The notes beneath the pieces were generated by a model. The model made no database searches and had not been told where the DNA came from. It saw only the letters and a list, made by a program, of their open reading frames with translations. Of a DNA stretch of 64,000 bases, positions 1 to 64,000 are shown in pieces. A program made the position numbers and the translations under genes. Source of the stretch: Microgenomates group bacterium (lineage in GTDB: Bacteria > Patescibacteriota > Microgenomatia > UBA10105 > UBA927). Position 1 is the first letter of the stretch. Every line of letters begins with the position of its first letter. The DNA is taken from contig JBAQFJ010000001.1 in NCBI GenBank assembly GCA_049287205.1, forward strand, positions 447,041 to 511,040. The letters run 5' to 3'.

Positions 1-1657
1 ATTAACTGTGTTTATTTTTTCCCGTAACTCACTATGGCTCATAGTTTCAATTTCATCCCCCATCATGCACACATCCGGATTTACTAGACCTGCCTGTCTT
101 GCAATATATGTCGCTGTGCCCGGATAGTCACCGGTAATCATAATCGTTCGAATGCCTGCAGCATACGCGGTTTTAATCGCTTGAGGTACGGTAGTACGAA
201 TCGGATCAGCAAAACCCAAAAGACCTTCGTATGTAAGTGTGAATTCGTTCGGTTTTTCCGGTACATTGTGGGTTGCAGACAACGTTTGTGCGACGGCAAG
301 AATCCGTAAACCGTCATGTGACATCGTCTCAACGAGTTGCAGAATTTCGCTGCGCAATTTTTTCGTTGCATGACACAGATCCAGTATCGCCTCAGGAGCG
401 CCTTTGGAAACAACCAGTTGTTTCTTTCCATCAGGTGACTGCCACACGTGTGTAACGGCAAATATATCTTTTGACAGCGGATATTCTTTGACTAATTGCC
501 ATGCAGAATACCGGTCTTCTGTTAAGATACGTTTTTGCTGTTTTATGCGAATAAGTTCCCGTTCAATCGGATCATATGGGTTTTTCTGACTCGCAAGCAC
601 TGATAATTCGATCAGATAGTTTTCTTCCGGTGTTATTGTCTGATCCGCAACACGAAAACTCTGTTGACCAATACAAATAACCTCAAGTTTCATTCTGTTT
701 TCCGTGATAGTTCCGGTTTTATCAACACACAGTACAGTTGCCGCACCCAATGTTTCTATCACCGCATTATTTCTTGTTAATACATGGCGCTTGGAAAGTC
801 TCCATGCACCAAGTGTCATGAAGATGAGGAGTACGACCGGAAATTCTTCAGGCAAAATCGCCATAGACAAGGTCAGGCCACTCAAAAAACCCTGCAGTAA
901 ATTGCCGTACCGTAGCGTATACAAGACTAATACAAAAAGACACAAAATGATCCCGCTGATAGCCAAATTTTTCACTATTCTACCGGTTTCTTTTCGAAGC
1001 AGGGTATCTTCTTGTCTAATACTCTCCAACGCTTTACCAATTTTTCCCATTTCTGTCTGCGAACCGGTTTTTGCAACCTGCGCTTCCCCATGACCTGCGA
1101 TGATAAGTGTGCCGGAAAAAACATAAGGGACAGCAACTCCACCTGCTTTATAGGAAATGGCTTCTTGATTCCACACAGACTTTTTCACCGGTTGAGATTC
1201 CCCTGTTAGTATTGATTCATCAACCAGTAAATTTTCGTCCGACAACACATATGCATCAGCCGGCACCCGATCCCCTTCATGCAATACAACAATGTCGCCA
1301 CAAACGACTTCCCTACCGGAAATTCGTATGCGTTCACCGTCCCGAATGACCAATGCCCTTGGACTTGCAAGATTCCGAAGCGCCTGTAACGTTTTCTCCG
1401 TCTTTTTTTCCTGCAAAAATGTAATACCAACAAGAAAGACAACAGAAATTGCAAGCGCGATTGCATCTTTCGGCTCACCTAAAAGGAAATACACAGTGCC
1501 CGCACAAATAAGAAGAAATATCATCGGCTCAGAAATTACCGACCAGATAATAGAAAAGACTGACTTGCTTTTTTGCGAAGGTAGCTCATTATACCCATTC
1601 TCTTTTACTAGCAAAGCTGCTTCTGTTGCGCTTAATCCTGTGTAAACGTGTTCCATA
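1..1657 (-). CDS. P-type cation-transporting ATPase, partial (C-terminal end lies beyond window start)
   Basis: Reverse-strand translation from the ATG at 1657 gives MEHVYTGLSATEAALLVKENGYNELP..., the phosphorylation motif CVDKTGTITENRM (DKTGT), and the hinge motif MITGDYPGTA; the frame runs open to position 1. The ORF track shows only fragments because the gene is truncated by the window edge. Confidence 0.8.
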
Positions 1658-1732
1658 GAAAGATAACTCTCTTTCTATCATACACTAAAAAAAGAGCCCG
1701 TTTGATTGGGCTCTTTTAAAAATACACTTCAG

Positions 1733-2341
1733 TTATTCTGCTTCTGTTGGGAATGGTTTTGGCGTACCAGATGGTCGTTTCATGGCGCCTCCTTGTTTAC
1801 CACCCCTATCGTCATTCTGTGGAGGTTGTCCTTCCTGCCCTGATACCTCCGGCATGACAAATCCGATTGCAATACCCTCTGCTGTTGCCCATGCCTTTAA
1901 TGCTTCGCGCATTTCCTGCATTTTCTGTTGTCGCTCCTCTTGCGTCAGATCATTCAACACATCTTCTCCATACGTAGCTTTCAATGTTGCGAGCTCAGTA
2001 AGTATGGCGGCTTTTTGTGCCTCAGTGATTTTTCCGTTCGTCACTAATTTTGTTAATCGCTCTTCATCGGTTAACCGGTCTTTTTGTTCCGGCTCACCGC
2101 TTGGTTTTACCATTGGTGTACCGGACGGATTTTTCATATCACCAAGCGAATATTCTGTTGCGGAATCTTTTTTAAAATTCCACGAAAACTTCTGCACAAA
2201 TTTACGAAACCATCCAACAAAAACGTTCTCTTTCTTTGCATTCATTGTTTCTTCTGCGGCAAACACCTGCGGCGATGAAAGCAGTGCAACAGCCATAAGT
2301 GCTATTGCCATAACGGGAACAAATATTTTTTTCGATATCAT
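1733..2341 (-). CDS. secreted hypothetical protein (N-terminal signal peptide)
   Basis: 202 aa; N-terminus MISKKIFVPVMAIALMAVALLSSPQVFAAEE is a classic signal peptide; the rest is low-complexity and charged; no recognisable catalytic motif. Confidence 0.55.
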   Translation of the reverse strand: MISKKIFVPVMAIALMAVALLSSPQVFAAEETMNAKKENVFVGWFRKFVQKFSWNFKKDSATEYSLGDMKNPSGTPMVKPSGEPEQKDRLTDEERLTKLVTNGKITEAQKAAILTELATLKATYGEDVLNDLTQEERQQKMQEMREALKAWATAEGIAIGFVMPEVSGQEGQPPQNDDRGGKQGGAMKRPSGTPKPFPTEAE

Positions 2342-2433
2342 ACAATAATCCTCCTTAAACAGTACATATATTCTATATGAAACTCTTCTATAGCATAGTA
2401 CAGGTGGAAACTGATGATTTGCTTAAAACAACA

Positions 2434-2811
2434 TTACGAAAAAATGTTTTCTATATGACGAATGTCTCGCACTGTATAATCGGCGTTCATTTGGATTGCA
2501 ACGGCATCAATGCGTAGCTGCATCTGCTGCACATGATGACGAAGCGCATACATTTCTAATGTTTTAATAATTTCATGGAGTTTTTTCGGTGTTATCGCTT
2601 CTTCCGGGAGACCAAATTGCGTACTCATTCGCGTTTTTACCTCAACAAACACTAGCGTGTCCGCGTCTTTTGCCACTAGGTCTATTTCGCCGTAACGAAC
2701 ACGAAAATTCCGTTCAATGATGGTGAATCCGCGTTTTTGAAGATAGTTCGCGGCAAGTGACTCGCCAAGTTTACCGAGTTTCCGGTTGTTTTTTGCCTCT
2801 GACAGATTCAT
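2434..2811 (-). CDS. yraN: YraN/UPF0102 family endonuclease
   Basis: 125 aa; GESLAANYLQKRGFTIIERNFR...GEIDLVA...LVFVEVKTR matches the UPF0102 signature; overlaps the 3' end of rplS by 41 nt. Confidence 0.7.
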   Translation of the reverse strand: MNLSEAKNNRKLGKLGESLAANYLQKRGFTIIERNFRVRYGEIDLVAKDADTLVFVEVKTRMSTQFGLPEEAITPKKLHEIIKTLEMYALRHHVQQMQLRIDAVAIQMNADYTVRDIRHIENIFS

Positions 2812-3166
2812 CTATTTTTGTGGCTGCTCTGCCTTTTCGGCCACGAAGATAATACAATTTTGCACGACGAATTTCGCCGTGTTTTTTTACTTCAATGAGT
2901 TTAATCCATGGGGAAACGAGCGGAAAAATACGTTCTATGCCGATTGCGCCAACGCCGATTTTCCTGACGGTAATCATCTGATTTTCCTGTCCGCCTTTAA
3001 TGGCAATGAGGATTCCTTCAAAGACTTGTACACGTTCCCGTGTTTCTTCTTTTACTTCTTTTTTTGTTTTACCTGCAACTTTTTCATGTTCAATCAATTT
3101 ATAATGAACACGAATAGTATCGCCGATATGTAATTTAGTTGTAGTCCAATTCGCCTGGTTAGCCAT
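2771..3166 (-). CDS. rplS: 50S ribosomal protein L19
   Basis: 131 aa; FEGILIAIKGGQ...ITVRKIGVGAIGIERIFPLVSPWIKLIEV...RRAKLYYLRGRKG is the typical bL19 pattern. Confidence 0.9.
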   Translation of the reverse strand: MANQANWTTTKLHIGDTIRVHYKLIEHEKVAGKTKKEVKEETRERVQVFEGILIAIKGGQENQMITVRKIGVGAIGIERIFPLVSPWIKLIEVKKHGEIRRAKLYYLRGRKGRAATKIDESVRGKKQPETR

Positions 3167-3184
3167 AGGTTGTTATTATACTAT

Positions 3185-4843
3185 TTATACCTTTGTAAGA
3201 CAACTGGCGATGAAGTCAAGGAATAATGGGTGTGGAACCAATGGTGTCGACCGGTATTCCGGATGATATTGCGTACCAACAAAGAACGGGTGTACACTTT
3301 TTGGCAGCTCAACAATCTCAACCAAATTTTCGACCACAGACCGCCCGGCGATCACCATTCCTGCTTCCTCAAGTTTTTTGGCATAGTCATCATTAAATTC
3401 ATATCGATGTCGATGCCGTTCGCCGACAATTTTTTCCGCTTCATTTGCGTAGCCTCGATATGCGGAATAACTCACATCTGCCTGTGTTCCTTCTTTTACT
3501 TTACATTCCCATCTTCCTAAACGCATCGTCCCGCCATAGGCTCTGCGCTCCAACATCTGCTCTTGTCCTGATATCATGTGAATAACCGGGTTTGGCGTCT
3601 TTGGATCACATTCGACAGTATGCGCATCTTTGAGCCCTAATACGTTTCTGGCAAATTCAACGACGGCTAACTGCATACCATAGCAAAGTCCGAGATAAGG
3701 AATTTTGTTCACACGCGCATATTCTATTGCCCTGATTTTCCCTTCAACTCCTCTCGGCCCCCAACCAATGGGAACGATAATGCCAGCAACCCCTTCCAAC
3801 TCTTCCAACTTTCCTTTTTCCAATTTTTCTGACTGTATCCATTTTGTCTTCACTTCCACATCATTTGCCCAACTTGCATGATCAATCGCGTCAAGAAGCG
3901 CCGCATAACTGTCACGAAGTTCATACTCACCGGTCGTAAAATACTTTCCCACAATGGCAACGGTAATGGTGTGAGATTTCTTTTCAACTATGTGGGTCAC
4001 CATTTCATCCCACTCTTTCATTTTTACCGGGGCGCTGACCGGCAAATTCAACGCGGCAAGTAGCTTTTCATCAAATTTCTGTTCCGTAAATTGCAGCGGA
4101 ATTTCATAGACACTTTTCACATCAGGATTATTGATAATATTTTCCGGATCCACGTTACAAAACAACGCAAATCGTGCACGCCGACGTTCATCAACTGATT
4201 TTTCACCGCGAGCGACGATAAATTCCGGCTGAATACCCATAGAATTCAGCATTTTTACTGAAAGCTGTGTCGGTTTTGTTTTTGGTTCTCCCAAATGAGA
4301 AGGTGTCGGCAAATAGCTGACGTGTACGTGGGTCACTACATTCTTTTTATCCAGTGATAAAATGCGTGACGCTTCATAATACAATTGATTCTGATATTCG
4401 CCTGCAGTTCCTCCAAGTTCAACAACAACAATGTCTGCATGTTCAATATCTCCCGCTTCTCTGATTCTTCTGGTAATTTCATCCGTCACATGAGGAATTG
4501 CTTCTACATCTTCCCCTTTATATTCAAAATTCCGTTCCCGATCAATGACCGTCCGGTAAATCTGCCCCATGGTAATAAAGTTATGCCGCGTCATGTTGAC
4601 ACCTAAAAATTTCTCATAGGTGCCCATATCCATATCTGCTTCCGTTCCATCATCCAATAGGTACGGATCACCATGTTCAATGGGATTGATCAGTCCGGCA
4701 TCAATATTCAGATAGTTTTCGCATTTTACACAGGTGACATTGTATCCGCGGTTTTTAAGAAGAAGAGCGATCGCGGCAGTGGTACATCCTTTACCGATTC
4801 CTGATATTACACCACCGGAAACGAAAACAAATTTAGTGAGCAT
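3185..4843 (-). CDS. pyrG: CTP synthase
   Basis: 552 aa; N-terminal KFVFVSGGVISGIGKG, the GATase domain with GLCYGMQ, and overall length and architecture typical of PyrG. Confidence 0.95.
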   Translation of the reverse strand: MLTKFVFVSGGVISGIGKGCTTAAIALLLKNRGYNVTCVKCENYLNIDAGLINPIEHGDPYLLDDGTEADMDMGTYEKFLGVNMTRHNFITMGQIYRTVIDRERNFEYKGEDVEAIPHVTDEITRRIREAGDIEHADIVVVELGGTAGEYQNQLYYEASRILSLDKKNVVTHVHVSYLPTPSHLGEPKTKPTQLSVKMLNSMGIQPEFIVARGEKSVDERRRARFALFCNVDPENIINNPDVKSVYEIPLQFTEQKFDEKLLAALNLPVSAPVKMKEWDEMVTHIVEKKSHTITVAIVGKYFTTGEYELRDSYAALLDAIDHASWANDVEVKTKWIQSEKLEKGKLEELEGVAGIIVPIGWGPRGVEGKIRAIEYARVNKIPYLGLCYGMQLAVVEFARNVLGLKDAHTVECDPKTPNPVIHMISGQEQMLERRAYGGTMRLGRWECKVKEGTQADVSYSAYRGYANEAEKIVGERHRHRYEFNDDYAKKLEEAGMVIAGRSVVENLVEIVELPKSVHPFFVGTQYHPEYRSTPLVPHPLFLDFIASCLTKV

Positions 4844-4896
4844 ACTCTATGTTACCAAAAAATTCATCAGCCCGTCAACGGCGGAAAAGGAGTGTA

Positions 4897-5358
4897 TTAC
4901 CGATGTATTCGCTTTTTATTTGCCTTGTATAAGGCATAAAATATGTCCGCTTTTGTGACAATGCTCACAAGCGTCCCATTCTCTTTCACAACAGGCAATT
5001 GATCAATATGATGTGCAATCATCTTTGCAAGCGCCTGCATCACTGGCGTTGTTGGATTTGCCGTAAGCAAATCTGTTTTCATGATCTCCTTTGTTTTTAC
5101 TTGCAACACTTCACTAAAATCTTTGTCGAACACGTCAAGTGTACCTGATGACAACATTTCCCTGACATATTCTTCATGGTTCGGATACAATAATTTCAAT
5201 ACATCTTCCCGCACCACAATACCAACAAGGGTATGTTTTTTATCTAAAATTGGAAGAGAGTTTAATCGTTTTTCAAAAAACAAAGGAAGAAGATCAGAAA
5301 CCGTACTGTCTATTCCTGCTATCACGATATGCTTTCGCATGATGTGTGATATTTTCAT
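4897..5358 (-). CDS. CBS domain pair protein
   Basis: 153 aa; two CBS-like repeats (HTLVGIVVREDVLK; GTLVSIVTKADIFYAL). Confidence 0.7.
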   Translation of the reverse strand: MKISHIMRKHIVIAGIDSTVSDLLPLFFEKRLNSLPILDKKHTLVGIVVREDVLKLLYPNHEEYVREMLSSGTLDVFDKDFSEVLQVKTKEIMKTDLLTANPTTPVMQALAKMIAHHIDQLPVVKENGTLVSIVTKADIFYALYKANKKRIHR

Positions 5359-5404
5359 AGGATTTTCAACTATACGAATTTTCTATTCAGTTGTCAAATT
5401 ACTA

Positions 5405-6043
5405 TTATACTGTACCAAAATACCGATCTCCAAAGTCTCCAAGACCGGGAACAATAAATTTCCGCTCATTCAGTTTTAAGTCAATTGCCGCCGTATAAAT
5501 ATGTACATCGGGATATGCCTTTTTCACCCGCATAATGCCCTCAGGAGCAGAAACGATGCAAACAATGGTGATATTTTTTGCGCCTTTTGCACGAAGCATC
5601 GCAAGCGACTCAATAAACGATCCTCCTGTTGCAAGCATTGGATCAATCAAAAGCACTGTATGTGACGCAAATATTTTTGGAAGATTTTGATAATACTCGC
5701 GCGCCTGCGCAGTTTTTTCATCCCTTGCGAGACCAATGAATCCTACGACTGCTGCGGGAAGAAAATCCTGGAGTTCCATAAGCATAGCTAACCCTGATCG
5801 CAAGACCGGCACAACGACCACGTCATTTTTCAATTTCTTTCCTTTAAACTCGGCAAGCGGGGTCTTCACCGTTTTGGCAATCACATGCAAATTTTTTGTT
5901 GCTTCGATGGTTAAAATTTTGGAAACAATGCCTGCATGATGCCGAAATTCGGCGGTGGAACAGTGTTTATCACGAATTGCTGTTAATGAATGGTCAAGGA
6001 GCGGATGAGAAACAAGTGTTACATTATCCATTATGTTTTTCAT
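5405..6043 (-). CDS. upp: uracil phosphoribosyltransferase
   Basis: 212 aa; PRPP-binding VLLIDPMLATGGS and C-terminal YIVPGLGDFGDRYFGT are the UPRTase signature. Confidence 0.9.
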   Translation of the reverse strand: MKNIMDNVTLVSHPLLDHSLTAIRDKHCSTAEFRHHAGIVSKILTIEATKNLHVIAKTVKTPLAEFKGKKLKNDVVVVPVLRSGLAMLMELQDFLPAAVVGFIGLARDEKTAQAREYYQNLPKIFASHTVLLIDPMLATGGSFIESLAMLRAKGAKNITIVCIVSAPEGIMRVKKAYPDVHIYTAAIDLKLNERKFIVPGLGDFGDRYFGTV

Positions 6044-6471
6044 AGTGTATCAGCTCCGCCAGTTCTGCGTTTTCTATGTCGTAGCACTTTCATATCCAAG
6101 AATGACCGTTTGAGCATCGCCTGTGCTTCGGCGCGTTCCACACCTACGCCTTTTTGTTTTATTGCTTGTTTTGCTGCGTCCTCTGCTTTTTTAATCTCTG
6201 CTTCATTTAACTCATCCGCATGCACTGCTCGGGACACTAAAATAATGACTTTTTTCTTGGTCACCTGCATAAATCCGCCACCAATGGCAAAATAGGATTC
6301 TTTGCCATTTGCTATAACCTTAATTTCTCCTTCTACCAATGCTGTTACCAGTGGAATATGATGCGGCAAAATGCCTATTTCTCCACTCGGAGTCGAAACA
6401 TAAACTGCGCTTACTTCGGCAGCAAATGCTTCCTTTTGCGGTGTAACGATACTCAATTCTAGCGTTGCCAT
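6040..6471 (-). CDS. atpC: F1 ATP synthase epsilon subunit
   Basis: 143 aa; position at the end of the atp operon and an epsilon-like N-terminal beta-sandwich sequence (LSIVTPQKEAF...SGEIGILPHH). Confidence 0.85.
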   Translation of the reverse strand: MATLELSIVTPQKEAFAAEVSAVYVSTPSGEIGILPHHIPLVTALVEGEIKVIANGKESYFAIGGGFMQVTKKKVIILVSRAVHADELNEAEIKKAEDAAKQAIKQKGVGVERAEAQAMLKRSFLDMKVLRHRKRRTGGADTL

Positions 6472-6473
6472 AA

Positions 6474-7898
<1,425 letters not shown>

Positions 7899-7920
7899 TT
7901 ATTTATAAAAATGAGTACCA

Positions 7921-8778
7921 TTATTCAACAGCAAGTCGTGCTGTCACGATATCAGCAATTTCAAATGTAATTTTTGCCTGACGTTCTTTGTTATACATGA
8001 GGGTCAGCCCGTCAATGAGTGACATTGCGTTATCTGTCGCGTTCCGCATGGCAACCATTCTGGCTGAATGTTCACTGGCCTCCGCCTGAAGTACGGCATC
8101 TCGAATTTGATTTTCCAAATAATGGGGAAGCAACGCGTCAAAAACTTCTTTTTTAGAAGGTTCAATAACGAATTCAGAAAAACTCTCTTCTTCTTTCTCT
8201 TCTGCAGTTTCAATCGTGAGCGGCAATACTGTTTTCTTTTTTGGAATTTGTTGCAATGCTGATTTAAATTCATTATATACAACATCGACACCGTCATATT
8301 TCCCTGCAATGTATTCTGTCACCATAAGTTCAACAATTGCAGGAACGGAATGAATAAAGGGAACAGTGTCAGAAAAATCAGCTTTCAGATTTGCGCCAAA
8401 CCGAACAACAAGCGACGTTCCTTTTTTTCCGATAGTAATCACATCCGCTTTTTGGAAATCTGGATATGTTTTTATACAAAAACGAAATAAATTACTGTTT
8501 AATCCGCCGCACAACCCTTTTGTTGTAGATATAAGAATGATGAGACGTTTTCCGGTAAGTATACTTGGCCTGACAAGATATGGGTGATTGGTCACTTCTG
8601 TGCGCGAAGCGAGATTCGTCACCATCTCATAAATTTTTTGGGCGTATTGTTTTCCCGCAATAGCTGCAGCTTGCGCTTTTTTCATTTTAGAAGCGGCAAC
8701 AAGCTCCATTGCTTTCGTAATCTGTGCAATATTTTTTGCTGATTTAATGCGACGACGTAATATTCGAATGCTTGCCAT
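7921..8778 (-). CDS. atpG: F1 ATP synthase gamma subunit
   Basis: 285 aa; N-terminal IRRRIKSAKNIAQITKAMELVAASKMKKAQ and C-terminal ITFEIADIVTARLAVE are typical of gamma. Confidence 0.9.
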   Translation of the reverse strand: MASIRILRRRIKSAKNIAQITKAMELVAASKMKKAQAAAIAGKQYAQKIYEMVTNLASRTEVTNHPYLVRPSILTGKRLIILISTTKGLCGGLNSNLFRFCIKTYPDFQKADVITIGKKGTSLVVRFGANLKADFSDTVPFIHSVPAIVELMVTEYIAGKYDGVDVVYNEFKSALQQIPKKKTVLPLTIETAEEKEEESFSEFVIEPSKKEVFDALLPHYLENQIRDAVLQAEASEHSARMVAMRNATDNAMSLIDGLTLMYNKERQAKITFEIADIVTARLAVE

Positions 8779-8794
8779 ACAACGATTCTTTCGA

Positions 8795-10315
8795 TTATTT
8801 TATTGATTCAAGAAAATCTTTTTTAAATGTTTCTACTGCTTTTTTCAAATCTGCTTCTATTTCAGCATTCACTTGTCGTTCTTTGGCAATAGCAGCAAGC
8901 GATTTTTTGTGTTCTCTGTCAAGGAATGCCATAAATCCTTTTTCAAACGCTGGAACATGCGCGAGCGGTACGGTGTCTAAATATCCGTTCACACCTACCC
9001 ACATGATGGCCACTTGTTTTTCGACAGCCATAGGCACATATTGTCCTTGTTTAAGAAGCTCAATCATCCGGGCACCTCGATCAATCTGTTTTTTGGTCAC
9101 TTCATCAAGATCAGAAGAAAATTGCGCAAATGCCGCAAGCTCCCGATACTGTGCAAGATCCATACGCATATTTCCTGCAACTTTTTTCATTGCCTTAATC
9201 TGCGCAGCTCCGCCGACACGGGATACGGAAAGTCCGATATTCACGGCCGGCCGTTGCCCTGCGTTGAACAAATCGGATTCCAGATAAATTTGACCGTCGG
9301 TAATAGAAATAACGTTGGTAGGAATATATGCAGACAAATCATTTGCCTGCGTTTCAATCACAGGAAGTGCGGTCAAAGACCCCCCACCATGATCCTCGTC
9401 CAGTTTACATGCCCGTTCCAAAAGCCTGGAATGGAGATAAAAAACATCTCCCGGATACGCCTCGCGACCGGATGGCCGTTTAAGTGTCAATGAAATCTGA
9501 CGATATGCCCATGCGTGTTTAATAAGGTCATCATAGATGACAAGCGCATCTTTTCCCTGATCCATGAAGTATTCTCCAAGCGCACACCCTGCATACGGAG
9601 CTAAATATTGAAATGATGCCGGATCCGATGCGGAAGCGGAAACGATGATGGTATGCCCCATTGCGCCGTTTTTCTCAAGTTCCGCGACGACTTGCGCGAC
9701 TCTAGAAGTTTTTTGGCCAATGGCCACATAAATACAGAATACGTTTTCTTTTTTTTGATTGATAATCGTATCAACAGCCACAGCAGTTTTTCCTGTATTT
9801 CTGTCGCCGATAATAAGTTCCCGTTGTCCGCGCCCGATCGGGATCATCGCATCAATTGCTTTGAGTCCTGTTTGAAGCGGGGTGTTCACTGGGGAACGAT
9901 ACATGACGCTCGGTGCAATTTTTTCCAGTGCGTAGGTCGTACGCGCCTTAATTGGCCCTTTTCCGTCAATGGGCTCTCCAAGAGGATTTACCACACGGCC
10001 GAGGAAAGCGTCTCCAACGGGAATAGATAATAATGTTCCCGTCGCCCGCACTTCACCGCCTTCTTGTAAGGTAAGATAATCTCCGAGCACCACAACACCA
10101 ATTGCGTCTTCTTCCAAGTTAATAACAAATCCGATAAGACCATTTTCGAAAGAAACACATTCAAGATAAGCAACATGCGGCAAGCCGTTCACTTTCACAA
10201 CACCGTCGGCAATGGAAAGAATTTTCCCGACGCGTCTCGCTGCGGCTTCCGGCGTATACGCTTCGAGGCGTTTTGCTAATTCTTTTGCGATTTCAAACGT
10301 TGCATCTTGTTTCAT
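8795..10315 (-). CDS. atpA: F1 ATP synthase alpha subunit
   Basis: 506 aa; Walker [16 protein letters not shown] and alpha-specific C-terminal region. Confidence 0.95.
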
Positions 10316-10318
10316 ACG

Positions 10319-10672
10319 TTACTCTCCTAATACATGTGCAATTTGTCGAAGTTGGTGTGCATACGATGTGTCCACAATCCAATCTCCAATTTTAATGCGC
10401 ATACCAGCAATAATAGATTGATCAACAGAGCAGGCTAAAGTAACCGGGTGTCCGACCAGTTTCCCGAGCGCAAGCGCAAGTTGTGTTTTTTCCTCAGATT
10501 TCAACACTACTGCAGTAACAATCACAGCCTCAACGTCTTTCCCGTTTGCTGTTGTTACTTTTGACAGTAATTTCCGAATCTTCGGAACTTGAGTCGAGAT
10601 TTCTTTATCTCTCTCCAAGTAACTTACGATTCCGCTTACTAATCCTCGCGCATCTTTGGTCAAATCTGCCAT
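10319..10672 (-). CDS. atpH: ATP synthase delta (OSCP) subunit, unusually short (117 aa)
   Basis: Located between atpF and atpA; starts immediately after the atpF stop; sequence resembles only the C-terminal part of canonical ~180 aa delta subunits. Confidence 0.6.
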   Translation of the reverse strand: MADLTKDARGLVSGIVSYLERDKEISTQVPKIRKLLSKVTTANGKDVEAVIVTAVVLKSEEKTQLALALGKLVGHPVTLACSVDQSIIAGMRIKIGDWIVDTSYAHQLRQIAHVLGE

Positions 10673-10675
10673 ATG

Positions 10676-11170
10676 TTATGCGATCTCCCGCAACTGTTTG
10701 ATATGTTTTGCAAGAACAGTATGCTGCATCTCAGCTGTCATTACAGATGAGAGCAACCGTTTTGCCATACCTGTTGCCAGAACGACCGCCTCGTTTTGAA
10801 CGTCTTTTTTCATTGCTTCCCGCTCAGCTGTTGCCTGATCTTTCCCCTTCATAATGATTTCGTCGGCTTCTTTATGTGCAGCTTCAATGATTATTTTCGC
10901 CTCACTTTTTGCCTGCACTTTCGCTTCCTCTATCATTACGACACCCTCTTTCCGCGTTTCAGCAATCATTTTGCTCTTCTTCACTTCCATTTTTTCCTCT
11001 TCCAGTTTCATCTTTTCTGTCAATGCAAGTCCTTCTTCAATTTTTTTCTTCCGTTTTTCAAGCATCGACAAAATAGGCTTGTATAACAGCTTTGTCAAAA
11101 CGAACATGATGATACCAAAGTTCACCAATTGCGCTACGATCAATTTTGGTTCAATACCTAATTTATCCAT
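10676..11170 (-). CDS. atpF: Fo ATP synthase subunit b
   Basis: 164 aa; single N-terminal TM helix followed by a long charged coiled-coil (EEAKVQAKSEAKIIIEAAHKEADEII), in operon context. Confidence 0.8.
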   Translation of the reverse strand: MDKLGIEPKLIVAQLVNFGIIMFVLTKLLYKPILSMLEKRKKKIEEGLALTEKMKLEEEKMEVKKSKMIAETRKEGVVMIEEAKVQAKSEAKIIIEAAHKEADEIIMKGKDQATAEREAMKKDVQNEAVVLATGMAKRLLSSVMTAEMQHTVLAKHIKQLREIA

Positions 11171-11215
11171 ACATTTCTTGCCCCACCACTATTCCTATGA
11201 AGGCGGGGCGTTTCA

Positions 11216-11443
11216 TTACACGAACTTAATAATAAGAGCTATAACCAAAGAATAAATGGCGATAGCTTCAGCAAATGCCATACCTAAAATCATGCTGGTT
11301 CGCACGTCACCTGCAGCTTCCGGATTGCGTCCGATTGATTCCACTGCTTTTGCTGTAATAAGTCCGATAGCAAGTGCAGGTAATGCACCTCCAACAGCAA
11401 TTGTTAAACCAGTCATAATTAATTTCCATGTATTTATATCCAT
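11216..11443 (-). CDS. atpE: Fo ATP synthase subunit c
   Basis: 75 aa; two-helix hairpin with GRNPEA loop and conserved acidic residue (AFAEAIAIYSLV). Confidence 0.9.
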   Translation of the reverse strand: MDINTWKLIMTGLTIAVGGALPALAIGLITAKAVESIGRNPEAAGDVRTSMILGMAFAEAIAIYSLVIALIIKFV

Positions 11444-11472
11444 ATTCCACCTCCTTTCAAATTATTTTTATT

Positions 11473-12351
11473 TTATCCTTCATGCGCGACTGCCACATTC
11501 ACAAACACTGCTGTGAGTGTAGAGAACACTAATGCTTGGATAAAGCCGACAAAAAGCTCGAGTGCCAAAAAAGGCATAGGAGCAATAAACGGCATCAAGA
11601 ATGCCATAACGGAGAGAAGCACTTCTCCTGCAAACACATTTCCAAATAAACGAAACGCAAATGAAATAACTTTAGAAACATCAGAAATAATTTCTAAAAT
11701 TCCCACAAACGCCATGATAGGATTTTTTACATTAATAAAGCGAGCCCCGTAATGAATACCGAGCGTTTTAAATCCGAAGAACTGAATGGCTGCAAAAGCG
11801 ACGAGTGCAAGGGCGATGGTCGTATTGAGATCAGCCGTCGGCCCGCGAAACAACGGAACGAATTCAACCTCTGCTTCATGCGCTTCTGCTGCTTCAGCAG
11901 TCTCTGTCACAACTTCAGGTGTACTACCCACTGTTTCTTCACGCACTATCAGTTCCTCACTATGTGGAGCGGATAGTTCCTCAGTAACGTGATTTTCAGC
12001 CACGACTGCTTCTGTTTTATTTTCTTTATGGAAAAATCCGATTGTGCCCACTCCAGGGACAAGTCCGATCCAATTAGAAACAAGAATAAATAAAAATAAG
12101 GATGCAATGAGAGCGAATAACTGTTTTACCTGATGACTGCCGACAACAGATTCAAAAAATGTATACAACCCTTCAACGAGCACTTCCATAATAGATTGCC
12201 CATTGGAAGGAACGAGTTTGGTATTTCGGGATATGGAAACGGAAATTGCTATGAGGATGGCCATGACAAGCCAAGTGAGCGCCAGCGAGTTCGTTATCGG
12301 AAACGTTCCGATGTGTCCGATCGTCTCCGCTGCGAGTGATATGTGTAACAT
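11473..12351 (-). CDS. atpB: Fo ATP synthase subunit a (with a ~55 aa acidic insertion)
   Basis: 292 aa; conserved RLFGNVFAGE (essential Arg) and C-terminal helices; the insertion HKENKTEAVVAENHVTEELSAPHSEELIVREETVGSTPEVVTETAEAAEAHEAEVE is not typical. Confidence 0.85.
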   Translation of the reverse strand: MLHISLAAETIGHIGTFPITNSLALTWLVMAILIAISVSISRNTKLVPSNGQSIMEVLVEGLYTFFESVVGSHQVKQLFALIASLFLFILVSNWIGLVPGVGTIGFFHKENKTEAVVAENHVTEELSAPHSEELIVREETVGSTPEVVTETAEAAEAHEAEVEFVPLFRGPTADLNTTIALALVAFAAIQFFGFKTLGIHYGARFINVKNPIMAFVGILEIISDVSKVISFAFRLFGNVFAGEVLLSVMAFLMPFIAPMPFLALELFVGFIQALVFSTLTAVFVNVAVAHEG

Positions 12352-12352
12352 A

Positions 12353-12682
12353 TTATGTCTTTGCGCCTTTAATAATTTCTTTAATGACTGCTATAAAATT
12401 GATAATCGATATCACGATTCCAAGTACTAATCCTATCATCGTCATTTTTGGATATGACACCCATTTGGTATCCAGATATGATCCAAGGGCGGCACCTCCC
12501 GCAATAGGAAGTGCAATCATAAACCCAACTTGACCCACGTATCCAATATAAAAAAGAGCCGGTTTTTCCTGTTTCAAACCCGTACGTTTTTTGGGAAGTA
12601 TCTTCTCAATAAGTTCATCTTCATACACTGATACTTCGTATCGCTTTCCCGCTTTTTTTGTGTCTTCTGTTATGTTCACCAT
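12353..12682 (-). CDS. AtpZ/AtpI-like small membrane protein of the atp operon
   Basis: 109 aa; two TM helices with GGAALGSYLDTKW resembling the AtpZ motif; first gene of the atp operon. Confidence 0.6.
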   Translation of the reverse strand: MVNITEDTKKAGKRYEVSVYEDELIEKILPKKRTGLKQEKPALFYIGYVGQVGFMIALPIAGGAALGSYLDTKWVSYPKMTMIGLVLGIVISIINFIAVIKEIIKGAKT

Positions 12683-12748
12683 TAAAGAAATAAACCGGTT
12701 TGCGGTCTATTTATACAGATGTATTGTAAAAAAAATTGACTTATCGTG

Positions 12749-15700
12749 TCAACGGTCAAAATCTATTTTCTTCACACCATCAACAAGTAGTGTCTTTTTT
12801 TCATCTTTTTCGTCAATTTTTCCGCTGATATCAACCACCGTATCAGGGATCCACATACTACTTGTGGTCGCAAAAATCTTTGGAAATACAACAACTTCTA
12901 TTGTTCCCGACAAATCTTCCACACGGACAAACGCCATTTCATTATTTCCCGCCTTGGTAAAAATCTTTTTTACATTCACGATGATCCCCGCTATATGGCT
13001 GCGCGTCCCGACATCTTCTTCCGTAATCTCTCCGATTGGTTTTGCCTGCACTATGGCAAGCTGTTTTTCATAGGAAGAAAGCGGGTGCGCTGTTAAGTAG
13101 AATCCCAAAAGTTCTTTTTCATAGGTCAGCAGTTCATTGCTCGGCAATTCCTGAATGTCAGGAACAGGAATTTCATGCACTGCAGTTGCAGACCCTGCCT
13201 CATCATCAAACAATCCAGATTGTCCCTTATCCGCATCCTTTTGCTTTTTATGTAAAACATCAACTATTTCAGGGAGTATCAACAGCATTGCTGAACGCTT
13301 TCCGAATTGTTCGAGTGCCCCTGCTTTAATTAAGCTCTCAACCGTTTTTTTATTTACTTTTGAAAGATCGACCCTTGCGAGAAAATCATAAAATGAATGA
13401 AAAGGACTCCCGTCCGTACGTGCCGCAAGAATACTTTCAATGGCCGCCTCACCGACATTTTTAATGGCGGAAAGCCCAAAACGAATATTCGCTCCTTCTA
13501 CGGAAAATTCCATTTCTGACGCATTAATGTCTGGAGTAAGAATTGGCAAGCCCATTCTGCGGCATTCCGTGACAATATTCGATATTTTTTCATCTCTAAG
13601 GGGGCCTGTGTTTGCACGGGACTCAGCAGTTAACACTGCTGTCATATACTCAACCGTATAGTTTGCTTTCAAATACGCCGTCTGATATGCGATCATTGCA
13701 TAACAGGCGGCATGTGCCTTATTAAACCCATATCCGGCAAACGGTTCAATCAGATTAAATATTTCTTCAGATTTTTTTGATGGAAGACCGTTCTTTACAC
13801 AACCGGCGATAAAATTTTCCCGCTGTTTCTTCATTTCCGTAGGAATTTTCTTTCCTACAGCTTTCCTCAGCTTATCGGCATCGCCCCACGAATAACCCGC
13901 GAGAGTAATGGCAGTCAGCAACACATCATCCTGATACGCGATAATGCCGTATGACTGTTTTAATACATCTTTGAGTCTTGGATCCGGATACACAATTTGT
14001 GACGGATCATGTTTCCGTTTAATGAACTCGGGAATCACCTGCATCGGACCAGGACGGAACAATGCGACCATTGCCATGACGTCAAATATTGTTGTTGGTG
14101 CAAGCTCTTTTAAATACCTGCGCATGCCGGCAGACTCCAGCTGAAAAATGCCTGTTGTCTCGGCGCGAGCCAGCATTTTGTATGTTTTTTTGTCATCGAG
14201 CGGAATATGCTCTAAGTCAATCTGTATCCCTCGCGTACGGTTGATAATCGCAAGCGCTTGTGTCATGATCGTCAAATTCCGGAGTCCCAAAAAGTCCATT
14301 TTTAAAAGTCCCACGCCATATTCTCCGACGGTATACATGTCATATTGCGTAATAATTTTTTCGCCTCTTGCCTCACGTTGAATCGGTGTATGGTCGGTAA
14401 GTGGCGCATCGGAAATCACAACGCCTGCAGCGTGTACAGATGCATGTCGTGCAACGCCTTCCAGTTTTTTGGCAACATCAATTAATCTTTTTGTTTCCGG
14501 CTCGTTTTGATACGCAAGGGCAAGTTCCGGTGATTGGACGAGTGCTTTCTCAAGTGTCATGTTATTACCCTGCACCCCAAGAGGAATCATTTTGGAAAGT
14601 CTGTCTGTTTTTGTATACGGCATACCAAGAGCACGCCCTCCGTCTCGGATCGCCCCCTTTGCTTCCATAGTTCCAAAGGTGATAATCTGTGCCACCTTAT
14701 CACTCCCAAATTTTTGTGTCACATATGCGACGACATCCTCCCGTTTATCATCGGCGAAATCCAGATCAATATCAGGAGCTGACGGACGAAGTGGATTCAA
14801 AAACCGTTCAAACGGCAACTTAAAATAAAACGGATCAAGACCGGTAATATTTAAGATATAACAAATAACCGACCCTGCCGCAGATCCTCTCCCAGGGCCT
14901 ACACCCACACCGTGCGTCTTTGCCCAATTCACAAAATCCTGCACAATCAAGAAATAGGATGTATAATTTTTCTTATTAATAATATCAAGTTCGTACTCAA
15001 TGCGATCACGGATTTCTTTCGTTACTTCTGTATATCGTGTCGGAAGCCGCTCTTCCACCAATTGCCGCAAATAGGTTTCAGGAGTCATTTTGTCAGGCAG
15101 CGGATAGTTTGGTAAATGCCACTCGCCAACGGATAATGTAAGATTGCACATCTTTGCGATGCGTACTGTATTTTCAATCGCTTCCGGATAATCAGCAAAC
15201 AATTCTTTCATCTCTTCGGGAGATCGCATATAAAAATCGGGAGATCCGATCATAGACATGGGGCGGCTTTTTTCCAGCATTGTGTGCTGCGTCTGTATAC
15301 AAAGCAGAATTTCCTGCGCTTCCGCATCATCCGCGTTTACATAATGAATGTCATTGGTCGCAACAATGGGCAATCCCAGCTTTCGTGCGAGTTTTACAAT
15401 TTTTTCTGTCACTTCATCAGTTTCGGGAATATTGACATGACGCTGAATTTCCAGATAATAATGATCATCGCCAAACAATTCCGCATATTGTTTTGCCACT
15501 TTTTCCGCTTCCGCAACCTCATCCCGCATCAACAACTGTGGAATTTGCCCGGCAAGACAGGCGCTCAGACAAATCACTCCTTCGTGATATTTCTTGAGTA
15601 TTTCAAAATCTATACGCGGTTTATAATAAAATCCTTCCACATAGGAAATGGATACGATCTTCATCAGATTTCTATACCCTGTTTCGTTTTCCGCCAAAAG

Positions 15701-15973
15701 TATCAGATGATATGGTTCGACGTCAATTTTTGCCTCTTTATCCAAATGACTACGACGGGCTACATACGTTTCCACACCGATAATCGGCTTAATACCGGCA
15801 ACCACCGCCTTCATGTAAAATTTAAAGCTTCCATACATGGATCCGTGATCCGTGATCGCGAGTGCGTCCATGTCATACGATTTTGCTTTTTCAATAAGGT
15901 AGTCTAATTTTCCCAGACCATCGAGAAGCGAAAATTCGCTATGTGTATGAAGATGTACAAAATCTGCTGCCAT
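12749..15973 (-). CDS. dnaE: DNA polymerase III alpha subunit
   Basis: 1074 aa; N-terminal PHP domain (HLHTHSEFSLLDG), polymerase core and OB-fold region. Confidence 0.95.
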   Translation of the reverse strand: MAADFVHLHTHSEFSLLDGLGKLDYLIEKAKSYDMDALAITDHGSMYGSFKFYMKAVVAGIKPIIGVETYVARRSHLDKEAKIDVEPYHLILLAENETGYRNLMKIVSISYVEGFYYKPRIDFEILKKYHEGVICLSACLAGQIPQLLMRDEVAEAEKVAKQYAELFGDDHYYLEIQRHVNIPETDEVTEKIVKLARKLGLPIVATNDIHYVNADDAEAQEILLCIQTQHTMLEKSRPMSMIGSPDFYMRSPEEMKELFADYPEAIENTVRIAKMCNLTLSVGEWHLPNYPLPDKMTPETYLRQLVEERLPTRYTEVTKEIRDRIEYELDIINKKNYTSYFLIVQDFVNWAKTHGVGVGPGRGSAAGSVICYILNITGLDPFYFKLPFERFLNPLRPSAPDIDLDFADDKREDVVAYVTQKFGSDKVAQIITFGTMEAKGAIRDGGRALGMPYTKTDRLSKMIPLGVQGNNMTLEKALVQSPELALAYQNEPETKRLIDVAKKLEGVARHASVHAAGVVISDAPLTDHTPIQREARGEKIITQYDMYTVGEYGVGLLKMDFLGLRNLTIMTQALAIINRTRGIQIDLEHIPLDDKKTYKMLARAETTGIFQLESAGMRRYLKELAPTTIFDVMAMVALFRPGPMQVIPEFIKRKHDPSQIVYPDPRLKDVLKQSYGIIAYQDDVLLTAITLAGYSWGDADKLRKAVGKKIPTEMKKQRENFIAGCVKNGLPSKKSEEIFNLIEPFAGYGFNKAHAACYAMIAYQTAYLKANYTVEYMTAVLTAESRANTGPLRDEKISNIVTECRRMGLPILTPDINASEMEFSVEGANIRFGLSAIKNVGEAAIESILAARTDGSPFHSFYDFLARVDLSKVNKKTVESLIKAGALEQFGKRSAMLLILPEIVDVLHKKQKDADKGQSGLFDDEAGSATAVHEIPVPDIQELPSNELLTYEKELLGFYLTAHPLSSYEKQLAIVQAKPIGEITEEDVGTRSHIAGIIVNVKKIFTKAGNNEMAFVRVEDLSGTIEVVVFPKIFATTSSMWIPDTVVDISGKIDEKDEKKTLLVDGVKKIDFDR

Positions 15974-15996
15974 ATCTTGATCCGCCTTTGGCGGAA

Positions 15997-17310
15997 TTAC
16001 CCTAACCGTTTTTTAAGCTCTTCTTCAATGAAACTCGCGTCTCCTTTTCCTTTTAATTCTTTTTTCACCATGCCGACCAAAAACATGATAACTGACGTTT
16101 TTCCTTTTTTATAATCTTCAACAGCCTTGGTATTTTCAGAAAGTGCCATGTCAACAGCCGCGATTATACTGACAGTACTCACTGTATTATCTTGTGCCTG
16201 ATTTTGAATCAACTTAATAAAATCCTCCGAAGAAATTTTCGTATAGTCAATTTTCTTATTCACCATCATATTTGCTATCTGTTTATAGAGTGATTGATCA
16301 ACCAATTTCGCTGTCGCGATAAAATATGCTGCTATAGCACCATTTTCTGTGAGTACTGAAATGTCCTGTTCCGACAACCCATATTGTTTCATCTGACCAA
16401 CATATGCATCAGGGAGTTTAGGAATAGTTTTTTTAATCCCCTCGACAAATTCATTTGAAAAATGCATCGACGGAATATCCGGCTCCGGAAAATATCGGTA
16501 ATCATGTGCGTCTTCTTTGCTTCGTTGTGGAAGTGTAACGTTTTGTGATTCACTCCATCCGCGCGTTTGTTGGATTGGTGTTTCCCCTTTGTCCAACATT
16601 TCCGATTGACGCTGTATTTCATACTCAATTGCTTTACGCACAAATCGGAATGAATTAATATTTTTTAGTTCTACTCTATACGGAGGTAATGTGTCAGAAC
16701 CGACTTTTCGAAGAGAAATTGACGGTTCAAGACGCATCGTGCCTTTTTCCATGTCAGCACCAGATACGTCAACATACCGAACAATGCGCTGCAACTTCTT
16801 CACATATTGATCCACTTCATCAATTGAATGAAAATCCGGTTCAGTCACGATTTCAACTAAAGGCACACCGCACCTATTAAAATCAACGAGTGTCAACCGT
16901 TCACCATCGACAGCAACGTGTTGCAATTTCCCCGTATCTTCTTCCTGATGAACTCGAGCGATACGCACTTTACTATCTTTTAGTTGCATCCAACCGTGTT
17001 CGCATAAAGGTTTATCATATTGACTGATTTGATACCCTTTGGCTAGATCTGGATAGAAATAATTTTTTCGGTCAAATTTACTTTCTTCAGGAATTGTGCA
17101 GTTTAACGCCAATCCCAGTTTAATACACCACTCGATCGCTTTTTTATTCGGCACGGGCAATGCTCCAGGAAGCCCAAGACACACAGGACATGTCTGTGTA
17201 TTTGCCTGTTTTCCGAAATGATCTGCGCTGCAACCACAAAACATTTTTGATTGCGTTTTTAATTCAACGTGCACCTCAAGTCCGATAACTGGTTCGTATG
17301 TATTTGCCAT
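15997..17310 (-). CDS. gatB: Asp-tRNA(Asn)/Glu-tRNA(Gln) amidotransferase subunit B
   Basis: 437 aa; EPVIGLEVHVEL...CGCS...CPVCLGLPGALP is the GatB signature. Confidence 0.95.
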   Translation of the reverse strand: MANTYEPVIGLEVHVELKTQSKMFCGCSADHFGKQANTQTCPVCLGLPGALPVPNKKAIEWCIKLGLALNCTIPEESKFDRKNYFYPDLAKGYQISQYDKPLCEHGWMQLKDSKVRIARVHQEEDTGKLQHVAVDGERLTLVDFNRCGVPLVEIVTEPDFHSIDEVDQYVKKLQRIVRYVDVSGADMEKGTMRLEPSISLRKVGSDTLPPYRVELKNINSFRFVRKAIEYEIQRQSEMLDKGETPIQQTRGWSESQNVTLPQRSKEDAHDYRYFPEPDIPSMHFSNEFVEGIKKTIPKLPDAYVGQMKQYGLSEQDISVLTENGAIAAYFIATAKLVDQSLYKQIANMMVNKKIDYTKISSEDFIKLIQNQAQDNTVSTVSIIAAVDMALSENTKAVEDYKKGKTSVIMFLVGMVKKELKGKGDASFIEEELKKRLG

Positions 17311-17311
17311 A

Positions 17312-18727
17312 TTATGTTGTTGTTGGCGGCTTCATGGTATGCCATGGTGTCACCTGCTGATACTGATGCCCGATGCGCAATAATAACTCTTCAGAAAACA
17401 TTGATCCGACAATTTGCATACCAATCGGTAATTTTGATTTCGTAAATCCGCACGGCAAAGCAAGTGACGGTACTCCGACGGGATTCTGTGTTACTGTATA
17501 GGCATCTGCAAGAAGATTTTGTAAAGGATCGCTCACAAGCTCTCCCAATTTTGTCGCTACCATCGGCATGACAGGCATAATGAGTGCCGTACATTCCTTC
17601 AAAGCCTTTTGATATTCCTTAATAAACATGGTTCGTGCTTTTTGCGCCTGATGATAAAACGCGTCATAATAGCCGGCAGATAATGCGTACGTACCAATCA
17701 TAATTCTCCGCATCGTTTCCTCGGTAAAATGTGTCCTGTCATTCCCAAACCGTATGCCGTCATACCGTGCAAGATTTGAACTAGTTTCCGACGGGCCGAT
17801 CAAATAATAAATAGGAAGTCCATATTCAAACATCGGCATGGAAATTGGCTTGCACTTCACGCCAAGTTTTTCAAATTCTTTTACCGCAGTATCTATTGCT
17901 GTTTTTATTTCTGGATCTAGACCCTCGCCAAAAAATTCTTTCGGAATACCAATCGTGACATCATCAATTTTTTTCTGTAATCCCTTTGCATATGCAGGCA
18001 CTGGCATCGGAGAACTGGTTGCGTCATGCGGATCAACTCCAGCGATTGTCTCTAAAATATATGCACAATCTTCTGCAGTTTTTCCCATTGGCCCAACTGT
18101 ATCAAATGACGACGCGTAGGCAATTGATCCGTATCGCGACACCCGACCGTACGTAACTTTGAGTCCTGTGGTGTTGCACCAAGCGGAAGGATTCCTAATA
18201 GATCCTCCTGTGTCTTCACCTATTGCAAATGGTGTCATACGACTTGCAATTGACGCAGCACATCCACCGCTTGATCCGCCTGCTGAACGCTCTACATCCC
18301 AAGGATTATGTACTGGCTCAAAATCAGTGTTTTCAGATGTGCTTCCGTGGCCCCATGCATCCATATTCGTTTTACCAAGAAGAATTGACCCCGCGGACAA
18401 CAATTTGTCATACACCGTCGCGTTATATGGTGGAATAAAACCCTTCAAAACGTTGGAGGCGCACGTAGTTATAACATCTTTCGTTACATATGCATCCTTC
18501 AATGCAAAAGGTATTCCATGAAGCACAGATGACTCATCTGTTCTATTGGCATCACTTTGTTTGGCGGCTTCCACAACAGTCTTCTCATCAGCAACGGTTA
18601 TAAACGAGTTTATAGCCGCATCATGCGCTTTGATCGAACCAAGGCACTCTTTTACAATATCTTCCGAAGAAAATTCTTTCTTTCGTAAACCGATAGATAA
18701 TTCTTTGATTGTTTTATCAACTAACAT
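17312..18727 (-). CDS. gatA: Glu-tRNA(Gln) amidotransferase subunit A (amidase)
   Basis: 471 aa; amidase signature GGSSGGCAASIA and Ser-cisSer-Lys context. Confidence 0.95.
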   Translation of the reverse strand: MLVDKTIKELSIGLRKKEFSSEDIVKECLGSIKAHDAAINSFITVADEKTVVEAAKQSDANRTDESSVLHGIPFALKDAYVTKDVITTCASNVLKGFIPPYNATVYDKLLSAGSILLGKTNMDAWGHGSTSENTDFEPVHNPWDVERSAGGSSGGCAASIASRMTPFAIGEDTGGSIRNPSAWCNTTGLKVTYGRVSRYGSIAYASSFDTVGPMGKTAEDCAYILETIAGVDPHDATSSPMPVPAYAKGLQKKIDDVTIGIPKEFFGEGLDPEIKTAIDTAVKEFEKLGVKCKPISMPMFEYGLPIYYLIGPSETSSNLARYDGIRFGNDRTHFTEETMRRIMIGTYALSAGYYDAFYHQAQKARTMFIKEYQKALKECTALIMPVMPMVATKLGELVSDPLQNLLADAYTVTQNPVGVPSLALPCGFTKSKLPIGMQIVGSMFSEELLLRIGHQYQQVTPWHTMKPPTTT

Positions 18728-18732
18728 AGGTA

Positions 18733-19032
18733 TTATTCAAACACTGCCGGTACCACAAAATATCCGTTATATGTTCTCTTCGCGTTCTGTAACGCCTCTT
18801 CCTGAGTGAATGTCCGTTTCTGATCAATGATATCTTCACGAAATACATTGGAAAGTCCCGTAACTTGTGCAGTTTCAGCAACTCCATCAGTATTTAGTGA
18901 TTGAATTTTTGCCATATATCCCAACACAGATGAAAGTTGTGAAGAAAATTTTTCTTTTTGTGCATCTGTTATCTGCAAATTTGCTAATGCCGCAATATGA
19001 GCTACGTCAATAATAGATTTATTCGATTGCAT
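18733..19032 (-). CDS. gatC: Glu-tRNA(Gln) amidotransferase subunit C
   Basis: 99 aa; immediately upstream of gatA; GatC-like IDVAHIAALANLQITDAQKEKF. Confidence 0.85.
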   Translation of the reverse strand: MQSNKSIIDVAHIAALANLQITDAQKEKFSSQLSSVLGYMAKIQSLNTDGVAETAQVTGLSNVFREDIIDQKRTFTQEEALQNAKRTYNGYFVVPAVFE

Positions 19033-19062
19033 ACTTACCCCATTCTACCGTAAAATATTCTC

Positions 19063-19356
19063 ATGCGCCAATATCAACTTACGTATCAAACCATGATCGA
19101 TGAAAATAAAAAAAAGTTTGATGACTTTTTTAAAATCCACGAGCGGTATGTTGCTGACCCTAAGGCAAATCAAGCTGAGTTTACTGCTGTCGGAAGAGAA
19201 ATCCAAGATATCATTCATGATTATGAACGCAGACTCTGCGGAAAAACTGAAGGTGGTATGTACAGCAAATTTTCACAAAATCTTTCAGAAAAGTTTTGGG
19301 AAATCATCCGCAAAGATTTTCCGAAAATTGATTACATCGGCGTCACGATGTCCTAA
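19063..19356 (+). CDS. hypothetical small protein (97 aa), opposite strand, wedged between gatC and gatD
   Basis: Clean ORF with non-repetitive, protein-like composition (MRQYQLTYQTMIDENKKKFDDFFKIHERYVADP...); no recognisable motif. Confidence 0.4.
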   Translation: MRQYQLTYQTMIDENKKKFDDFFKIHERYVADPKANQAEFTAVGREIQDIIHDYERRLCGKTEGGMYSKFSQNLSEKFWEIIRKDFPKIDYIGVTMS

Positions 19357-20135
19357 ACGCCGAGTCTTCCAAGCATCACGTCGTGCGCTTGCCACATAAG
19401 CGCATCATCTAGTTTTGAAAGTTTTATTTTCTTTTTGTATTTTATTTCCAGTGTTTTTGAAATTAACCAATCAGCAATATGAGGATTTTTTGATAGAAGT
19501 GGCCCGTGTGAATACGTTGCTATCCAATTTTTATACACTGCTCCTTCTGTTTTATCTTCCCCGTTGTTGCCATTCCCGACAAGTACAGTACCAAATGGTT
19601 GAAGTCCGGCACCCAAATATGTTCTCCCTCCGTGATTTTCAAAACCAACTACGGTATTTTTGTACGGAAGATCATCTGTTTTATACGCATCTGTTATCGA
19701 AATAACCATATTACCGATACACCGTGGTTTATCATTTCCAAAATGTCGCGATTCCATATCAAACAGTCCTAAGCCTTCCAGTTTCTTTCCATCACCCGTC
19801 ATATAATAGTGGCCTAAAAGTTGCGGCGAACCGCACACAAAAAGTCCGGGGATATTGTTGTCGAGAAAACTCTTTAATGTTGGACCTTTTCGTTTTCGAA
19901 GATCATCAATTAAAATTCCTTGCTGCCTATCCTGTGCGCCTCCGCCAAACACCATGTCAACTCGTGCAATATCCTTCTCGCCGGCCTGAAAATCAATTGG
20001 TCGAATGCCACAGCCGATTCCACGCAATGTACACCGCTTTTGGAGCACCAACAAATTCCCTCTGTCACCATACGTCGACATCAGCTCTGGATATAGCCAA
20101 CCAATCGTGATCGTGTATTCTTTTTTTGTTTTCAT
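19353..20135 (-). CDS. gatD: lipid II isoglutaminyl synthase, glutaminase subunit GatD (CobB/CobQ-type GATase)
   Basis: 260 aa; type-1 GATase nucleophile context GLFVCGSPQLLG and downstream ENHGGRTY (His); 4-nt overlap with the murT stop, as in the known murT-gatD pair. Confidence 0.8.
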   Translation of the reverse strand: MKTKKEYTITIGWLYPELMSTYGDRGNLLVLQKRCTLRGIGCGIRPIDFQAGEKDIARVDMVFGGGAQDRQQGILIDDLRKRKGPTLKSFLDNNIPGLFVCGSPQLLGHYYMTGDGKKLEGLGLFDMESRHFGNDKPRCIGNMVISITDAYKTDDLPYKNTVVGFENHGGRTYLGAGLQPFGTVLVGNGNNGEDKTEGAVYKNWIATYSHGPLLSKNPHIADWLISKTLEIKYKKKIKLSKLDDALMWQAHDVMLGRLGV

Positions 20136-21448
20136 AAGATCTTTTTTCCAGTGATAATTTTCCGTACATCAAGCATTGCGGAATACGTTGCAAGAATCCA
20201 TAGTGTTTCATCTGTTTTTGCCAGTCTCACAACGTTTTCAATTGCAGATTCCAAATGGTCATCATGTTCTATATGTGTGTGTTTCTCATCAGTTGCATAG
20301 TTGATGCGTATTGCCATATCGTACGTTCTGTCACCGGAAATCATCAGTGGAAATGGATAGTTTTTTAATTGTTCGAAATCCACATCCCAAATCCAACTGA
20401 CATCCGTGCCATCTGGAGTACGATCATTCAAAACAATCAACATTGGCCCCTTTTTATCTGAAGCAAGTACTGTACGCAGTGATTCATTAAAACCTGTCGG
20501 ATTTTTTGACAGCAAAATGCGAATTGACACTCCTTTATATACCACTTCCTCCATCCGACCAAACGCAGGCTGAAAGGTGTCTAAACTTTTTTGAATAAGA
20601 CCCGAATCTATATGAAGCACTTCGGAGGCGGCAGCTGCAGCTAACGTATTGTATATATTGTAGACACCTTCAAGCGGTGATGTGTAGCTTGCTGCAGTAA
20701 GGAGTATGTCAGGATGCGTAAATCCGCACGCACCGCACGCCCATTTCCCTAAGTGCGAAAAATACACACCCCCAAATGTGAGCCTATGCCCACATTTCGG
20801 ACAATAAATCGAGTCTGTCGCATGCTGCATCTTCGGCAAATAATATGTTGGATCTTCCAGACCAATATAAACAACGCGTGAATGCAATTTTTCAGTAACT
20901 GCCGCAATTGTCGGATCATCACCATTTGCCACAATCGTCGTTTCTTCGGAAAGTGTAACAAGCAAAGACCGCCAAGATGAACCAATTGTGTCAACCTCAC
21001 CGTACCGATCAAGCTGATCACGGAATAAATTCATGAGTACCAACACACTAGGATGAATAAAGCGAAGCAATCTCGGCAAAGAATTTTCATCAACTTCAAA
21101 AACCGCGAAGTCTGTTTTTTTCCATGAATGGAAAAATGAAGAAACAATGCCGTTTACTAAATTTGCCCCGCTTGTATTATGAAGCACGGTATACCCTGAA
21201 GATTTCAAAATGCCAGCAATCATAAGTGAGGTGGTTGTTTTTCCGTTCGTGCCTGCAACACAAATAATTCCTTTTGTGACACGTTTTTTTAAGACCGTGA
21301 GGAGACTTGGATATATGCGAAGTGCGATTTCTCCGGGCCATGTAGAACCTGCTCCATATCTGAGTATGCGGGCAATCCAAGAAACAAACATTCCCATGCT
21401 AACTGCGATGAAATACCGTACACTATTCATTTCTTTTATTATACTCAC
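20132..21448 (-). CDS. murT: lipid II isoglutaminyl synthase, Mur-ligase-like subunit MurT
   Basis: 438 aa; Mur ligase P-loop GTNGKTTT, four-Cys zinc ribbon CPKCGHRLTF...CGACG, and DUF1727-like C-terminus. Confidence 0.85.
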   Translation of the reverse strand: MSIIKEMNSVRYFIAVSMGMFVSWIARILRYGAGSTWPGEIALRIYPSLLTVLKKRVTKGIICVAGTNGKTTTSLMIAGILKSSGYTVLHNTSGANLVNGIVSSFFHSWKKTDFAVFEVDENSLPRLLRFIHPSVLVLMNLFRDQLDRYGEVDTIGSSWRSLLVTLSEETTIVANGDDPTIAAVTEKLHSRVVYIGLEDPTYYLPKMQHATDSIYCPKCGHRLTFGGVYFSHLGKWACGACGFTHPDILLTAASYTSPLEGVYNIYNTLAAAAASEVLHIDSGLIQKSLDTFQPAFGRMEEVVYKGVSIRILLSKNPTGFNESLRTVLASDKKGPMLIVLNDRTPDGTDVSWIWDVDFEQLKNYPFPLMISGDRTYDMAIRINYATDEKHTHIEHDDHLESAIENVVRLAKTDETLWILATYSAMLDVRKIITGKKIL

Positions 21449-22332
21449 ATTGACCGAAGTATTTTAATTCGTTCTGTTATCGGCGGGTGGGTATCAAACA
21501 GTCCTGCAAACCACACTTTTGATTTCTTGTTCTTAAACGGATTGGAAATGAATAAATGTGCCGTTGCTGTAGTCGCTTTTTTCATACCAACTGATTCTTT
21601 TGAAATTTTTTCAAGCGCTCGCGCTAATCCTTCAGGATATCGTGTCGTCAATGCAGCTGTCGCATCAGCCAAATACTCACGCTTTCTGGATATCGCAAGC
21701 TGAATAAGAGAAGCAATGAGCGGGGAAATAATTGCAAGAACAATACCGATGATCATGAAAATCCCTCCATCTTTCCGGTCACTATCCCGATCCCTCCACC
21801 AAAGATTTCTCATAAACAAATCGGATGCATATGCAATCGTACCAACTAAGACCGCTACTATTGCCATCAGACGGATGTCATAATTTTTTACATGGCTCAT
21901 TTCATGAGCAACAACCCCTTCAATTTCTCTTCGATCAAGTTTTTTAAGAAGCCCAACTGTAGCACACACAACCGCATGCTTTGGATCTCTGCCTGTTGCA
22001 AATGCATTCATCGCCATATCTTCAATCACATAGAGCTTGGGCGCCGGTACTCCTGCTGCTATACTGACATTTTCTGCTACAGTATAAAAATCAAAATCAG
22101 TCTCTCTGTTGGCGGGACGTGCACCGGACATGGCAAGGACGATAGAATCACCAAAATACAGACTCACAACACTGGAAATAACGGAGAATATAATTGCGTA
22201 TCCGACGAATGAATCACCATATCCGTATGCGTTACCAAACACGTACGCAATTCCTACGACGAGTGCAATAAACACTGCCATGAACAGGTATGAGCGCACA
22301 ATATTCGACTGAATTTGTGATCGAATTGACAT
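21445..22332 (-). CDS. htpX: M48 zinc metalloprotease HtpX
   Basis: 295 aa; HEMSHVKNYD (HExxH) and four TM segments; classical pairing with upstream LemA. Confidence 0.9.
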   Translation of the reverse strand: MSIRSQIQSNIVRSYLFMAVFIALVVGIAYVFGNAYGYGDSFVGYAIIFSVISSVVSLYFGDSIVLAMSGARPANRETDFDFYTVAENVSIAAGVPAPKLYVIEDMAMNAFATGRDPKHAVVCATVGLLKKLDRREIEGVVAHEMSHVKNYDIRLMAIVAVLVGTIAYASDLFMRNLWWRDRDSDRKDGGIFMIIGIVLAIISPLIASLIQLAISRKREYLADATAALTTRYPEGLARALEKISKESVGMKKATTATAHLFISNPFKNKKSKVWFAGLFDTHPPITERIKILRSM

Positions 22333-22356
22333 GTAAGATGCCTAAAGTATCGCGTT

Positions 22357-22908
22357 TTAGAAATCGACTTTTACTGCGTCCCGTTCTGCTCCTTCGGTCT
22401 TGAAGAACGGTTTTTCAGTAAAACCAAATGCCCCCGCAAGAAGCACATTCGGGAACACTTTCACTTTCACGTTATAATCCATCACTGTGGAATTATAGAA
22501 CTGTCTGGAATAGGCAACTTTGTCTTCTGTGTCTCCTAATTCCTTTTGGAGCTGTAAGAAATTTTCATTTGCTTTCAGTTGCGGATACGCCTCAGCGACA
22601 GCAAATAATGATTTGAGAGCGCCTGTTAACTGATCATTTGCTTTTGCCATTTTTTCAGGGCTTCCTGCATTCATAAGTGCAGTTCGTGCTTTTGTCACGT
22701 TTTCAAATACAGTTTTTTCATGTTTTGCATATCCTTTGACGGATGCAACTAAATTTGGGATTAAATCGGTTCTGCGCTTCAGCTGTACATCAATCTGACT
22801 CCATGCTTCATCAATTTGTGTTTTCATTGTAATGAGGCCGTTATACAGACCCCAGATGAAGACAATGAGCAGTACTGCTGCGATTCCTATAATAAGTAAT
22901 GGTGACAT
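22357..22908 (-). CDS. lemA: LemA family protein
   Basis: 183 aa; N-terminal TM plus a LemA-like body ([32 protein letters not shown]...[13 protein letters not shown]). Confidence 0.85.
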
Positions 22909-22920
22909 AACGTTCCTCCT

Positions 22921-24693
22921 TTATGGCTTAAGCCATCTAATAAAATCATTATACGATAAGGTATTTCGAATGTCACTTTTTTCCGCCCAACCGCGTCTTG
23001 CAACAGAGACACCATACGGCAAAACATCCATTCCCTCGACGTCATGCGCGTCAGAATTGATGACAAGCGGAATATGCTGTTTCCGAGCGTCGTACACTAA
23101 CGCATCCGGTAAATCTAACCGGTAAGGGTGCGCATTAATTTCCAACGCCATATCTCGTTCACTCAAAACTGGAAACACTTCTCGCCAGTCAATTTCCATC
23201 CCCTCACGTTTGCCGAGAAGCCGTCCTGTCGGATGACCAATGATGCGCACCTTGTTATTTGCAGTTGCCGCTTTGATGATGCGTTTTGTCATTTCTATCC
23301 TTGATAGCTGAAAACTGGAATGCACAGAAATAATTGCAGCATCTATGTATTCAAAAGCAGGAGTTGGGAGCGCTAATTCACCATTAGGATTAATATCAAT
23401 TTCCAACATGATGATTAATTGAACACTATTAGTATTCTTTTTAGACCATGAACTATATTGTTGTTCATAATACTCTTTACGGCGCTTCATTATAGTCATA
23501 ATCTCTTTTTCTGAGTGATTTCCCACGCTTGGATTATGATCACTGATACCGATATATTGGTACCCTAATCCCTTCGCTTTATCCAACATTTCTTCCAAAC
23601 TGTTCAGTCCAAGATCATGCGATGAAGCTAAATCAAAATTTGTGTGCATGTGAAGATCACCCCTTACATCTTGCGGCGCAACAAGTGTGGGGAGCGTATG
23701 TTTTACAGCAGCTTCAACCTCACCTCGATCTTCACGAAGTTCTGGCGGCACCCATGAAAGCCCGATGTGTTCATAAAAAGATTCTTCCGATGCAAATTTC
23801 TTTATTGTTCCCTTCTTTCCTTCTTTAATACCGTATTCCGACAACGACATCTGTTTTGACAGCGCATACGTACGGAGCTTGATATTGTGATTTTTTGATC
23901 CCGTAAAATACTGCAGCATCGCCCCATATGATTCCTTCTCCTGCACCCGAAGATCTACCTGTCTGCCGTTTGTAAGGAGTATTGATGCACCTGTTGGGCC
24001 TTTTTCGATAATCTTCTCATGCCGATACGTACAGAAATACTCAATTGCTCCTTCCGGATCGTCTGTGACGATCGCCATATCAATGTCTCCTATTGTTGCA
24101 ACGCGTCGCCTCAAACTTCCAAGCACATCAACCTGTTTAATGTGTGTGTTCTTCAGTAAAAAAGTCTTTATTGCATTTGCTATCTCATCCGCATCACGGA
24201 TATTTATACGGTTTTCTTTAATACTTCCTTTAAGATATGTATTAATATTTTTTATGAGTTCCTCTTCGGACTTCTCGCCAAAACCTTCCATACCGGCAAT
24301 CTTACCAAGTGTCGCTTTTGCCAGAAGATCTTTTACAACAGTGTATTCGTTTGTTAAATGGAATTCGGTGACTAACTTAAACGCCCGCTTCGGGCCAATG
24401 CCAGGTACAAGTAAAAGCGGAAAAACGCTTTTGGGAATTTCAGCAAGTGTCTTTTCAAAATGTTTCGCATGTCCGGTTCTGAAAAGTTCATCAAGATGCG
24501 ATGCAATCGTTGGGCCAACACCGGGAATTTCATTGATTTTCCCGTCGTCCCAATAATCTTTTGCTTCACTCGTCAAATGTTCAATGCTGTCTGCAGCACG
24601 TTCATACGCAACAATTCTGAATCTGTTTTCACCTCGTATTTGATACACAGCAACAATATTTCGAAATAATTGTGCAAGCTGAAGATTTGTCAT
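22921..24693 (-). CDS. polX: family X DNA polymerase with C-terminal PHP domain (PolX)
   Basis: 590 aa; N-terminal Pol-beta-like 8 kDa/HhH region (IPGVGPTIASHL, VPGIGPKRAF) and C-terminal PHP (GDLHMHTNFDLASSH). Confidence 0.9.
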   Translation of the reverse strand: MTNLQLAQLFRNIVAVYQIRGENRFRIVAYERAADSIEHLTSEAKDYWDDGKINEIPGVGPTIASHLDELFRTGHAKHFEKTLAEIPKSVFPLLLVPGIGPKRAFKLVTEFHLTNEYTVVKDLLAKATLGKIAGMEGFGEKSEEELIKNINTYLKGSIKENRINIRDADEIANAIKTFLLKNTHIKQVDVLGSLRRRVATIGDIDMAIVTDDPEGAIEYFCTYRHEKIIEKGPTGASILLTNGRQVDLRVQEKESYGAMLQYFTGSKNHNIKLRTYALSKQMSLSEYGIKEGKKGTIKKFASEESFYEHIGLSWVPPELREDRGEVEAAVKHTLPTLVAPQDVRGDLHMHTNFDLASSHDLGLNSLEEMLDKAKGLGYQYIGISDHNPSVGNHSEKEIMTIMKRRKEYYEQQYSSWSKKNTNSVQLIIMLEIDINPNGELALPTPAFEYIDAAIISVHSSFQLSRIEMTKRIIKAATANNKVRIIGHPTGRLLGKREGMEIDWREVFPVLSERDMALEINAHPYRLDLPDALVYDARKQHIPLVINSDAHDVEGMDVLPYGVSVARRGWAEKSDIRNTLSYNDFIRWLKP

Positions 24694-24772
24694 AAAGATA
24701 GTGCTCTTTCATTATCCTAACACAGATATTGTGGTTCTCTCAATTTTTACGGTATAATCAGGTTTGTAGTTT

Positions 24773-24850
24773 GGGATCGTAGCTCAGCCTGGTTAGAGCG
24801 CTTCCCTGTCAAGGAAGAGGTCGAGGGTTCGAACCCCTTCGGTCCCGCCA
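24773..24850 (+). tRNA. tRNA-Asp (anticodon GTC)
   Basis: Hand-folded cloverleaf: acceptor GGGATCG/CGGTCCC, anticodon stem CTTCC/GGAAG with loop CTGTCAA, T-loop TTCGAAC; 3' CCA encoded. Confidence 0.85.
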
Positions 24851-24986
24851 CGTCAAACGTGACTGTCGCGTTTGTTTAAACCGCGTTTGACGCGGACGCG
24901 ACGCCAAATTGCTAAATATATCCGTTAGGTGTATAAAACAGTTACTGCCTACGTATTTATCTTCTGCCCAAAGGATGGTATCCGCT

Positions 24987-25529
24987 ATGAAAAAACCTCC
25001 ACAAACTTTTTTCCAAAAATATGATGCCATCATTTCTCTTATCCTTGGCACTATTCTTGTTATTGTCATCGGGGTGTTAACGTTCTCCATTATTTCTTCG
25101 GCTCAAAAAAACACAACGCAAAATGCTGACACCGAAAGTGCTATACCATTGCCTACCACATACCGTGTTTCTGAAGGCGAAACATTGTGGGATATTTCCA
25201 TAAAATTCTATAACAGTGGATATAACTGGGTAACTATCGCAAAAGCAAACAACTTAGATAACCCTGACGGCCTTGCAATTGGACAAGAACTACTCATTCC
25301 TGATGCTACGCCAATAGTAGTAGAATCCGGCGACATATTGGATGGCATAACGACAGAAGTTTCAAAACCACTCCATACAGAGATTACCGTCATACAAGGT
25401 GAATCATTGTGGATCATTGCAACACGGGAATACGGTTCAGGATATCGATGGGTCGATATAGCAAAATCAAATGTGATCATTACGAATCCTGATCTCATCT
25501 ATCCAAACATGGTGCTTCGGTTGCCCTGA
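24987..25529 (+). CDS. membrane-anchored double LysM-domain (peptidoglycan-binding) protein
   Basis: N-terminal TM helix (IISLILGTILVIVIGVLTFSII), then two LysM repeats (YRVSEGETLWDISIKFY...LLIP and VIQGESLWIIATREYGSGYRWVDIAKSN...MVLRLP). Start chosen at the ATG 11 nt downstream of an AAGGA RBS; a longer in-frame start at 24909 is possible. Confidence 0.75.
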   Translation: MKKPPQTFFQKYDAIISLILGTILVIVIGVLTFSIISSAQKNTTQNADTESAIPLPTTYRVSEGETLWDISIKFYNSGYNWVTIAKANNLDNPDGLAIGQELLIPDATPIVVESGDILDGITTEVSKPLHTEITVIQGESLWIIATREYGSGYRWVDIAKSNVIITNPDLIYPNMVLRLP

Positions 25530-25553
25530 AAATTTGATATAATTCCAATACCC

Positions 25554-25627
25554 GCGGGATTAGTACACCGGTAGTATATCTCCTTCCCAAGGAGAAGAAG
25601 AGGGTTCGATTCCCTTATCCCGCTCCA
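25554..25627 (+). tRNA. tRNA-Gly (anticodon CCC)
   Basis: Hand-folded: acceptor GCGGGAT/ATCCCGC, anticodon stem TCTCC/GGAGA with loop TTCCCAA, T-loop TTCGATT, CCA encoded. Confidence 0.8.
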
Positions 25628-25680
25628 TATCGGACTAGTTTTGCAACTTCTTCAAATTTAGCCTTGAAATCAACTTTTAG

Positions 25681-25704
25681 CCTGGTTCTAACCAGGTTTT
25701 TTCA
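25681..25704 (+). terminator. rho-independent terminator downstream of tRNA-Gly
   Basis: CCTGGTT-CTA-AACCAGG perfect 7-bp stem followed by TTTTTTC. Confidence 0.5.
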
Positions 25705-25764
25705 TTTTTCTGAGTTAGCCTGGAAGAAAAGGATACTGGTGATGGGAATCGAACTTTAAATGCT

Positions 25765-27630
25765 TTACTCCCAATCTATGTTTTCTAAATCTTGGAGAAA
25801 TTGACATATTCCAACCTGAGCAACAGCTTTGCCGTTTACCCGCCTAGTGGCAACTCTTCCTGTATTCTGACCAAGCGCCTGATTAAAAGGTATATATCTA
25901 GACCAAGAAACTGTGAGCGTTTTTTTTGCGCGAGTAAATGCTACATAGAGTAACCGTCTTTGTTCTTGAACATGTTCGTGATCAGTTAGATGTTCAGCAC
26001 GTCTTATACCAGGAATGTTTCCATTGTTACAGCCTATTATGAAAACATGATCGGCTTCCAGTCCTTTGGATGCCAATGGTGTCATAACAGAAACCATTTC
26101 TTGAGGAGTATTCAATGTCCTCACCTGATCAGAAAATTTACTATAAAAACTAGATATAGAATCATCATCCTCAAGAATGTCATTTATTAGTGCTCTTAAA
26201 TCACCTAATTCTTCATTTTCAGTTGGAAACAATTCTTCAATACTAGAAACAAGATCTTGATCCGTATGAGCGCCTAAAAATTCTCTTAATGAACTAATTC
26301 GAAAGCAAAGCCGTCTCAGCCTTTTTTGTCGTATGCCAAAATCTTCTTCTTTAGCGTTTTGTATTACATCATGCAAATTGCCATATTTTTCTTTCAATAG
26401 TTTTAATTCTTTTGAGAAGTGTTCATCATCAGTCAATCCCAGGTAAGTTCTAATTCTTAATAATGAACTGGGGTTGGCCAATACTCCTAAAAGAGTGACA
26501 CGTTCCTGTTGCAACAATGTAAATTCACTCTTCTGTAAGAAAGCAAATTTTACAGCACCTTCATCATCTTGGTTATCTGTAGCGTATTTTACAAAGATAT
26601 TTCCCAATTTCTTTTTTGGAGACAGAACGAGAATATCTTTAGGTTCAACGCCGCTATTTGTTAACTCCTTTATTCGGGTGATTACATAATCAAATTCTTC
26701 GTCTTGAGTATTGCGTTTGATAAAGTGTACTTCTCCATCTTCCTTGTCAGGTAGTGGTTGCAACAAGTTGGTTCTAGTGGGTTCATTCTGGAGTAACAGT
26801 TGGTTAGCATACCCAATAATTTTCTTTGCACATCTTCCCGTATACGTGATAGTGTGTTTTTCCACATCATTGAGACCACTCGCAAAAGTGTCAATTCCTT
26901 GTGGGTGAGCAAATTTGAAACTGTAAATTGATTGGTCAGGATCTCCCAGAACTATTAACAATTCGGTATTGGCCGAAGCTATTTTTACAAACTCTTGTTC
27001 CAGTTTATTTAGATCTTGAAATTCATCAACAAATAGATATTTTATTTCTTGGAAAAATGGTGACCCTGGAAGGGTTCTACCCAACTTAACTGCGTTGTAG
27101 GCAATTTCCTCCATGAGTGCGGCTTTATATTCTGATAACCAAAACATTACCGCTCTTTTGAAAGTTTTTTGTTCTTCATTCTCTTCAAAAATTTCTTCAC
27201 CTGGTTCTTGTGACCAGGCCGCACTAAAAAGTGTTAGGTTCTTTTTAAGCTCGTTTTTATTTTTCGAAGGAAAAACCAACTTCAAGTCTGAAATAAGTAC
27301 ATCTTTTTCAAAATCTAAAACAATCGAGTCAACGCGGTCTCGTATGTCATGGTCATTTTCCGATATAAGAAATGACAGGCAAAGTGAATGGACTGTACAA
27401 GCATACGGAGCCCTATCAAGTTGCTTTACTTTTTTCTTTAAATCTAACGCTGCCATCCTAGAAAAACTTGACAATACTATAGAATTGGAATTAATTTCAT
27501 TATTGCTAAATACTTGAGAAGCTTTAGGGATCATAACTTGTGATGTTTTCCCCGTTCCGGGACCAGCAACAATAATTATCTTGCTTGCTGTCGAATTTAA
27601 AATCTCATCGTATTTTGCCTGATTATTCAT
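25765..27630 (-). CDS. compact UvrD/PcrA-like SF1 DNA helicase
   Basis: 621 aa; Walker A IIIVAGPGTGKTSQ, motif II FVDEFQDLN, C-terminal motif VI-like YVAFTRAKKTLTVSW; start overlaps the upstream gene stop by 4 nt. Confidence 0.8.
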   Translation of the reverse strand: MNNQAKYDEILNSTASKIIIVAGPGTGKTSQVMIPKASQVFSNNEINSNSIVLSSFSRMAALDLKKKVKQLDRAPYACTVHSLCLSFLISENDHDIRDRVDSIVLDFEKDVLISDLKLVFPSKNKNELKKNLTLFSAAWSQEPGEEIFEENEEQKTFKRAVMFWLSEYKAALMEEIAYNAVKLGRTLPGSPFFQEIKYLFVDEFQDLNKLEQEFVKIASANTELLIVLGDPDQSIYSFKFAHPQGIDTFASGLNDVEKHTITYTGRCAKKIIGYANQLLLQNEPTRTNLLQPLPDKEDGEVHFIKRNTQDEEFDYVITRIKELTNSGVEPKDILVLSPKKKLGNIFVKYATDNQDDEGAVKFAFLQKSEFTLLQQERVTLLGVLANPSSLLRIRTYLGLTDDEHFSKELKLLKEKYGNLHDVIQNAKEEDFGIRQKRLRRLCFRISSLREFLGAHTDQDLVSSIEELFPTENEELGDLRALINDILEDDDSISSFYSKFSDQVRTLNTPQEMVSVMTPLASKGLEADHVFIIGCNNGNIPGIRRAEHLTDHEHVQEQRRLLYVAFTRAKKTLTVSWSRYIPFNQALGQNTGRVATRRVNGKAVAQVGICQFLQDLENIDWE

Positions 27631-28589
27631 AGCTTTTTAGCTTTTTTGTTAATGCCTTCCATTACCTGCAAGTAGTTTTTATAAAGTTTATCAAGCTCTT
27701 TTTCAACCCTCCAACCATAGTTGTCGCTTGCAGCAGCAAAGATTCCACTAAAAAAGTCAAAAGCCATTACTAGATCTTGCTCAACCCAGTTATCAGAAAT
27801 TCCGGCGAAATTGATAAAACCGTTTTCTGTGCGTTTAACATAATCATTCATGACGCGTGAATGAGAGTGTGTGTGTTGCGAACTAAGTCTATACATTGTT
27901 TTATATTGACCGCCACGGCCGACTTCTTCGGCCATTTCTCCTAAAGATTTGTCTGACCAGTTATATCCTTTATACGAATATTTTCTTTGGACTTCTCCAG
28001 CCTTTTTTCTCACTTCATCAATCGAAACATCTCCAACTTTTGGTCTGAGAGCACGTTGCTCTAATTGCAATAATAGTTCAGGTTTTTGTTCTGCATATTT
28101 AAACATTTTTTCCCTTAAAACCCAATCAAAAGCATAATAGCGATATGCTCGTTCATCGGTTGGATCTTTTAGGATATATAGAAGTGTGATTAAAAGCTCA
28201 AAAATTGTTCTGTTTAAGATCGAAGCGTCTTCGCCATAACCCCCTTCACAAAGAGTCATGATGGCTGAGTGGGTTTTATAAGACTTTGCTAAAGTAAACG
28301 CAACTAGCGCATCTTTTGGTCCTATGTTTCTGATTTCCCTCTCAAGATAATCATCTACTAGTAACTTGAGTTGGTGGTTGAAGCTAAAGAGATCTTTGTA
28401 GGAGGTGCTAATGATATTCTTTGTCCGGTAATTAGATGCGTCTTCTTCGCTAACAACCCATTCACGACCTCTCTTTTCGGCCTTTAATTTTCCTTCACCA
28501 ATTAACCTGCGAACATAGGAATCATCATTGTATCCAAGTATTTTTGCAAGATCTCGAGTGTTGTAGTAACGCATACAAAAATAATACAA
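27627..28589 (-). CDS. excisionase-type HTH DNA-binding protein with large alpha-helical C-terminal domain of unknown function (possible HEPN-like Rx4H)
   Basis: 320 aa; N-terminal YNTRDLAKILGYNDDSYVRRLIGEGKLKAEKRGREWVVSEEDASNY fits the excisionase/MerR-like HTH_17 pattern; C-terminal ~250 aa predicted helical and contains YRLSSQHTHSH (R-x4-H); translationally coupled to the helicase. Confidence 0.55.
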   Translation of the reverse strand: MYYFCMRYYNTRDLAKILGYNDDSYVRRLIGEGKLKAEKRGREWVVSEEDASNYRTKNIISTSYKDLFSFNHQLKLLVDDYLEREIRNIGPKDALVAFTLAKSYKTHSAIMTLCEGGYGEDASILNRTIFELLITLLYILKDPTDERAYRYYAFDWVLREKMFKYAEQKPELLLQLEQRALRPKVGDVSIDEVRKKAGEVQRKYSYKGYNWSDKSLGEMAEEVGRGGQYKTMYRLSSQHTHSHSRVMNDYVKRTENGFINFAGISDNWVEQDLVMAFDFFSGIFAAASDNYGWRVEKELDKLYKNYLQVMEGINKKAKKL

Positions 28590-28636
28590 CCATTGTTATT
28601 ACTTGTCAACCGTTATCGTGTACTTACTTGCGTGTA

Positions 28637-29140
28637 CTAAGGGTTTTCTTTAGAATCTCTCCCACTAGGCATAAAGAGGTAGTTATATTGAGTGAAATTT
28701 GGTTCAAATTCGGCCTTATTTAGCAACGTATCTGCAATCTCTTCATCACTCATGGAGTAATTTAGGTAATAGTTGGAATGTATATCTATTGTGTTTTTTC
28801 CGGCTTTGATTGAGTTTCCCTTTCCAGAAGTAGAATCAGTTGTTGTTTCCAGTAACTTTTCAAACTTTGCTTCATTGTCAATAAATCCGTAGTAGTAAAG
28901 ATTGCCAACGACTCCTTGGAGCGTGCTGCTTGGACTTAATCTGAGCATAACTCCATCAGAAGCCATGGATTTACCTTCTTCGGCACTTACTCTCATATGT
29001 TCAATAAAATAATCCTCTACGGTTTTTCGAGAAGCTAAGTCTTCAGACGTCGGGGGAAGCGGTTTATTGAGAAAGAAATATCCAGCAACAAAAATTCCAA
29101 CTAAAATTAATGCTCCAATTACTATTCCGTTTTTCTTCAT
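28637..29140 (-). CDS. membrane-anchored hypothetical protein
   Basis: 167 aa; N-terminal TM (GIVIGALILVGIFVAGYFFL) followed by a soluble domain; first gene of the minus-strand trio with the HTH protein and helicase. Confidence 0.5.
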   Translation of the reverse strand: MKKNGIVIGALILVGIFVAGYFFLNKPLPPTSEDLASRKTVEDYFIEHMRVSAEEGKSMASDGVMLRLSPSSTLQGVVGNLYYYGFIDNEAKFEKLLETTTDSTSGKGNSIKAGKNTIDIHSNYYLNYSMSDEEIADTLLNKAEFEPNFTQYNYLFMPSGRDSKENP

Positions 29141-29155
29141 AATACCCCGAAGGGC

Positions 29156-29229
29156 GATCTCTGTGGTTAAGATGGATCACTTTCGTGCCATCAGTTCTCT
29201 AAAAGTAAGATACCTTCACCACAGAGATC
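29156..29229. promoter_or_regulatory. perfect 11-bp inverted repeat (GATCTCTGTGG-N52-CCACAGAGATC) in a divergent promoter region
   Basis: Directly read: 29156-29166 GATCTCTGTGG and 29219-29229 CCACAGAGATC are exact reverse complements; they sit between divergent genes 28637-29140(-) and 29272-29619(+). Confidence 0.45.
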
Positions 29230-29271
29230 ATTCGGTATGCTCATTTTATCACTTCTTGATATACTTACGTT

Positions 29272-29619
29272 ATGAGTCTGCTTGAACAGTTTTTTGTTAT
29301 CAGTTTGCTTGTTCAGATAGCCCATTCTATCGAGGAGCTTTCGACTGGCTTCCACAAAAAGTGGTATGTATTCAAAATGCCATTTTGGGTATTTTTAGTG
29401 TTTGAAATAATTTTTGAAAGTTTTTGGATTGCTGTATGGCTTCTACAAGATTTTCCGAGCAGGACCATCCTTCAAGCATTCTTCCTAGCTCTCATGTTTG
29501 CCAATGGAGTTCAACATATTGTGTGGGCTGGAAACGTTAAAAAGTATGTACCTGGTTTAATTACTGCGCCGATTCATATTATTGTTTTCCTTGCATACTA
29601 TTTCAAAGCTATTTTCTAA
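29272..29619 (+). CDS. HXXEE-domain small membrane protein
   Basis: 115 aa; N-terminal helix with AHSIEELSTGF (HxxEE motif) plus further TM helices. Confidence 0.55.
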   Translation: MSLLEQFFVISLLVQIAHSIEELSTGFHKKWYVFKMPFWVFLVFEIIFESFWIAVWLLQDFPSRTILQAFFLALMFANGVQHIVWAGNVKKYVPGLITAPIHIIVFLAYYFKAIF

Positions 29620-29840
29620 GTTTTCTTGGTTTACCAAAAACCTCCTGAAACAAACAGAAATCAACACTCTTGAGATGGTTTTTAAAAGCAGTGAGTTGTA
29701 CAATCAGTTCAGGAGTAATGGAAGACCGGAGTATGATTTTGACGGCAGTAGGAAATGTCATGTCAGTCTGGCTTAGAAGATATGATTTGATATGGTCATC
29801 CAGGCTGGGCAGGTTCGAGCAAAGTACGGTGACCAGCTCA

Positions 29841-30617
29841 ATGACATTAGACCCAAAAAACACCATCGTTATCGCAGACTTTGACGGAACACTTATTAAA
29901 CGCTACGTTGACGGCAAACGGGTGCCTTCTCAGGCATCCATTCTTGAACATGATCCAAAATATTTGGGCGACGCGGGGGTCGCTGAAATGAAACGACTGT
30001 ATGCACAGTACAACGCAATCGAAGTTGATCCGACTGTTCCCTCCGAAGAAAAAATAATTTTTATGCAGGAATGGTGGGAAAAATGTTTTGATCTGTTTCG
30101 ACAATACCATGTAACCTCCGGCATGATTGCGGAAGTGTGCAATTCGCCTCTTGTACAACTTCGCGACGGACTGAATGAATTTCTTGCATATATCCACCAA
30201 CATATGATCCCGATGATCATATATTCCGCAAATGGCATCGGAAGCGATTCCATACAATATCTTTTTCAAAAACACAATTTGTTTACCCCAAATATCCGTA
30301 TCTGTTCCAATGAATTATCCTTTGATGCACAAGGATTATTTACGCATGCAAAACTCCCAATCATCACGTGCGCAAACAAAACTGGAGAAACGCTCATTAA
30401 AAATAAATTCATTTCCCAAACCCCCGAAAAGCGGCACTGTCTCCTCATCGGTGACGGACTGGACGATGTACGGATGACGGAGGGAATCAATTTTGAAACA
30501 GTATGTAAAGTGGCATTTGGTGATATCGATTCACCAGCATTTAAAAAACGCTATGATCTCATTTTACCAATCGATGCGGGATTCCAGCCAATCAGCGCAC
30601 TGTTTGATAATTCCTGA
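29841..30617 (+). CDS. HAD-superfamily hydrolase, possibly pyrimidine 5'-nucleotidase-like
   Basis: HAD motif I IVIADFDGTLI, motif II-like YSANG, Lys in ITCANKTG, motif IV LLIGDGLDDVRM. Start set at ATG 29841 (MTLDPKNTIVIADFDGTL); the ORF track's longer form from TTG 29670 is possible. Confidence 0.6.
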   Translation: MTLDPKNTIVIADFDGTLIKRYVDGKRVPSQASILEHDPKYLGDAGVAEMKRLYAQYNAIEVDPTVPSEEKIIFMQEWWEKCFDLFRQYHVTSGMIAEVCNSPLVQLRDGLNEFLAYIHQHMIPMIIYSANGIGSDSIQYLFQKHNLFTPNIRICSNELSFDAQGLFTHAKLPIITCANKTGETLIKNKFISQTPEKRHCLLIGDGLDDVRMTEGINFETVCKVAFGDIDSPAFKKRYDLILPIDAGFQPISALFDNS

Positions 30618-30657
30618 CACTGCTTCTTTGCCGTAAATTTGATAAAATACCAATAGC

Positions 30658-30728
30658 GCCTCCTTAGCTCAACGGTAGAGCAGCGGTATCGTAAACCGTC
30701 GATGTCAGTCCAATTCTGACAGGGGGCT
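30658..30728 (+). tRNA. tRNA-Thr (anticodon CGT)
   Basis: Hand-folded: acceptor GCCTCCT/AGGGGGC (one G-U), D-arm GCTCAACGGTAGAGC, anticodon stem GCGGT/ACCGT with loop ATCGTAA, T-stem GTCAG/CTGAC; slightly short D and variable loops, CCA not encoded. Confidence 0.7.
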
Positions 30729-30756
30729 CAAAAGTGATATACTTGTACAACGATAT

Positions 30757-31476
30757 ATGACCTATTCACGACTTCGAAAATTTGAGGAAAAACGACAAGA
30801 AAGAAAGATATTCGGTTCTCTCATAGGAATTATAGCAATCTTTCTTTTTCTCATTATATTCGGACTAAAAATTCTTACCGGATTTAGCATCCTCGTCGAC
30901 AATATACGGGGCAGCTCCAAAAAAACAACAACCGCAGCAGAAGGACAGCAACTGATTCTTCCACCGGAACTTAATCCCCTTCCTGTTGCCACCAATAGTG
31001 CTAGCCTTGTCATCACAGGAAAAGGAACTGCAGGACTCACTGCAGTGTTAAACATAAATGAACTCGATACCAAAGACGTAAAAGTCGGTGAAGACGGCTC
31101 GTTTACATTTACGAGTGTTCCTCTGACAGAAGGGCAAAACAGTTTTTCAGCAACGTTAACTGATGATAAAAAAAATATCAGCGCGGCTTCTGACATTATG
31201 ACCGTCACCTATAAAAAATCAAAACCAACACTTGATATCACCGCCCCCAGTGACGGAACAAAAATTACAGGCGAACAAAATACAGTCACAGTGACCGGAA
31301 AAACGGAAGATACCAACACCGTTACTGTCAACGGACGTATGGCTGTCATGAAAAATGACGGTTCATTTTCCTTAGATTTTTCTCTCGGCGAAGGAGATAC
31401 GACGCTTGCAATTATAGCAACAGATCTGGCGGGCAACCAGACAAAAGTTGAACGAAAGGTTTCCTACTCGAAGTAA
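30757..31476 (+). CDS. membrane-anchored surface protein with Thr/Gly-rich Ig-like beta-repeats
   Basis: 239 aa; N-terminal TM (LIGIIAIFLFLIIFGL) then repeats such as TVTVTGKTEDTNTVTVNG typical of bacterial Ig-like/invasin-like folds. Confidence 0.5.
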   Translation: MTYSRLRKFEEKRQERKIFGSLIGIIAIFLFLIIFGLKILTGFSILVDNIRGSSKKTTTAAEGQQLILPPELNPLPVATNSASLVITGKGTAGLTAVLNINELDTKDVKVGEDGSFTFTSVPLTEGQNSFSATLTDDKKNISAASDIMTVTYKKSKPTLDITAPSDGTKITGEQNTVTVTGKTEDTNTVTVNGRMAVMKNDGSFSLDFSLGEGDTTLAIIATDLAGNQTKVERKVSYSK

Positions 31477-31481
31477 CGAAA

Positions 31482-32648
31482 TTATTTTCCTTCTTTTTCC
31501 ACGGCCGCCGTGAGTATCCAGAAACACAGCATCATCTGCGGATAAAATAATGTATTCACAAACATACTGTGCACCAGAACTGCCGCACAAAGAGCAATAT
31601 ACAATATCCCCAGCTCATGGTTCTTCTTCCCGATGGCATTTTTCCCCAGTTGTATAAATCTTGACCCAAGATGCATACATGCGCCAAGGCCAACAAGACC
31701 CGTGGTAACCAAGATAAACACGATGCTATTGTCATATCCTGTCGCTGAATGGGCAACCGCATTGCTTTGTAATGTCGGAGCGGTATGGGGCAAAAATCCG
31801 ACCATATTAAATCCATGCCCGATAATGGGGGATTTCAAAAATAATTGTATCCCCTCTTGCCAGTTTGTAATTCGTGCAAGTGCAGTTAGTTGTCGAAATA
31901 ACGCAGTGGATTCTCCCCCGATTGCAGGAACAGCAACAATTGCAATGCAGAGAATGCATAACACATACAGGTATTTCCATTTTTTTGAAAGAATAATATA
32001 TGTGAGGAGTCCTGTAATTGCCGCCAGATAACTGCTTCGGGAAAATGTAAAAAGAAATGCGACAAATATACCTGCAAGACCCGCAATGCTCCATATTTTT
32101 TCTTTTGTCCGCGCAAGCACTGCAACACCCGCAACAAATGAAAGAACGAAGATCGCCCCCATAAAATTCGGATCTAAGAGTGTTGCAAACAACCGGTAGT
32201 AATGAGGATCCCACCCATCATAGGACAAATTCCGAAGATCGGGGTATACATACAACTGTGCAAATCCAAGGAGTGCAAATCCAATGCCGAGCAAAAACAA
32301 CCAACGAAGCCAATACGTACTTGTATGTGCATCATTTCGAACAACAAGATACAAAACAAAATAACTAAAAAACCGCGCTGCATATGCCGCACCCACCAAC
32401 AGCTCATTTCCTGCAAACCGTGCGCTGTTTGCCACCAAAGAAACAATACACACAATGATAACCGATAGAAACGGAATGACAAGTGTATATGCTTTCTGTT
32501 TCTGTTTCTTTGTAACAACACGAAGCAATGAAACAACAATAAACAGCAGAAGTGCGACATCATGCGCATACACGGCAATAGAAGGCGTAAGTTGTATCCG
32601 CCCAAGATTCCCCAACAAAAGACAGAAAAAAAGCAGTGCTTCCCACAT
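31482..32648 (-). CDS. O-antigen ligase/polymerase (Wzy_C)-like polytopic membrane protein
   Basis: 388 aa; ~10 TM helices and a central loop pattern typical of the O-antigen ligase family; flanked by glycosyltransferases. Confidence 0.65.
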   Translation of the reverse strand: MWEALLFFCLLLGNLGRIQLTPSIAVYAHDVALLLFIVVSLLRVVTKKQKQKAYTLVIPFLSVIIVCIVSLVANSARFAGNELLVGAAYAARFFSYFVLYLVVRNDAHTSTYWLRWLFLLGIGFALLGFAQLYVYPDLRNLSYDGWDPHYYRLFATLLDPNFMGAIFVLSFVAGVAVLARTKEKIWSIAGLAGIFVAFLFTFSRSSYLAAITGLLTYIILSKKWKYLYVLCILCIAIVAVPAIGGESTALFRQLTALARITNWQEGIQLFLKSPIIGHGFNMVGFLPHTAPTLQSNAVAHSATGYDNSIVFILVTTGLVGLGACMHLGSRFIQLGKNAIGKKNHELGILYIALCAAVLVHSMFVNTLFYPQMMLCFWILTAAVEKEGK

Positions 32649-32651
32649 ATG

Positions 32652-33440
32652 TTATTTCTCTTTATCTTCGTTGATTTGCCACAATTTTGCTCGTGTCAAA
32701 AATGAATGAAACGCCATCATCATCGCATGCACAAATCCGACTGTTCCATCTAAAAACCCTAATTTTATAATATAGTTTTGAAAAAATTTCGCTACCGGGT
32801 ACATGACAATTGTTCCAACATTTGCCCGAATCCCCGCCGCATAAAATACTGCCGCGTTGATCGTTGTATATCTGTTTATTTGCGCTAAGAAAGTTGGAAC
32901 GTCTGGGTGAGGGGAATGGGAAAGGGGATGCATACACGTTTTTGTACCGCCCGTAACATCCCACACTTCATGTACTTCCCTTTTCCACTTCCCTGCTCCG
33001 CTGCGGGCAAGTCGAAGGAGACGCACATCTCTTGTTTCACCGTGACGGAGTTCCCTGCCCCACATCGTATCAATTCGTTTCATATAATATCCCTGCGCCT
33101 CTGAATTCGCATCTTTTACAATTGCCTGAATTTCTTGGGCAAGGAGTGGAGACACCAATTCATCCGAATCCACAAACAAAATCCAATCCCCGCCTGCATC
33201 GCTTTGCGAAGCATTGCGGGCAGGCCCTTTTGCAATTGCAAGACCAATATTCCGCTGCGCGGCAAAATCATTTTGCAGTGCATGTTTTACAACAATTGCA
33301 CCGGCGCGCTTTGCTATATCTCTGGTTTTGTCTGTTGAATCATCATCAACGACGATGCATTCATCGCACCAATGCATCATTTCAAGAAGTGGCTCTATAT
33401 TCTTTTCGTTGTTATGAGTTAAAATAACGCAGGAGATCAT
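32652..33440 (-). CDS. family 2 glycosyltransferase
   Basis: 262 aa; ISCVILTHNNEKNI...VVDDDSTD...DSDE (DxD) is the GT-A/GT2 signature. Confidence 0.85.
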   Translation of the reverse strand: MISCVILTHNNEKNIEPLLEMMHWCDECIVVDDDSTDKTRDIAKRAGAIVVKHALQNDFAAQRNIGLAIAKGPARNASQSDAGGDWILFVDSDELVSPLLAQEIQAIVKDANSEAQGYYMKRIDTMWGRELRHGETRDVRLLRLARSGAGKWKREVHEVWDVTGGTKTCMHPLSHSPHPDVPTFLAQINRYTTINAAVFYAAGIRANVGTIVMYPVAKFFQNYIIKLGFLDGTVGFVHAMMMAFHSFLTRAKLWQINEDKEK

Positions 33441-33478
33441 TGGTGTTAAGTATAAAGTATTTTTCTCTAACTATAAAG

Positions 33479-34621
33479 ATGAAGCGATCTATTTTTAAAA
33501 AACCACTCATCCTACTTCTTCTTGTTTGTATTGGCTATATCATTGTTTTTTCAGCACACGCATACACGCTCAAACAAACGGTGTATGGAGACGGTGCATA
33601 TTATTTTAGCTGGTTGCACACTATTTTTATTGATCATGATATTAATTTTTCCAACGAATATATCAGATTCAATCTGACGCAACCCTTTACCGAAAACGGC
33701 ATGCCGATCAATAAATATGCCATAGGGCCGAGTTTGCTCTGGGCTCCTTTCTACCTGTGGATACACAGTATCGTTCGCGGCGACGGATATACCTTTCCGT
33801 ATCAGTTTGTCATCGGATTTGTGTCTGTTCTGTACGTTCTTACTGGGCTCATTCTTCTCTATCGTCTGTTGTGCACCGCTTTTAAGCCGACAATCGCTGT
33901 CCTTACGACTATTCTCATTGCTGTTGCCACCAATCTCCTTTTCTATGGGGCAATTGACACGGTTAATTCTCATGGACTGTCGTTTTTTGCCGCCATCCTG
34001 TTTCTCACGTTTTTATTTCAACGTCAATCATTTGGTGTAGGGATTGCACTTGCACTCCTTGCACTCATGCGTCCGCAGGATGTGGTATTTGCATTACTTG
34101 TGTTGCCGTTCCTTAAACGAAATAACATCTTTGCAATTCTTTCCGGATTTATCTTACTCTTTTGTCATCAACTGCTTGTATGGTTTGCGTTTACGGGCAA
34201 TCCCTTCATCAGTCCCTATTTTACGGGAGGCGAGCACTACACATTTCTCTCTCCGCATATTTTTTCCGTTCTGTTTTCATTTGAAAACGGACTGCTTATT
34301 TACACACCGCTTTTTCTCATTGCAGGCATTGGCTACATGCGGGTTTGGAAAAAATATGAACGCTATCGCTTGCTCTCCATTGCTGTAGTTCTGGTGAGTC
34401 TATACTTGATTGCGTCATGGAGCTCATGGAATCAGGGTGCAAGCTACAGTGGCCGCATGTTTATCGCGCTCTTGCCGCTTATCGCATTTCCGCTTGCCAG
34501 TCTCTTAACACACATGACCAATACAATTGTTACATTGAAATATCTTTATATGATTTTTGTGTTGCCGCTCGGGGGGATGAATGTACTGCTTATTCTATAT
34601 TTTTTGCTAACGCACCGGTAA
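33479..34621 (+). CDS. GT-C-type (GT39/ArnT/PMT-like) polytopic membrane glycosyltransferase
   Basis: ~380 aa, 10+ TM helices, first periplasmic loop with aromatic/acidic residues (YGDGAYYFSWLHTIFIDHD) as in PMT_2/ArnT-like enzymes. Start uncertain (ATG 33479 used; GTG 33443 with an AGGAGA RBS and TTG 33440 are alternatives). Confidence 0.55.
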   Translation: MKRSIFKKPLILLLLVCIGYIIVFSAHAYTLKQTVYGDGAYYFSWLHTIFIDHDINFSNEYIRFNLTQPFTENGMPINKYAIGPSLLWAPFYLWIHSIVRGDGYTFPYQFVIGFVSVLYVLTGLILLYRLLCTAFKPTIAVLTTILIAVATNLLFYGAIDTVNSHGLSFFAAILFLTFLFQRQSFGVGIALALLALMRPQDVVFALLVLPFLKRNNIFAILSGFILLFCHQLLVWFAFTGNPFISPYFTGGEHYTFLSPHIFSVLFSFENGLLIYTPLFLIAGIGYMRVWKKYERYRLLSIAVVLVSLYLIASWSSWNQGASYSGRMFIALLPLIAFPLASLLTHMTNTIVTLKYLYMIFVLPLGGMNVLLILYFLLTHR

Positions 34622-35687
34622 TAACCTGAAAGACACTCGCGGCAAATGTTTCCCATCGATATTTTTTGGATTGCACATACGCGGCTTTTTGTTTTTCCTT
34701 TCGGACTTTTTCCTGCGATATCCTTACAAATGCGTCCACAATTGTGTTACTGTTTGCCGTGGCAACCGCTACTCCAGCATTTCCCACAATCTCAGGTAAT
34801 GCACCTTGATTAGCGTAAATTATTGGTGTTCCACAAGCCATTGCTTCAGCAGCGGGCAAACAAAATCCTTCATGTGTACTTAACGCAATCAGTGCTTCTG
34901 CTCCTCGATACCATTTTCCGACATCCGTATCACTCACATATCCCAAGAGTCGTACGCGTTTTTCCAAATGGAGTTCATGAATGGTTTGTTTGATGGCAGG
35001 ATCAAGTCCTGCATCACCACCGATGATGATGAAATCATACGGTTTCTTAACCTGTTCAAGAAATTTGGCAAATGCACGAATTGCCGTTGGCAGATGTTTG
35101 CTTGGCTTTAAAAGTCCGACAGACAAAAAATATGGACGTGGCTGGTGGGATTCCTCTCCTTGGGACAAAAAGATATCGGCAATACCGGGAAGGCACACAG
35201 AAATTCTTGATGTGTCAATGTGATAGGTATTGATGATATCCCGTTTTACCGTTTCTGAAATAGTAATAATATGGCTTGACCTGTAGATGGTGTCTTCTGT
35301 TTGTTTTTTTAACCGCTCTGCACTGTCTCCATATTCTTTTGGCGCAACCAAAAATCCGAGGTCATACACAAAACCGATGGCATGTTTGACGCCTACGGGA
35401 ATCGCCTGTGAAAGGCCTAAAAACAAATCGTTCGGGTGCAGCCTGAGGTGGAGTGGCAATCGGACGCGCATATACCCCACAGACGGGGTGAGCGCAACGT
35501 TAACCATGTGATTGCCAAACCGCACCATAATATCCCGTGGAATCGAGGCAAAACTGTACAGGCGATAGGAATTGGTTGTATCAAGCGTTGCTAAATGATT
35601 GAGAAGTTCATGAGTGACACGATACACCCCCACTTTGAGTCTGTTATCTGTTTCGCAAATTGCACCTGCATCAACGCCTATTACCAT
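34590..35687 (-). CDS. family 4 (GT-B, Glycos_transf_1) glycosyltransferase
   Basis: 365 aa; C-terminal LSTHEGFCLPAAEAMACGTPII is the EX7E GT4 signature. Confidence 0.85.
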   Translation of the reverse strand: MVIGVDAGAICETDNRLKVGVYRVTHELLNHLATLDTTNSYRLYSFASIPRDIMVRFGNHMVNVALTPSVGYMRVRLPLHLRLHPNDLFLGLSQAIPVGVKHAIGFVYDLGFLVAPKEYGDSAERLKKQTEDTIYRSSHIITISETVKRDIINTYHIDTSRISVCLPGIADIFLSQGEESHQPRPYFLSVGLLKPSKHLPTAIRAFAKFLEQVKKPYDFIIIGGDAGLDPAIKQTIHELHLEKRVRLLGYVSDTDVGKWYRGAEALIALSTHEGFCLPAAEAMACGTPIIYANQGALPEIVGNAGVAVATANSNTIVDAFVRISQEKVRKEKQKAAYVQSKKYRWETFAASVFQVITGALAKNIE

Positions 35688-35692
35688 AATCG

Positions 35693-36445
35693 TTAGATAG
35701 CTTCACTATACCCTTTTGCAATCGATAAGGCAAAGAAAAAATGTGCCTTTATTCCGATCCATCCATCCAATATTCCTTTACCACGTGTAAGTCCCACAAC
35801 AAACATATCGATAAATGTATACACAGTTTTCCACAGCAGTGACAGTGTACTGAACCGCTCTTCTTTATGCATCATTGCCTGCATACGTATATACCCATCC
35901 AGTTGCCGAAATCCTTTCCATGACAAATACTTATGGATTGAATCGTAATGATAGATGTCAGCATGAATTTGTTGCGTCTTATCCTGAGGGATAGTTACTT
36001 CTTCATGTACTCTATGTATATATTGGATAGCTGATGAATTTCTGAATAAGCGTAACTGGTAGTCAGGATAAAAAAGTCCGTGCTTCAGATATCGCTTAGC
36101 ATTTATATACCAACGGCGTCGAAACCAAAATCCATCATACGTGCGATGTTTGATGAGTTCAGGTATCTGCTCCTTTAGCTCATCACTCAATATTTCATCC
36201 GCATCGAGAACTAAAATCCATTCACCAACCGAACGGGATAATGCATAGTTGCGAACAATGGAGAAATCCTGATTCAGCGGCACTTCAAACACGTTTTTCG
36301 TATACTTCTTGGCAAGCGTAATCGTTTTGTCTGTGCTCCCCGTATCAACTACGGTAATTTCATCGACAAGCCCCTTCACACTCTTGATTGCGTCTTCCAA
36401 TCGTTTCGATGCATCCTTCGTGATAATGATCGCTGAGAGTTTCAT
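35693..36445 (-). CDS. family 2 glycosyltransferase
   Basis: 250 aa; LSAIIITKDASKRL...VVDTGSTD...LDADE GT2 pattern; 4-nt overlap with the upstream MTase. Confidence 0.85.
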   Translation of the reverse strand: MKLSAIIITKDASKRLEDAIKSVKGLVDEITVVDTGSTDKTITLAKKYTKNVFEVPLNQDFSIVRNYALSRSVGEWILVLDADEILSDELKEQIPELIKHRTYDGFWFRRRWYINAKRYLKHGLFYPDYQLRLFRNSSAIQYIHRVHEEVTIPQDKTQQIHADIYHYDSIHKYLSWKGFRQLDGYIRMQAMMHKEERFSTLSLLWKTVYTFIDMFVVGLTRGKGILDGWIGIKAHFFFALSIAKGYSEAI

Positions 36446-37326
36446 ATTTTTTGAGCTATGACCTCTATCATTGTACCTCCATTGTTAATATTCAGCACCT
36501 TATAAAACAATCGACAAAATAATTGATCAAACAAAAAGTATTTAATTCTTTTAATATTAAAATTCTGAATTTTAGACTTCTTTCCCGTATTGATTGCTTC
36601 TATATGATTATCTCTTTTCAAGAGATGTTTAATTAATCCAGCTAAATCAACTGGGTAACTCCACGTATTAAATTTTAGTACTTTGAATCCTTCAGACGTC
36701 AATAAAGTATTTAAAGTAGTTTTGTTAAAATAACTTAAATGCTCGGGTGGGATAACATAATCAAATTTCTCCTTTCGAATTTTTGAAACTAAACTTCCAA
36801 CGTTTGGCGTAGCTATATATATTAGTCCATTTTTATTTAATAATTTATAGCAGCGTTTAATCAACGTCCTTGGCTTAGAAAAATGCTCTATCACTTGATT
36901 AAGAGAAACAATATCATTCAAATAACTAATCTTTGTTGAAACAATATCTCCGAGATACACAGGAAAATTATATTTACTCTTTAAATAATTAACCATTTTT
37001 GAAGAAATATCTATACCTGATACTTGTAATTTATTTGTAATTGCCTCATTTAAAAAAATTCCACTACCACAACCAATATCTAATAAAGTTTTTCTATTTT
37101 TCTTAAATTTGTTAATAAATTTTAATGAATGCTTCGCATCAGAGAGGATAGTCAATGATTTTTCAAAAATATTATGTTTAAAATCATGATAGATTTTAAA
37201 CAATTGAGTCTGATTTAAATAAGGATATACAAAAATGAAGGAACATTTATTGCAACGATAAATATTCCAATTATTTATCTGATAAAGGATATGAACTTGA
37301 TTGGATTTACACAAACAACAATACAT
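36442..37326 (-). CDS. class I SAM-dependent methyltransferase with N-terminal Cys4 zinc ribbon (small-molecule/sugar type)
   Basis: 294 aa; CCLCKS...CNKC ribbon, SAM motif I LLDIGCGSGIFLNEA; no DPPY/NPPY/PCQ DNA-MTase motifs. The gene is markedly AT-rich compared with upstream genes. Confidence 0.8.
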   Translation of the reverse strand: MYCCLCKSNQVHILYQINNWNIYRCNKCSFIFVYPYLNQTQLFKIYHDFKHNIFEKSLTILSDAKHSLKFINKFKKNRKTLLDIGCGSGIFLNEAITNKLQVSGIDISSKMVNYLKSKYNFPVYLGDIVSTKISYLNDIVSLNQVIEHFSKPRTLIKRCYKLLNKNGLIYIATPNVGSLVSKIRKEKFDYVIPPEHLSYFNKTTLNTLLTSEGFKVLKFNTWSYPVDLAGLIKHLLKRDNHIEAINTGKKSKIQNFNIKRIKYFLFDQLFCRLFYKVLNINNGGTMIEVIAQKI

Positions 37327-37476
37327 AACAAAATATATAATCCGAGTTGATTTAAGCCAATAGTATGCGATTTCGCCAAGTTACTCAAGAGTACAATCTT
37401 TGCTCAAAAATATGTGCTCTAAGAATGCGAAGATTTATAGAACTGGATTAGCTATTAGCCTCAGTCTTCCCCAAAA

Positions 37477-38460
37477 CTAAATATGATTCATTAACGTATG
37501 ATGTTCTTGAAGTATTAAATTTAAGTTTTCTTGATTCATATTTCTATCAAAACCTCTAATAAGATAGTAATTATTTTTCCCTATTCTAAATTTGTTATTC
37601 ATTGTGATAGACCTATTGCTCATTATTCTTTTCAGCATTTTAAGCCATTTTTTCTCATATCGATATTTAATTGACCTATGAATAGTATTTCCAATTAAAT
37701 CCGGTAACAATAACACAGGCTCATTCTGTTCGTTAGAAATCTTCAAATTTCGGAATACTTTATGACCATCTAATACACTTCTTCCTTCGAACATAATTGA
37801 GTGCTTTAATTCAAAAGGATGTTTTATATTTCTCAGTTCCTGTGGAGAAAAAATTTTGAATTCTGGATTTAAATGATTTGTTGTGAGAATTAACATCTGA
37901 TTTAAGATAGTCTTAAAATTTTCAGATTTGGTTTGGGTGTCAATTATATGATTAAGATCCCAACTGTCGTTAGCTTTATAAATATGTATAAAATCAAATT
38001 GGTAATATTGCATCCATTCTCTATAAAGTTCGTAAATAAGCATAAATTTAGAAAAATCTGCGTTAGACATAGCATTTAATCTCCTTGCCATTAACTCCAA
38101 TTCGTCAATTAAACTCTTATGACCATTATTTATTTTTAACGAGTCAATAGATTCTTTAATTAGTCTAACTTGACCGTTACGTTGATATTTTACCAATTCG
38201 TCAATTCCAAACTTTAAATCAAATAATAACGAAGTGTATTTAATCTCATATTTTGTTCCAATATATTTAAGAATTTTTTCTCTATTGCCATCATCGATTG
38301 TTTTACCTTTTATATCACTCCAACCATTTGGATAAAGAGCATCCATTAATGACCTAAATTTTCGCCATTCATTGTCTGTAATTGTAACAAGTGTCACAAT
38401 TCCGTATTCAAGATCTTTGCCTTCTCTAAAACTTCCTGTTTCGTCAATTGCTATGTACAT
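37477..38460 (-). CDS. DUF3800-like protein (N-terminal I-D-E-T-G motif)
   Basis: 327 aa; N-terminus MYIAIDETGSF matches my recollection of the DUF3800 hallmark (Y/F-I-D-E-S/T-G); very AT-rich gene. Confidence 0.45.
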   Translation of the reverse strand: MYIAIDETGSFREGKDLEYGIVTLVTITDNEWRKFRSLMDALYPNGWSDIKGKTIDDGNREKILKYIGTKYEIKYTSLLFDLKFGIDELVKYQRNGQVRLIKESIDSLKINNGHKSLIDELELMARRLNAMSNADFSKFMLIYELYREWMQYYQFDFIHIYKANDSWDLNHIIDTQTKSENFKTILNQMLILTTNHLNPEFKIFSPQELRNIKHPFELKHSIMFEGRSVLDGHKVFRNLKISNEQNEPVLLLPDLIGNTIHRSIKYRYEKKWLKMLKRIMSNRSITMNNKFRIGKNNYYLIRGFDRNMNQENLNLILQEHHTLMNHI

Positions 38461-38552
38461 AATTTCATTTTATCAAACTTCAATGCATATATATTTTCTA
38501 TCTCTTATTACACCCGAGATATGGACATAGAGTGATATAATGACCTATAAGT

Positions 38553-39797
38553 ATGTCTTCCAAAGTTAACTACCTAATTATCTTCGATACAAATGCACTT
38601 TTTGGTGACCCAATACGATCTAGTGTTCTTAATTTTATCGATACATATTCAAAAAATACGCGGTTCGTACTAACATTTGCTATACCAGAAATAGTCAAAA
38701 AAGAACTTACAAAACATACTTTAAAGAAGTTCGAGAAAGCACTACATCAATATCAAGAATCAGCTAAGGAAATTGAATTCCTAACAAACCACAAATTTAG
38801 AGATCTTCATCTAGATCAAAAAGCTGCATTAAATAGACTTAATCGTTTATTCAAAAAGAAAAATATAAAAATTCTTCCCACTCCATACAAAAAAATTAAT
38901 TGGGAAGCTATAGTCGACAAAGCAGTAGAATATATACCCCCTTTTGAAGAAGGAAAAGAAAAAGGATTTAAAGATTCATTAATTATCGAAACTATTTTGT
39001 CACACATGAAAAAACTAGATAAAGATACTTATGTGGCGTTTATATTCATTGACAATGTGTTAAACGAATTTATAAAAACATTAACTCAAACCCACAAACA
39101 ACTCCATGTCTATCAATCTACTGATGACTTTGAAACGTATTTGAAACTACAACTGTTAGACTCTGATAAGGAATTTATTGAAAAAATCAAAGCAGAAGCA
39201 GAGTTCACATTTTCTGACGAAACTAACCCTAATGCACTATTCTGGAAAGAAAACCTACGAACTAAAATTTATAGCACATATAGGGAGATAATAGAAAATC
39301 CATATTATGCAAATAAAAAGGCCTTATTGGGAGCCACTACATACGGTGAAACCCTTGTTCCAATAGATTCAGGTAGATATACAATCGCAAATCCAACATT
39401 TATAGAACGTGACGAGAATTCTATTTTAACTTGGAGATCGTCTGTAATTTTTGAAAGGGCTTATTGGAGAAGTAACTATATTCCAATACATACACACATT
39501 TCTGAACGATCACATATCGCTCAACATTCACATGCGCCTCAAACAACACCTGAAGTAATGTACTATAACGTAGAATTTGAGGTTATTTGGAAATGCCAGA
39601 TGAATGAAGAAGAAAAAATTACTGATGCGATGATTGACAATATCAAGTTCATAAATAATTGGAGAAATGAAAGAGATAGTTATACAAACTTATATTTTGA
39701 CCGTTCTGCTAATACCTCATTACCAACGACAACGTCAGGTCAGGGAACTATACCAATCTCTAGCTTAAATGATATTATAAACGATAAATCTTATTAG
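38553..39797 (+). CDS. PIN-like nuclease-domain protein with large C-terminal unknown domain
   Basis: 414 aa; N-terminus YLIIFDTNALFGD (PIN strand-1 Asp), further acidic residues at AIPEIVKKE and FIFIDNVL consistent with a PIN catalytic tetrad; diverges from the DUF3800 gene across a 92-nt gap. Confidence 0.45.
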   Translation: MSSKVNYLIIFDTNALFGDPIRSSVLNFIDTYSKNTRFVLTFAIPEIVKKELTKHTLKKFEKALHQYQESAKEIEFLTNHKFRDLHLDQKAALNRLNRLFKKKNIKILPTPYKKINWEAIVDKAVEYIPPFEEGKEKGFKDSLIIETILSHMKKLDKDTYVAFIFIDNVLNEFIKTLTQTHKQLHVYQSTDDFETYLKLQLLDSDKEFIEKIKAEAEFTFSDETNPNALFWKENLRTKIYSTYREIIENPYYANKKALLGATTYGETLVPIDSGRYTIANPTFIERDENSILTWRSSVIFERAYWRSNYIPIHTHISERSHIAQHSHAPQTTPEVMYYNVEFEVIWKCQMNEEEKITDAMIDNIKFINNWRNERDSYTNLYFDRSANTSLPTTTSGQGTIPISSLNDIINDKSY

Positions 39798-39804
39798 ATA
39801 CTCT

Positions 39805-40218
39805 ATGACTAATCAAACAAGAAAAATGAGAGAAACATTGACTAAGTTATTCGGTAATAATAATACTTTACCACCAATCATTTCAGGCGCCGCATCATTA
39901 ACTTTACTTTGGAAAATAATTGCATCGCCAGAAATAAATAACATAAGATTTTATTCGTCTTTAACTATTTTATTAATTTTTTTTATATCGTCCTGTCTTT
40001 TATACTATTATTTAAGAAAACTCGAGAAAGACAAAGATGTTTATCTTATTAGCAGCATAGGAAAAATTGTTGAAGATGTATTTCGCCACTATGGACAGAT
40101 GATGGCTGAAAAAAACGCAGATCGTGCAGATGCAAAAAGCATGAATGACGTTATGAAAACGATTGTAGATTTAATAGGACGAATGAAAAATTTATCGAAT
40201 AAAAAATATAAAGATTAA
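39805..40218 (+). CDS. small two-TM membrane protein co-transcribed with the PIN-like gene
   Basis: 137 aa; hydrophobic segments AASLTLLWKIIA and LTILLIFFISSCLLYYYL, charged C-terminal tail; 8-nt gap after the PIN-like gene. Confidence 0.45.
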   Translation: MTNQTRKMRETLTKLFGNNNTLPPIISGAASLTLLWKIIASPEINNIRFYSSLTILLIFFISSCLLYYYLRKLEKDKDVYLISSIGKIVEDVFRHYGQMMAEKNADRADAKSMNDVMKTIVDLIGRMKNLSNKKYKD

Positions 40219-40619
40219 TGGGCTCAAAAAATTGTCAACGTCGTACAATCATAGATGTACGTGTTGTAGAAATCTGCTTTAATTAGTTTTACAATTTAAT
40301 AATGGTTCATCGTTTATACGCAGGCATAATATATGCAACACTATCAAAAATTTGTTTTGATGCAGCATGGATAATGTTTCTTTATTTTAAATAGCATCAA
40401 GAAAACCTTTAAAAGGTATGTCTGCATATATTTTCACGCACTAATTTTCCCCAAAGACCCCTGAAGCTGCGAGACTCTGACACTTTAAAATACGATGTAT
40501 ACTAAATCTGTATGCACTTCAAACGAAAGAAACCAAAAAGTCAGGTGAAAAACGTCAGAAGTAATTTACGATGGCTCGGCAACAGCAAACGACGGCTTAC
40601 CAAACGGGATAAACAACAA

Positions 40620-40925
40620 TTACTCCACTTCACTGAACCGTTTTCCATTTATAGCCGCACGAATACCAGTACATAACCCCTGACCTGCAACATTAACTGT
40701 ACAACAATTCGGTTGATTTGGTGTTTCATGCAATTCACAACTATTTCCTGTTAAAAACACACAATCATCAGGCATTATATATCCTCCCTCTTTGGGAGTA
40801 AGCGTCACGCCTTTTTGTTGAAACATAGCAACTTCAGACGAACTCAAAAAGAAAATCACCTGCAAATCAACATGTTTACGACAGCAATGTGCGTTGCAAT
40901 CTCTAAGACATTCAATATTAGCCAT
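40620..40925 (-). CDS. Cys-rich YkgJ/UPF0153-like putative Zn/Fe-S binding protein
   Basis: 101 aa; CLRDCNAHCC at the N-terminus and a second Cys cluster (CELHETPNQPNCCTVNVAGQGLC); TATAAT box ~11 nt upstream of the ATG suggests a leaderless transcript. Confidence 0.5.
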   Translation of the reverse strand: MANIECLRDCNAHCCRKHVDLQVIFFLSSSEVAMFQQKGVTLTPKEGGYIMPDDCVFLTGNSCELHETPNQPNCCTVNVAGQGLCTGIRAAINGKRFSEVE

Positions 40926-40982
40926 AAAACGCTTTATTATAATCCATACCTAAGAAAATGAACATAATATCCGTATTTGGAG

Positions 40983-41020
40983 AGGGTCAGACCCTTGAGA
41001 TCAAAGATTTAACCTATAGC
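40983..41020. repeat. structured repeat copy 1: AGGGTCAGACCCT-N17-CCTATAGC
   Basis: Exact 13-mer palindrome AGGGTC-A-GACCCT at 40983-40995 and CCTATAGC at 41013-41020; the same composite recurs at 42868-42905. Confidence 0.6.
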
Positions 41021-41153
41021 GGTAAATATCATAGATACATAATTCTGTAGATACAAAAACACCCTCACTATTCTCCTTTTTCAGGAAAACGACCAAAATG
41101 GTCACGTGAGGGCATCTTTGCAGTATTTACATTATTACGGAATTTTCAACTTT

Positions 41154-41549
41154 TTATTTCTTATCTTCAGAAGATGCCAATACAAACGGTTGTACAATAC
41201 CATCAATTTCCCATTGCATAGCTTCATTGTATTGCCGTCGGCTGGCAGCTGTTTTGATTTCTCCGTTTTCATGGAGCAGAACTAAAAAATCATGTCGCAT
41301 TTGCTTTTTTTGGGCTTCTGAGAACTCGATAACTTCCTCATCTTTGTGCAGATACTCGATAAAGCTTTGCTCAAAAAATATTTCGAGATCTTTATCAGAC
41401 AGACGGGCATATTCCTCATCGTTCTCAACGAGTTCGCTGAAACATACAATGAATTCCAACCATCGCATGTCAATCTCATCCTCAGCTTTGAGCTTCAACG
41501 CTCTTCTTAAAGCCATCTTACATATATTCGCAATTCGATCCTCTGGCAT
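41154..41549 (-). CDS. hypothetical acidic protein
   Basis: 131 aa; no recognisable motif; clean ORF with an upstream partner 33 nt away. Confidence 0.4.
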   Translation of the reverse strand: MPEDRIANICKMALRRALKLKAEDEIDMRWLEFIVCFSELVENDEEYARLSDKDLEIFFEQSFIEYLHKDEEVIEFSEAQKKQMRHDFLVLLHENGEIKTAASRRQYNEAMQWEIDGIVQPFVLASSEDKK

Positions 41550-41581
41550 AATTTCCCTCGTCTTTGAATGAAGTTACCCGA

Positions 41582-42019
41582 TTATTTCCACAACGCGTCA
41601 ACTTGCTCGCAAAGCCACTTCCTTCGATCATACGCATTGTCCGCCATTTGAAGAAGCCGCATACCACAATCGTAAAATGTGTCAGGATAATGCCACATTT
41701 TTTCCATTATGTATGCATTTGTATACAATTTTTCTCCTAGAGCTCCTTCTTCAATCTCGGTCAAATCTGCCGCCTCGAAGACTTGCTCGAACAGCAATTT
41801 TCTTGCAAATTCCTGACCTTCGTCTTCCGTCAGCACCCGAGCAGGTCCTTCACATACAAGCCATCCGTTTTTCAATGTTGCGGATACTGATCCCCAGTGC
41901 ATTACTTCCTTCGGTGCAATAATCGTGCCGATTTCATTTTTTTCGTTATAACGCATTTGAACAACAACTATTTTTCCATTTAGGGAATATTTCCTGTTCA
42001 CAAAAAACTTCATTTCCAT
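41582..42019 (-). CDS. hypothetical protein
   Basis: 145 aa; no recognisable motif. Confidence 0.4.
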   Translation of the reverse strand: MEMKFFVNRKYSLNGKIVVVQMRYNEKNEIGTIIAPKEVMHWGSVSATLKNGWLVCEGPARVLTEDEGQEFARKLLFEQVFEAADLTEIEEGALGEKLYTNAYIMEKMWHYPDTFYDCGMRLLQMADNAYDRRKWLCEQVDALWK

Positions 42020-42065
42020 CGTATACTCCTCTTTATCCTTCTAAAATTTTTGGATTGATTATTAT

Positions 42066-42120
42066 CAAATCGATAACACACTGAACACGAACCAATCATG
42101 TCCATGATGCTATCGATTTG
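42066..42120. promoter_or_regulatory. perfect 10-bp inverted repeat CAAATCGATA-N35-TATCGATTTG in a divergent promoter region
   Basis: Directly read at 42066-42075 and 42111-42120; lies between divergent genes 41582-42019(-) and 42372-42782(+). Confidence 0.45.
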
Positions 42121-42297
42121 ACCTTGTAAGGAGCATACCTATTCCGTAATATGTAAAAGTGCAAAATAAACCGATATACTACCAAAAAAGCGCAGCTAAT
42201 GAGCGCAATCTCGGTGAGATATACAGGCGTTCAATATACCAAAATTTGATAAAAAAGTCCAACTATAGGACTATTCTAGGCAGTAGCTTCATATTTT

Positions 42298-42326
42298 TTG
42301 CAATTTTTCATTTTGTAGCATATACT
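42298..42326 (+). promoter_or_regulatory. sigma70-like promoter TTGCAA-17-TATACT for the 42372 gene
   Basis: Hexamers read directly with 17-nt spacing; GGAGG RBS 5 nt before ATG 42372. Confidence 0.5.
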
Positions 42327-42371
42327 CGCGCTAGCTTGAATTTTTCATCCAAAAACCCGAATGGAGGAACA

Positions 42372-42782
42372 ATGGAAGAAAAAACCGCAAGGCAAGTGCA
42401 TCAAGAACGGCATCAAGCCGTTCAAAAGGTGCTCGACTCTCTGTTAGCAGTGGTACATGACACTGGCATAACGGAAGGAAGACACCTGAATGGTAAAGAT
42501 GACAGGATCGTTGTGACCATGACCATATGGCCGAAAGGATCACGTGTTCGGAATCTGTACTTTGAATCTGGCCCCGGCATCATGGTCACGCATGGCAAGA
42601 ATGACCTGTACGCAATTGAGTACGATGCGGACACATTCGATGTCGTCGATACCACCATATTTGACGGTGAGGTCAAAGGCGCCGGCAGAATTCATTTCAC
42701 CTACCCAGGACTCGGCAACACCATAGGTGAAGCGGCAAAGTTGGCAACGCTCATCAAAAGCGTGAAGTGGAATTTAGGTTAG
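42372..42782 (+). CDS. hypothetical protein (136 aa)
   Basis: Start reassigned to ATG 42372 (GGAGG RBS) rather than the track's 42159, because the upstream extension covers promoter-like sequence; no motif recognised. Confidence 0.45.
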   Translation: MEEKTARQVHQERHQAVQKVLDSLLAVVHDTGITEGRHLNGKDDRIVVTMTIWPKGSRVRNLYFESGPGIMVTHGKNDLYAIEYDADTFDVVDTTIFDGEVKGAGRIHFTYPGLGNTIGEAAKLATLIKSVKWNLG

Positions 42783-42812
42783 CACATTTTCCTTTCACGC
42801 ACACACATCGAG

Positions 42813-42856
42813 GGGTAGCCTCAATATTGTTTTCATTGAGGCTGCCCTAATTTTTT
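42813..42856 (+). terminator. rho-independent terminator
   Basis: 13-bp stem GGGTAGCCTCAAT / ATTGAGGCTGCCC (one U-G), 9-nt loop, followed by TAATTTTTT. Confidence 0.65.
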
Positions 42857-42867
42857 CTCACAGCTTC

Positions 42868-42905
42868 AGGGTCAGACCCTGGAAGCGGAAGCTATACCCT
42901 ATAGC
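42868..42905. repeat. structured repeat copy 2: AGGGTCAGACCCT-N17-CCTATAGC
   Basis: Exact 13-mer at 42868-42880, 17-nt spacer, CCTATAGC at 42898-42905; embedded in a longer imperfect palindrome CAGCTTCAGGGTC-A-GACCCTGGAAGC. Confidence 0.6.
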
Positions 42906-43125
42906 ATTGTAATACCCGTACTCTTTTGCTATACTGAGCCTCTTCCTGACCAAAAAAGTTGTTGCGCCTTATGCGGTACAAACAACCTTATACGTCAGGT
43001 TTTTCGCACATTACCATACCGATTAACAACTTCTCTTCATATGAAGGAGTGAATAGTGCCTTGAATACAATATTTTCTTGCATTCAGTGAGCTATTCATT
43101 TTTATCATGGAAGGGAGGGAAAGAA

Positions 43126-43623
43126 ATGAGCATATACATTGCTATTCTTAACAATTTTATCCAAAGAACAGAAACAGATGTGTTGCTTGTTCCATTTTAT
43201 GGAACAAAAAGAATCTGGATCAATGAAACAGCCAATCAGCTAATTCACCAATCCTCAGGACAGCACTTTAAACGAAAACTTGTAGCATATGTAAAAGAGA
43301 CCATCATTTTACCAGGAGAATTCATTTCATTTTCTAAAGAAAAACTACTTTGCTTTCGCGATAATGTCGCTCAGTCGATAACGGCGACCATACCAATTCT
43401 GTTGTATGAAGCACTAAATAGAAATTATCATCATATCGTTATACCGCTGCTCCGCTCGCACATACTCAGTGTGCAAAACTCGGCAGAAGAAATGGTAGGA
43501 GGTATTCAACATTTTTTTCATTTTGTACAACAGCATATCAACATTACGATTGTTCTTGGCAGTTCGCAAATCAGTTGTCTTGATTTTCTGCAAGAACAAG
43601 CAGTACGTGTAAACAAAACGTAA
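43126..43623 (+). CDS. paralog A of a three-member family; divergent macro-like/Rossmann-like domain protein
   Basis: 165 aa; GGAGG RBS 6 nt upstream. Shares TDVLLVPFYG, ...LIHQSSG, HIVIPLLRSHILSV...EEM and ITIVLGS motifs with paralogs B and C; motif order resembles the macro domain but lacks its Gly-rich loop. Confidence 0.5.
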   Translation: MSIYIAILNNFIQRTETDVLLVPFYGTKRIWINETANQLIHQSSGQHFKRKLVAYVKETIILPGEFISFSKEKLLCFRDNVAQSITATIPILLYEALNRNYHHIVIPLLRSHILSVQNSAEEMVGGIQHFFHFVQQHINITIVLGSSQISCLDFLQEQAVRVNKT

Positions 43624-43696
43624 ACGGAAGCACGCAACATACAGAGTCATCTTGTAAAAGGAGGTGTAGCAGGTAAAAAGTACGGACGTAGTTATA

Positions 43697-44296
43697 ATGC
43701 TTTTTGACAGTAATGACGTTACATATATCTCTTATATCGAGGAAAACGTGACAAACATTATAGCTAAAACATACAGTGTCATAGGAAACGCAACAAATGC
43801 GATTATTGTTGACACAATTGTCGCACTGATCCACCCAATCTCAGGTGCCTACACAGAACTCACCGGCAATATTATTCGCGGCACCTATGAAATATTTCAT
43901 ACGCTCTTGCAACAACAGCTACAAGACCATCCGCCGAAAAGTGACGAGTGTTTCTTTGTACAACAGCCCCATCGGCCTGAACGGACATTTGACAATGTTC
44001 TGTATGTCGCAGATGACGGATCACTTCCCTTGTCTACATTTACCGAACGCATTCTCTGTCAACTTGTTCAACATGGTAGTTCTATTGTTGCTATACCGTT
44101 ATTACGGTATCAACAAACATCCGTGAAGGAAACGACCGAAGCCATGCTCAACGGCATACGGCGTTTTCAAGATACCAATAATGCACCGCTTCATATTTAC
44201 CTGACACTCGGTAAACGTGATTCCGTTGCATGGAAGTTGCTTCATGCGGAAACAAAATACTGCGGGGAGTGGAGTAACGGACAATATATTGCGTAA
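43697..44296 (+). CDS. paralog B of the same family
   Basis: 199 aa; motifs NAIIVDTIVALIHPISG, SSIVAIPLLRYQQTSVKETTEAM, LHIYLTLG align with A and C. Confidence 0.5.
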   Translation: MLFDSNDVTYISYIEENVTNIIAKTYSVIGNATNAIIVDTIVALIHPISGAYTELTGNIIRGTYEIFHTLLQQQLQDHPPKSDECFFVQQPHRPERTFDNVLYVADDGSLPLSTFTERILCQLVQHGSSIVAIPLLRYQQTSVKETTEAMLNGIRRFQDTNNAPLHIYLTLGKRDSVAWKLLHAETKYCGEWSNGQYIA

Positions 44297-44364
44297 CACG
44301 GCGCTAGTTTTTTGTTCAAAAATTTTACATCTCATCCAATATACGATAGGGAGAATACAAGATA

Positions 44365-44907
44365 ATGGAAATAAAGATGTTCTACTACCTGAAAGAAAAA
44401 AATGCAAAGCCGTTACAGACGGACGTGTTGGTTATTCCGTTCGGTTCCAACGCGCGATCGCTCGCACTTCTTGCACCGACCAGTGAATGGGTACGAGAAA
44501 ATAAAGCATACGCGCATTTGATCAGCAGCGACGAGGTCGTAAAAAAGAGTGCGACGTTTGTAGACTCTACCCCCGTTGCCAAATTCACGTTTTTTATCAA
44601 ACACCTCAGCGGATCGAGCATCCACGCGCTGGTAACCACGTGTTTGGAATTTGCAATTGAAAAGAACTGCGCAATGATCGACATGCCGTTGTTCACTGCA
44701 AACGGATTCAAAGCAATGGATGACAGGGTAATCATGAAAACGATGATTAAAGCATGTAATGAATTTGCAAAAAAACATGAACATGATGCGGCATCGCTTG
44801 AAATCTCGTTTATTCTTGACACAACGCAGCAAGACCTTGCTGTATTTTGCGCTTCCAAAGGAATTCAATATTCAGGAAGACAGGAACAAGGACAATTCAA
44901 AAGATAA
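44365..44907 (+). CDS. paralog C of the same family
   Basis: 180 aa; motifs QTDVLVIPFGS, AMIDMPLFTANGFKAMDDRV, EISFILDTT align with A and B. Confidence 0.5.
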   Translation: MEIKMFYYLKEKNAKPLQTDVLVIPFGSNARSLALLAPTSEWVRENKAYAHLISSDEVVKKSATFVDSTPVAKFTFFIKHLSGSSIHALVTTCLEFAIEKNCAMIDMPLFTANGFKAMDDRVIMKTMIKACNEFAKKHEHDAASLEISFILDTTQQDLAVFCASKGIQYSGRQEQGQFKR

Positions 44908-44971
44908 CTCATGTTAATCGGTTCGACAGCATACAAAAAAATTATGGAGTAATCCAAAACTATTTTTGTTT

Positions 44972-45019
44972 GCTGCTTTTAAAGCAGAACCGACCCAACC
45001 GTTGATTCTGCTTTTTTTT
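44972..45019 (+). terminator. tandem-hairpin rho-independent terminator
   Basis: CTGCTTT-TAA-AAGCAG then GCAGAA...TTCTGC followed by TTTTTTTT. Confidence 0.55.
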
Positions 45020-45032
45020 GGGAAAAAAATTC

Positions 45033-45596
45033 TTATTTGCGTTTTCCGAGTGCAATTGCCAAAACCACTGTAGCGTTTGCAAGAAAAATGTAGAATGGAT
45101 AACTTAATAATACAATGTCAAATTTTCCAACTGAAAACATAGAAAATATGCCGCCTATCGCGATAAGAAGCCACGCACTACTTGTTTCACTTCCCGGATC
45201 CTGATACGCTTTTTCCACAGTAAGATATGTGCCAAGCGCATCAATGCCAATGACAAGATATAGTGCTATAGCCGCTTCTTGTGTAAGATACCATGCAATA
45301 AGTCCTGCTGCAGCGGCAAGCAGCGTATGATAATCCTTTTTAGAAAACCCTCCGACACCAAACCATAATGATAGAAAAAATATAAGTATAACTGACAGTG
45401 TATCTATACCAGTAAGCCACAAAGAAAATGTTGCACCTTTCGCAAATTGTGAAAAAAATGAAATACCACCAAGCACGCTATAAATAAACCAAGTCGACCG
45501 TTGCGGTTTCGTTGTTTTTCGAAATATATCACGAAGATACGGAAATGTTCCTAATAAAACGAAGATGCCTGATAGATAGCCAAAAAGTTGCGTCAT
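45033..45596 (-). CDS. polytopic membrane protein of unknown function
   Basis: ~187 aa; 5-6 TM helices. Start trimmed to the internal Met (MTQLFGYLSG) because the track's N-terminal extension overlaps tRNA-Val. Confidence 0.5.
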   Translation of the reverse strand: MTQLFGYLSGIFVLLGTFPYLRDIFRKTTKPQRSTWFIYSVLGGISFFSQFAKGATFSLWLTGIDTLSVILIFFLSLWFGVGGFSKKDYHTLLAAAAGLIAWYLTQEAAIALYLVIGIDALGTYLTVEKAYQDPGSETSSAWLLIAIGGIFSMFSVGKFDIVLLSYPFYIFLANATVVLAIALGKRK

Positions 45597-45608
45597 AAAA
45601 TTTTCTTG

Positions 45609-45681
45609 TGGGCGTATCAGGACTTGAACCTGAGACCTTTTCAATGTCAATGAAACGCTCTACCAGCTGAGCTATACGCCC
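45609..45681 (-). tRNA. tRNA-Val (anticodon GAC)
   Basis: Reverse complement folds: acceptor GGGCGTA/TACGCCC, D-arm GCTCAGCTGGTAGAGC, anticodon stem TTTCA/TGAAA with loop TTGACAT, T-loop TTCAAGT; CCA not encoded. Confidence 0.85.
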
Positions 45682-45749
45682 TTTTCTTTCTCTCCTTGTT
45701 GAAAAGACCTACACATTATATCATAGAAATAGGTTCAATTATTTCGATT

Positions 45750-46310
45750 ATGAATACCATTAAACGTTGGATTGCTTCTTTTTTTGACTTTATGCAGGGT
45801 ATTGTCGTCTTTTTGGCGATGCTGGTCATGGTGTACCTTTTCCTTTTTTCACCACAGGAAATCAACGGCTCCTCTATGTTTCCGACCTTTATTGATAAAG
45901 AACTCCTGATCACCAACAAAATCGTGTATAAAATCCGTCCGCCAAACCGCGGTGAAGTCGTTATTTTTAAATCTCCAAGCAATAAGGAAATTGATTACAT
46001 TAAGCGGGTCATTGCCTTACCGGGAGAAACGCTCATGCTAAAAAACAGTACCTATTATATTAATGGAGAAGCGTTACCGGAACCATACATTGCCGAGGGT
46101 GTATTTACTTCAGGCGGAGCATTTTTAATAGAGGGAGAAGAAATTATTATTCCAGACGGCTCGTATTTTGTATCCGGAGACAACAGGCCGCACAGTTCTG
46201 ATTCCCGAGAATTTGGCCCAATTCCACTCACTGATTTTATCGGACGTGCGCTCTTTAGATATTGGCCGGCAAATAAATTCTATATTATCCCGGAAGTTAC
46301 GTACGAATGA
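45750..46310 (+). CDS. lepB: signal peptidase I
   Basis: S26 motifs GSSMFPT (Ser nucleophile), KRVIALPGETL, GDNRPHSSDSREFGPIP; start set at ATG 45750 (track gives an upstream alternative). Confidence 0.85.
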   Translation: MNTIKRWIASFFDFMQGIVVFLAMLVMVYLFLFSPQEINGSSMFPTFIDKELLITNKIVYKIRPPNRGEVVIFKSPSNKEIDYIKRVIALPGETLMLKNSTYYINGEALPEPYIAEGVFTSGGAFLIEGEEIIIPDGSYFVSGDNRPHSSDSREFGPIPLTDFIGRALFRYWPANKFYIIPEVTYE

Positions 46311-46311
46311 T

Positions 46312-47124
46312 TTAGGAAGTTAACTTTTCACGGACTCTTTTAAGAATACCGCTTGTGGTTTCCAAATTCCCTCGGATAACAAACACAACACGCGCTTCGA
46401 CTTTTGATTGGGTGATTTTGACAAGTCCATTCACTGATTGCGCCATGTCTTTTGCCATACCGTCCAGCTCGTCACTATGAATGCGTTCCACCTTTGTTGT
46501 TTTTTCTTGTCCCCCATTTTGCATTTTTAGTCTTCGTGCTAAATCTTCTGCGCGCCTTACTGACGCATTTTCTGAAAGAATAGTTTTGTATGCTTCAACC
46601 ATCAACTTAACATCGGTAAGTCCTGCAATTGCTCTGGCATGGCCTTCTGAAATTGCCTGCGAAACAAGACCGTCTTTTATGGCATCAGGAAGCCCCAAAA
46701 GTCTCATTGTGTTGGAAACATAGGATTCACTTTTTCCGACACGTTTAGCTATTTCTGTCACGGTAAGTCCGAATTCTTCAATAAGCCGCTGAAATGCCTG
46801 TGCGCGTTCCACAGGATTAAGATCTTCTCGTTGCACGTTCTCAACGATCGCAAGTTCCAGCATGCCTTTTGCAGTTGTTTCTTTTACAACGATTGGCACA
46901 GTGCTAAGACCAGCAAGTTTTGATGCTCTCCAACGACGTTCTCCTGCGATAATCTGATATCCTGCCGGAGTTTTTGCAACAACTAAAGGCTCGATAATGC
47001 CATGTTCTTTGATGCTAGCAACGAGATCAGCAAGTGCTTCTGGGGCAATCAAACCACGAGGTTGCAGAGGATTCGGTTGTATTAAATCAATATCTAGATG
47101 CAGAATTTGTTGTGAATCAGCCAT
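46312..47124 (-). CDS. parB: ParB/Spo0J-like partition protein
   Basis: 270 aa; ParB box IIAGERRWRASKLAGL and HTH region. Confidence 0.85.
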   Translation of the reverse strand: MADSQQILHLDIDLIQPNPLQPRGLIAPEALADLVASIKEHGIIEPLVVAKTPAGYQIIAGERRWRASKLAGLSTVPIVVKETTAKGMLELAIVENVQREDLNPVERAQAFQRLIEEFGLTVTEIAKRVGKSESYVSNTMRLLGLPDAIKDGLVSQAISEGHARAIAGLTDVKLMVEAYKTILSENASVRRAEDLARRLKMQNGGQEKTTKVERIHSDELDGMAKDMAQSVNGLVKITQSKVEARVVFVIRGNLETTSGILKRVREKLTS

Positions 47125-47134
47125 TGCTACCCTT

Positions 47135-47386
47135 TCAGGCGGGCAGAACAGAAACTATTTTTTTACCTTTTTTTAAGCCGAATTGTACAACTCCTTTGAT
47201 AAGGGATGCGATTGTAAAATCTTTCCCCATCATGACATTTAATCCAGGATAAATCTTAGTACCTTTTTGACGAACAAGGATGTTGCCTGGGTGTGCGATT
47301 TGACCGCCATAGATTTTCGTACCCAATCGTTTGGATACTGAATCCTTATTCCCTTTTGCAACTCCTCCTACTTTTACGTGTGCCAT
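47135..47386 (-). CDS. rpmA: 50S ribosomal protein L27
   Basis: 83 aa; [16 protein letters not shown]...[18 protein letters not shown] is the bL27 pattern. Confidence 0.9.
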
Positions 47387-47388
47387 AG

Positions 47389-48552
47389 TTATTTTTTTTG
47401 AAAAATGAAAAAATTCCTTTGTACAATCGCATGCGGTCTGCCGTATGTAATTGGACCTAGATGCTTAGTATAGCCAAGGATTTCACATGTGTCAACAACT
47501 TTTTTCACACTATAGACTCTTTTGCCAATAGAAAACGACGGAATTGCCATGACCACGAAGCTTCCGGGTTTGAGCACTGAAACCCAATGTTTCAAACATC
47601 CTATATATAATTTATCGAGGCCTTTCACAATATCGGCAATTTCCGAGGGGTCTGTAATTTTCCCTTCCCCCATCCGAGGCGTGCCTAAAAACGGTTCCGT
47701 AGCGATTGCATCCACCGGAACCTGACCTAGCTCATCTCCAATATGTGTTGCATCCGAAACATAGAGTCTCGCGTTTGCTTTTGCTTCATATTTTGCAATA
47801 AGCCAAGAAATATTTTTCTTTGCTTTCGTTATTGTCTCTGTATCAATGTCACCGCCGATGGTGTTTACTCCACGAAGCAGCGCCTCACCCAAAATCGTAC
47901 CCATGCCGCAAAATGGATCAAGCAGTGTTTTTCCACGGGAATCAGAGCCGAGCGCAATATTAACGATCATACGTGCGACTTTTGGCGGCAACATGCCCGC
48001 TTTTGAATCTGCATGCGGCCTGTCATAGTCACGCATACTCCAATGTTCAAATGGCTGCACTTCAGTCGTTCTCGCAATAACGTATGTTTCCCCAATACGA
48101 ATAAGATTCAGTTCTTCCACATGATCTTTCTCTACCGCAACCGATGAAATGACACTTCCTTCACGTGGCAAAACAAATCGAGCACTGATACCAGAAGAGC
48201 TGAACAGATCTTTCATTTCATCCACTAATTGCTTGATAGCGGAGAGGGCAACACCATACCCGCTGAGTCCAAATGTTTTTCTTCCTTCATTCTTCCCGAT
48301 AAAAGAAACAAGGTGCGTCGAACCAAGCCCTGTGGCAGTATCCATATATTGAGCAATTTTGACTGTGCCGCCCAACAGAAGCATCAACTCTTCATCTGCC
48401 ATGATTTTGCCATCCACCGTAATATCACCGTCTACGCGTGCGATTTCATCCGTAACAAAGGTTGCCGATGGAGCAAACACTTGAAGTTCAGTAAGTGAAA
48501 GTTCGGGCGTTCGTCCGAAAAAAAATATTCTTGAAGTCATGGGTTTATCCAA
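47389..48552 (-). CDS. putative RNA methyltransferase (UPF0020/Trm11/RlmL-like, N2-guanine or N6-adenine type)
   Basis: 387 aa; SAM motif [17 protein letters not shown] and motif IV-like IATEPFLG; N-terminal ~200 aa accessory domain; sits between rplU and rpmA. Confidence 0.55.
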
Positions 48553-48853
48553 TAGAAACCACTGTAAGCTGTGTTTCGTGTGCTCTAAATCCGATGTGTT
48601 TCCGATACCGTACTTTTTGTTTATAGCGTCTCACCTCTAATTTTTCACCTTTTTCCTGTCCGTCAATTTTTACAGTAACAGTTGCACCTTTTACATACGG
48701 AGTACCGACGGCTGTTTTTTTTCCGTCTGATGTCAATAACACGTGGTCAAACACCACTGTGCTACCAACAACGCCATCAATACTGTCGACAACGAGCTTG
48801 TCTCCGACAGCCGCGATATATTGTTTTCCTGATATTTCAACTACTGCAAACAT
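48545..48853 (-). CDS. rplU: 50S ribosomal protein L21
   Basis: Start trimmed to MFAVVEISGKQY, the canonical bL21 N-terminus. Confidence 0.9.
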   Translation of the reverse strand: MFAVVEISGKQYIAAVGDKLVVDSIDGVVGSTVVFDHVLLTSDGKKTAVGTPYVKGATVTVKIDGQEKGEKLEVRRYKQKVRYRKHIGFRAHETQLTVVSIG

Positions 48854-48875
48854 GAGTGATATTGTATCAGCCTCG

Positions 48876-49928
48876 TCATTCAAATGCAATTGCCCAAAGG
48901 ATTCCGTAAGAAACGGCTATCGAGAGGATCGAACTCCCTCCTAAAGACACCAACGGAAGCGTAATGCCGGTAACCGGCAAAATCCCCATATTCATGCCAC
49001 TGTTGATCGTAATTTGTGTGAGCAGCATCATAAATACACCGATGGTATAAATCGTTGCAAGCCGATGATGGATGACTTTTGCAATAAGAGGCTGCAGTAA
49101 TCGCCACAATAGTATGCCGTATAACCCAATCAAAAGTGCTCCACCCACGAAGCCAAGTTCCTCCACAAGGGTTGCAAACATAAAATCGGTGTAGTATTCC
49201 GGTAAAAATCGAAGATGACTTTGTGTTCCAAGCCCCAAACCCCGGCCGAAAAATTCTCCGCTTCCGACAGCGATCATTGCCTGAATCGCATTGTATCCTG
49301 TGCCTCTGGGGTCCTGCAGCGGGTTTAAAAAAGTGGAGATGCGAGACTTCTGGTATTCCGCAAGTACCTTCCAAATCAACGGAAAACCTGCGAGCCCTGC
49401 GCCAATTCCCCCAAATACTAACGGAAGAGACAACCCGCCCATAATCATCATCCCAAGCCACATAGATCCATACACCAAACTAGTTCCAAGATCCGGCTGC
49501 TTGAATATCAACAAAAACGGTACGAGAAACACACCGAAATTTATCAAAATATTTGATAGTTTTTTTGGCGGATATTTGGCGATTACGGCGGCAAAAATAA
49601 AAAGCATCAACGGTTTTACGAGTTCTGACGGCTGCAGTTGATTTCCCGCGATAACAATCCACCGTCTGGCTCCCCGAATTACCGGACCAAAGTATGACGT
49701 AAGTAAAAATATATTGCCGAACACATACCCAAATGGTACAAGCCAGCGAAGTAACACGACATCAAATTTTGAAAACAGAAAAAAAAGCACGCCCCCAAGC
49801 ACGACATAGATCAACTGCTGCCAAAATAGTGATATGTTGATCGTTAGGAGCAAAAAAAGTCCAAACGAAGACAATAAAATGAGCGTTATGATTGAGACGA
49901 TGTCGTAATATCGAGTGTTTCTGCCCAT
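48876..49928 (-). CDS. SEDS-family peptidoglycan glycosyltransferase (RodA/FtsW paralog)
   Basis: 350 aa; 10 TM helices; large loop with GLGLGTQSHLRFLPE and C-terminal GGSSILS, typical of the FtsW/RodA/SpoVE family. Confidence 0.8.
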   Translation of the reverse strand: MGRNTRYYDIVSIITLILLSSFGLFLLLTINISLFWQQLIYVVLGGVLFFLFSKFDVVLLRWLVPFGYVFGNIFLLTSYFGPVIRGARRWIVIAGNQLQPSELVKPLMLFIFAAVIAKYPPKKLSNILINFGVFLVPFLLIFKQPDLGTSLVYGSMWLGMMIMGGLSLPLVFGGIGAGLAGFPLIWKVLAEYQKSRISTFLNPLQDPRGTGYNAIQAMIAVGSGEFFGRGLGLGTQSHLRFLPEYYTDFMFATLVEELGFVGGALLIGLYGILLWRLLQPLIAKVIHHRLATIYTIGVFMMLLTQITINSGMNMGILPVTGITLPLVSLGGSSILSIAVSYGILWAIAFE

Positions 49929-52732
49929 ATGATTTCCTTCGCAATAGTATCGGACTTCACACGTTCTAGTACATCTTTCGGCAGTGATTCATATTCCTTT
50001 GGCAAATGCAGCGTTATAACATCACTCACCAAACATTTCCTCTCTTTTCTCAAGCCCTGTACTTTACGAATCAAGTCACGCATTTTTCCTTCATCAATCA
50101 AGTCTTGCGTCAATATCGTATCGAGCGTTACCTGAATCTCATCAGTACTCTTATTTTCCATCGTTAGTGTTTTTATATTTGTTTCTTCCAATACAACGGC
50201 AATAAATTCATCCGCAAGCTGCATGGATCCGCCGGAAATGGTTGCCTGTTTAAGCGGTTGCCGAACTGCAATTCCCAACTCTTTTCGTTTTGCATGAATT
50301 TTTTCTACAATGAGTCTTGCGTTCGTCATGGATTGTTCAAGCTCCATATTGATTGCTTTCTCATCAAACGTTGGCCAATCAGCTAAATGAATAGACGTCC
50401 CGTTGCCCCCTACATTTTGAAAAATGCGTTCTGTTATAAACGGCGTTATCGGCGCCATGACTTTCACAAGCTCTCGGATAACCCATCCGCATACGTTTCT
50501 GGCGGTTTTGTCTTCACGAATCCTGTCGCGGCTTCTCCTGAGATACCACGTAGAAAGAACATCAACAAATTCAGAAATATGCCGGCAGGCAAGTACGGTA
50601 TCATACCCGTCCAGCGCGAGGGTCACATCACGGATAAGTATGTTCGTCTTACTGACAATCCACGTATCCAAAATATGCACTTGTGTAGGCTCAACAATTA
50701 TTTCCCTTTCAGTTTTATACAACTGATAAAAACTAAAGACATTCCATAAAATGTTGATCACCCGCTGATACACATCTTTGACTGCATTTTCAGAAAAATT
50801 AATATTTTCCGCTTTCATAACAACTGAACTCATCAGATAAAACCGCAGGGCATCAACGCCGTATTTTTCAAATACGATGTTCGGATCCGGAAAATTCCGT
50901 TTTGATTTGCTCATCTTTTCCCCGTTTTCCGCAAGGATTGTCCCCGACGTCACCGCATTTTCAAATGTATGCGTGCCAAAAAGCCCGACAGACATGACAT
51001 GCAACGTATAAAACCACGCGCGGGTCTGCGCGATGTATTCAGAAATAAATTGTGCGGGATGAGTACTTTCGAATTTTTCTTTGTTTTCAAACGGATAATG
51101 AATAGATGCGTATGGCATGCTGCCTGATTCCACCCAACAATCAAACACTTCAGGAATCCGTTTCCCTTTTTTCGTTTTTGCATCATCTACCCAAAGTTCA
51201 ATGTCATCCAAATACTGCCTATGAATATTTGTTATATCTTTGACTAATTCAGGATCCACTGCCCATTTTTTGAATTCCTCAATAGATCCAACAATTCGTC
51301 TCGTTACTTTTCCTTCCGCGTCTGTGTATGCCCAAATTGGCATCGGCGTTCCCCAATATCTACTCCTGGAAACATTCCAATCAGGTGCTTGCTCCAGCCC
51401 TTTACCAAATCGTCCCTCTTTTAGATAGGAAGGATACCAATTGATGTTTTGATTTTGTGCAATAAGCTCCGGTTTGATCTTTTGTACATCGATAAACCAC
51501 GCAGGAACCGGCGCATAGTATAAACGCGTCTCACACCGATAACAGGTAGGAACACTGTGGGTGATCCGTTCTTCCTTATACAGAAGTCCCCTACTTTTTA
51601 AATCTTCATCAATGAGTGGATTTGCTTTTAAAATATACATGCCTGCCCATGGAGTCACTTCTTTTTTTAATTTTCCATCTGTATCCACGTGTTCTGCAAG
51701 TTGAATATGATGTTTTTTCATCACACGATAATCATCTTCCCCATACACAGCAAGGGTTACAATGCCTGTTCCTTCAGATGCCGTAACATACTCATCTGCA
51801 ACAATGATGAACGCCTCTTCATCTTTGGTTCTCTCTGGATAAAAATCATAGAGCGGCTCAAATTTCATACCGTGCAGCTCTGCACCCGTCATTTTTTTCA
51901 CAATTTCATACGGACGTTCATCCAATATTTCAAGCCGGGTTTCCGCCACTATATATATTTCTTTGCCTTGCTTTGCAAATACATAGGTAAGATTTGGATT
52001 AACAGCAAGTGCAGTTGTGACAAGTTTAGTCCATGGTGTTGTAGACCACGCAAGAAAATAGGTGTCTTCCAATCCGATAGCTTTAAACTTATATGTGGTC
52101 GACGCTTCCTCCACATCTTTATAACTGTTATCCATGGCAATTTCAAAATTGGAAAGTGGAGTTGCGCACCGAGGGCAATACAAAATAACTTTTCTTCCTT
52201 CATACACGAGTTCTTTTTCAAAAAGCGTTTTAAACGCCCACCACACAGACTCCATATAGGTTGTATCCATGGTTTTATACGAATGTTTGAAGTCTACCCA
52301 ACGGCCAATACGCCTGACAACTTTTTCCCATTCTTTGTCAAAACGTAATATTGCGTCCCTGCATACATCGTTGAATTTCCCGACGCCCATTTCCTCAATT
52401 CCTTTTTTTCCGCCTTTCAGTCCCAATTCTTTTTCGATCATGTTTTCTATCGGCACTCCATGACAATCCCATCCCCATACCCGATCAACACGATATCCTT
52501 TCATTGTGTAGTATCGTGGAATTACATCTTTGATAGTTGATGCGAGTATATGTCCATAATGCGGAAGACCGGTTGCAAACGGAGGACCGTCATAAAATAC
52601 ATATTGCTTGTCCGCGGGTCTTGAAGAAACGGATACTTCAAATGCGTGTGTCTCGTCCCAAAACGCCAACACGTCATGCTCCCATGCAGGTATATTTGTT
52701 TTTTCGCCAGTGGTTGTCTGTAGTGTAGCCAT
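49886..52732 (-). CDS. ileS: isoleucyl-tRNA synthetase
   Basis: 948 aa; class I HIGH-type motif PHYGH and KMSKS, editing domain, anticodon-binding domain. Confidence 0.95.
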   Translation of the reverse strand: MATLQTTTGEKTNIPAWEHDVLAFWDETHAFEVSVSSRPADKQYVFYDGPPFATGLPHYGHILASTIKDVIPRYYTMKGYRVDRVWGWDCHGVPIENMIEKELGLKGGKKGIEEMGVGKFNDVCRDAILRFDKEWEKVVRRIGRWVDFKHSYKTMDTTYMESVWWAFKTLFEKELVYEGRKVILYCPRCATPLSNFEIAMDNSYKDVEEASTTYKFKAIGLEDTYFLAWSTTPWTKLVTTALAVNPNLTYVFAKQGKEIYIVAETRLEILDERPYEIVKKMTGAELHGMKFEPLYDFYPERTKDEEAFIIVADEYVTASEGTGIVTLAVYGEDDYRVMKKHHIQLAEHVDTDGKLKKEVTPWAGMYILKANPLIDEDLKSRGLLYKEERITHSVPTCYRCETRLYYAPVPAWFIDVQKIKPELIAQNQNINWYPSYLKEGRFGKGLEQAPDWNVSRSRYWGTPMPIWAYTDAEGKVTRRIVGSIEEFKKWAVDPELVKDITNIHRQYLDDIELWVDDAKTKKGKRIPEVFDCWVESGSMPYASIHYPFENKEKFESTHPAQFISEYIAQTRAWFYTLHVMSVGLFGTHTFENAVTSGTILAENGEKMSKSKRNFPDPNIVFEKYGVDALRFYLMSSVVMKAENINFSENAVKDVYQRVINILWNVFSFYQLYKTEREIIVEPTQVHILDTWIVSKTNILIRDVTLALDGYDTVLACRHISEFVDVLSTWYLRRSRDRIREDKTARNVCGWVIRELVKVMAPITPFITERIFQNVGGNGTSIHLADWPTFDEKAINMELEQSMTNARLIVEKIHAKRKELGIAVRQPLKQATISGGSMQLADEFIAVVLEETNIKTLTMENKSTDEIQVTLDTILTQDLIDEGKMRDLIRKVQGLRKERKCLVSDVITLHLPKEYESLPKDVLERVKSDTIAKEIIWAETLDITTSSQS

Positions 52733-52912
52733 AAAAAAACCGCCCTCCTTTATTATTACACAAAGGACGAACGGATGTTCGTGGTACCACCTTAGTTACT
52801 TCTTAATTTCAGCTGTTTCGGGCATACCCGGAATAGTCTACTCGTCTTTTTTTTAAAGACTTTCTTTATTCAAGCGATTCTCTGTTGATAGCAGATAATG
52901 ACGCTTTTTGCT
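52733..52912 (-). ncRNA. T-box leader (tRNA-Ile-sensing riboswitch) of ileS
   Basis: On the minus strand: AGAGA box (CAACAGAGAATCGC), ATC triplets in the putative specifier region, T-box sequence AACTAAGGTGGTACCACGA, then hairpin CGAACATCCGTTCG and AAGGAGGG RBS before the ileS ATG. Confidence 0.6.
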
Positions 52913-52918
52913 TTTCTT

Positions 52919-52947
52919 AGTATAGCAAGATAACTGTTTATCTTCAA
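52919..52947 (-). promoter_or_regulatory. sigma70-like promoter TTGAAG-17-TATACT driving the ileS T-box leader
   Basis: Minus-strand hexamers read directly (plus coordinates 52942-52947 and 52919-52924) with 17-nt spacing. Confidence 0.55.
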
Positions 52948-53056
52948 TAAAATGTTTTTATACGACTGTGTGTCAGAAAACTAATACAACTAAATCATCA
53001 AAAAGATGAACGAGAAAAATCTCGGTTGTATTAGTTTCATTATAGATATGCAATTG

Positions 53057-53320
53057 TTATATGCTCGGAAAAATATCCGGCCGGACAGCACTTACTCCAA
53101 ACCAAATCCAACCTTTTTTGTACGCTGGGTACTCGACTCTTTCAATAACAAGAGTCTTTGGCAGATTTTTTACTTCTTCCTTCAGCGGCGTGGGGTAAAA
53201 AAATACCGTCGGTTTTGTGCCATACATTTTTTCATAATACGCCATCATTGTTTCGATCTTTTGTTGCAAACTACTTCCTTTTACTTTTCTTAATTGAACT
53301 AACATTCCAGTGTGCATCAT
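53057..53320 (-). CDS. hypothetical small protein (87 aa)
   Basis: GGAGG RBS before ATG 53320; no motif recognised; preceded by an unusually long leader. Confidence 0.4.
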   Translation of the reverse strand: MMHTGMLVQLRKVKGSSLQQKIETMMAYYEKMYGTKPTVFFYPTPLKEEVKNLPKTLVIERVEYPAYKKGWIWFGVSAVRPDIFPSI

Positions 53321-53504
53321 TCCTCCAATGAATTGTCCCTAGCGACATAATTGATATACTTTCCATAAACGAACCCCCAATTGCGCACAGAAAACGTCTA
53401 TGAACAATTGGAAGTTCGTTCTTATATCTATAATGGTAAAGAGCGTTATTTCAAACAGATCCTCTCAACGAGGGGTTTAAAGTAAACACAATAGGCAGGC
53501 TTCT

Positions 53505-53533
53505 ATTATACCCTATAGTAACAAAAGTGGCAA
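53505..53533 (-). promoter_or_regulatory. near-consensus sigma70 promoter TTGCCA-17-TATAAT with a ~185-nt leader before ORF 53057-53320
   Basis: Minus-strand hexamers at plus coordinates 53528-53533 and 53505-53510, spacing 17; the -10 box overlaps the 12-mer TATACCCTATAG that also occurs at 42893-42904. Confidence 0.45.
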
Positions 53534-53540
53534 AAATCCG

Positions 53541-54980
53541 TCATTGAACGATTCTGTAGAGCCTTGCTCCACCGACTGCGTTTTGAAGTATAATTTTATC
53601 GGCTTTTTCCATATTCCCGATCGCGCTGTTCCAATTTTCATTGGATTCAAGCGTCTGTGTGAGCCATTGATCGGGTCTCGTATCAACAACCAGATAGTCA
53701 GGATGTCCACCAAAATCCAACCACCAGCAAAGTTTTTGTCCGCACGGCATTTCATCAATATCATGCTGCCTCGGCCACACCAGATATATTTCTTTTCTAT
53801 GCGACAAATGAGGAACAAGATTTTGCTGTGCTGCAACAGATGCGTTTTTAGGAACGAGTGTGAGCAACTGTCGAGTATTATTCATCCATGGTTCTTCTTT
53901 CCAGTATTCAGACTTTGTCAATTTATTTAACGGAAAATGAAACACATATTGCAAGAGCATAGAAACACAAAGAAGAATAACTGAAACATATACAACGCGA
54001 ATTTTTCTTGCGCGAAGAAATGCCAACGTATCAATGGTTCCAAGAACCAAAAATGGAGCAAGAATTGCTCGATGATGCATAAACGGACTCCACATTCTGG
54101 CAAATTCCGGTCCCGTGACAAAATACTGAGACAAATCCATGAGAACTGCAATCAGGCTGCCTGGAGAAAAAACGGGAAAAAAGGAAAACGTTGAATAACT
54201 GTACAACCACACCTGTCTCTTTTCCTCGCTGTTAAATAATTGGGTAAACGCATCACCGATGCTTGTCGGCAATTGTGGCCAGTATTGATACCCGACAGGA
54301 GAAAACAGGGCAGATATTTTTACGGCAAGTAAACTATACGAAACGCCCACTATTCCGACGAGGAGTGCTTTTTTCCACTGACTCTTACGGAAGAAAAATA
54401 TGGCTGCCAGTCCTGCGATGGCTATTCCCATATTTTCCTGCGTTGCTAGGCCGACAACAAGCATGATCCAAAACAACACTTTTTTATTATATTCCCAAAA
54501 ATAGGCAAGCCAAGAAATAATGGCAACACCGATGATAATCGGATGGAAATCAAAATACACGCCAAATTGAATGCCGTAAAATAAACTGTACATGATGCCC
54601 ACACAAAAGGCTGAAAAAGAAGAAGACAAACGTTTTTTTGCAATCAAAAATATGGGGATGGCGGACGTTACGATGACAAGCGCCTGAACAATAAGCAGCA
54701 TACGCACGTTGTCCCACAAATAAAATAGGATGCCAAATACAGGCATGGTCAATACAAAGTGGTCACCGAACAAAATACGATCTTTAATTGTATTGTAGGG
54801 CCCCAGCATATGGCCGAATTTCCACACCGCTTGATCAAACAATCCCAAATCAAATGCGCCTGATTGAAAATGATTATGACGAATGATAGAAAGCGTGCTA
54901 TAGAGAATGGTAAGGATAAGACAATACAAAAGAAAAAGAATAAATGAATGCTTTTGAAATACATTCTGAAGCGATTTCAT
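53541..54980 (-). CDS. DUF2079-like polytopic membrane protein (putative GT-C glycosyltransferase)
   Basis: 479 aa; ~12 TM helices; first loop GAFDLGLFDQAVW resembles the DUF2079 signature loop. Confidence 0.55.
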   Translation of the reverse strand: MKSLQNVFQKHSFILFLLYCLILTILYSTLSIIRHNHFQSGAFDLGLFDQAVWKFGHMLGPYNTIKDRILFGDHFVLTMPVFGILFYLWDNVRMLLIVQALVIVTSAIPIFLIAKKRLSSSFSAFCVGIMYSLFYGIQFGVYFDFHPIIIGVAIISWLAYFWEYNKKVLFWIMLVVGLATQENMGIAIAGLAAIFFFRKSQWKKALLVGIVGVSYSLLAVKISALFSPVGYQYWPQLPTSIGDAFTQLFNSEEKRQVWLYSYSTFSFFPVFSPGSLIAVLMDLSQYFVTGPEFARMWSPFMHHRAILAPFLVLGTIDTLAFLRARKIRVVYVSVILLCVSMLLQYVFHFPLNKLTKSEYWKEEPWMNNTRQLLTLVPKNASVAAQQNLVPHLSHRKEIYLVWPRQHDIDEMPCGQKLCWWLDFGGHPDYLVVDTRPDQWLTQTLESNENWNSAIGNMEKADKIILQNAVGGARLYRIVQ

Positions 54981-55053
54981 ATACTATGATGGTATCATAA
55001 ACACCAATCAGGAAGGAAACACACAACTGAATGAATACACAAATATATGTATG

Positions 55054-56229
55054 TCAATTTCTCTGACGTAAGAATGCGGGAATTTCAAATTCATCATCCT
55101 CGGGCGGAACATCAGTAGGTGGGGTAAATACAGGCGATGTCGATTGCTGTTGTTGCATGGTTTGTTGCGATGTTTGTTGTGAGGACGGTTGTTGCATTGG
55201 CCGCGGTGAATATCCTTGTCCGAATCCTGTTTGTGTCATACCACGCGCAGCGGACATCTCACGAAGGCGTTTTTTCGTTTCATCAAATCCTGTTGCTATA
55301 ACGGAAATTTTTACCTGATCAACTAAACTCTCATCAATTGTGGCACCGAAAATAATGTTTGCATCCGGATCAACCGCTCCTGCAATTTGCTTGGCTGCCT
55401 CATCGACTTCTGCCATAGTCAAATCTGCTCCTCCGGTGATATTAAAGAGTACGCCCTTTGCGCCTTCCACTGACATCTCAAGAAGTGGAGAGGACACTGC
55501 AGTTCTCGCTGCAGTAGCTGCCCTGTTTTCTCCCACTCCTGTTCCAATACCCATCAGCGCCGAGCCCGCGTTTGTCATAATTGACCTGACGTCTGCAAAA
55601 TCCACATTAATAAGCCCCGGCATGGTAATCAAATCGGATATTCCCTGCACACCTTGACTTAACACGGAATCTGCAACACGGAACGCTTCAAGCAATGTTA
55701 GTTTTTTATCAATCACTTCAAGAAGTCGTTGATTTGGAATTACAATAAGTGTGTCAACTTTATCTTTCAGGTTCATGATGCCTTCTTCGGCTGACACCAT
55801 GCGTCTCGTTCCTTCAAATCGAAATGGTTTTGTAACAACGGCAACCGTGAGTGCTCCCTGTTCTTTGGCAATTTCTGCAAATATCGGAGCTGCACCTGTT
55901 CCTGTTCCTCCACCTTCTCCACAAGTAATAAACACCATGTCACAATCGCGCAAGTACTCCTTAATTTTTTCCCGTGATTCTTCTGCGGCCTGTCTCCCCA
56001 CTTCGGGATTACCGCCCGCACCAAGCCCGCGTGTGACATTGTCGCCGATTTGAATTTTTGTCTGTGCCAAGTTTGTCAGAAGCACTTGTGCATCTGTATT
56101 CACAGCAATAAAGTCCACACCTTTGATGGTGCCGGCTGCAATCATGGAATTAACCGCGTTACTTCCTCCTCCTCCAATGCCGACGACTTTAATTTTTGCA
56201 AATCTCGCAATCTCCGGTTTAATCAACAT
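55054..56229 (-). CDS. ftsZ: cell division GTPase FtsZ
   Basis: 391 aa; tubulin signature GGGTGTG and T7 loop NVDFAD; Q/P-rich C-terminal linker. Confidence 0.95.
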
Positions 56230-56271
56230 AACGTATCGTTTCCTCAGAGGCAGATACTGAAGATCTCGTTT

Positions 56272-57576
56272 CTAGGGCAGAAATGACTTTATCAGATTTA
56301 TAAGCTTTCCTGCAACACCTTTCATTGGAATCTTGTCGCCAAGCTTTCCAAAACCTTTAAATAATGGCCCGTTGTCATTCTTTTCTGATTTCACTCCGTA
56401 TAACAAAAGTCCAACACTCGCTGCATATGCAGGTGTAACAATTTCTTCGATAAGACCGGAAATATTTTTTGGAGTACCGACATGCACCGGCATTGCTAAA
56501 TTCCGTCTAGCGCACTCTACTGCTCCGACTGTTAATGCTCCTCCACCGGTAAGTACAACACCGGACGGTGTCATACCACCAAATCCGCTTTTTTTAATTT
56601 CCAGTCCGACAAGTGAAAATATTTCGTTCAACCTCGGTTTTACGATTCCTTCAACTAACGTTTTTCGTGAAACTGTTTTCATTTCTTCAATCAGTTGCAA
56701 ATCGCTGACATCCAGTTCATCTGATTTATCAACCTTTGCTTTCCCAGACGGCACTTCATCCTCCTCTGGCAATACCGGAAGCTTTGGTTGTGTACCAAGT
56801 GCAAGCTTAATTTTTTCAGCGCTTTCCAAGGATATGCGAAGTCCTGCCGCCAAATCTTTTGTAATATTAATTGCGCCGACGGGAATAACTGAAGAATAGG
56901 AAAGTGCACCGTCCACATAAATAGCAACATCAGTCGTTCCGCCACCGATATCAACGAGTACCACCCCTAATTCTTTTTCTGTATCAGAAAGTGTTGCTGA
57001 TGCAGACGCAAGTCCGCCAAATACGATTCCTTCCACTTCTACTCCCAAATCCTCAACACATTTATATAAATTACGGATTGCAATGGAACCACCTGTTATA
57101 AGATGCGTATCCACTTCAAGCCGCACACCCGTCATATTGACCGGATCCACGATTCCCTCCTGCCCATCCACAAGATATCCTCGGGGAATGATATGCAAAA
57201 TTTCACGGGATGATGGCAGTGAAATAGCTTTTGCCGCATCAATAACACGCACCACATCATTTCCGGAAATTTCTTTATCCGGTTCGGCAACCGCAACAAC
57301 ACCATGGGAATTAAGCGATGCTATGTGATTTCCACCGGTCAAAATAAATGCACTCGCTACGGATACACCCGCCATTCGCTCTGCCGCATCGAGTGAGGAG
57401 GAAATTGCGCCAGTCGCTTCCTCGATGTTCACAATCTGTCCTTTTCGAAGACCGCGGCTCGCAACCGTTGCAACCCCTACGACACGCACATCTTGTTCTT
57501 CTGAAATACTTGCAATCAGCGTAGTAATTTTTGAAGTTCCTATATCAATTCCAGTTAAAATTCGGTCGCGTGCCAT
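56272..57576 (-). CDS. ftsA: cell division protein FtsA
   Basis: 434 aa; actin-fold phosphate-1 GIDIGTSKITTLIA and phosphate-2 VDIGGGTTDVAIY. Confidence 0.9.
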   Translation of the reverse strand: MARDRILTGIDIGTSKITTLIASISEEQDVRVVGVATVASRGLRKGQIVNIEEATGAISSSLDAAERMAGVSVASAFILTGGNHIASLNSHGVVAVAEPDKEISGNDVVRVIDAAKAISLPSSREILHIIPRGYLVDGQEGIVDPVNMTGVRLEVDTHLITGGSIAIRNLYKCVEDLGVEVEGIVFGGLASASATLSDTEKELGVVLVDIGGGTTDVAIYVDGALSYSSVIPVGAINITKDLAAGLRISLESAEKIKLALGTQPKLPVLPEEDEVPSGKAKVDKSDELDVSDLQLIEEMKTVSRKTLVEGIVKPRLNEIFSLVGLEIKKSGFGGMTPSGVVLTGGGALTVGAVECARRNLAMPVHVGTPKNISGLIEEIVTPAYAASVGLLLYGVKSEKNDNGPLFKGFGKLGDKIPMKGVAGKLINLIKSFLP

Positions 57577-57578
57577 AA

Positions 57579-58277
57579 TTAAAATTGAACAACAGGTTTA
57601 TCAAAACGAAGATCAATCGTTTTGGGCATTGTACCTTTTATTCTAAACCCCATAATCAACGTTTGTAAAGTATCCAGTATTGGGCGAATATCCCCTTTTT
57701 GAGGAAAAAATATGTTTGATTCTTGTGTTCTGGCCTGTAATGACACTGTTTCGTAATTTTGTATTTTTCGAATATGCAAAAAAGATTGTGACCCCGCGAT
57801 AATCTCAACCGCTTGTTTTACACCCTCATCCTTGATTGTTTGCCCCATTCTCACCAGAGGGACATCAATCTGAATCACTGGAGCAAGATCATTTCCCAGT
57901 ACGTCCGTCACTATTGCCTCACTGTCAATTCCGACAATTGCCGTACTTGTTTGCAGTCTTGCAATCGGTTGTCTTTTGTACACGACCAATTCCAATGTCG
58001 AAGGAAAATGTTTCCGTATTTCAATTGTTTTAATGAGCGGGTTATCATTTTTAATCTGCGTAATCACGGCGTCCGACTGGAAAAAAATCATATTGCCAAC
58101 AAACTGTTTCGCGTTCACTTCCACTTTCGCGGGATCGCCCGAAACAATAATATTTTTGATTTGAAATAACCGAAGAAGTACATACACGCTTCCAACCGCT
58201 GCGGCAAAAATAAAAACTGCGGCAATTGCACTGCCTATTGTTCGTTTCAATGATACGCTTCTTGCATTCATGAGCAT
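57579..58277 (-). CDS. ftsQ: cell division protein FtsQ/DivIB
   Basis: 232 aa; N-terminal TM, POTRA-like region; position between murG and ftsA. Confidence 0.7.
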   Translation of the reverse strand: MLMNARSVSLKRTIGSAIAAVFIFAAAVGSVYVLLRLFQIKNIIVSGDPAKVEVNAKQFVGNMIFFQSDAVITQIKNDNPLIKTIEIRKHFPSTLELVVYKRQPIARLQTSTAIVGIDSEAIVTDVLGNDLAPVIQIDVPLVRMGQTIKDEGVKQAVEIIAGSQSFLHIRKIQNYETVSLQARTQESNIFFPQKGDIRPILDTLQTLIMGFRIKGTMPKTIDLRFDKPVVQF

Positions 58278-58280
58278 GAT

Positions 58281-59393
58281 TTACAGCAACGAGGTAATTT
58301 CATTGACGATTGCTGTACTTGCGGCAGAATTTTTTTCTTGATCAATAGATATATTTTTTTCAGTATGCGATTTTGTAATTTTCAAAATTTTTTCGTATAG
58401 TTCACTCGATGATACTTTTTGCTGATCAACGATGATCACATCGCCACCAACCGATGCATACCATGTAGCATTTCGAAGTTGTTCTTTAGATCCTGCCCAT
58501 GGCAATGGAAGAAGTACTGCAGGTTTTTTAAGTGCAGCAATTTCTGCAACGGTATTTGCTCCTGATCTTCCAACAATACACTGTGCATGATGCATGATCC
58601 ATGATACATCTTCACTTGCAACGTAGGGCATCGGTATATAGGATGATTTGCTTTCTTCAGGAAGCACATCCATAACAGTGAGCGCTTTTGCATACGATTG
58701 TTGCCCAGTCTGATGAATCACCGTATAGTCACCAACCAAAGAACTGATAAGCGGAAACAGCAGATCATTCATCGACACCGCACCTGTTGTGCCACCGGTA
58801 ATATACAGTATTGGTTTTTTTGAAAGGATGGGAAACGAAACTTTTTCTGGAGCAGCAAGAAATGACGTACGGAGCGGAAGCCCTGTAACATGTACTCTTC
58901 CGTCTTTTTGTTTTTTTATATCAGGAAATGTAAGTAGAATTTTATCTGCAAATTCAGACGCGATTTTATTTGCGAGTCCTAACATATGTGTCTGTTCATG
59001 AATAACAACAGGAATTCCCACAAGCCAACCCGCAATCACAACAGGCAATCCAATATATCCGCCGAATGAAACAATACAGTGGGGTTTTTCCCGTAAACAG
59101 AAAATAAGCGCCTCAAAAAATCCTACTGGAAAAAATAAGAAATCTACAAACGCGTTCAAAGAAAAAATTCTTGAAACTTTACCTGCGTGAATGGCGACAA
59201 AAGGAATATGCAGTTGTTCAATAATTTGTTTTTCTTCTGAAACAAATGTGTTTGTTCTTGCTGTTTTTTCCCTTCCGACAAAAACAATGTCCCAATTTTT
59301 TTTATGTTTCTGTATTTCTTCAATCACAGCAACAGCCGGAGACAAATGTCCGCCTGTTATGCAAATCTTTTTCTTGATATCGATTTTATCCAT
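58281..59393 (-). CDS. murG: UDP-GlcNAc:undecaprenyl-PP-MurNAc-pentapeptide GlcNAc transferase
   Basis: 370 aa; N-terminal ICITGGHLSPAVAV and C-terminal GT28 region (AEIAALKKPAVLLP). Confidence 0.9.
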   Translation of the reverse strand: MDKIDIKKKICITGGHLSPAVAVIEEIQKHKKNWDIVFVGREKTARTNTFVSEEKQIIEQLHIPFVAIHAGKVSRIFSLNAFVDFLFFPVGFFEALIFCLREKPHCIVSFGGYIGLPVVIAGWLVGIPVVIHEQTHMLGLANKIASEFADKILLTFPDIKKQKDGRVHVTGLPLRTSFLAAPEKVSFPILSKKPILYITGGTTGAVSMNDLLFPLISSLVGDYTVIHQTGQQSYAKALTVMDVLPEESKSSYIPMPYVASEDVSWIMHHAQCIVGRSGANTVAEIAALKKPAVLLPLPWAGSKEQLRNATWYASVGGDVIIVDQQKVSSSELYEKILKITKSHTEKNISIDQEKNSAASTAIVNEITSLL

Positions 59394-60489
59394 GAGTTCT
59401 GAATTTACTTATATTAACCAGTATACCAAGTCCGGTCAGAACAACAATGAGACTTGATCCTCCATAGGAAATGAGCGGCAACGGAACACCGGTAAGCGGA
59501 ATAAGCGCGACCATGGCTGCAACGTTCATAATCACCTGATAAGAAATCCACGCTGTTATACCGAGCGCCAAATATTTTCCGAATGGATCTTCAATGCGCC
59601 TGGCAATTTGAAATCCTCTCCAAATGAGTATAAAAAATAGAACGAGTAATCCGACTGCGCCGACAAATCCGATTTCCTCTCCGATAATGGCAAAAATGGA
59701 ATCTGTATTTGCCTCCGGCAAGTATTCATACTTCTGTCTTGATTTCCCAAATCCCACACCAAAAAGCCCGCCGGAACCGAGCGCAATTGTTGCCTGCCTG
59801 ATATGATAGGACGCGCCAAGCGGGTCATTTTCCGGATTAAAAAATGTTGTTAATCGCCTGAACCGATACGGAGAAGATACAGCAAGACCTATGATTCCCA
59901 CAATGAGCGCCGGAACAACATAAGCAAATTGTTTCACAGGCGCTCCTGAAAAAAAATACATAGTCATTGCTGTTGCTACAATAACAAGTGTTGTTCCCAA
60001 ATCCGGTTCAAGAATAATAAGACCGGCAACCATTCCAAGAAGCAACAAAAATGAGACCAGTCTCCCTTTTTCCTTTACTGCAAACCACGCAGATAAATAA
60101 ATAACGAGCGTAAGTTTTGCAAGTTCCGCAGGTTGCAGCACGGTAAATCCCAGATTAATCCACCGTTTTGCACCCAACGCTTTTATTCCGACCCCGGGCA
60201 AAAATACGACCAACAATAAAAACAGCGTGCCGATAAGCATAGGGAATGCTAATTTTTTATAGATTCGGTAATCAACAAATGAAGCAATCGTAAAGACAAC
60301 AAGCCCGAGGATCACCCATTTTAATTGTTCCGTCAGATAATAATATTGATTATTAAAATCACGGATGGCAATGGCAACAGACGAATCGTAGACCATAAGA
60401 AGTCCAAACCCTGATAAGAGAACAACGAGTCCGATGAGTAAATAATCAGGCGGGCCTAGAGTTGATTTATGCAAGTGTAAGAACTTCAT
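59386..60489 (-). CDS. ftsW: SEDS-family lipid II flippase/PG polymerase FtsW
   Basis: Start trimmed to MKFLHLHKST to limit overlap with murD; 10 TM helices, FtsW/RodA family motifs (GFGKSRQKYEYLPEANTDSIFAIIGEE). Confidence 0.8.
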   Translation of the reverse strand: MKFLHLHKSTLGPPDYLLIGLVVLLSGFGLLMVYDSSVAIAIRDFNNQYYYLTEQLKWVILGLVVFTIASFVDYRIYKKLAFPMLIGTLFLLLVVFLPGVGIKALGAKRWINLGFTVLQPAELAKLTLVIYLSAWFAVKEKGRLVSFLLLLGMVAGLIILEPDLGTTLVIVATAMTMYFFSGAPVKQFAYVVPALIVGIIGLAVSSPYRFRRLTTFFNPENDPLGASYHIRQATIALGSGGLFGVGFGKSRQKYEYLPEANTDSIFAIIGEEIGFVGAVGLLVLFFILIWRGFQIARRIEDPFGKYLALGITAWISYQVIMNVAAMVALIPLTGVPLPLISYGGSSLIVVLTGLGILVNISKFRTHG

Positions 60490-61852
60490 GTTTAAATTGT
60501 TTGCCGCGCTCTTTATAATTGGTAAACATTCCAAATGATGCGCATGCTGGCGACAACAACACAACACTTCCCGGTTTAGCAAGCTTTGCAGCTTGCGCAA
60601 CAATTTCGTGCATATTTTTGCACCCAGCGAGAATTTTCCCTTTAAATTGCGCCGAGGTTAATGCCTCTGTGATACGTGTCGTCATCTCTCCTACAACTAC
60701 CGCTCCGACGACATTGCTTTTTGCGATATATTCTCCCATGATTGTAAAATCCGATTTCTTTTCTGAGCCTCCTAAGATTAAAACCTTCGGCTCCTCAAAC
60801 GATTCAATTGCAGCAATTGTTGTGTCAGGAACTGTTGAAAATGAATCATTATAATAGGAAACTTCTCGGACTGTTCGAACAAATTCCAACCGATGCTCCA
60901 ACCCTTTAAATGCAAGAACTGCTTTCTGAATAGTTGGAATCGGAATGCCTATGGAACGGCATGCAAGCGTCGCAGCTGCAATATCTTCCAAATTATGATC
61001 TCCTCGCACCTGTATTGTACTAGCGTTTGCAATTTCAACAATAACACCTTCTTCAACGAGCTGTACCGTATGATTTTCAACATAACAGTCAGCCTCTGTG
61101 CCGTACCGGTCAAAATACACTTTTTTTGCTGTTGTCATATCCGCGAATGACCGCGCTGTACTGTCTCCCCTGTTAATTACTGCAATATCATCCGAATTTT
61201 GATGGCGAACTATGTTTGATTTTGCTTCAACATACGCTTCCCGAGTCTCATGATAATTCGTAGCGTTCACGTCAAAATTTGCCAAATGATCCTCAGTAAT
61301 ACGTAAAACGACTGCCACATGCGGACTTAAACTCATATCCTCGAGTTGAAACGAAGACAATTCATACACCACAACATCCGATTGTTTTATGGATCTGACG
61401 CGCGATAATAAAGAAACACCGACATTGCCCCCAAGAAACACGGTTTTCCCTGAAGCTTCCGTAATGTCACGAATGAGGGTACTTGTCGTTCCCTTTCCTT
61501 TAGTCCCTGTCACCCCAATAATAGGCGCAGCGCAAAGCTCAAAAAATAATTTTGTCGCGCTCGTAACTTCTATACCGCGGTTTTTGGCGAGTACTAGCTC
61601 TGGAGTTTTCAATGACATTCCCGGAGTTCGAACAATAAGATCCGCACCCTCGATATTGTCTAGATATGTTGCTCCACAATGGAATGTCACAGATGTATCT
61701 TTGTACAAGGCAAGTGTATCTGCAAGCGCACTCTCTTGACGTCTGTCGCAACAAATAATAGTACATCCTTCTGCCAAGAAAAAATCTATGGTATCTTTAC
61801 CTTCAATTGAAATACCGATGATGGCGACTGTTTTCCCGTTAAACTTTGTCAT
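60467..61852 (-). CDS. murD: UDP-N-acetylmuramoylalanine--D-glutamate ligase
   Basis: 461 aa; Mur ligase P-loop GVTGTKGKGTTSTLI; N-terminal Rossmann domain VAIIGISIEGKD. Confidence 0.9.
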   Translation of the reverse strand: MTKFNGKTVAIIGISIEGKDTIDFFLAEGCTIICCDRRQESALADTLALYKDTSVTFHCGATYLDNIEGADLIVRTPGMSLKTPELVLAKNRGIEVTSATKLFFELCAAPIIGVTGTKGKGTTSTLIRDITEASGKTVFLGGNVGVSLLSRVRSIKQSDVVVYELSSFQLEDMSLSPHVAVVLRITEDHLANFDVNATNYHETREAYVEAKSNIVRHQNSDDIAVINRGDSTARSFADMTTAKKVYFDRYGTEADCYVENHTVQLVEEGVIVEIANASTIQVRGDHNLEDIAAATLACRSIGIPIPTIQKAVLAFKGLEHRLEFVRTVREVSYYNDSFSTVPDTTIAAIESFEEPKVLILGGSEKKSDFTIMGEYIAKSNVVGAVVVGEMTTRITEALTSAQFKGKILAGCKNMHEIVAQAAKLAKPGSVVLLSPACASFGMFTNYKERGKQFKHEVLTLA

Positions 61853-61861
61853 ACATCTATT

Positions 61862-62653
61862 TTAAGAGATTACCCTATGTTCGACAACTATATCGTGTCC
61901 TAAAAGTCTCGACATAACACGCGAAACTACTTCGGTGTTTCCTGTCGTAAAAAATGTATAGGTTGGTGTACCAGATGATGCTATGCCATTGTTGCTGATA
62001 ATTCTCTCTGTCTGCCTTGCTATTGCACTAGCAGAATCAAGAATGAGAACAGACGAACCAAAATAACCAGCCACCTCATGTTTAATAAACGGATAATGTG
62101 TGCATCCCAATATGACAACATCAATAGGCTTGTCTGTAATCGGCTTACACATACGAGAAAGTTCACTTTTTATTTTCTCTGTTTCATTTTTTTCTGACTC
62201 TATATACGAAACCAATTTGGAGCTGCCGAGAGAAAATACTGATGCGTCAGGCGCAAAATCAGTTATCAGTTTTTTTACATAGCCGCTTTTTGCAGTAAAT
62301 TTGGTTGAGAGGATACAAATGTTTTTTGTTTTTGTTATGCCAGACGCTGTTTTAATAACAGGAACAACGCCAATGATTGGAAAAGTAGGAAACTGTTTTC
62401 TGTACCAATCAATTCCTGCAACCGTGGCTGTATTGCATGCAATAACACATAGCTTACAGTTCTGTTGTATCAGATGCGTAATTAATTTTGCTACTCTCAC
62501 CCGTATATATCGTCTTGTTTTATCACTATATGGCGCGTTTGCATGATCACCAAGGTAGATAATCGACTCATGCGGCAAGTTGGTTGAGAGAGCGTTCCAT
62601 ATTGATAATCCACCCGAACCAGAATCAATGATTCCTATTGGACGTGTATCCAT
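61862..62653 (-). CDS. murI: glutamate racemase
   Basis: Start trimmed to MDTRPIGIIDSGSGGLS; catalytic Cys motifs IACNTAT and ILGCTHYP. Confidence 0.85.
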   Translation of the reverse strand: MDTRPIGIIDSGSGGLSIWNALSTNLPHESIIYLGDHANAPYSDKTRRYIRVRVAKLITHLIQQNCKLCVIACNTATVAGIDWYRKQFPTFPIIGVVPVIKTASGITKTKNICILSTKFTAKSGYVKKLITDFAPDASVFSLGSSKLVSYIESEKNETEKIKSELSRMCKPITDKPIDVVILGCTHYPFIKHEVAGYFGSSVLILDSASAIARQTERIISNNGIASSGTPTYTFFTTGNTEVVSRVMSRLLGHDIVVEHRVIS

Positions 62654-62670
62654 ACTGTTTTTTAGAAGTG

Positions 62671-63714
62671 TTACATCGGTTTCTGTGTCAAAAAGGCAAA
62701 GAATAACCCGAATACCGCAAACACAATGGAAAGAATCCAAAAACGCATCACGATTTTTGGCTCTTGCCACCCTGCATACTGCAAGAACAAATGAAACGGC
62801 GCTGCAGGAAATGCTTTTTTATGAAAGAATTTTTTCGATAATAACTGAATCAAAGACGATGCGACTTCTATTACGAAAACAAATCCGATAATGATGAGTG
62901 CCGGAGCTTTTCCAAGAATGAGTCCAACGACCGCGAAGGTTGCACCAAATGACAGAGCTCCCACGTCGCCTAAAAAGATACGCGCGGGGTATACATTAAA
63001 ATATAAAAACGCCAAAAGACTCCCGATCCAGAGTGCCAAAAATACAGAAAGCGGGGTATCAAGAATAGACGCACTCACTATCCAAAATGCGAAAAGTGCA
63101 ATCATCAATACCCCTGATGCAAGCCCGTCCAATCCGTCGGTAATATTGAATGCATTGGCAAATGAAATAATGGTAAACATCGAAAATGGTATGAACCACC
63201 ACCCCATGTGAATGACACCAACAAGCGGCACATAAAAAATATTTATATGAAGATCAGTCACGAGCCAAAAACTGATTACTGCCGCGATAATAATTTCTAG
63301 AATTAATTTATGGCGAAGCCGAAGCCCAAAAAAATCTGATTTCCAAACAAACGTCTTTTTCATATCATCAAGAAGTCCCAAAAGTCCAAATGAAACAAAC
63401 GTAAACAATAAAATTTTAATTTCTGACGCCATTGGGTACACAGAGGTGATCGGTACCCAAAAATATTTCATCAGAAACAATGCGAGCGGAAATAACAACG
63501 TCGTCACAAGGATGATCAGTACCCCGCCGCCAACAGGAGTTCCGGTTTTCATCTGGTGAAATTTGTCAAATATCGGAGTGCGTTTATTAAATGCATCAAG
63601 TGTCACCTGATTCATACGCTGCATACGAAGATTGTAAAGCAACTTAATAAACGGAATATATAAACTGCTGCTGACTATCCAAGAAAATAATAATGCGCCA
63701 AGTAAAAAAACCAT
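62671..63714 (-). CDS. mraY: phospho-N-acetylmuramoyl-pentapeptide transferase
   Basis: Start trimmed to MVFLLGALLF; motifs NAFNITDGLDGLA and GDVGALSFGA typical of MraY. Confidence 0.9.
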   Translation of the reverse strand: MVFLLGALLFSWIVSSSLYIPFIKLLYNLRMQRMNQVTLDAFNKRTPIFDKFHQMKTGTPVGGGVLIILVTTLLFPLALFLMKYFWVPITSVYPMASEIKILLFTFVSFGLLGLLDDMKKTFVWKSDFFGLRLRHKLILEIIIAAVISFWLVTDLHINIFYVPLVGVIHMGWWFIPFSMFTIISFANAFNITDGLDGLASGVLMIALFAFWIVSASILDTPLSVFLALWIGSLLAFLYFNVYPARIFLGDVGALSFGATFAVVGLILGKAPALIIIGFVFVIEVASSLIQLLSKKFFHKKAFPAAPFHLFLQYAGWQEPKIVMRFWILSIVFAVFGLFFAFLTQKPM

Positions 63715-63718
63715 AGTA

Positions 63719-64000
63719 TTACAAGGAAATAAAATACGGAATAAATATACACACTGCAACAATAACCGCGCCAAGTGCTGTCAGAAGCATCATTCCCGCC
63801 GCAACATCTTTAGCAATTTTTGCATCTTCACGGCGTTCTTTGGTAATAAGATCGGTCATCGCCTCAATGGAGGTATTAATCATCTCGGCAGTTAATCCAA
63901 GAATAATCGTGAAGATAATAATAGCCATTTCTACAAATGTTATCTGAAGAACAAATCCAAGCATGAGCGCTAGCACCGATAAAATAAGATGAATCCGAAA
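63719..64000 (-). CDS. dgkA: diacylglycerol/undecaprenol kinase DgkA family, partial (N-terminus beyond window end)
   Basis: C-terminal DgkA motif TAEMINTSIEAMTD; the reading frame stays open to position 64000. Confidence 0.7.
   Translation of the reverse strand, partial: FRIHLILSVLALMLGFVLQITFVEMAIIIFTIILGLTAEMINTSIEAMTDLITKERREDAKIAKDVAAGMMLLTALGAVIVAVCIFIPYFISL

Follow-up and report, generated by a model that had tools for sequence, protein, structure and literature searches.

The AT-rich island at positions 36442–40400 of the studied window (64 kb of a MAG of Microgenomates (CPR), a tiny-genome bacterium) is best explained as a small, variable, horizontally acquired defence islet. Its genes appear to be mobile independently of one another rather than to form one system. 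We assign this reading a probability of about 0.55. Apart from a methyltransferase gene, the island contains genes for two predicted nucleases, B and C, and for a small membrane protein, D, and we infer an anti-phage role for these three proteins.

The composition of the window was scanned in 500-bp windows (n = 128). GC content of the AT-rich region is 0.297 versus 0.416 in the remaining 64-kb window; between about 36.44 and 40.4 kb it ranges from 0.25 to 0.32. Relative to the background windows outside the island (mean 0.415, standard deviation 0.031), seven windows inside it have Z-scores from −2.9 to −4.8, and the eight lowest-GC windows of 128 form one unbroken run at 36,501–40,500. Third codon positions follow the same pattern, with GC3 of 0.22–0.24 in the four island genes and 0.39–0.48 in most flanking genes; the 101-aa ORF immediately to the right of the island has GC3 of 0.27. 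Hence the initial annotation was right in describing a sharp drop in composition and a compositionally foreign region. The extent it gave (36.4–40.6 kb) holds on the left, where the edge is sharp (36,400–36,450, the junction of the methyltransferase and GT2 glycosyltransferase genes), but not on the right, where the edge is at about 40,350–40,450. As this right-hand boundary lies inside non-coding DNA, the island spans approximately 36,440–40,400 and does not end at 40,619. The non-coding stretch containing the boundary (40219–40619, 401 nt) has no Rfam match, unusual fold or credible gene remnant, and the intergenic regions of the island fold no better than shuffled sequence. No integrase gene, tRNA gene or flanking repeat was found at the island. 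Overall, the island is probably horizontally acquired DNA. Surface-glycan gene clusters are often described as mosaic in composition, and the AT-richness could in part reflect such a mosaic. The gene content proposed earlier (a methyltransferase and proteins of 327, 414 and 137 aa, the 414-aa one encoded divergently) was recovered completely and in place.

The island lies where a cluster of cell-envelope glycan genes ends. The leftmost island gene (36442–37326, minus strand; ORF and Pfam) encodes a class I SAM-dependent methyltransferase of 294 aa, matching Methyltransf_23 (E 4e-21) and Methyltransf_11 (E 3e-13) and carrying a Cys4 motif at the N-terminus. Its NCBIfam matches are only of the UbiG/BioC type, all sub-threshold, and its PADLOC mad2/MTase_II match is confined to the SAM-binding region. 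Judged by its sequence, it is a small-molecule-type enzyme translationally coupled to GT2. In composition the gene is island-like (GC 0.26). However, its stop codon overlaps by 4 nt (ATGA) the start of the downstream GT2 gene (35693–36445), and because of this overlap we attribute it to the adjacent glycan operon and not to a toxin locus. It is flanked by Wzy_C/GT2/GT4 genes and would modify a sugar or lipid for the neighbouring glycosyltransferases. The genes of B, the methyltransferase, GT2 and GT4 are all co-directional, therefore co-transcription of B with the glycan genes is possible.

Protein B (37477–38460, minus strand; 327 aa, starting with MYIAIDETGSF) is a predicted RNase H2/DUF3800-like nuclease, as suggested by its homologues and fold. 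Its family is small and unannotated (22 homologues of 316–327 aa, none with any Pfam domain), and the one member with a named source is from a Microgenomates (CPR) genome. Residues D6, E7, D156, D165, H171, D174 and D254 are invariant in the family. The AF2 model of B (pLDDT 85.4) was compared with known structures by Foldseek, yielding RNase HII in PDB (1eke_B, probability 0.97, E 0.05) and a phage DUF3800 domain-containing protein in BFVD (probability 0.99, E 2.3e-3). The label DUF3800-like given to B by the initial annotation is thus supported by the fold and the N-terminal DE motif; the Pfam DUF3800 model (PF12686), in contrast, matches 0 of the 22 family members at E ≤ 10. Searches of B against NCBIfam and PHROG produced nothing significant (best phrog_8974, E 0.22). 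Structured RNAs associated with DUF3800 have been described (Weinberg et al. 2017, PMC5737381). The only match to such an RNA in the window, to DUF3800-IX at 41057–41113 on the minus strand, is sub-threshold, scoring 22.6 bits against a gathering threshold of 36.8 (E 3.1 at the window scale), and none was found near seven other B-family members. Mrr-like nucleases, a PsyrA/ShosA-like gene, and integrase and tRNA genes occur in the genomic contexts of the family. B would be a second nuclease, separate from C, with the carboxylates D6-E7, D174 and D254 cutting RNA/DNA hybrids or structured nucleic acid. Given that the B family lies outside the Pfam DUF3800 model, it would widen the defence-linked RNase H-fold set if this reading is true.

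The genes of B and C are separated by a divergent intergenic region of 92 nt (38461–38552), presumably containing their promoters. Its RNA folding is unremarkable on both strands (z −1.07 and −0.14), and it has no Rfam match.

Protein C (38553–39797, plus strand; 414 aa) is a predicted nuclease with a PIN_12 domain (PF16289/DUF4935). Residues 9–164 match model positions 1–166 of 172 with 60.2 bits (E 4.4e-16), above the Pfam gathering cut-off of 32 bits. Its acidic tetrad D12/E51/D141/D167 is kept in nearly all (139–151) of 151 relatives: D12 is D in 139 and E in 6 of the 145 aligned, E51 is found in 148/148, D141 in 150/151 and D167 in 151/151. The initial annotation called this protein PIN-like and named a missing tetrad as grounds for rejecting that assignment; the tetrad is intact and the assignment stands. 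In the AF2 model (pLDDT 82.7) the PIN domain (residues 1–200) is joined by a helical linker to a C-terminal domain rich in beta strands (approximately 267–372); the model has no match in PDB at E ≤ 0.001. The C-terminal aromatic residues F220, F283, W294 and W346 are conserved in 135–148 of the 151 relatives. A disordered linker is followed by the motif T-x2-G-x-G-T-x-P (TTSGQGTIP, 39729–39755, plus strand; from the alignment of relatives), conserved only in the closest subclade and forming a short strand (residues 398–401) in the model. T393, G396, G398 and T399 are invariant in the eight closest relatives, and motifs of this type occur in 15 of 151 family members. Most likely C acts on its own as a metal-dependent nuclease, probably a ribonuclease. 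The tetrad would form the cutting site, and the beta-rich domain may serve for target recognition or activation.

The family of C contains 828 representative relatives. We analyzed 34 PIN_12-family loci from Gammaproteobacteria, CPR, Planctomycetes, Acidobacteria, Legionella and others. No neighbour is conserved within three genes on either side, and no locus (0/34) contains a homologue of B or D. Compared with their flanks, the PIN_12-family genes are poorer in GC in 25 of 28 loci (mean difference −6.4 GC points, Wilcoxon p = 2.8e-6). A serine-recombinase fragment adjoins the homologue of C from Levybacteria. Neighbours of the closest C homologues are mostly housekeeping genes, not obvious defence islands.

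Protein D (39805–40218, plus strand; 137 aa) is a conserved small membrane protein according to its hydropathy and its homologues, which are 41–58% identical to it. Two transmembrane segments had been claimed for it; by Kyte-Doolittle hydropathy the second (1.7–2.0) is strong, while the first (1.2–1.5) is only marginally hydrophobic. The C-terminal ~65 aa are very strongly conserved. No sequence relationship of D to described families was detected in profile databases. The D gene does closely follow that of C, as noted before, at a spacing of 7 nt between the stop and start codons. This operon-like arrangement on the same strand possibly indicates that C and D are functionally coupled here.

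Such coupling is the basis of an alternative that we regard as possible but doubtful. C and D would form a two-gene module with PIN_12 as the sensor/effector and D as an anchor, a pore-type effector or a regulator, and D, being portable, would also serve Shedu, type IIG and DpdB-like genes. D homologues indeed overlap or closely follow genes of unrelated defence-type proteins encoded on the same strand. They are found directly 3' of a gene for a type IIG REase-MTase (L057, spacing −23 nt, PADLOC 5.7e-113), of SduA from Shedu (L050, −11 nt, PADLOC 2.7e-24) and of a DpdB/DndB-like gene (L046, +61 nt, PADLOC DpdB 1.2e-17); C, at +7 nt, is the fourth partner. Type I and type II restriction-modification genes also occur alongside D homologues. 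The strong conservation of the D C-terminus is what would be expected of a domain making a specific interaction. However, the absence of D from the 34 PIN_12-family loci argues against the module, and the gap upstream of the D homologue is at least 155 nt in L053, L058, L051 and L052, with the ribosomal protein S9 gene upstream in L053. Only about eight distinct D loci are known. Moreover, no shared sequence was detected among the four upstream partners, C included, which makes a common docking surface difficult to envisage.

The same loci suggest a still more speculative proposal centred on D, that we put forward with considerable reserve. D may be an undescribed portable "tail gene" found behind unrelated nuclease defence genes (PIN_12, SduA, type IIG, DpdB/DndB-like) of small-genome, probably CPR, bacteria. 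Through D, activation of the nucleases could be coupled to an event at the membrane, or the nucleases could be held where phage DNA enters the cell.

It is improbable that the island has no defence function at all, B and C being accessory RNA/DNA-processing enzymes, D an unrelated membrane protein and the low GC a feature of the glycan-cluster mosaic. Such a reading agrees with the clear tie of the methyltransferase to the glycan operon, the co-directionality of B with it, the housekeeping neighbours of the closest C homologues and the lack of PADLOC matches for B, C and D. Against it stand the patchy distribution of the C family over many phyla and its AT-richness relative to flanks, the association of D with restriction-modification, Shedu and Dpd-like genes, the precedent of Cosus for PIN_12 and the linkage of DUF3800-type nucleases to retrons and CRISPR loci.

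The initial annotation combined B, C and D into one toxin/abortive-infection system, with the divergent B as a regulator or co-effector. The three genes are adjacent, have low GC in common and share the 92-nt divergent promoter region, but adjacency and common low GC do not make a system. The arrangement is repeated in none of the 34 PIN_12-family loci and none of seven B-family contexts. Five of these contexts, compared by sequence, yielded no PIN_12 or D homologue, and for the remaining two the listed genes include neither a PIN_12 gene nor a D-sized neighbour. Likewise, none of the approximately eight D loci has a homologue of B or C. Comparative genomics thus largely refutes the single system, and we consider it very improbable. 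What survives of the proposed defence/toxin locus is its plausibility gene by gene. The accompanying statement that the locus corresponds to no recognised named system proved correct, as the PADLOC-DB v2.0 models match none of B, C and D at E ≤ 1.

Least credible of all is a toxin-antitoxin pair in which C is a VapC-like toxin and D or B the antitoxin: the PIN fold is of the VapC structural group (PMC5499597) and a small gene closely follows C, but C has an extra conserved domain and no DNA-binding antitoxin gene upstream, its family is regarded as monocistronic elsewhere, and D is a membrane protein also found behind non-PIN genes. As a PIN toxin of the VapBC type C was rejected, having 414 aa versus ~130 aa in such toxins and a divergent, RNase H-like upstream gene, with no HTH, AbrB or RHH gene.

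We therefore return to the islet of independently mobile genes and compare each of them with known systems. In this reading D is a defence-island gene that has repeatedly landed 3' of unrelated nuclease genes, and it may function by itself or as a membrane accessory exchanged among them. If the reading is right, its position behind four unrelated defence nucleases makes it an inexpensive, testable lead on how nuclease-based systems may come to share an accessory module. Anti-phage defence of CPR bacteria is poorly charted, and PADLOC, a standard tool, sees nothing in B, C and D.

DUF3800 proteins have the RNase H fold and are associated with type VII retrons and Cas12a2/Cas12a3/Cas13 loci. As partners of such retrons, and of certain Cas12/Cas13 loci, they are proposed to cleave structured nucleic acid or RNA/DNA hybrids. 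Their motifs are an N-terminal DE and a C-terminal QxxD, and 1EKE is the template reported for the retron-associated protein (PMC7736814). B resembles them in the RNase H2-like fold with 1eke as the best PDB match, the DE motif and the length of ~320 aa. It differs in that the invariant D254 lies in L-P-D-L-I-G without the Gln, and that its surroundings lack a reverse transcriptase, a CRISPR array, a TPR domain and a DUF3800-type RNA. D is similar to accessories/effectors such as Csx28, the small membrane partner of Cas13b (PMC12669027), in being a small membrane protein directly beside a nuclease-type defence gene. D, however, follows four unrelated partner families instead of one.

[quoted passage not shown] 2017, PMC5499597). 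C shares all of these protein features, namely the PIN domain, the acidic residues, the helical insert and the orphan C-terminal region, and the absence of conserved neighbours in 34 loci agrees with the monocistronic view (PMC5499597). At the same time, C is longer than typical members (~350 residues), has an additional subclade-specific C-terminal GQGT(V/I)P motif and, unlike a typical monocistronic gene, is followed by the next gene after 7 nt.

Cosus (Brc24) is a single-gene anti-T7 protein with a PIN_12 domain from mobile integron cassettes; substitutions T12A, D14A and D96A cut T7 resistance more than 10^5-fold (bioRxiv 10.1101/2024.07.02.601719). We rebuilt its sequence from Table S3 of that paper, an OCR text with frameshifts. 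This rebuilt query shows very little direct similarity to C, all of it within the PIN domain (7.9 bits by hmmsearch, 5.4% probability by hhalign). Full-length homology was not found, although the frameshifts weaken this comparison: only Brc24 residues 42–186 align to the C-family profile, with the P-F...G-K-x-K-x-F-x-D motif in register, and the C-terminal regions do not align. By inspection, in a stretch not covered by the computed alignments (they start near residue 23), the strand-1 motif A-I-T-I-D-N of Brc24, with T12 and D14, corresponds to I-I-F-D-T-N of C, with D12 and T13. Brc24 is an attC-flanked integron cassette of Proteobacteria with a measured anti-phage phenotype, whereas C resides in a CPR chromosome without repeats. 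Common to both are a PIN_12 domain above the cut-off (106.5 bits for Brc24 versus 60.2 for C), the length of ~370–415 aa with the N-terminal PIN domain followed by a further region, and encoding as mobile single genes. C would then work like Cosus, as a single-gene phage blocker. If this is true, PIN_12, with its consistently foreign composition and more than 800 representative clusters in many phyla, would be a widespread family of single-gene defences, of which Cosus is the sole member tested so far.

The AT-rich segment described in the initial annotation was confirmed by windowed GC and GC3 calculations. The window comes from a metagenome-assembled Microgenomates-group (CPR) genome. At ~36.45-40.4 kb the GC content drops to 0.25-0.32 from about 0.41-0.45; over positions 36442-40619 it equals 0.297, compared with 0.416 in the remaining window. 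The seven 500-bp windows within the dip have z-scores from -2.9 to -4.8 relative to the distribution outside, and the 8 lowest-GC windows of 128 (500 bp) form one unbroken block at 36,501-40,500. All four previously named ORFs are present: a 294-aa methyltransferase gene (36442-37326, minus strand), gene B (327 aa, 37477-38460, minus strand), gene C (414 aa, 38553-39797, plus strand) and gene D (137 aa, 39805-40218, plus strand). Their GC3 is 0.22-0.24, against 0.39-0.48 in most neighbors. On the left the island stops abruptly, precisely where the methyltransferase gene meets the next gene; its right edge lies near 40.4 kb inside non-coding DNA. Identical copies of the locus are carried by two sequencing runs. 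The island flanks bear no mobility signature; direct and inverted repeats considered as attachment sites yielded short, chance-level matches only. A possible pseudogene remnant at 40443-40652, similar to a 119-aa neighbor of a B homologue, was rejected: the matching segment is rich in lysine and has a stop codon in it, and against a larger database its E value is about 1.

The reading that fits the locus best is a mosaic defence islet attached to a glycan operon. Pfam places the methyltransferase among class I SAM-dependent enzymes of Methyltransf_23/11 type. Its NCBIfam matches are to small-molecule methyltransferases only, all of them sub-threshold, and its PADLOC match is limited to the SAM-binding region. 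Its gene and the downstream GT2 glycosyltransferase gene overlap in an ATGA (stop and start codon, respectively); further left are genes for a GT4 protein, a PMT_2-like membrane protein, a second GT2 and a Wzy_C protein. Because of this overlap and these neighbors we consider the methyltransferase a functional member of the surface-glycan operon; thus by function it belongs to the operon, and by composition it matches the island. Its candidacy as a conserved partner of B was dismissed: methyltransferases do occur near the B homologue in one comparison locus (L006), and the similarity is the generic class I one (24% over the SAM-binding region).

The initial annotation took B, C and D for one candidate toxin or abortive-infection system. 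None of about 49 comparison loci supports this. We infer the functions of the three proteins from domain membership, active-site conservation, fold and genomic association; on these grounds the islet would contain a predicted Cosus-like single-gene PIN_12 nuclease (C), a separate predicted RNase H2/DUF3800-like nuclease (B), and a small membrane protein recurring beside other defence nucleases (D).

Protein C matches the Pfam PIN_12 family (PF16289, formerly DUF4935) with 60.2 bits at a cut-off of 32. An exhaustive HMMER search yielded 828 representative relatives, most of them 370-450 aa long, with alignments that span most of the protein. Among 151 aligned members the PIN carboxylates hardly vary: the D12 position is D in 139 and E in 6, E51 is retained in 148 of 148, D141 in 150 of 151 and D167 in all 151. 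The assignment of C as a PIN protein was to be judged by its acidic tetrad, and the tetrad is conserved. In the C-terminal domain the aromatic residues F220, F283, W294 and W346 are kept family-wide. The AlphaFold model (pLDDT 82.7) consists of a PIN domain, a helical linker and a beta-rich C-terminal domain; none of the PDB structures searched matches it significantly, in agreement with Matelska et al. 2017 (PMC5499597). A conserved motif T-x2-G-x-G-T-x-P (here TTSGQGTIP; residues 393-401, positions 39729-39755) sits between a disordered linker and a variable low-complexity tail. This motif, more narrowly written T-x2-G-Q-G-T-(V/I)-P, is limited to the PIN_12 subclade nearest to C (15 of 151 members), and it could be an autoinhibitory or docking peptide. 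C adds a member to a family that is known but has hardly been studied.

Genomic contexts of PIN_12 genes were compared using one genome per species, which gave 34 loci spanning Gammaproteobacteria, Levybacteria (CPR), Planctomycetes, Acidobacteria, Legionella, Kangiella and others. In all-against-all comparison of three genes on each side, no family besides the PIN_12 gene itself was shared between loci, and no B or D homologues were found within the same range. The absence of conserved neighbors matches the published observation that DUF4935 genes are usually monocistronic (PMC5499597). In 25 of 28 loci (among L012-L045), from many phyla, the PIN_12 gene is AT-richer than its flanks, on average by 6.4 GC points (Wilcoxon p = 2.8e-6) and by up to 20 points. 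This AT-richness is the hallmark of an accessory gene that moves horizontally, and the whole family looks horizontally mobile. Among the three closest homologues of C, the one from Levybacteria adjoins a serine-recombinase fragment, and the other neighbors are housekeeping genes. Integron-borne copies on plasmids were sought by tblastn of C and a gammaproteobacterial relative against PLSDB, with no match.

Protein B had been described as DUF3800-like; this holds for the fold and the DE motif, and fails for the Pfam model and the QxxD motif. Its 22 relatives, 316-327 aa long, carry no Pfam annotation, and DUF3800 has zero matches among the 22 proteins of the family at E <= 10. The invariant residues are D6, E7, D156, D165, H171, D174 and D254. 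AlphaFold models B with confidence (pLDDT 85.4). In the PDB, archaeal RNase HII (1eke, probability 0.97) is the best match to this model, and it is also the template reported for retron-associated DUF3800 proteins (PMC7736814); among viral structures, the model matches a phage 'DUF3800 domain-containing protein' with probability 0.99. B is a new variant of the DUF3800/RNase H2 theme. Structured RNAs are known to accompany DUF3800 genes (PMC5737381). No RNA of this type was found for B, and the intergenic regions of the island fold like shuffled sequence. The sole match in the window to any DUF3800-associated RNA family, at 41057-41113 (minus strand), is a very stable Y-shaped structure (-33.9 kcal/mol, z -7.3) in which a 15-bp outer stem surrounds two hairpins and a U-tract follows. 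It was rejected as a DUF3800-IX RNA: the score is 22.6 bits against a gathering threshold of 36.8 (E 3.1 at window scale), the distance to B is 2.6 kb, and other B homologues have no counterpart nearby. Located just downstream of an ORF at 41154-41549 (minus strand), it is probably a terminator.

The seven B contexts are all different, and neither PIN_12 nor D occurs in any of them. B homologues adjoin Mrr-like nuclease genes and an HTH gene (L003), genes for a RarA/MgsA-type ATPase and an integrase (L004), the methyltransferases of L006, a tRNA gene and a PsyrA/ShosA-like gene (L008), or, in two closely related loci (L060 to L062), a gene for a 600-aa membrane protein. The latter, ~600-aa upstream gene was discarded as a partner of B: L060/L061 and L062 are mutually close, the pairing looks like plain synteny, the 600-aa gene of L006 is unrelated, and the window has none. 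No B or D homologues were found in IMG/VR viral contigs. Two contexts deserve separate mention. In L008 (5912-8368) the B homologue begins 16 nt past the tRNA gene, with a UvrD-type helicase gene upstream, and is followed by a 443-aa SLOG/LOG-like protein matching PADLOC PsyrA (1.9e-11) and ShosA; this copy apparently integrated within or next to a PsyrTA/Shosta-like locus. L061 contains a strong LOOT RNA match (RF03000, 91.8 bits) at 2021-2146 (plus strand), ~3 kb upstream of the B-family gene and adjoining a large serine recombinase gene.

Protein D has genuine homologues (41-58% identity). Of its two hydrophobic segments one is strong and the other marginal, and a C-terminal stretch of ~65 residues is very conserved. 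In the window it starts 7 nt behind the PIN_12 gene on the plus strand. In L050, within a type I restriction-modification locus, the D gene begins before the preceding Shedu SduA gene (PADLOC E 2.7e-24) has ended, and in L057 it likewise overlaps the end of the gene for a 908-aa type IIG restriction-methylase (E 5.7e-113). In L046 to L049 and L056 a DpdB/DndB-like gene (E 1.2e-17) precedes it by 61 nt, and a HinfI-type restriction-modification pair and a BrnT/CopG toxin-antitoxin pair are adjacent. In L053 it is found after a ribosomal-protein operon and before a weakly Mrr-like gene, and a restriction-methylase-like 3' remnant ('LTPEEIKIVE'), recognized by eye, lies directly upstream (3900-3958). 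A restriction-methylase C-terminus remnant ('EIKIVEEEK*') was likewise seen by eye downstream of D in L046 (about 6450-6480). Together, the two remnants suggest that D has been repeatedly rearranged next to the ends of restriction-modification genes. Conserved DNA flanks were sought for D as a cassette, and none were found; no sequence or domain common to its upstream partners was detected. Because of the contexts of its homologues, D is a defence-island gene; it may be an accessory to its upstream neighbor or an independent hitch-hiker. Its association pattern, seen in about eight loci only, is the most novel lead of the locus.

Two further regions of the window were noted. To the right of the island, at 40620-45600, a run of seven ORFs (101-207 aa) that stops at tRNA-Val (45608-45681) may be a second variable region. 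No Pfam family scored over the cut-off in these ORFs, with weak sub-threshold matches only; the C-terminal segments of two of them (43078-43623 and 43697-44296) resemble each other weakly (36% over 42 aa). A sub-threshold T-box leader match at 52760-52956 (minus strand; 39.9 bits against a gathering threshold of 93, E 2.3e-5), directly upstream of a 948-aa ORF (49886-52732, minus strand), may represent a diverged T-box riboswitch of a CPR bacterium.

No known defence model in PADLOC matches the locus. The experimentally studied protein compared with C is Cosus (Brc24), a PIN_12-domain protein encoded as the sole gene of an integron cassette, which blocks T7 fully; its T12A, D14A and D96A substitutions reduce protection >10^5-fold (bioRxiv 10.1101/2024.07.02.601719). 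We reconstructed the Brc24 sequence from the OCR text of Table S3, fixing frameshifts via the mutagenesis primers. The same paper mentions Brc24 or BrcN homologues in Kangiella japonica (bioRxiv 10.1101/2024.07.02.601719); this link was set aside, as our Kangiella locus (L039) has no significant match to the reconstructed brc24 DNA. The similarity between reconstructed Brc24 and the family of C is weak and confined to the PIN domain (7.9 bits; hhalign probability 5%), and C is not a Cosus orthologue. The Brc24 motifs are nevertheless in register with those of the family of C, and reconstructed Brc24 scores 106.5 bits on PIN_12. Since both proteins match this model, C and a validated defence protein belong to one Pfam family.

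Follow-up and report, generated by a model that had tools for sequence, protein, structure and literature searches.

Stand-alone bacterial macrodomains (PF01661) of the YmdB, Af1521 and MacroD type include a subfamily with the motif string 'GDIT...INS.G.WFGGVD...VIFVVDD...PLMRTGV', of which WP_201390460.1 of Ktedonobacter is an example. MacroD-type hydrolases have a Gly-rich catalytic loop 1 (GGGV-D) and a diphosphate loop 2 with a G-[AV]-[FY] patch (PMC7050489). In PARP9, PARP14 and PARP15, diverged macrodomains likewise stand in tandem, two or three to a set, where the domains are fused in one large eukaryotic protein and are represented in the PDB by complexes with ADP-ribose. SUD-N/SUD-M of the SARS-unique domain (nsp3 Mac2/Mac3) are tandem macro folds which are non-enzymatic and bind nucleic acids and proteins, not ADP-ribose (PMC10326071). 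At the RNA level, the closest described systems to the locus reported here are leaders that sequester the Shine-Dalgarno (SD) sequence, namely translational riboswitches and ribosomal-protein leaders; the NAD+ class I (nadA) riboswitch recognises an ADP moiety.

The locus consists of three consecutive ORFs (designated A, B and C; Table 1) arranged in tandem on the + strand of a 64,000-nucleotide stretch of DNA from a Microgenomates group bacterium (contig JBAQFJ010000001.1), the whole of which is referred to as the window. The preliminary description of this DNA, made from the sequence alone, had reported three tandem ORFs at this position, and all three were found to be present and constrained; the lengths it gave for A and C (165 and 180 aa) stood, while B was corrected from 199 aa to 182 aa. 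The 199-aa form of B (43697-44296) was ruled out by the NCBI call, by the lengths of the B orthologs (all 181-182 aa, in agreement with that call) and by the spacing at the related locus L016, where the upstream gene leaves no space for an extension of B; the start was therefore placed at GTG 43748, which is preceded by a GAGGA SD. A 181-aa form of A starting from TTG 43078 was also ruled out, as this codon lies within helix 3 of the leader described below and the ortholog alignment begins at the ATG, directly 5' of which is a GGAGGG SD.

Table 1. Features of the A-B-C locus, with positions as numbered in the window
Feature	Position	Strand	Description
Intrinsic terminator of upstream 136-aa gene	42812..42848	+	14-bp hairpin, -24 kcal/mol, z -6.5, followed by U-run
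Invariant box TACCCTATAG	42895..42904	+	just 5' of -35 element; identical in 5/5 aligned loci
Sigma-70-type promoter	42907..42935	+	TTGTAA, 17-nt spacer, TATACT, extended -10 TG; promoter scan
Conserved structured 5' leader	42936..43125	+	~190 nt; alignments and consensus fold of five loci
Leader P1	42945-42950 pairing 42994-42999	+	encloses P2
Leader U5	43000-43004	+	after P1
Leader invariant single-stranded block CGCACAUUACCAUACCGAU	43005-43023	+	
Leader anti-SD CUUCUCUUC	43030-43038	+	pyrimidine-rich
Leader helix 3 (long)	43049-43069 pairing 43079-43099	+	
Leader SD	43108-43118	+	predicted to pair with anti-SD
Gene A	43126..43623	+	165 aa, WAV51_02480; degenerate macrodomain paralog
Gene B	43748..44296	+	182 aa, GTG start, WAV51_02485; paralog nearest canonical macrodomains
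Gene C	44365..44907	+	180 aa, WAV51_02490; degenerate macrodomain paralog
Operon terminator	44981..45014	+	hairpin then U8; -14.2 kcal/mol, z -4.3

By sequence comparison A, B and C are paralogs, as had been proposed from their mutual similarity. Pairwise similarity was significant for A-B (BLASTP 1e-5; Smith-Waterman z = 7.0) and for A-C (BLASTP 1e-4; z = 7.1), the observed score being reached by 0 of 2000 shuffles, and was not significant for B-C by BLASTP or Smith-Waterman shuffles. When the subfamily profiles were aligned with hhalign, B-C also reached significance (4.7e-4 over 81 columns), alongside A-B (2.3e-5, 141 columns) and A-C (4e-3, 128 columns). Comparison with the ortholog locus L001 gave dN/dS values of 0.23 for A, 0.10 for B and 0.11 for C, with reading frames intact in both genomes and synonymous sites saturated. 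Array proteins were 53-66% identical between the two loci (53% in the case of A), whereas the signal peptidase and ParB genes that flank the array were at 89-97%. All three ORFs are real genes under purifying selection which are diverging fast.

AlphaFold (AF2) models of B (pLDDT 76.7, pTM 0.78) and C (pLDDT 80.4, pTM 0.82) were obtained from 8-sequence alignments with no known macrodomain among them, and showed alternating beta and alpha elements. The top 50 PDB matches found by Foldseek for each model were macrodomains and scaffolds derived from macrodomains, including PARP14 macro 3, YmdB, PARP9 macro 2, PARP15 macro 2 and macroH2A (E about 1e-6, TM 0.65-0.72 to macrodomains), with the best TM-score for C (0.72) being to PARP9 macro 2. 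The list for C also held the leucine-aminopeptidase N-domain, which belongs to the same superfamily, and, only far down, the macrodomain of DarG. The rival Rossmann-like folds LOG/SLOG, TIR and CARF were absent from the top 50 fold matches of both models. Both models have the fold of the macrodomain superfamily (CATH 3.40.220.10, PMC7050489).

When 1.84 billion proteins were searched with the family profile, 133 matched at E<=1e-3, and 50 of these distant relatives, representing the divergent subfamily introduced above, were aligned (alignment A6). Pfam Macro (PF01661) matched 26 of the 50 at E<=0.01, and the A6 profile matched PARP14 macro 3 (2e-14), YmdB (5e-13) and Af1521 (1e-9) in the PDB. 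The profiles of A, B and C in turn matched A6 with hhalign E values of 1.8e-12 (157 columns), 2.1e-25 and 7.3e-10 (C-terminal 76 columns), respectively, and A, B and C were the only ORFs of the window matched by the A6 HMM (A at E 1.4e-11). The direct match of the family profile to the PDB was marginal (0.011), no match was returned when the sequence of A was run singly against the PDB, and the Pfam Macro HMM left A, B and C unmatched even at E<=1, with its gathering threshold not reached. These significant profile relationships place all three proteins in the macrodomain superfamily, A probably having the fold on the strength of its 157-column match to A6. The macro-like reading is thus borne out by the B and C models, their Foldseek matches and the profile matches of all three; A, B and C are divergent macrodomain-fold paralogs. 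A fold and an ancestry can now be given to three 'hypothetical proteins' for which scans against Pfam, NCBIfam, PHROGs and PADLOC had returned nothing usable.

The motif-by-motif placing of A on the macrodomain motifs was reproduced by a MAFFT alignment which included YmdB and PARP14 macro 3, and the Gly-rich loop, already reported as missing from A, was found to be missing from B and C as well. The GDIT motif is GNAT in B, with N in place of the adenine-contacting Asp, and is missing from A and C. The distal-ribose Asn of NAAN has given way to H/Y/Q (B), Y/S (A) and G (C). Loop 1 (GGGV) is replaced by 'AYTEL' (B), 'IWINET' (A) and 'SLALLAP' (C), loop 2 by 'LRYQ' with a 6-residue deletion (B), 'LRSHIL' (A) and 'FTANGF' (C), and the adenine-stacking Tyr of the final strand by G, G and D in the three paralogs. 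Neither the Asp (GDIT) and Asn (NAAN) of MacroD-type enzymes nor their loops 1 and 2 were found in A, B or C. The three proteins are best read as pseudo-macrodomains rather than hydrolases, and the motif losses suggest that ADP-ribose binding has been lost. The replacement of every canonical ADP-ribose contact argues against ordinary ADP-ribose turnover, and the role in ADP-ribose or nucleotide-signal turnover put forward in the preliminary description gained no direct support. B retains several residues that hardly vary in the subfamily from which it derives (a His, the 'VxDD' Asp and the 'PLLR' Arg), one loop-1 Gly is kept in 3 of 4 B orthologs, and the orthologs retain a GN[AI]T motif; the catalytic-Asn position across them reads H/Y/Q/Q. 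Given the retained residues, B could still be a ligand binder or an enzyme with a changed site. Ligand binding through backbone contacts can persist despite changed sequence.

The terminator at 42812..42848 sets the upstream 136-aa gene apart from the A-B-C unit. A link between the upstream protein and the array was rejected beyond close relatives, given this strong terminator and an E of only 0.087 in its hhalign comparison with the 139-aa protein of locus L008; the protein had no PDB match. The promoter elements TGnTATACT and TTGnnn are kept in 5/5 loci, transcription is predicted to begin near 42942, and one more copy of the TACCCTATAG box is present in the window, at 53509. No significant RNA structure and no internal terminator were found in the A-B and B-C spacers, and the CTGCTTTTTTTTGG tail after C is also present after C in L001. 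The flanking terminators and the conserved promoter suggest that A, B and C are co-transcribed as one unit.

The promoter is followed by a leader with conserved pairing and without an Rfam family, which is new here and went unremarked in the preliminary description. Its consensus fold of three helices was derived from five sequences, 2 of them from closely related genomes, and paired 86.8% of cells, compared to 32-46% for slid controls. Eight compensatory pairs were observed, a count reached by 3 of 500 shuffles, and the MFE was -54.2 kcal/mol (z -3.7). U-runs come after P1 (43000-43004) and after helix 3 (43100-43104); a large part of helix 3 shows sequence conservation instead of covariation, its loop ranges between 7 and 17 nt among loci and it contains G.U pairs. 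The variable loop and G.U pairs, together with the compensatory changes, fit an RNA and disfavour a DNA operator at helix 3, while the many G.U pairs fit the + strand alone and so place the structure on the gene strand. In these five sequences the leader has the features of a cis-regulatory leader, that is, a conserved and covarying 5' UTR structure on the gene strand. The GGAG of the SD is predicted to pair with the upstream anti-SD in 5/5 loci (predicted unpaired probability 0.00-0.28), although in L005 the sequestered GGAG is about 105 nt away from the annotated start codon. The modelled leader resembles an expression platform (RBS or terminator control), and is predicted to regulate the genes behind it.

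Invariant blocks were present in all five leaders, and CAUUACCAUACC is invariant although the protein of one locus (P0009) is just 30% identical to B. The leader and macro-like genes occur together in 5/5 loci with upstream sequence, regardless of which paralog is first. A search of Rfam 15 gave no match at gathering thresholds, and at E<=10 gave chance-level matches only. A leader-peptide reading of the conserved block was rejected, as its 12-nt core is invariant at every codon position; three loci (the window, L001 and L008) keep the ORF from the conserved AUGCGG open, while in L016 it has no start codon and in L005 it meets an early stop. A single viral match to the leader core (L017) was attributed to chance, as it lies inside coding sequence and all other blocks are missing.

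Judged by sequence searches, the family is phyletically very narrow and fast-evolving. Word-indexed homolog searches yielded 0-3 relatives per paralog, pattern scans of genomes, metagenomes and viruses yielded no loci beyond the L001 organism, and no viral relatives of A, B or C were found in IMG/VR or, by tblastn, in GenBank phages. Relatives have doublets of the same paralogs (the L008 pair overlapping by 4 bp), frameshifted copies are present in L015, and the contigs of two relatives have ends that come together at the terminator of the operon. The operon adjoins a variable low-GC segment with a PIN_12 protein, and a tRNA-Val is nearby. The preliminary description had taken an adjacent acquired island as a pointer to function; the triplet is syntenic in L001 and the low-GC island (about 37.4-41.5 kb) is not conserved there, so the triplet lies outside the island. 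Among the nine neighbouring ORFs, Pfam and PADLOC scans revealed no ADP-ribosyltransferase, TIR, SIR2 or transmembrane effector partner, and PADLOC gave weak Csx19 and BrxA matches alone, both to a 131-aa ORF (41154-41549). With no PADLOC hit or partner among these neighbours and no viral relatives, the suggested defence or anti-defence role likewise lacked direct support. The genome that keeps the array measures about 1 Mb, and the retention of a regulated three-gene array in genomes of this size suggests a real, lineage-specific role.

We consider it probable that the locus is one transcription unit encoding three macrodomain-fold pseudo-macrodomain paralogs, the expression of which is gated by an SD-hiding leader. 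The unit would comprise the promoter, the structured leader, A, B and C, and the terminator. The paralogs would go back to a stand-alone bacterial macrodomain, of the 'WFGGVD / VIFVVDD / PLMRTGV' type, that was duplicated in tandem, with B nearest to that ancestor and A and C more degenerated. They would most likely serve as non-enzymatic binding or adaptor subunits, and may form a hetero-oligomer that binds protein, nucleic acid or a non-canonical ligand. In the default leader fold, the long helix, extended by anti-SD:SD pairing, would conceal the first gene's ribosome-binding site, so that remodelling would call for a trigger such as a small molecule, a protein or possibly the products of the genes. 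It is a tentative and fairly unlikely extension of this account that the leader represents a new riboregulator class which always accompanies tandem pseudo-macrodomain genes, either as a riboswitch or as an RNA partner of their proteins. The ligand of such a riboswitch might be an NAD- or ADP-ribose-derived metabolite. If the leader were instead an RNA partner, a macrodomain lineage of the Candidate Phyla Radiation (CPR) would have been repurposed from ADP-ribose to specific RNA recognition. On this extended view the leader, together with the paralogs and the terminator, might also move between genomes as one compact cassette.

Several other explanations were weighed against this account. A, B and C could be RNA-binding proteins with the leader as their partner, either in autoregulation of translation or in a stable ribonucleoprotein; the association of leader and macro-like genes in 5/5 loci, RNA blocks much better conserved than the proteins (as with CAUUACCAUACC and the B-P0009 pair) and the precedent of nucleic-acid binding by SUD-N/SUD-M (PMC10326071) point in this direction. 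Any cis-regulatory leader would co-occur likewise, however, no RNA-binding motif was found in A, B or C, and none of the three is strikingly basic (pI 8.6, 6.1 and 8.3; net charge -3 to +2), so that charge gives no support, and we regard this explanation as unlikely. Less probable still is that the three proteins, or B at least, are functional ADP-ribose binders or hydrolases with a remodelled pocket, engaged in ADP-ribose or NAD-derived turnover. The macro fold is retained, all three genes are under purifying selection, and B keeps its near-invariant subfamily residues (match E 2e-25), GN[AI]T and, in most orthologs, the loop-1 Gly; yet no paralog keeps any of the five canonical contact elements, loop 2 of B has its 6-residue deletion, the catalytic-Asn position varies among B orthologs, unlike a conserved pocket residue, and ADP-ribosyltransferase, sirtuin and TIR genes went undetected among the nine neighbours.

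The account of pseudo-macrodomains behind an SD-hiding leader was also set against a part in anti-phage defence or counter-defence, for example as a sensor or sponge for a Thoeris-like ADP-ribose-derived signal, to which we assign a lower probability again. In type II Thoeris the signal is sensed by macro domains (PMC11204291; bioRxiv 10.1101/2024.01.03.573942), and both the fast divergence of the array relative to flanking housekeeping genes and the neighbouring low-GC segment, with its PIN_12 protein and the tRNA-Val, would suit such a role; against it stand the lack of any PADLOC match to A, B or C, the weakness of the neighbouring matches, the missing partners, the absence of relatives from IMG/VR and GenBank phages, the loss of the canonical ADP-ribose contacts and the synteny of the triplet in two genomes when the adjacent island is not syntenic. 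That the paralogs are decaying duplicates without a function of their own, preceded by conserved DNA which is a promoter or operator alone, is very improbable: lost canonical motifs, the very narrow phyletic range and the frameshifted copies in L015 are outweighed by the low dN/dS (0.10-0.23) of intact frames at saturated synonymous sites, retention of the array in a ~1 Mb genome, confident fold predictions for B and C, and the RNA character of helix 3.

Compared with known macrodomain systems, the locus shows no adjacent DarT (DUF4433) of the kind found in DarTG among its nine neighbouring ORFs (Pfam, PADLOC), and the TIR neighbours and PADLOC match expected of type II Thoeris (Macro ThsA with TIR ThsB) are absent; A, B and C are single-domain and soluble, with no fused effector or transmembrane module. 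They share with the A6 macrodomains their fold, length (160-180 aa) and motif order (profile E 2e-25 to 7e-10), and B retains the 'VxDD' and 'PLLR' signatures. They differ in the replacement of the Asp, Asn, loop 1, loop 2 and Tyr and, in B and C, in an extra C-terminal Y-x-G-x-W...G-x-[FY] hairpin, while each of the three A6 members with contigs examined is a lone gene, not a tandem array, and their surroundings are unrelated.

The leader resembles other SD-sequestering leaders in its 5' UTR position, covarying helices, invariant single-stranded block and predicted SD-pairing expression platform, and differs in matching none of 4227 Rfam families, with five examples known. Short, highly conserved, predicted to sequester the RBS and without an Rfam family, it is the more testable lead, and could bring to light either a class of ligand that is new or an RNA-binding protein with a macro fold.

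PARP14 macro 3, PARP9 macro 2 and PARP15 macro 2 are the best PDB matches in sequence and structure for the family profile and both models, at 9-18% identity; in contrast to the PARPs, three separate bacterial genes are involved here and the binding residues are lost. SUD-N/SUD-M, which are part of a viral polyprotein, offer the best functional analogy for the pseudo-macrodomains. The array provides a bacterial example of serial macrodomain degeneration into non-canonical paralogs, which parallels PARP9/14 and coronavirus SUD but in the form of separate genes.

The three tandem genes A, B and C, all annotated in the database as hypothetical, lie on a 1.02-Mb contig of a MAG from the Candidate Phyla Radiation (coordinates are given in the table below). 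B measures 181-182 aa in the NCBI call and in every ortholog, and on contig L016, which carries relatives of the genes, 28 nt separate the end of the preceding gene from the B-like start; the longer B listed first was therefore ruled out and the GTG taken as the real start. An orthologous A-B-C triplet was found at the same chromosomal position in L001 (GCA_964609895.1), flanked in both genomes by methyltransferase/glycosyltransferase genes on one side and signal peptidase/ParB on the other. Amino-acid identity between the two genomes was 53% for A, 65% for B and 66% for C (97% for ParB and 89% for the signal peptidase), with dN/dS values of 0.23, 0.10 and 0.11 for A, B and C respectively, which are approximate as dS was saturated. 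The three genes are under constraint yet fast-evolving. The contig of L001 and L014 (CAZSTG010000003.1) is labelled 'uncultured Gammaproteobacteria bacterium'; as it is syntenic with the Microgenomates MAG, the ParB proteins being those noted as 97% identical, this label is probably wrong.

Positions of the operon, its leader and neighbouring features
Feature	Locus	Position	Strand	Details
Low-GC segment	window	about 37400-41550		27-35% GC
Cys-rich ORF	window	40620-40925	-	101 aa
Conserved protein	window	41582-42019	-	145 aa
Strong terminator of upstream gene	window	42812-42848		-24 kcal/mol, z -6.5
Promoter and leader	window	42888-43125		before A
Promoter	window	42907-42935		TTGTAA, 17 nt, TATACT, extended -10 TG
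A	window	43126-43623	+	165 aa; WAV51_02480; GGAGGG SD in front
B	window	from GTG 43748	+	WAV51_02485; behind GAGGA; listed first as 199 aa from ATG 43697
C	window	44365-44907	+	180 aa; WAV51_02490
Hairpin and U8	window	44981-45014		after C
Membrane protein, listed ORF	window	45033-45650
tRNA-Val(GAC)	window	45608-45681	-
Second TACCCTATAG copy	window	53509-53518
Membrane protein	window	53541-54980	-	479 aa
Promoter and leader	L001	6563-6797		before the A-B-C triplet
Promoter and leader	L016	70-315		then C-like 158-aa gene, B-like P0008
Promoter and leader	L005	26-260		then B-like P0009, start of C-like gene
Promoter and leader	L008	730-957		then P0011, C-like 185-aa gene, 4-bp overlap
ORF beside P0010	L007	781-1050		89 aa
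Decayed or misassembled relative	L015	2940-4526

The preliminary description had presented A, B and C as three mutually related paralogs, and this held. Pairwise similarity was significant for A-B (BLASTP E 1e-5; Smith-Waterman z 7.0) and A-C (E 1e-4; z 7.1), the observed scores being reached by none of 2000 shuffles, while neither method gave significant similarity for B-C. When subfamily profiles including a few orthologs were compared, A-B matched at 2.3e-5 (141 columns), A-C at 4e-3 (128 columns) and B-C at 4.7e-4 over 81 columns, the last taking in a C-terminal Y-x-G-x-W...G-x-[FY] tail common to both. On these sequence comparisons A is the bridging member of the trio.

The macro-like reading in the same description was borne out by two independent routes, fold models and sequence profiles. 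AlphaFold2 was given 8-sequence alignments of A/B/C and close orthologs only, which held no recognised macrodomain, so that the resulting fold is free of macrodomain bias. The models of B (pLDDT 76.7, pTM 0.78) and C (pLDDT 80.4, pTM 0.82) were searched against the PDB with Foldseek, and both top 50 lists consisted of macrodomains or macrodomain-scaffold proteins, including PARP14 macro 3, YmdB, PARP9 macro 2 (TM 0.72 to the C model), PARP15 macro 2, macroH2A, SauMacro, GDAP2 and DarG; the list for C also held a leucine-aminopeptidase N-domain, a member of the same CATH superfamily. Neither top 50 contained a LOG/SLOG, TIR or CARF fold. Macrodomain proteins were also among the best matches in a viral structure library, more weakly than in the PDB.

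A, B and C had no match in Pfam, PADLOC, NCBIfam or PHROGs. A HMMER search of 1.84 billion representatives with an eight-sequence profile identified 133 proteins at E<=1e-3, mostly of 160-200 aa, with some large proteins carrying three or four matching stretches. Fifty of the short matches were aligned (alignment A6; motif GDIT...INS.G.WFGGVD.AI...F..VIFVVDD...PLMRTGV), and the A6 profile matched PARP14 macro 3 (2e-14), YmdB (5e-13) and Af1521 (1e-9) in the PDB. In hhalign comparisons A6 matched B at 2.1e-25 (153 columns), A at 1.8e-12 (157 columns) and C at 7.3e-10 (76 columns), and an HMM of A6 alone, run against all ORFs of the window, matched exactly A, B and C. When the PDB was searched with the A/B/C family profile itself, the macrodomains of PARP14 and PARP9 came out on top, at marginal E values (0.011-0.07). 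A, B and C are thus almost certainly macrodomain homologs with a macrodomain fold, most likely descended from an A6-type macrodomain, and are a new variant within a known fold family. The A6 proteins (P0013-P0099) form a sizeable stand-alone macrodomain subfamily, about half of which is missed by Pfam Macro at E<=0.01 (26 of the 50 were matched); one member, P0014 on L012, sits among small ORFs in a phage-like stretch.

The detailed roles of residues in the ADP-ribose site are those seen in the Af1521, MacroD and Mac1 structures. In macrodomains ADP-ribose is held by an Asp that contacts the adenine, by an Asn, by a catalytic loop rich in Gly and by a diphosphate loop carrying a G-[AV]-[FY] patch (PMC7050489). 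These positions were compared in a joint alignment of A, B and C with YmdB and PARP14 macro 3.

Residues of A, B and C at the ligand-site positions of YmdB
YmdB	B	A	C
GDIT (adenine Asp)	GNAT	NNFI	lost
NAAN (Asn)	H in window, Y/Q/Q in orthologs	Y/S	G
GGGV-D (loop 1)	AYTEL-T	IWINET	SLALLAP
ISTGVYG (loop 2)	LRYQ, 6-residue deletion	LRSHIL	FTANGF
Last-strand Tyr	G	G	D

One loop-1 Gly was kept in three of four B orthologs, and B retained the near-invariant A6 residues Asp of VxDD, Arg of PLLR and a His. Degeneration of the site was graded, from A6 through the relatives P0010 and P0011, then P0009, then B, to A and C. Judged from these substitutions, canonical ADP-ribose chemistry has probably been lost in the trio, and the three are unlikely to bind or hydrolyse ADP-ribose in the canonical way, A and C even less than B.

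Among the 1.84 billion representatives, A, B and C each made up one cluster at 50%, and the B family was present in only one GTDB species representative. Two metagenome scans and the searches of viruses and phages added nothing. Doublets in the more distant relatives on L005, L008 and L016 indicate that the conserved feature is a set of tandem macro-like paralogs whose number and order vary; A6-type macrodomains were single genes in unrelated contexts on all three contigs examined. In the relative on L015 the first half of the leader is intact, and after it come poly-C junk and A-like and B-like genes with frameshifts; either the copy has decayed or the assembly is rich in errors. Both ends of the short contigs L016 (1-30, 1440-1495) and L008 (1-30, 2150-2184) fall within the hairpin of the operon terminator (..AAAGCAGA...TCTGCTTTTTTTTGG), with 20 identical bases shared by the two ends of L016. 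As these contigs start and end in this hairpin, the promoter-leader-paralogs-terminator module may be circular or tandemly repeated in the organisms concerned, or the assemblies may break at the hairpin.

The 343-bp spacer before A contains long blocks perfectly identical to L001, though synonymous sites in the flanking genes are saturated. The blocks were also found upstream of macro-like genes on L016, L005 and L008, where another paralog comes first and, on L005 and L008, the proteins share as little as 24-30% identity with B. The conserved elements are, in order, a box TACCCTATAG; the promoter (TTGnnn and TGnTATACT); a hairpin in which helix P1 encloses P2, with a conserved AUGCGG and then a U-run; an invariant single-stranded block CGCACAUUACCAUACC; a pyrimidine-rich stretch; a helix of about 21 bp (helix 3) with a loop of 7-17 nt; and a U-run followed by the SD. 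Three helices were predicted by RNAalifold from the leaders of five loci, two of them closely related, which is a thin basis. In this structure 86.8% of cells were paired, compared to 32-46% with partners slid by 1-3 columns, the covariation score was 0.284 (0.05-0.11 in slid controls), and eight pairs showed compensatory changes, a result matched in 3 of 500 shuffles. The numerous G.U pairs of helix 3 are compatible only with the plus strand. The fold energy of the leader was -54.2 kcal/mol (z -3.7) in the window and -51 kcal/mol (z -4.7) in L008. In the minimum-energy fold of all five loci the pyrimidine stretch pairs with the SD, lengthening helix 3, and the unpaired probability of the GGAG was 0.00-0.28. 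We read the leader, about 190 nt long, as a putative cis-acting riboregulator in which the ribosome-binding site of the first gene would be closed by default. Leader-peptide and DNA-operator readings were considered and set aside. No Rfam family matched at gathering thresholds, with chance-level matches only at E<=10. The leader is previously unreported, and is the most novel and most testable element of the locus.

The A-B and B-C spacers had no significant structure, and on balance the three genes appear to be co-transcribed under leader control. The second exact TACCCTATAG copy (2 found, 0.02 expected) lies in a spacer, immediately beyond the stop codon of the gene for the 479-aa membrane protein, with no other leader blocks nearby.

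The low-GC segment adjoining the triplet encodes a 327-aa unknown, a 414-aa PIN_12-domain protein, a 137-aa membrane protein, the Cys-rich ORF and a 131-aa ORF that weakly matched Csx19 and BrxA. Two unrelated 298-aa genes replace it at the same position in L001, marking it as a variable island; the triplet has near-average GC and is kept in both genomes. The 145-aa protein is conserved with L001 and shares a short motif, YTNA[YH]I..M..[HY]P, with the L007 ORF adjoining the macro-like singleton P0010 (BLASTP E 4e-4 against a very small database, too weak for interpretation). The membrane-protein ORF after C shares its 5' end with the tRNA-Val(GAC) gene, so the protein must start further downstream, probably at MTQLFGYL....

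The locus is most likely an operon of three pseudo-macrodomain proteins gated by its leader, whose default fold would keep the first ribosome-binding site shut until a trigger opened it. Turnover of ADP-ribose or nucleotide signals, possibly in defence or anti-defence, as first proposed, found no support: the canonical site residues are replaced and Pfam and PADLOC scans of nine neighbours found no type II Thoeris partners. A role in conflict, at which only the fast divergence hints, has low probability. Conserved adjacency, the gene overlap on L008 and a shared C-terminal hairpin are all that suggests joint action as a hetero-oligomeric binding module, which we consider rather doubtful. In type II Thoeris a macro domain serves as signal sensor, but none of that system's partners was among the scanned neighbours of A, B and C. 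The nearest functional analogy is SUD-N/SUD-M of coronavirus nsp3, tandem macro folds that bind nucleic acids and proteins, not ADP-ribose (PMC10326071).
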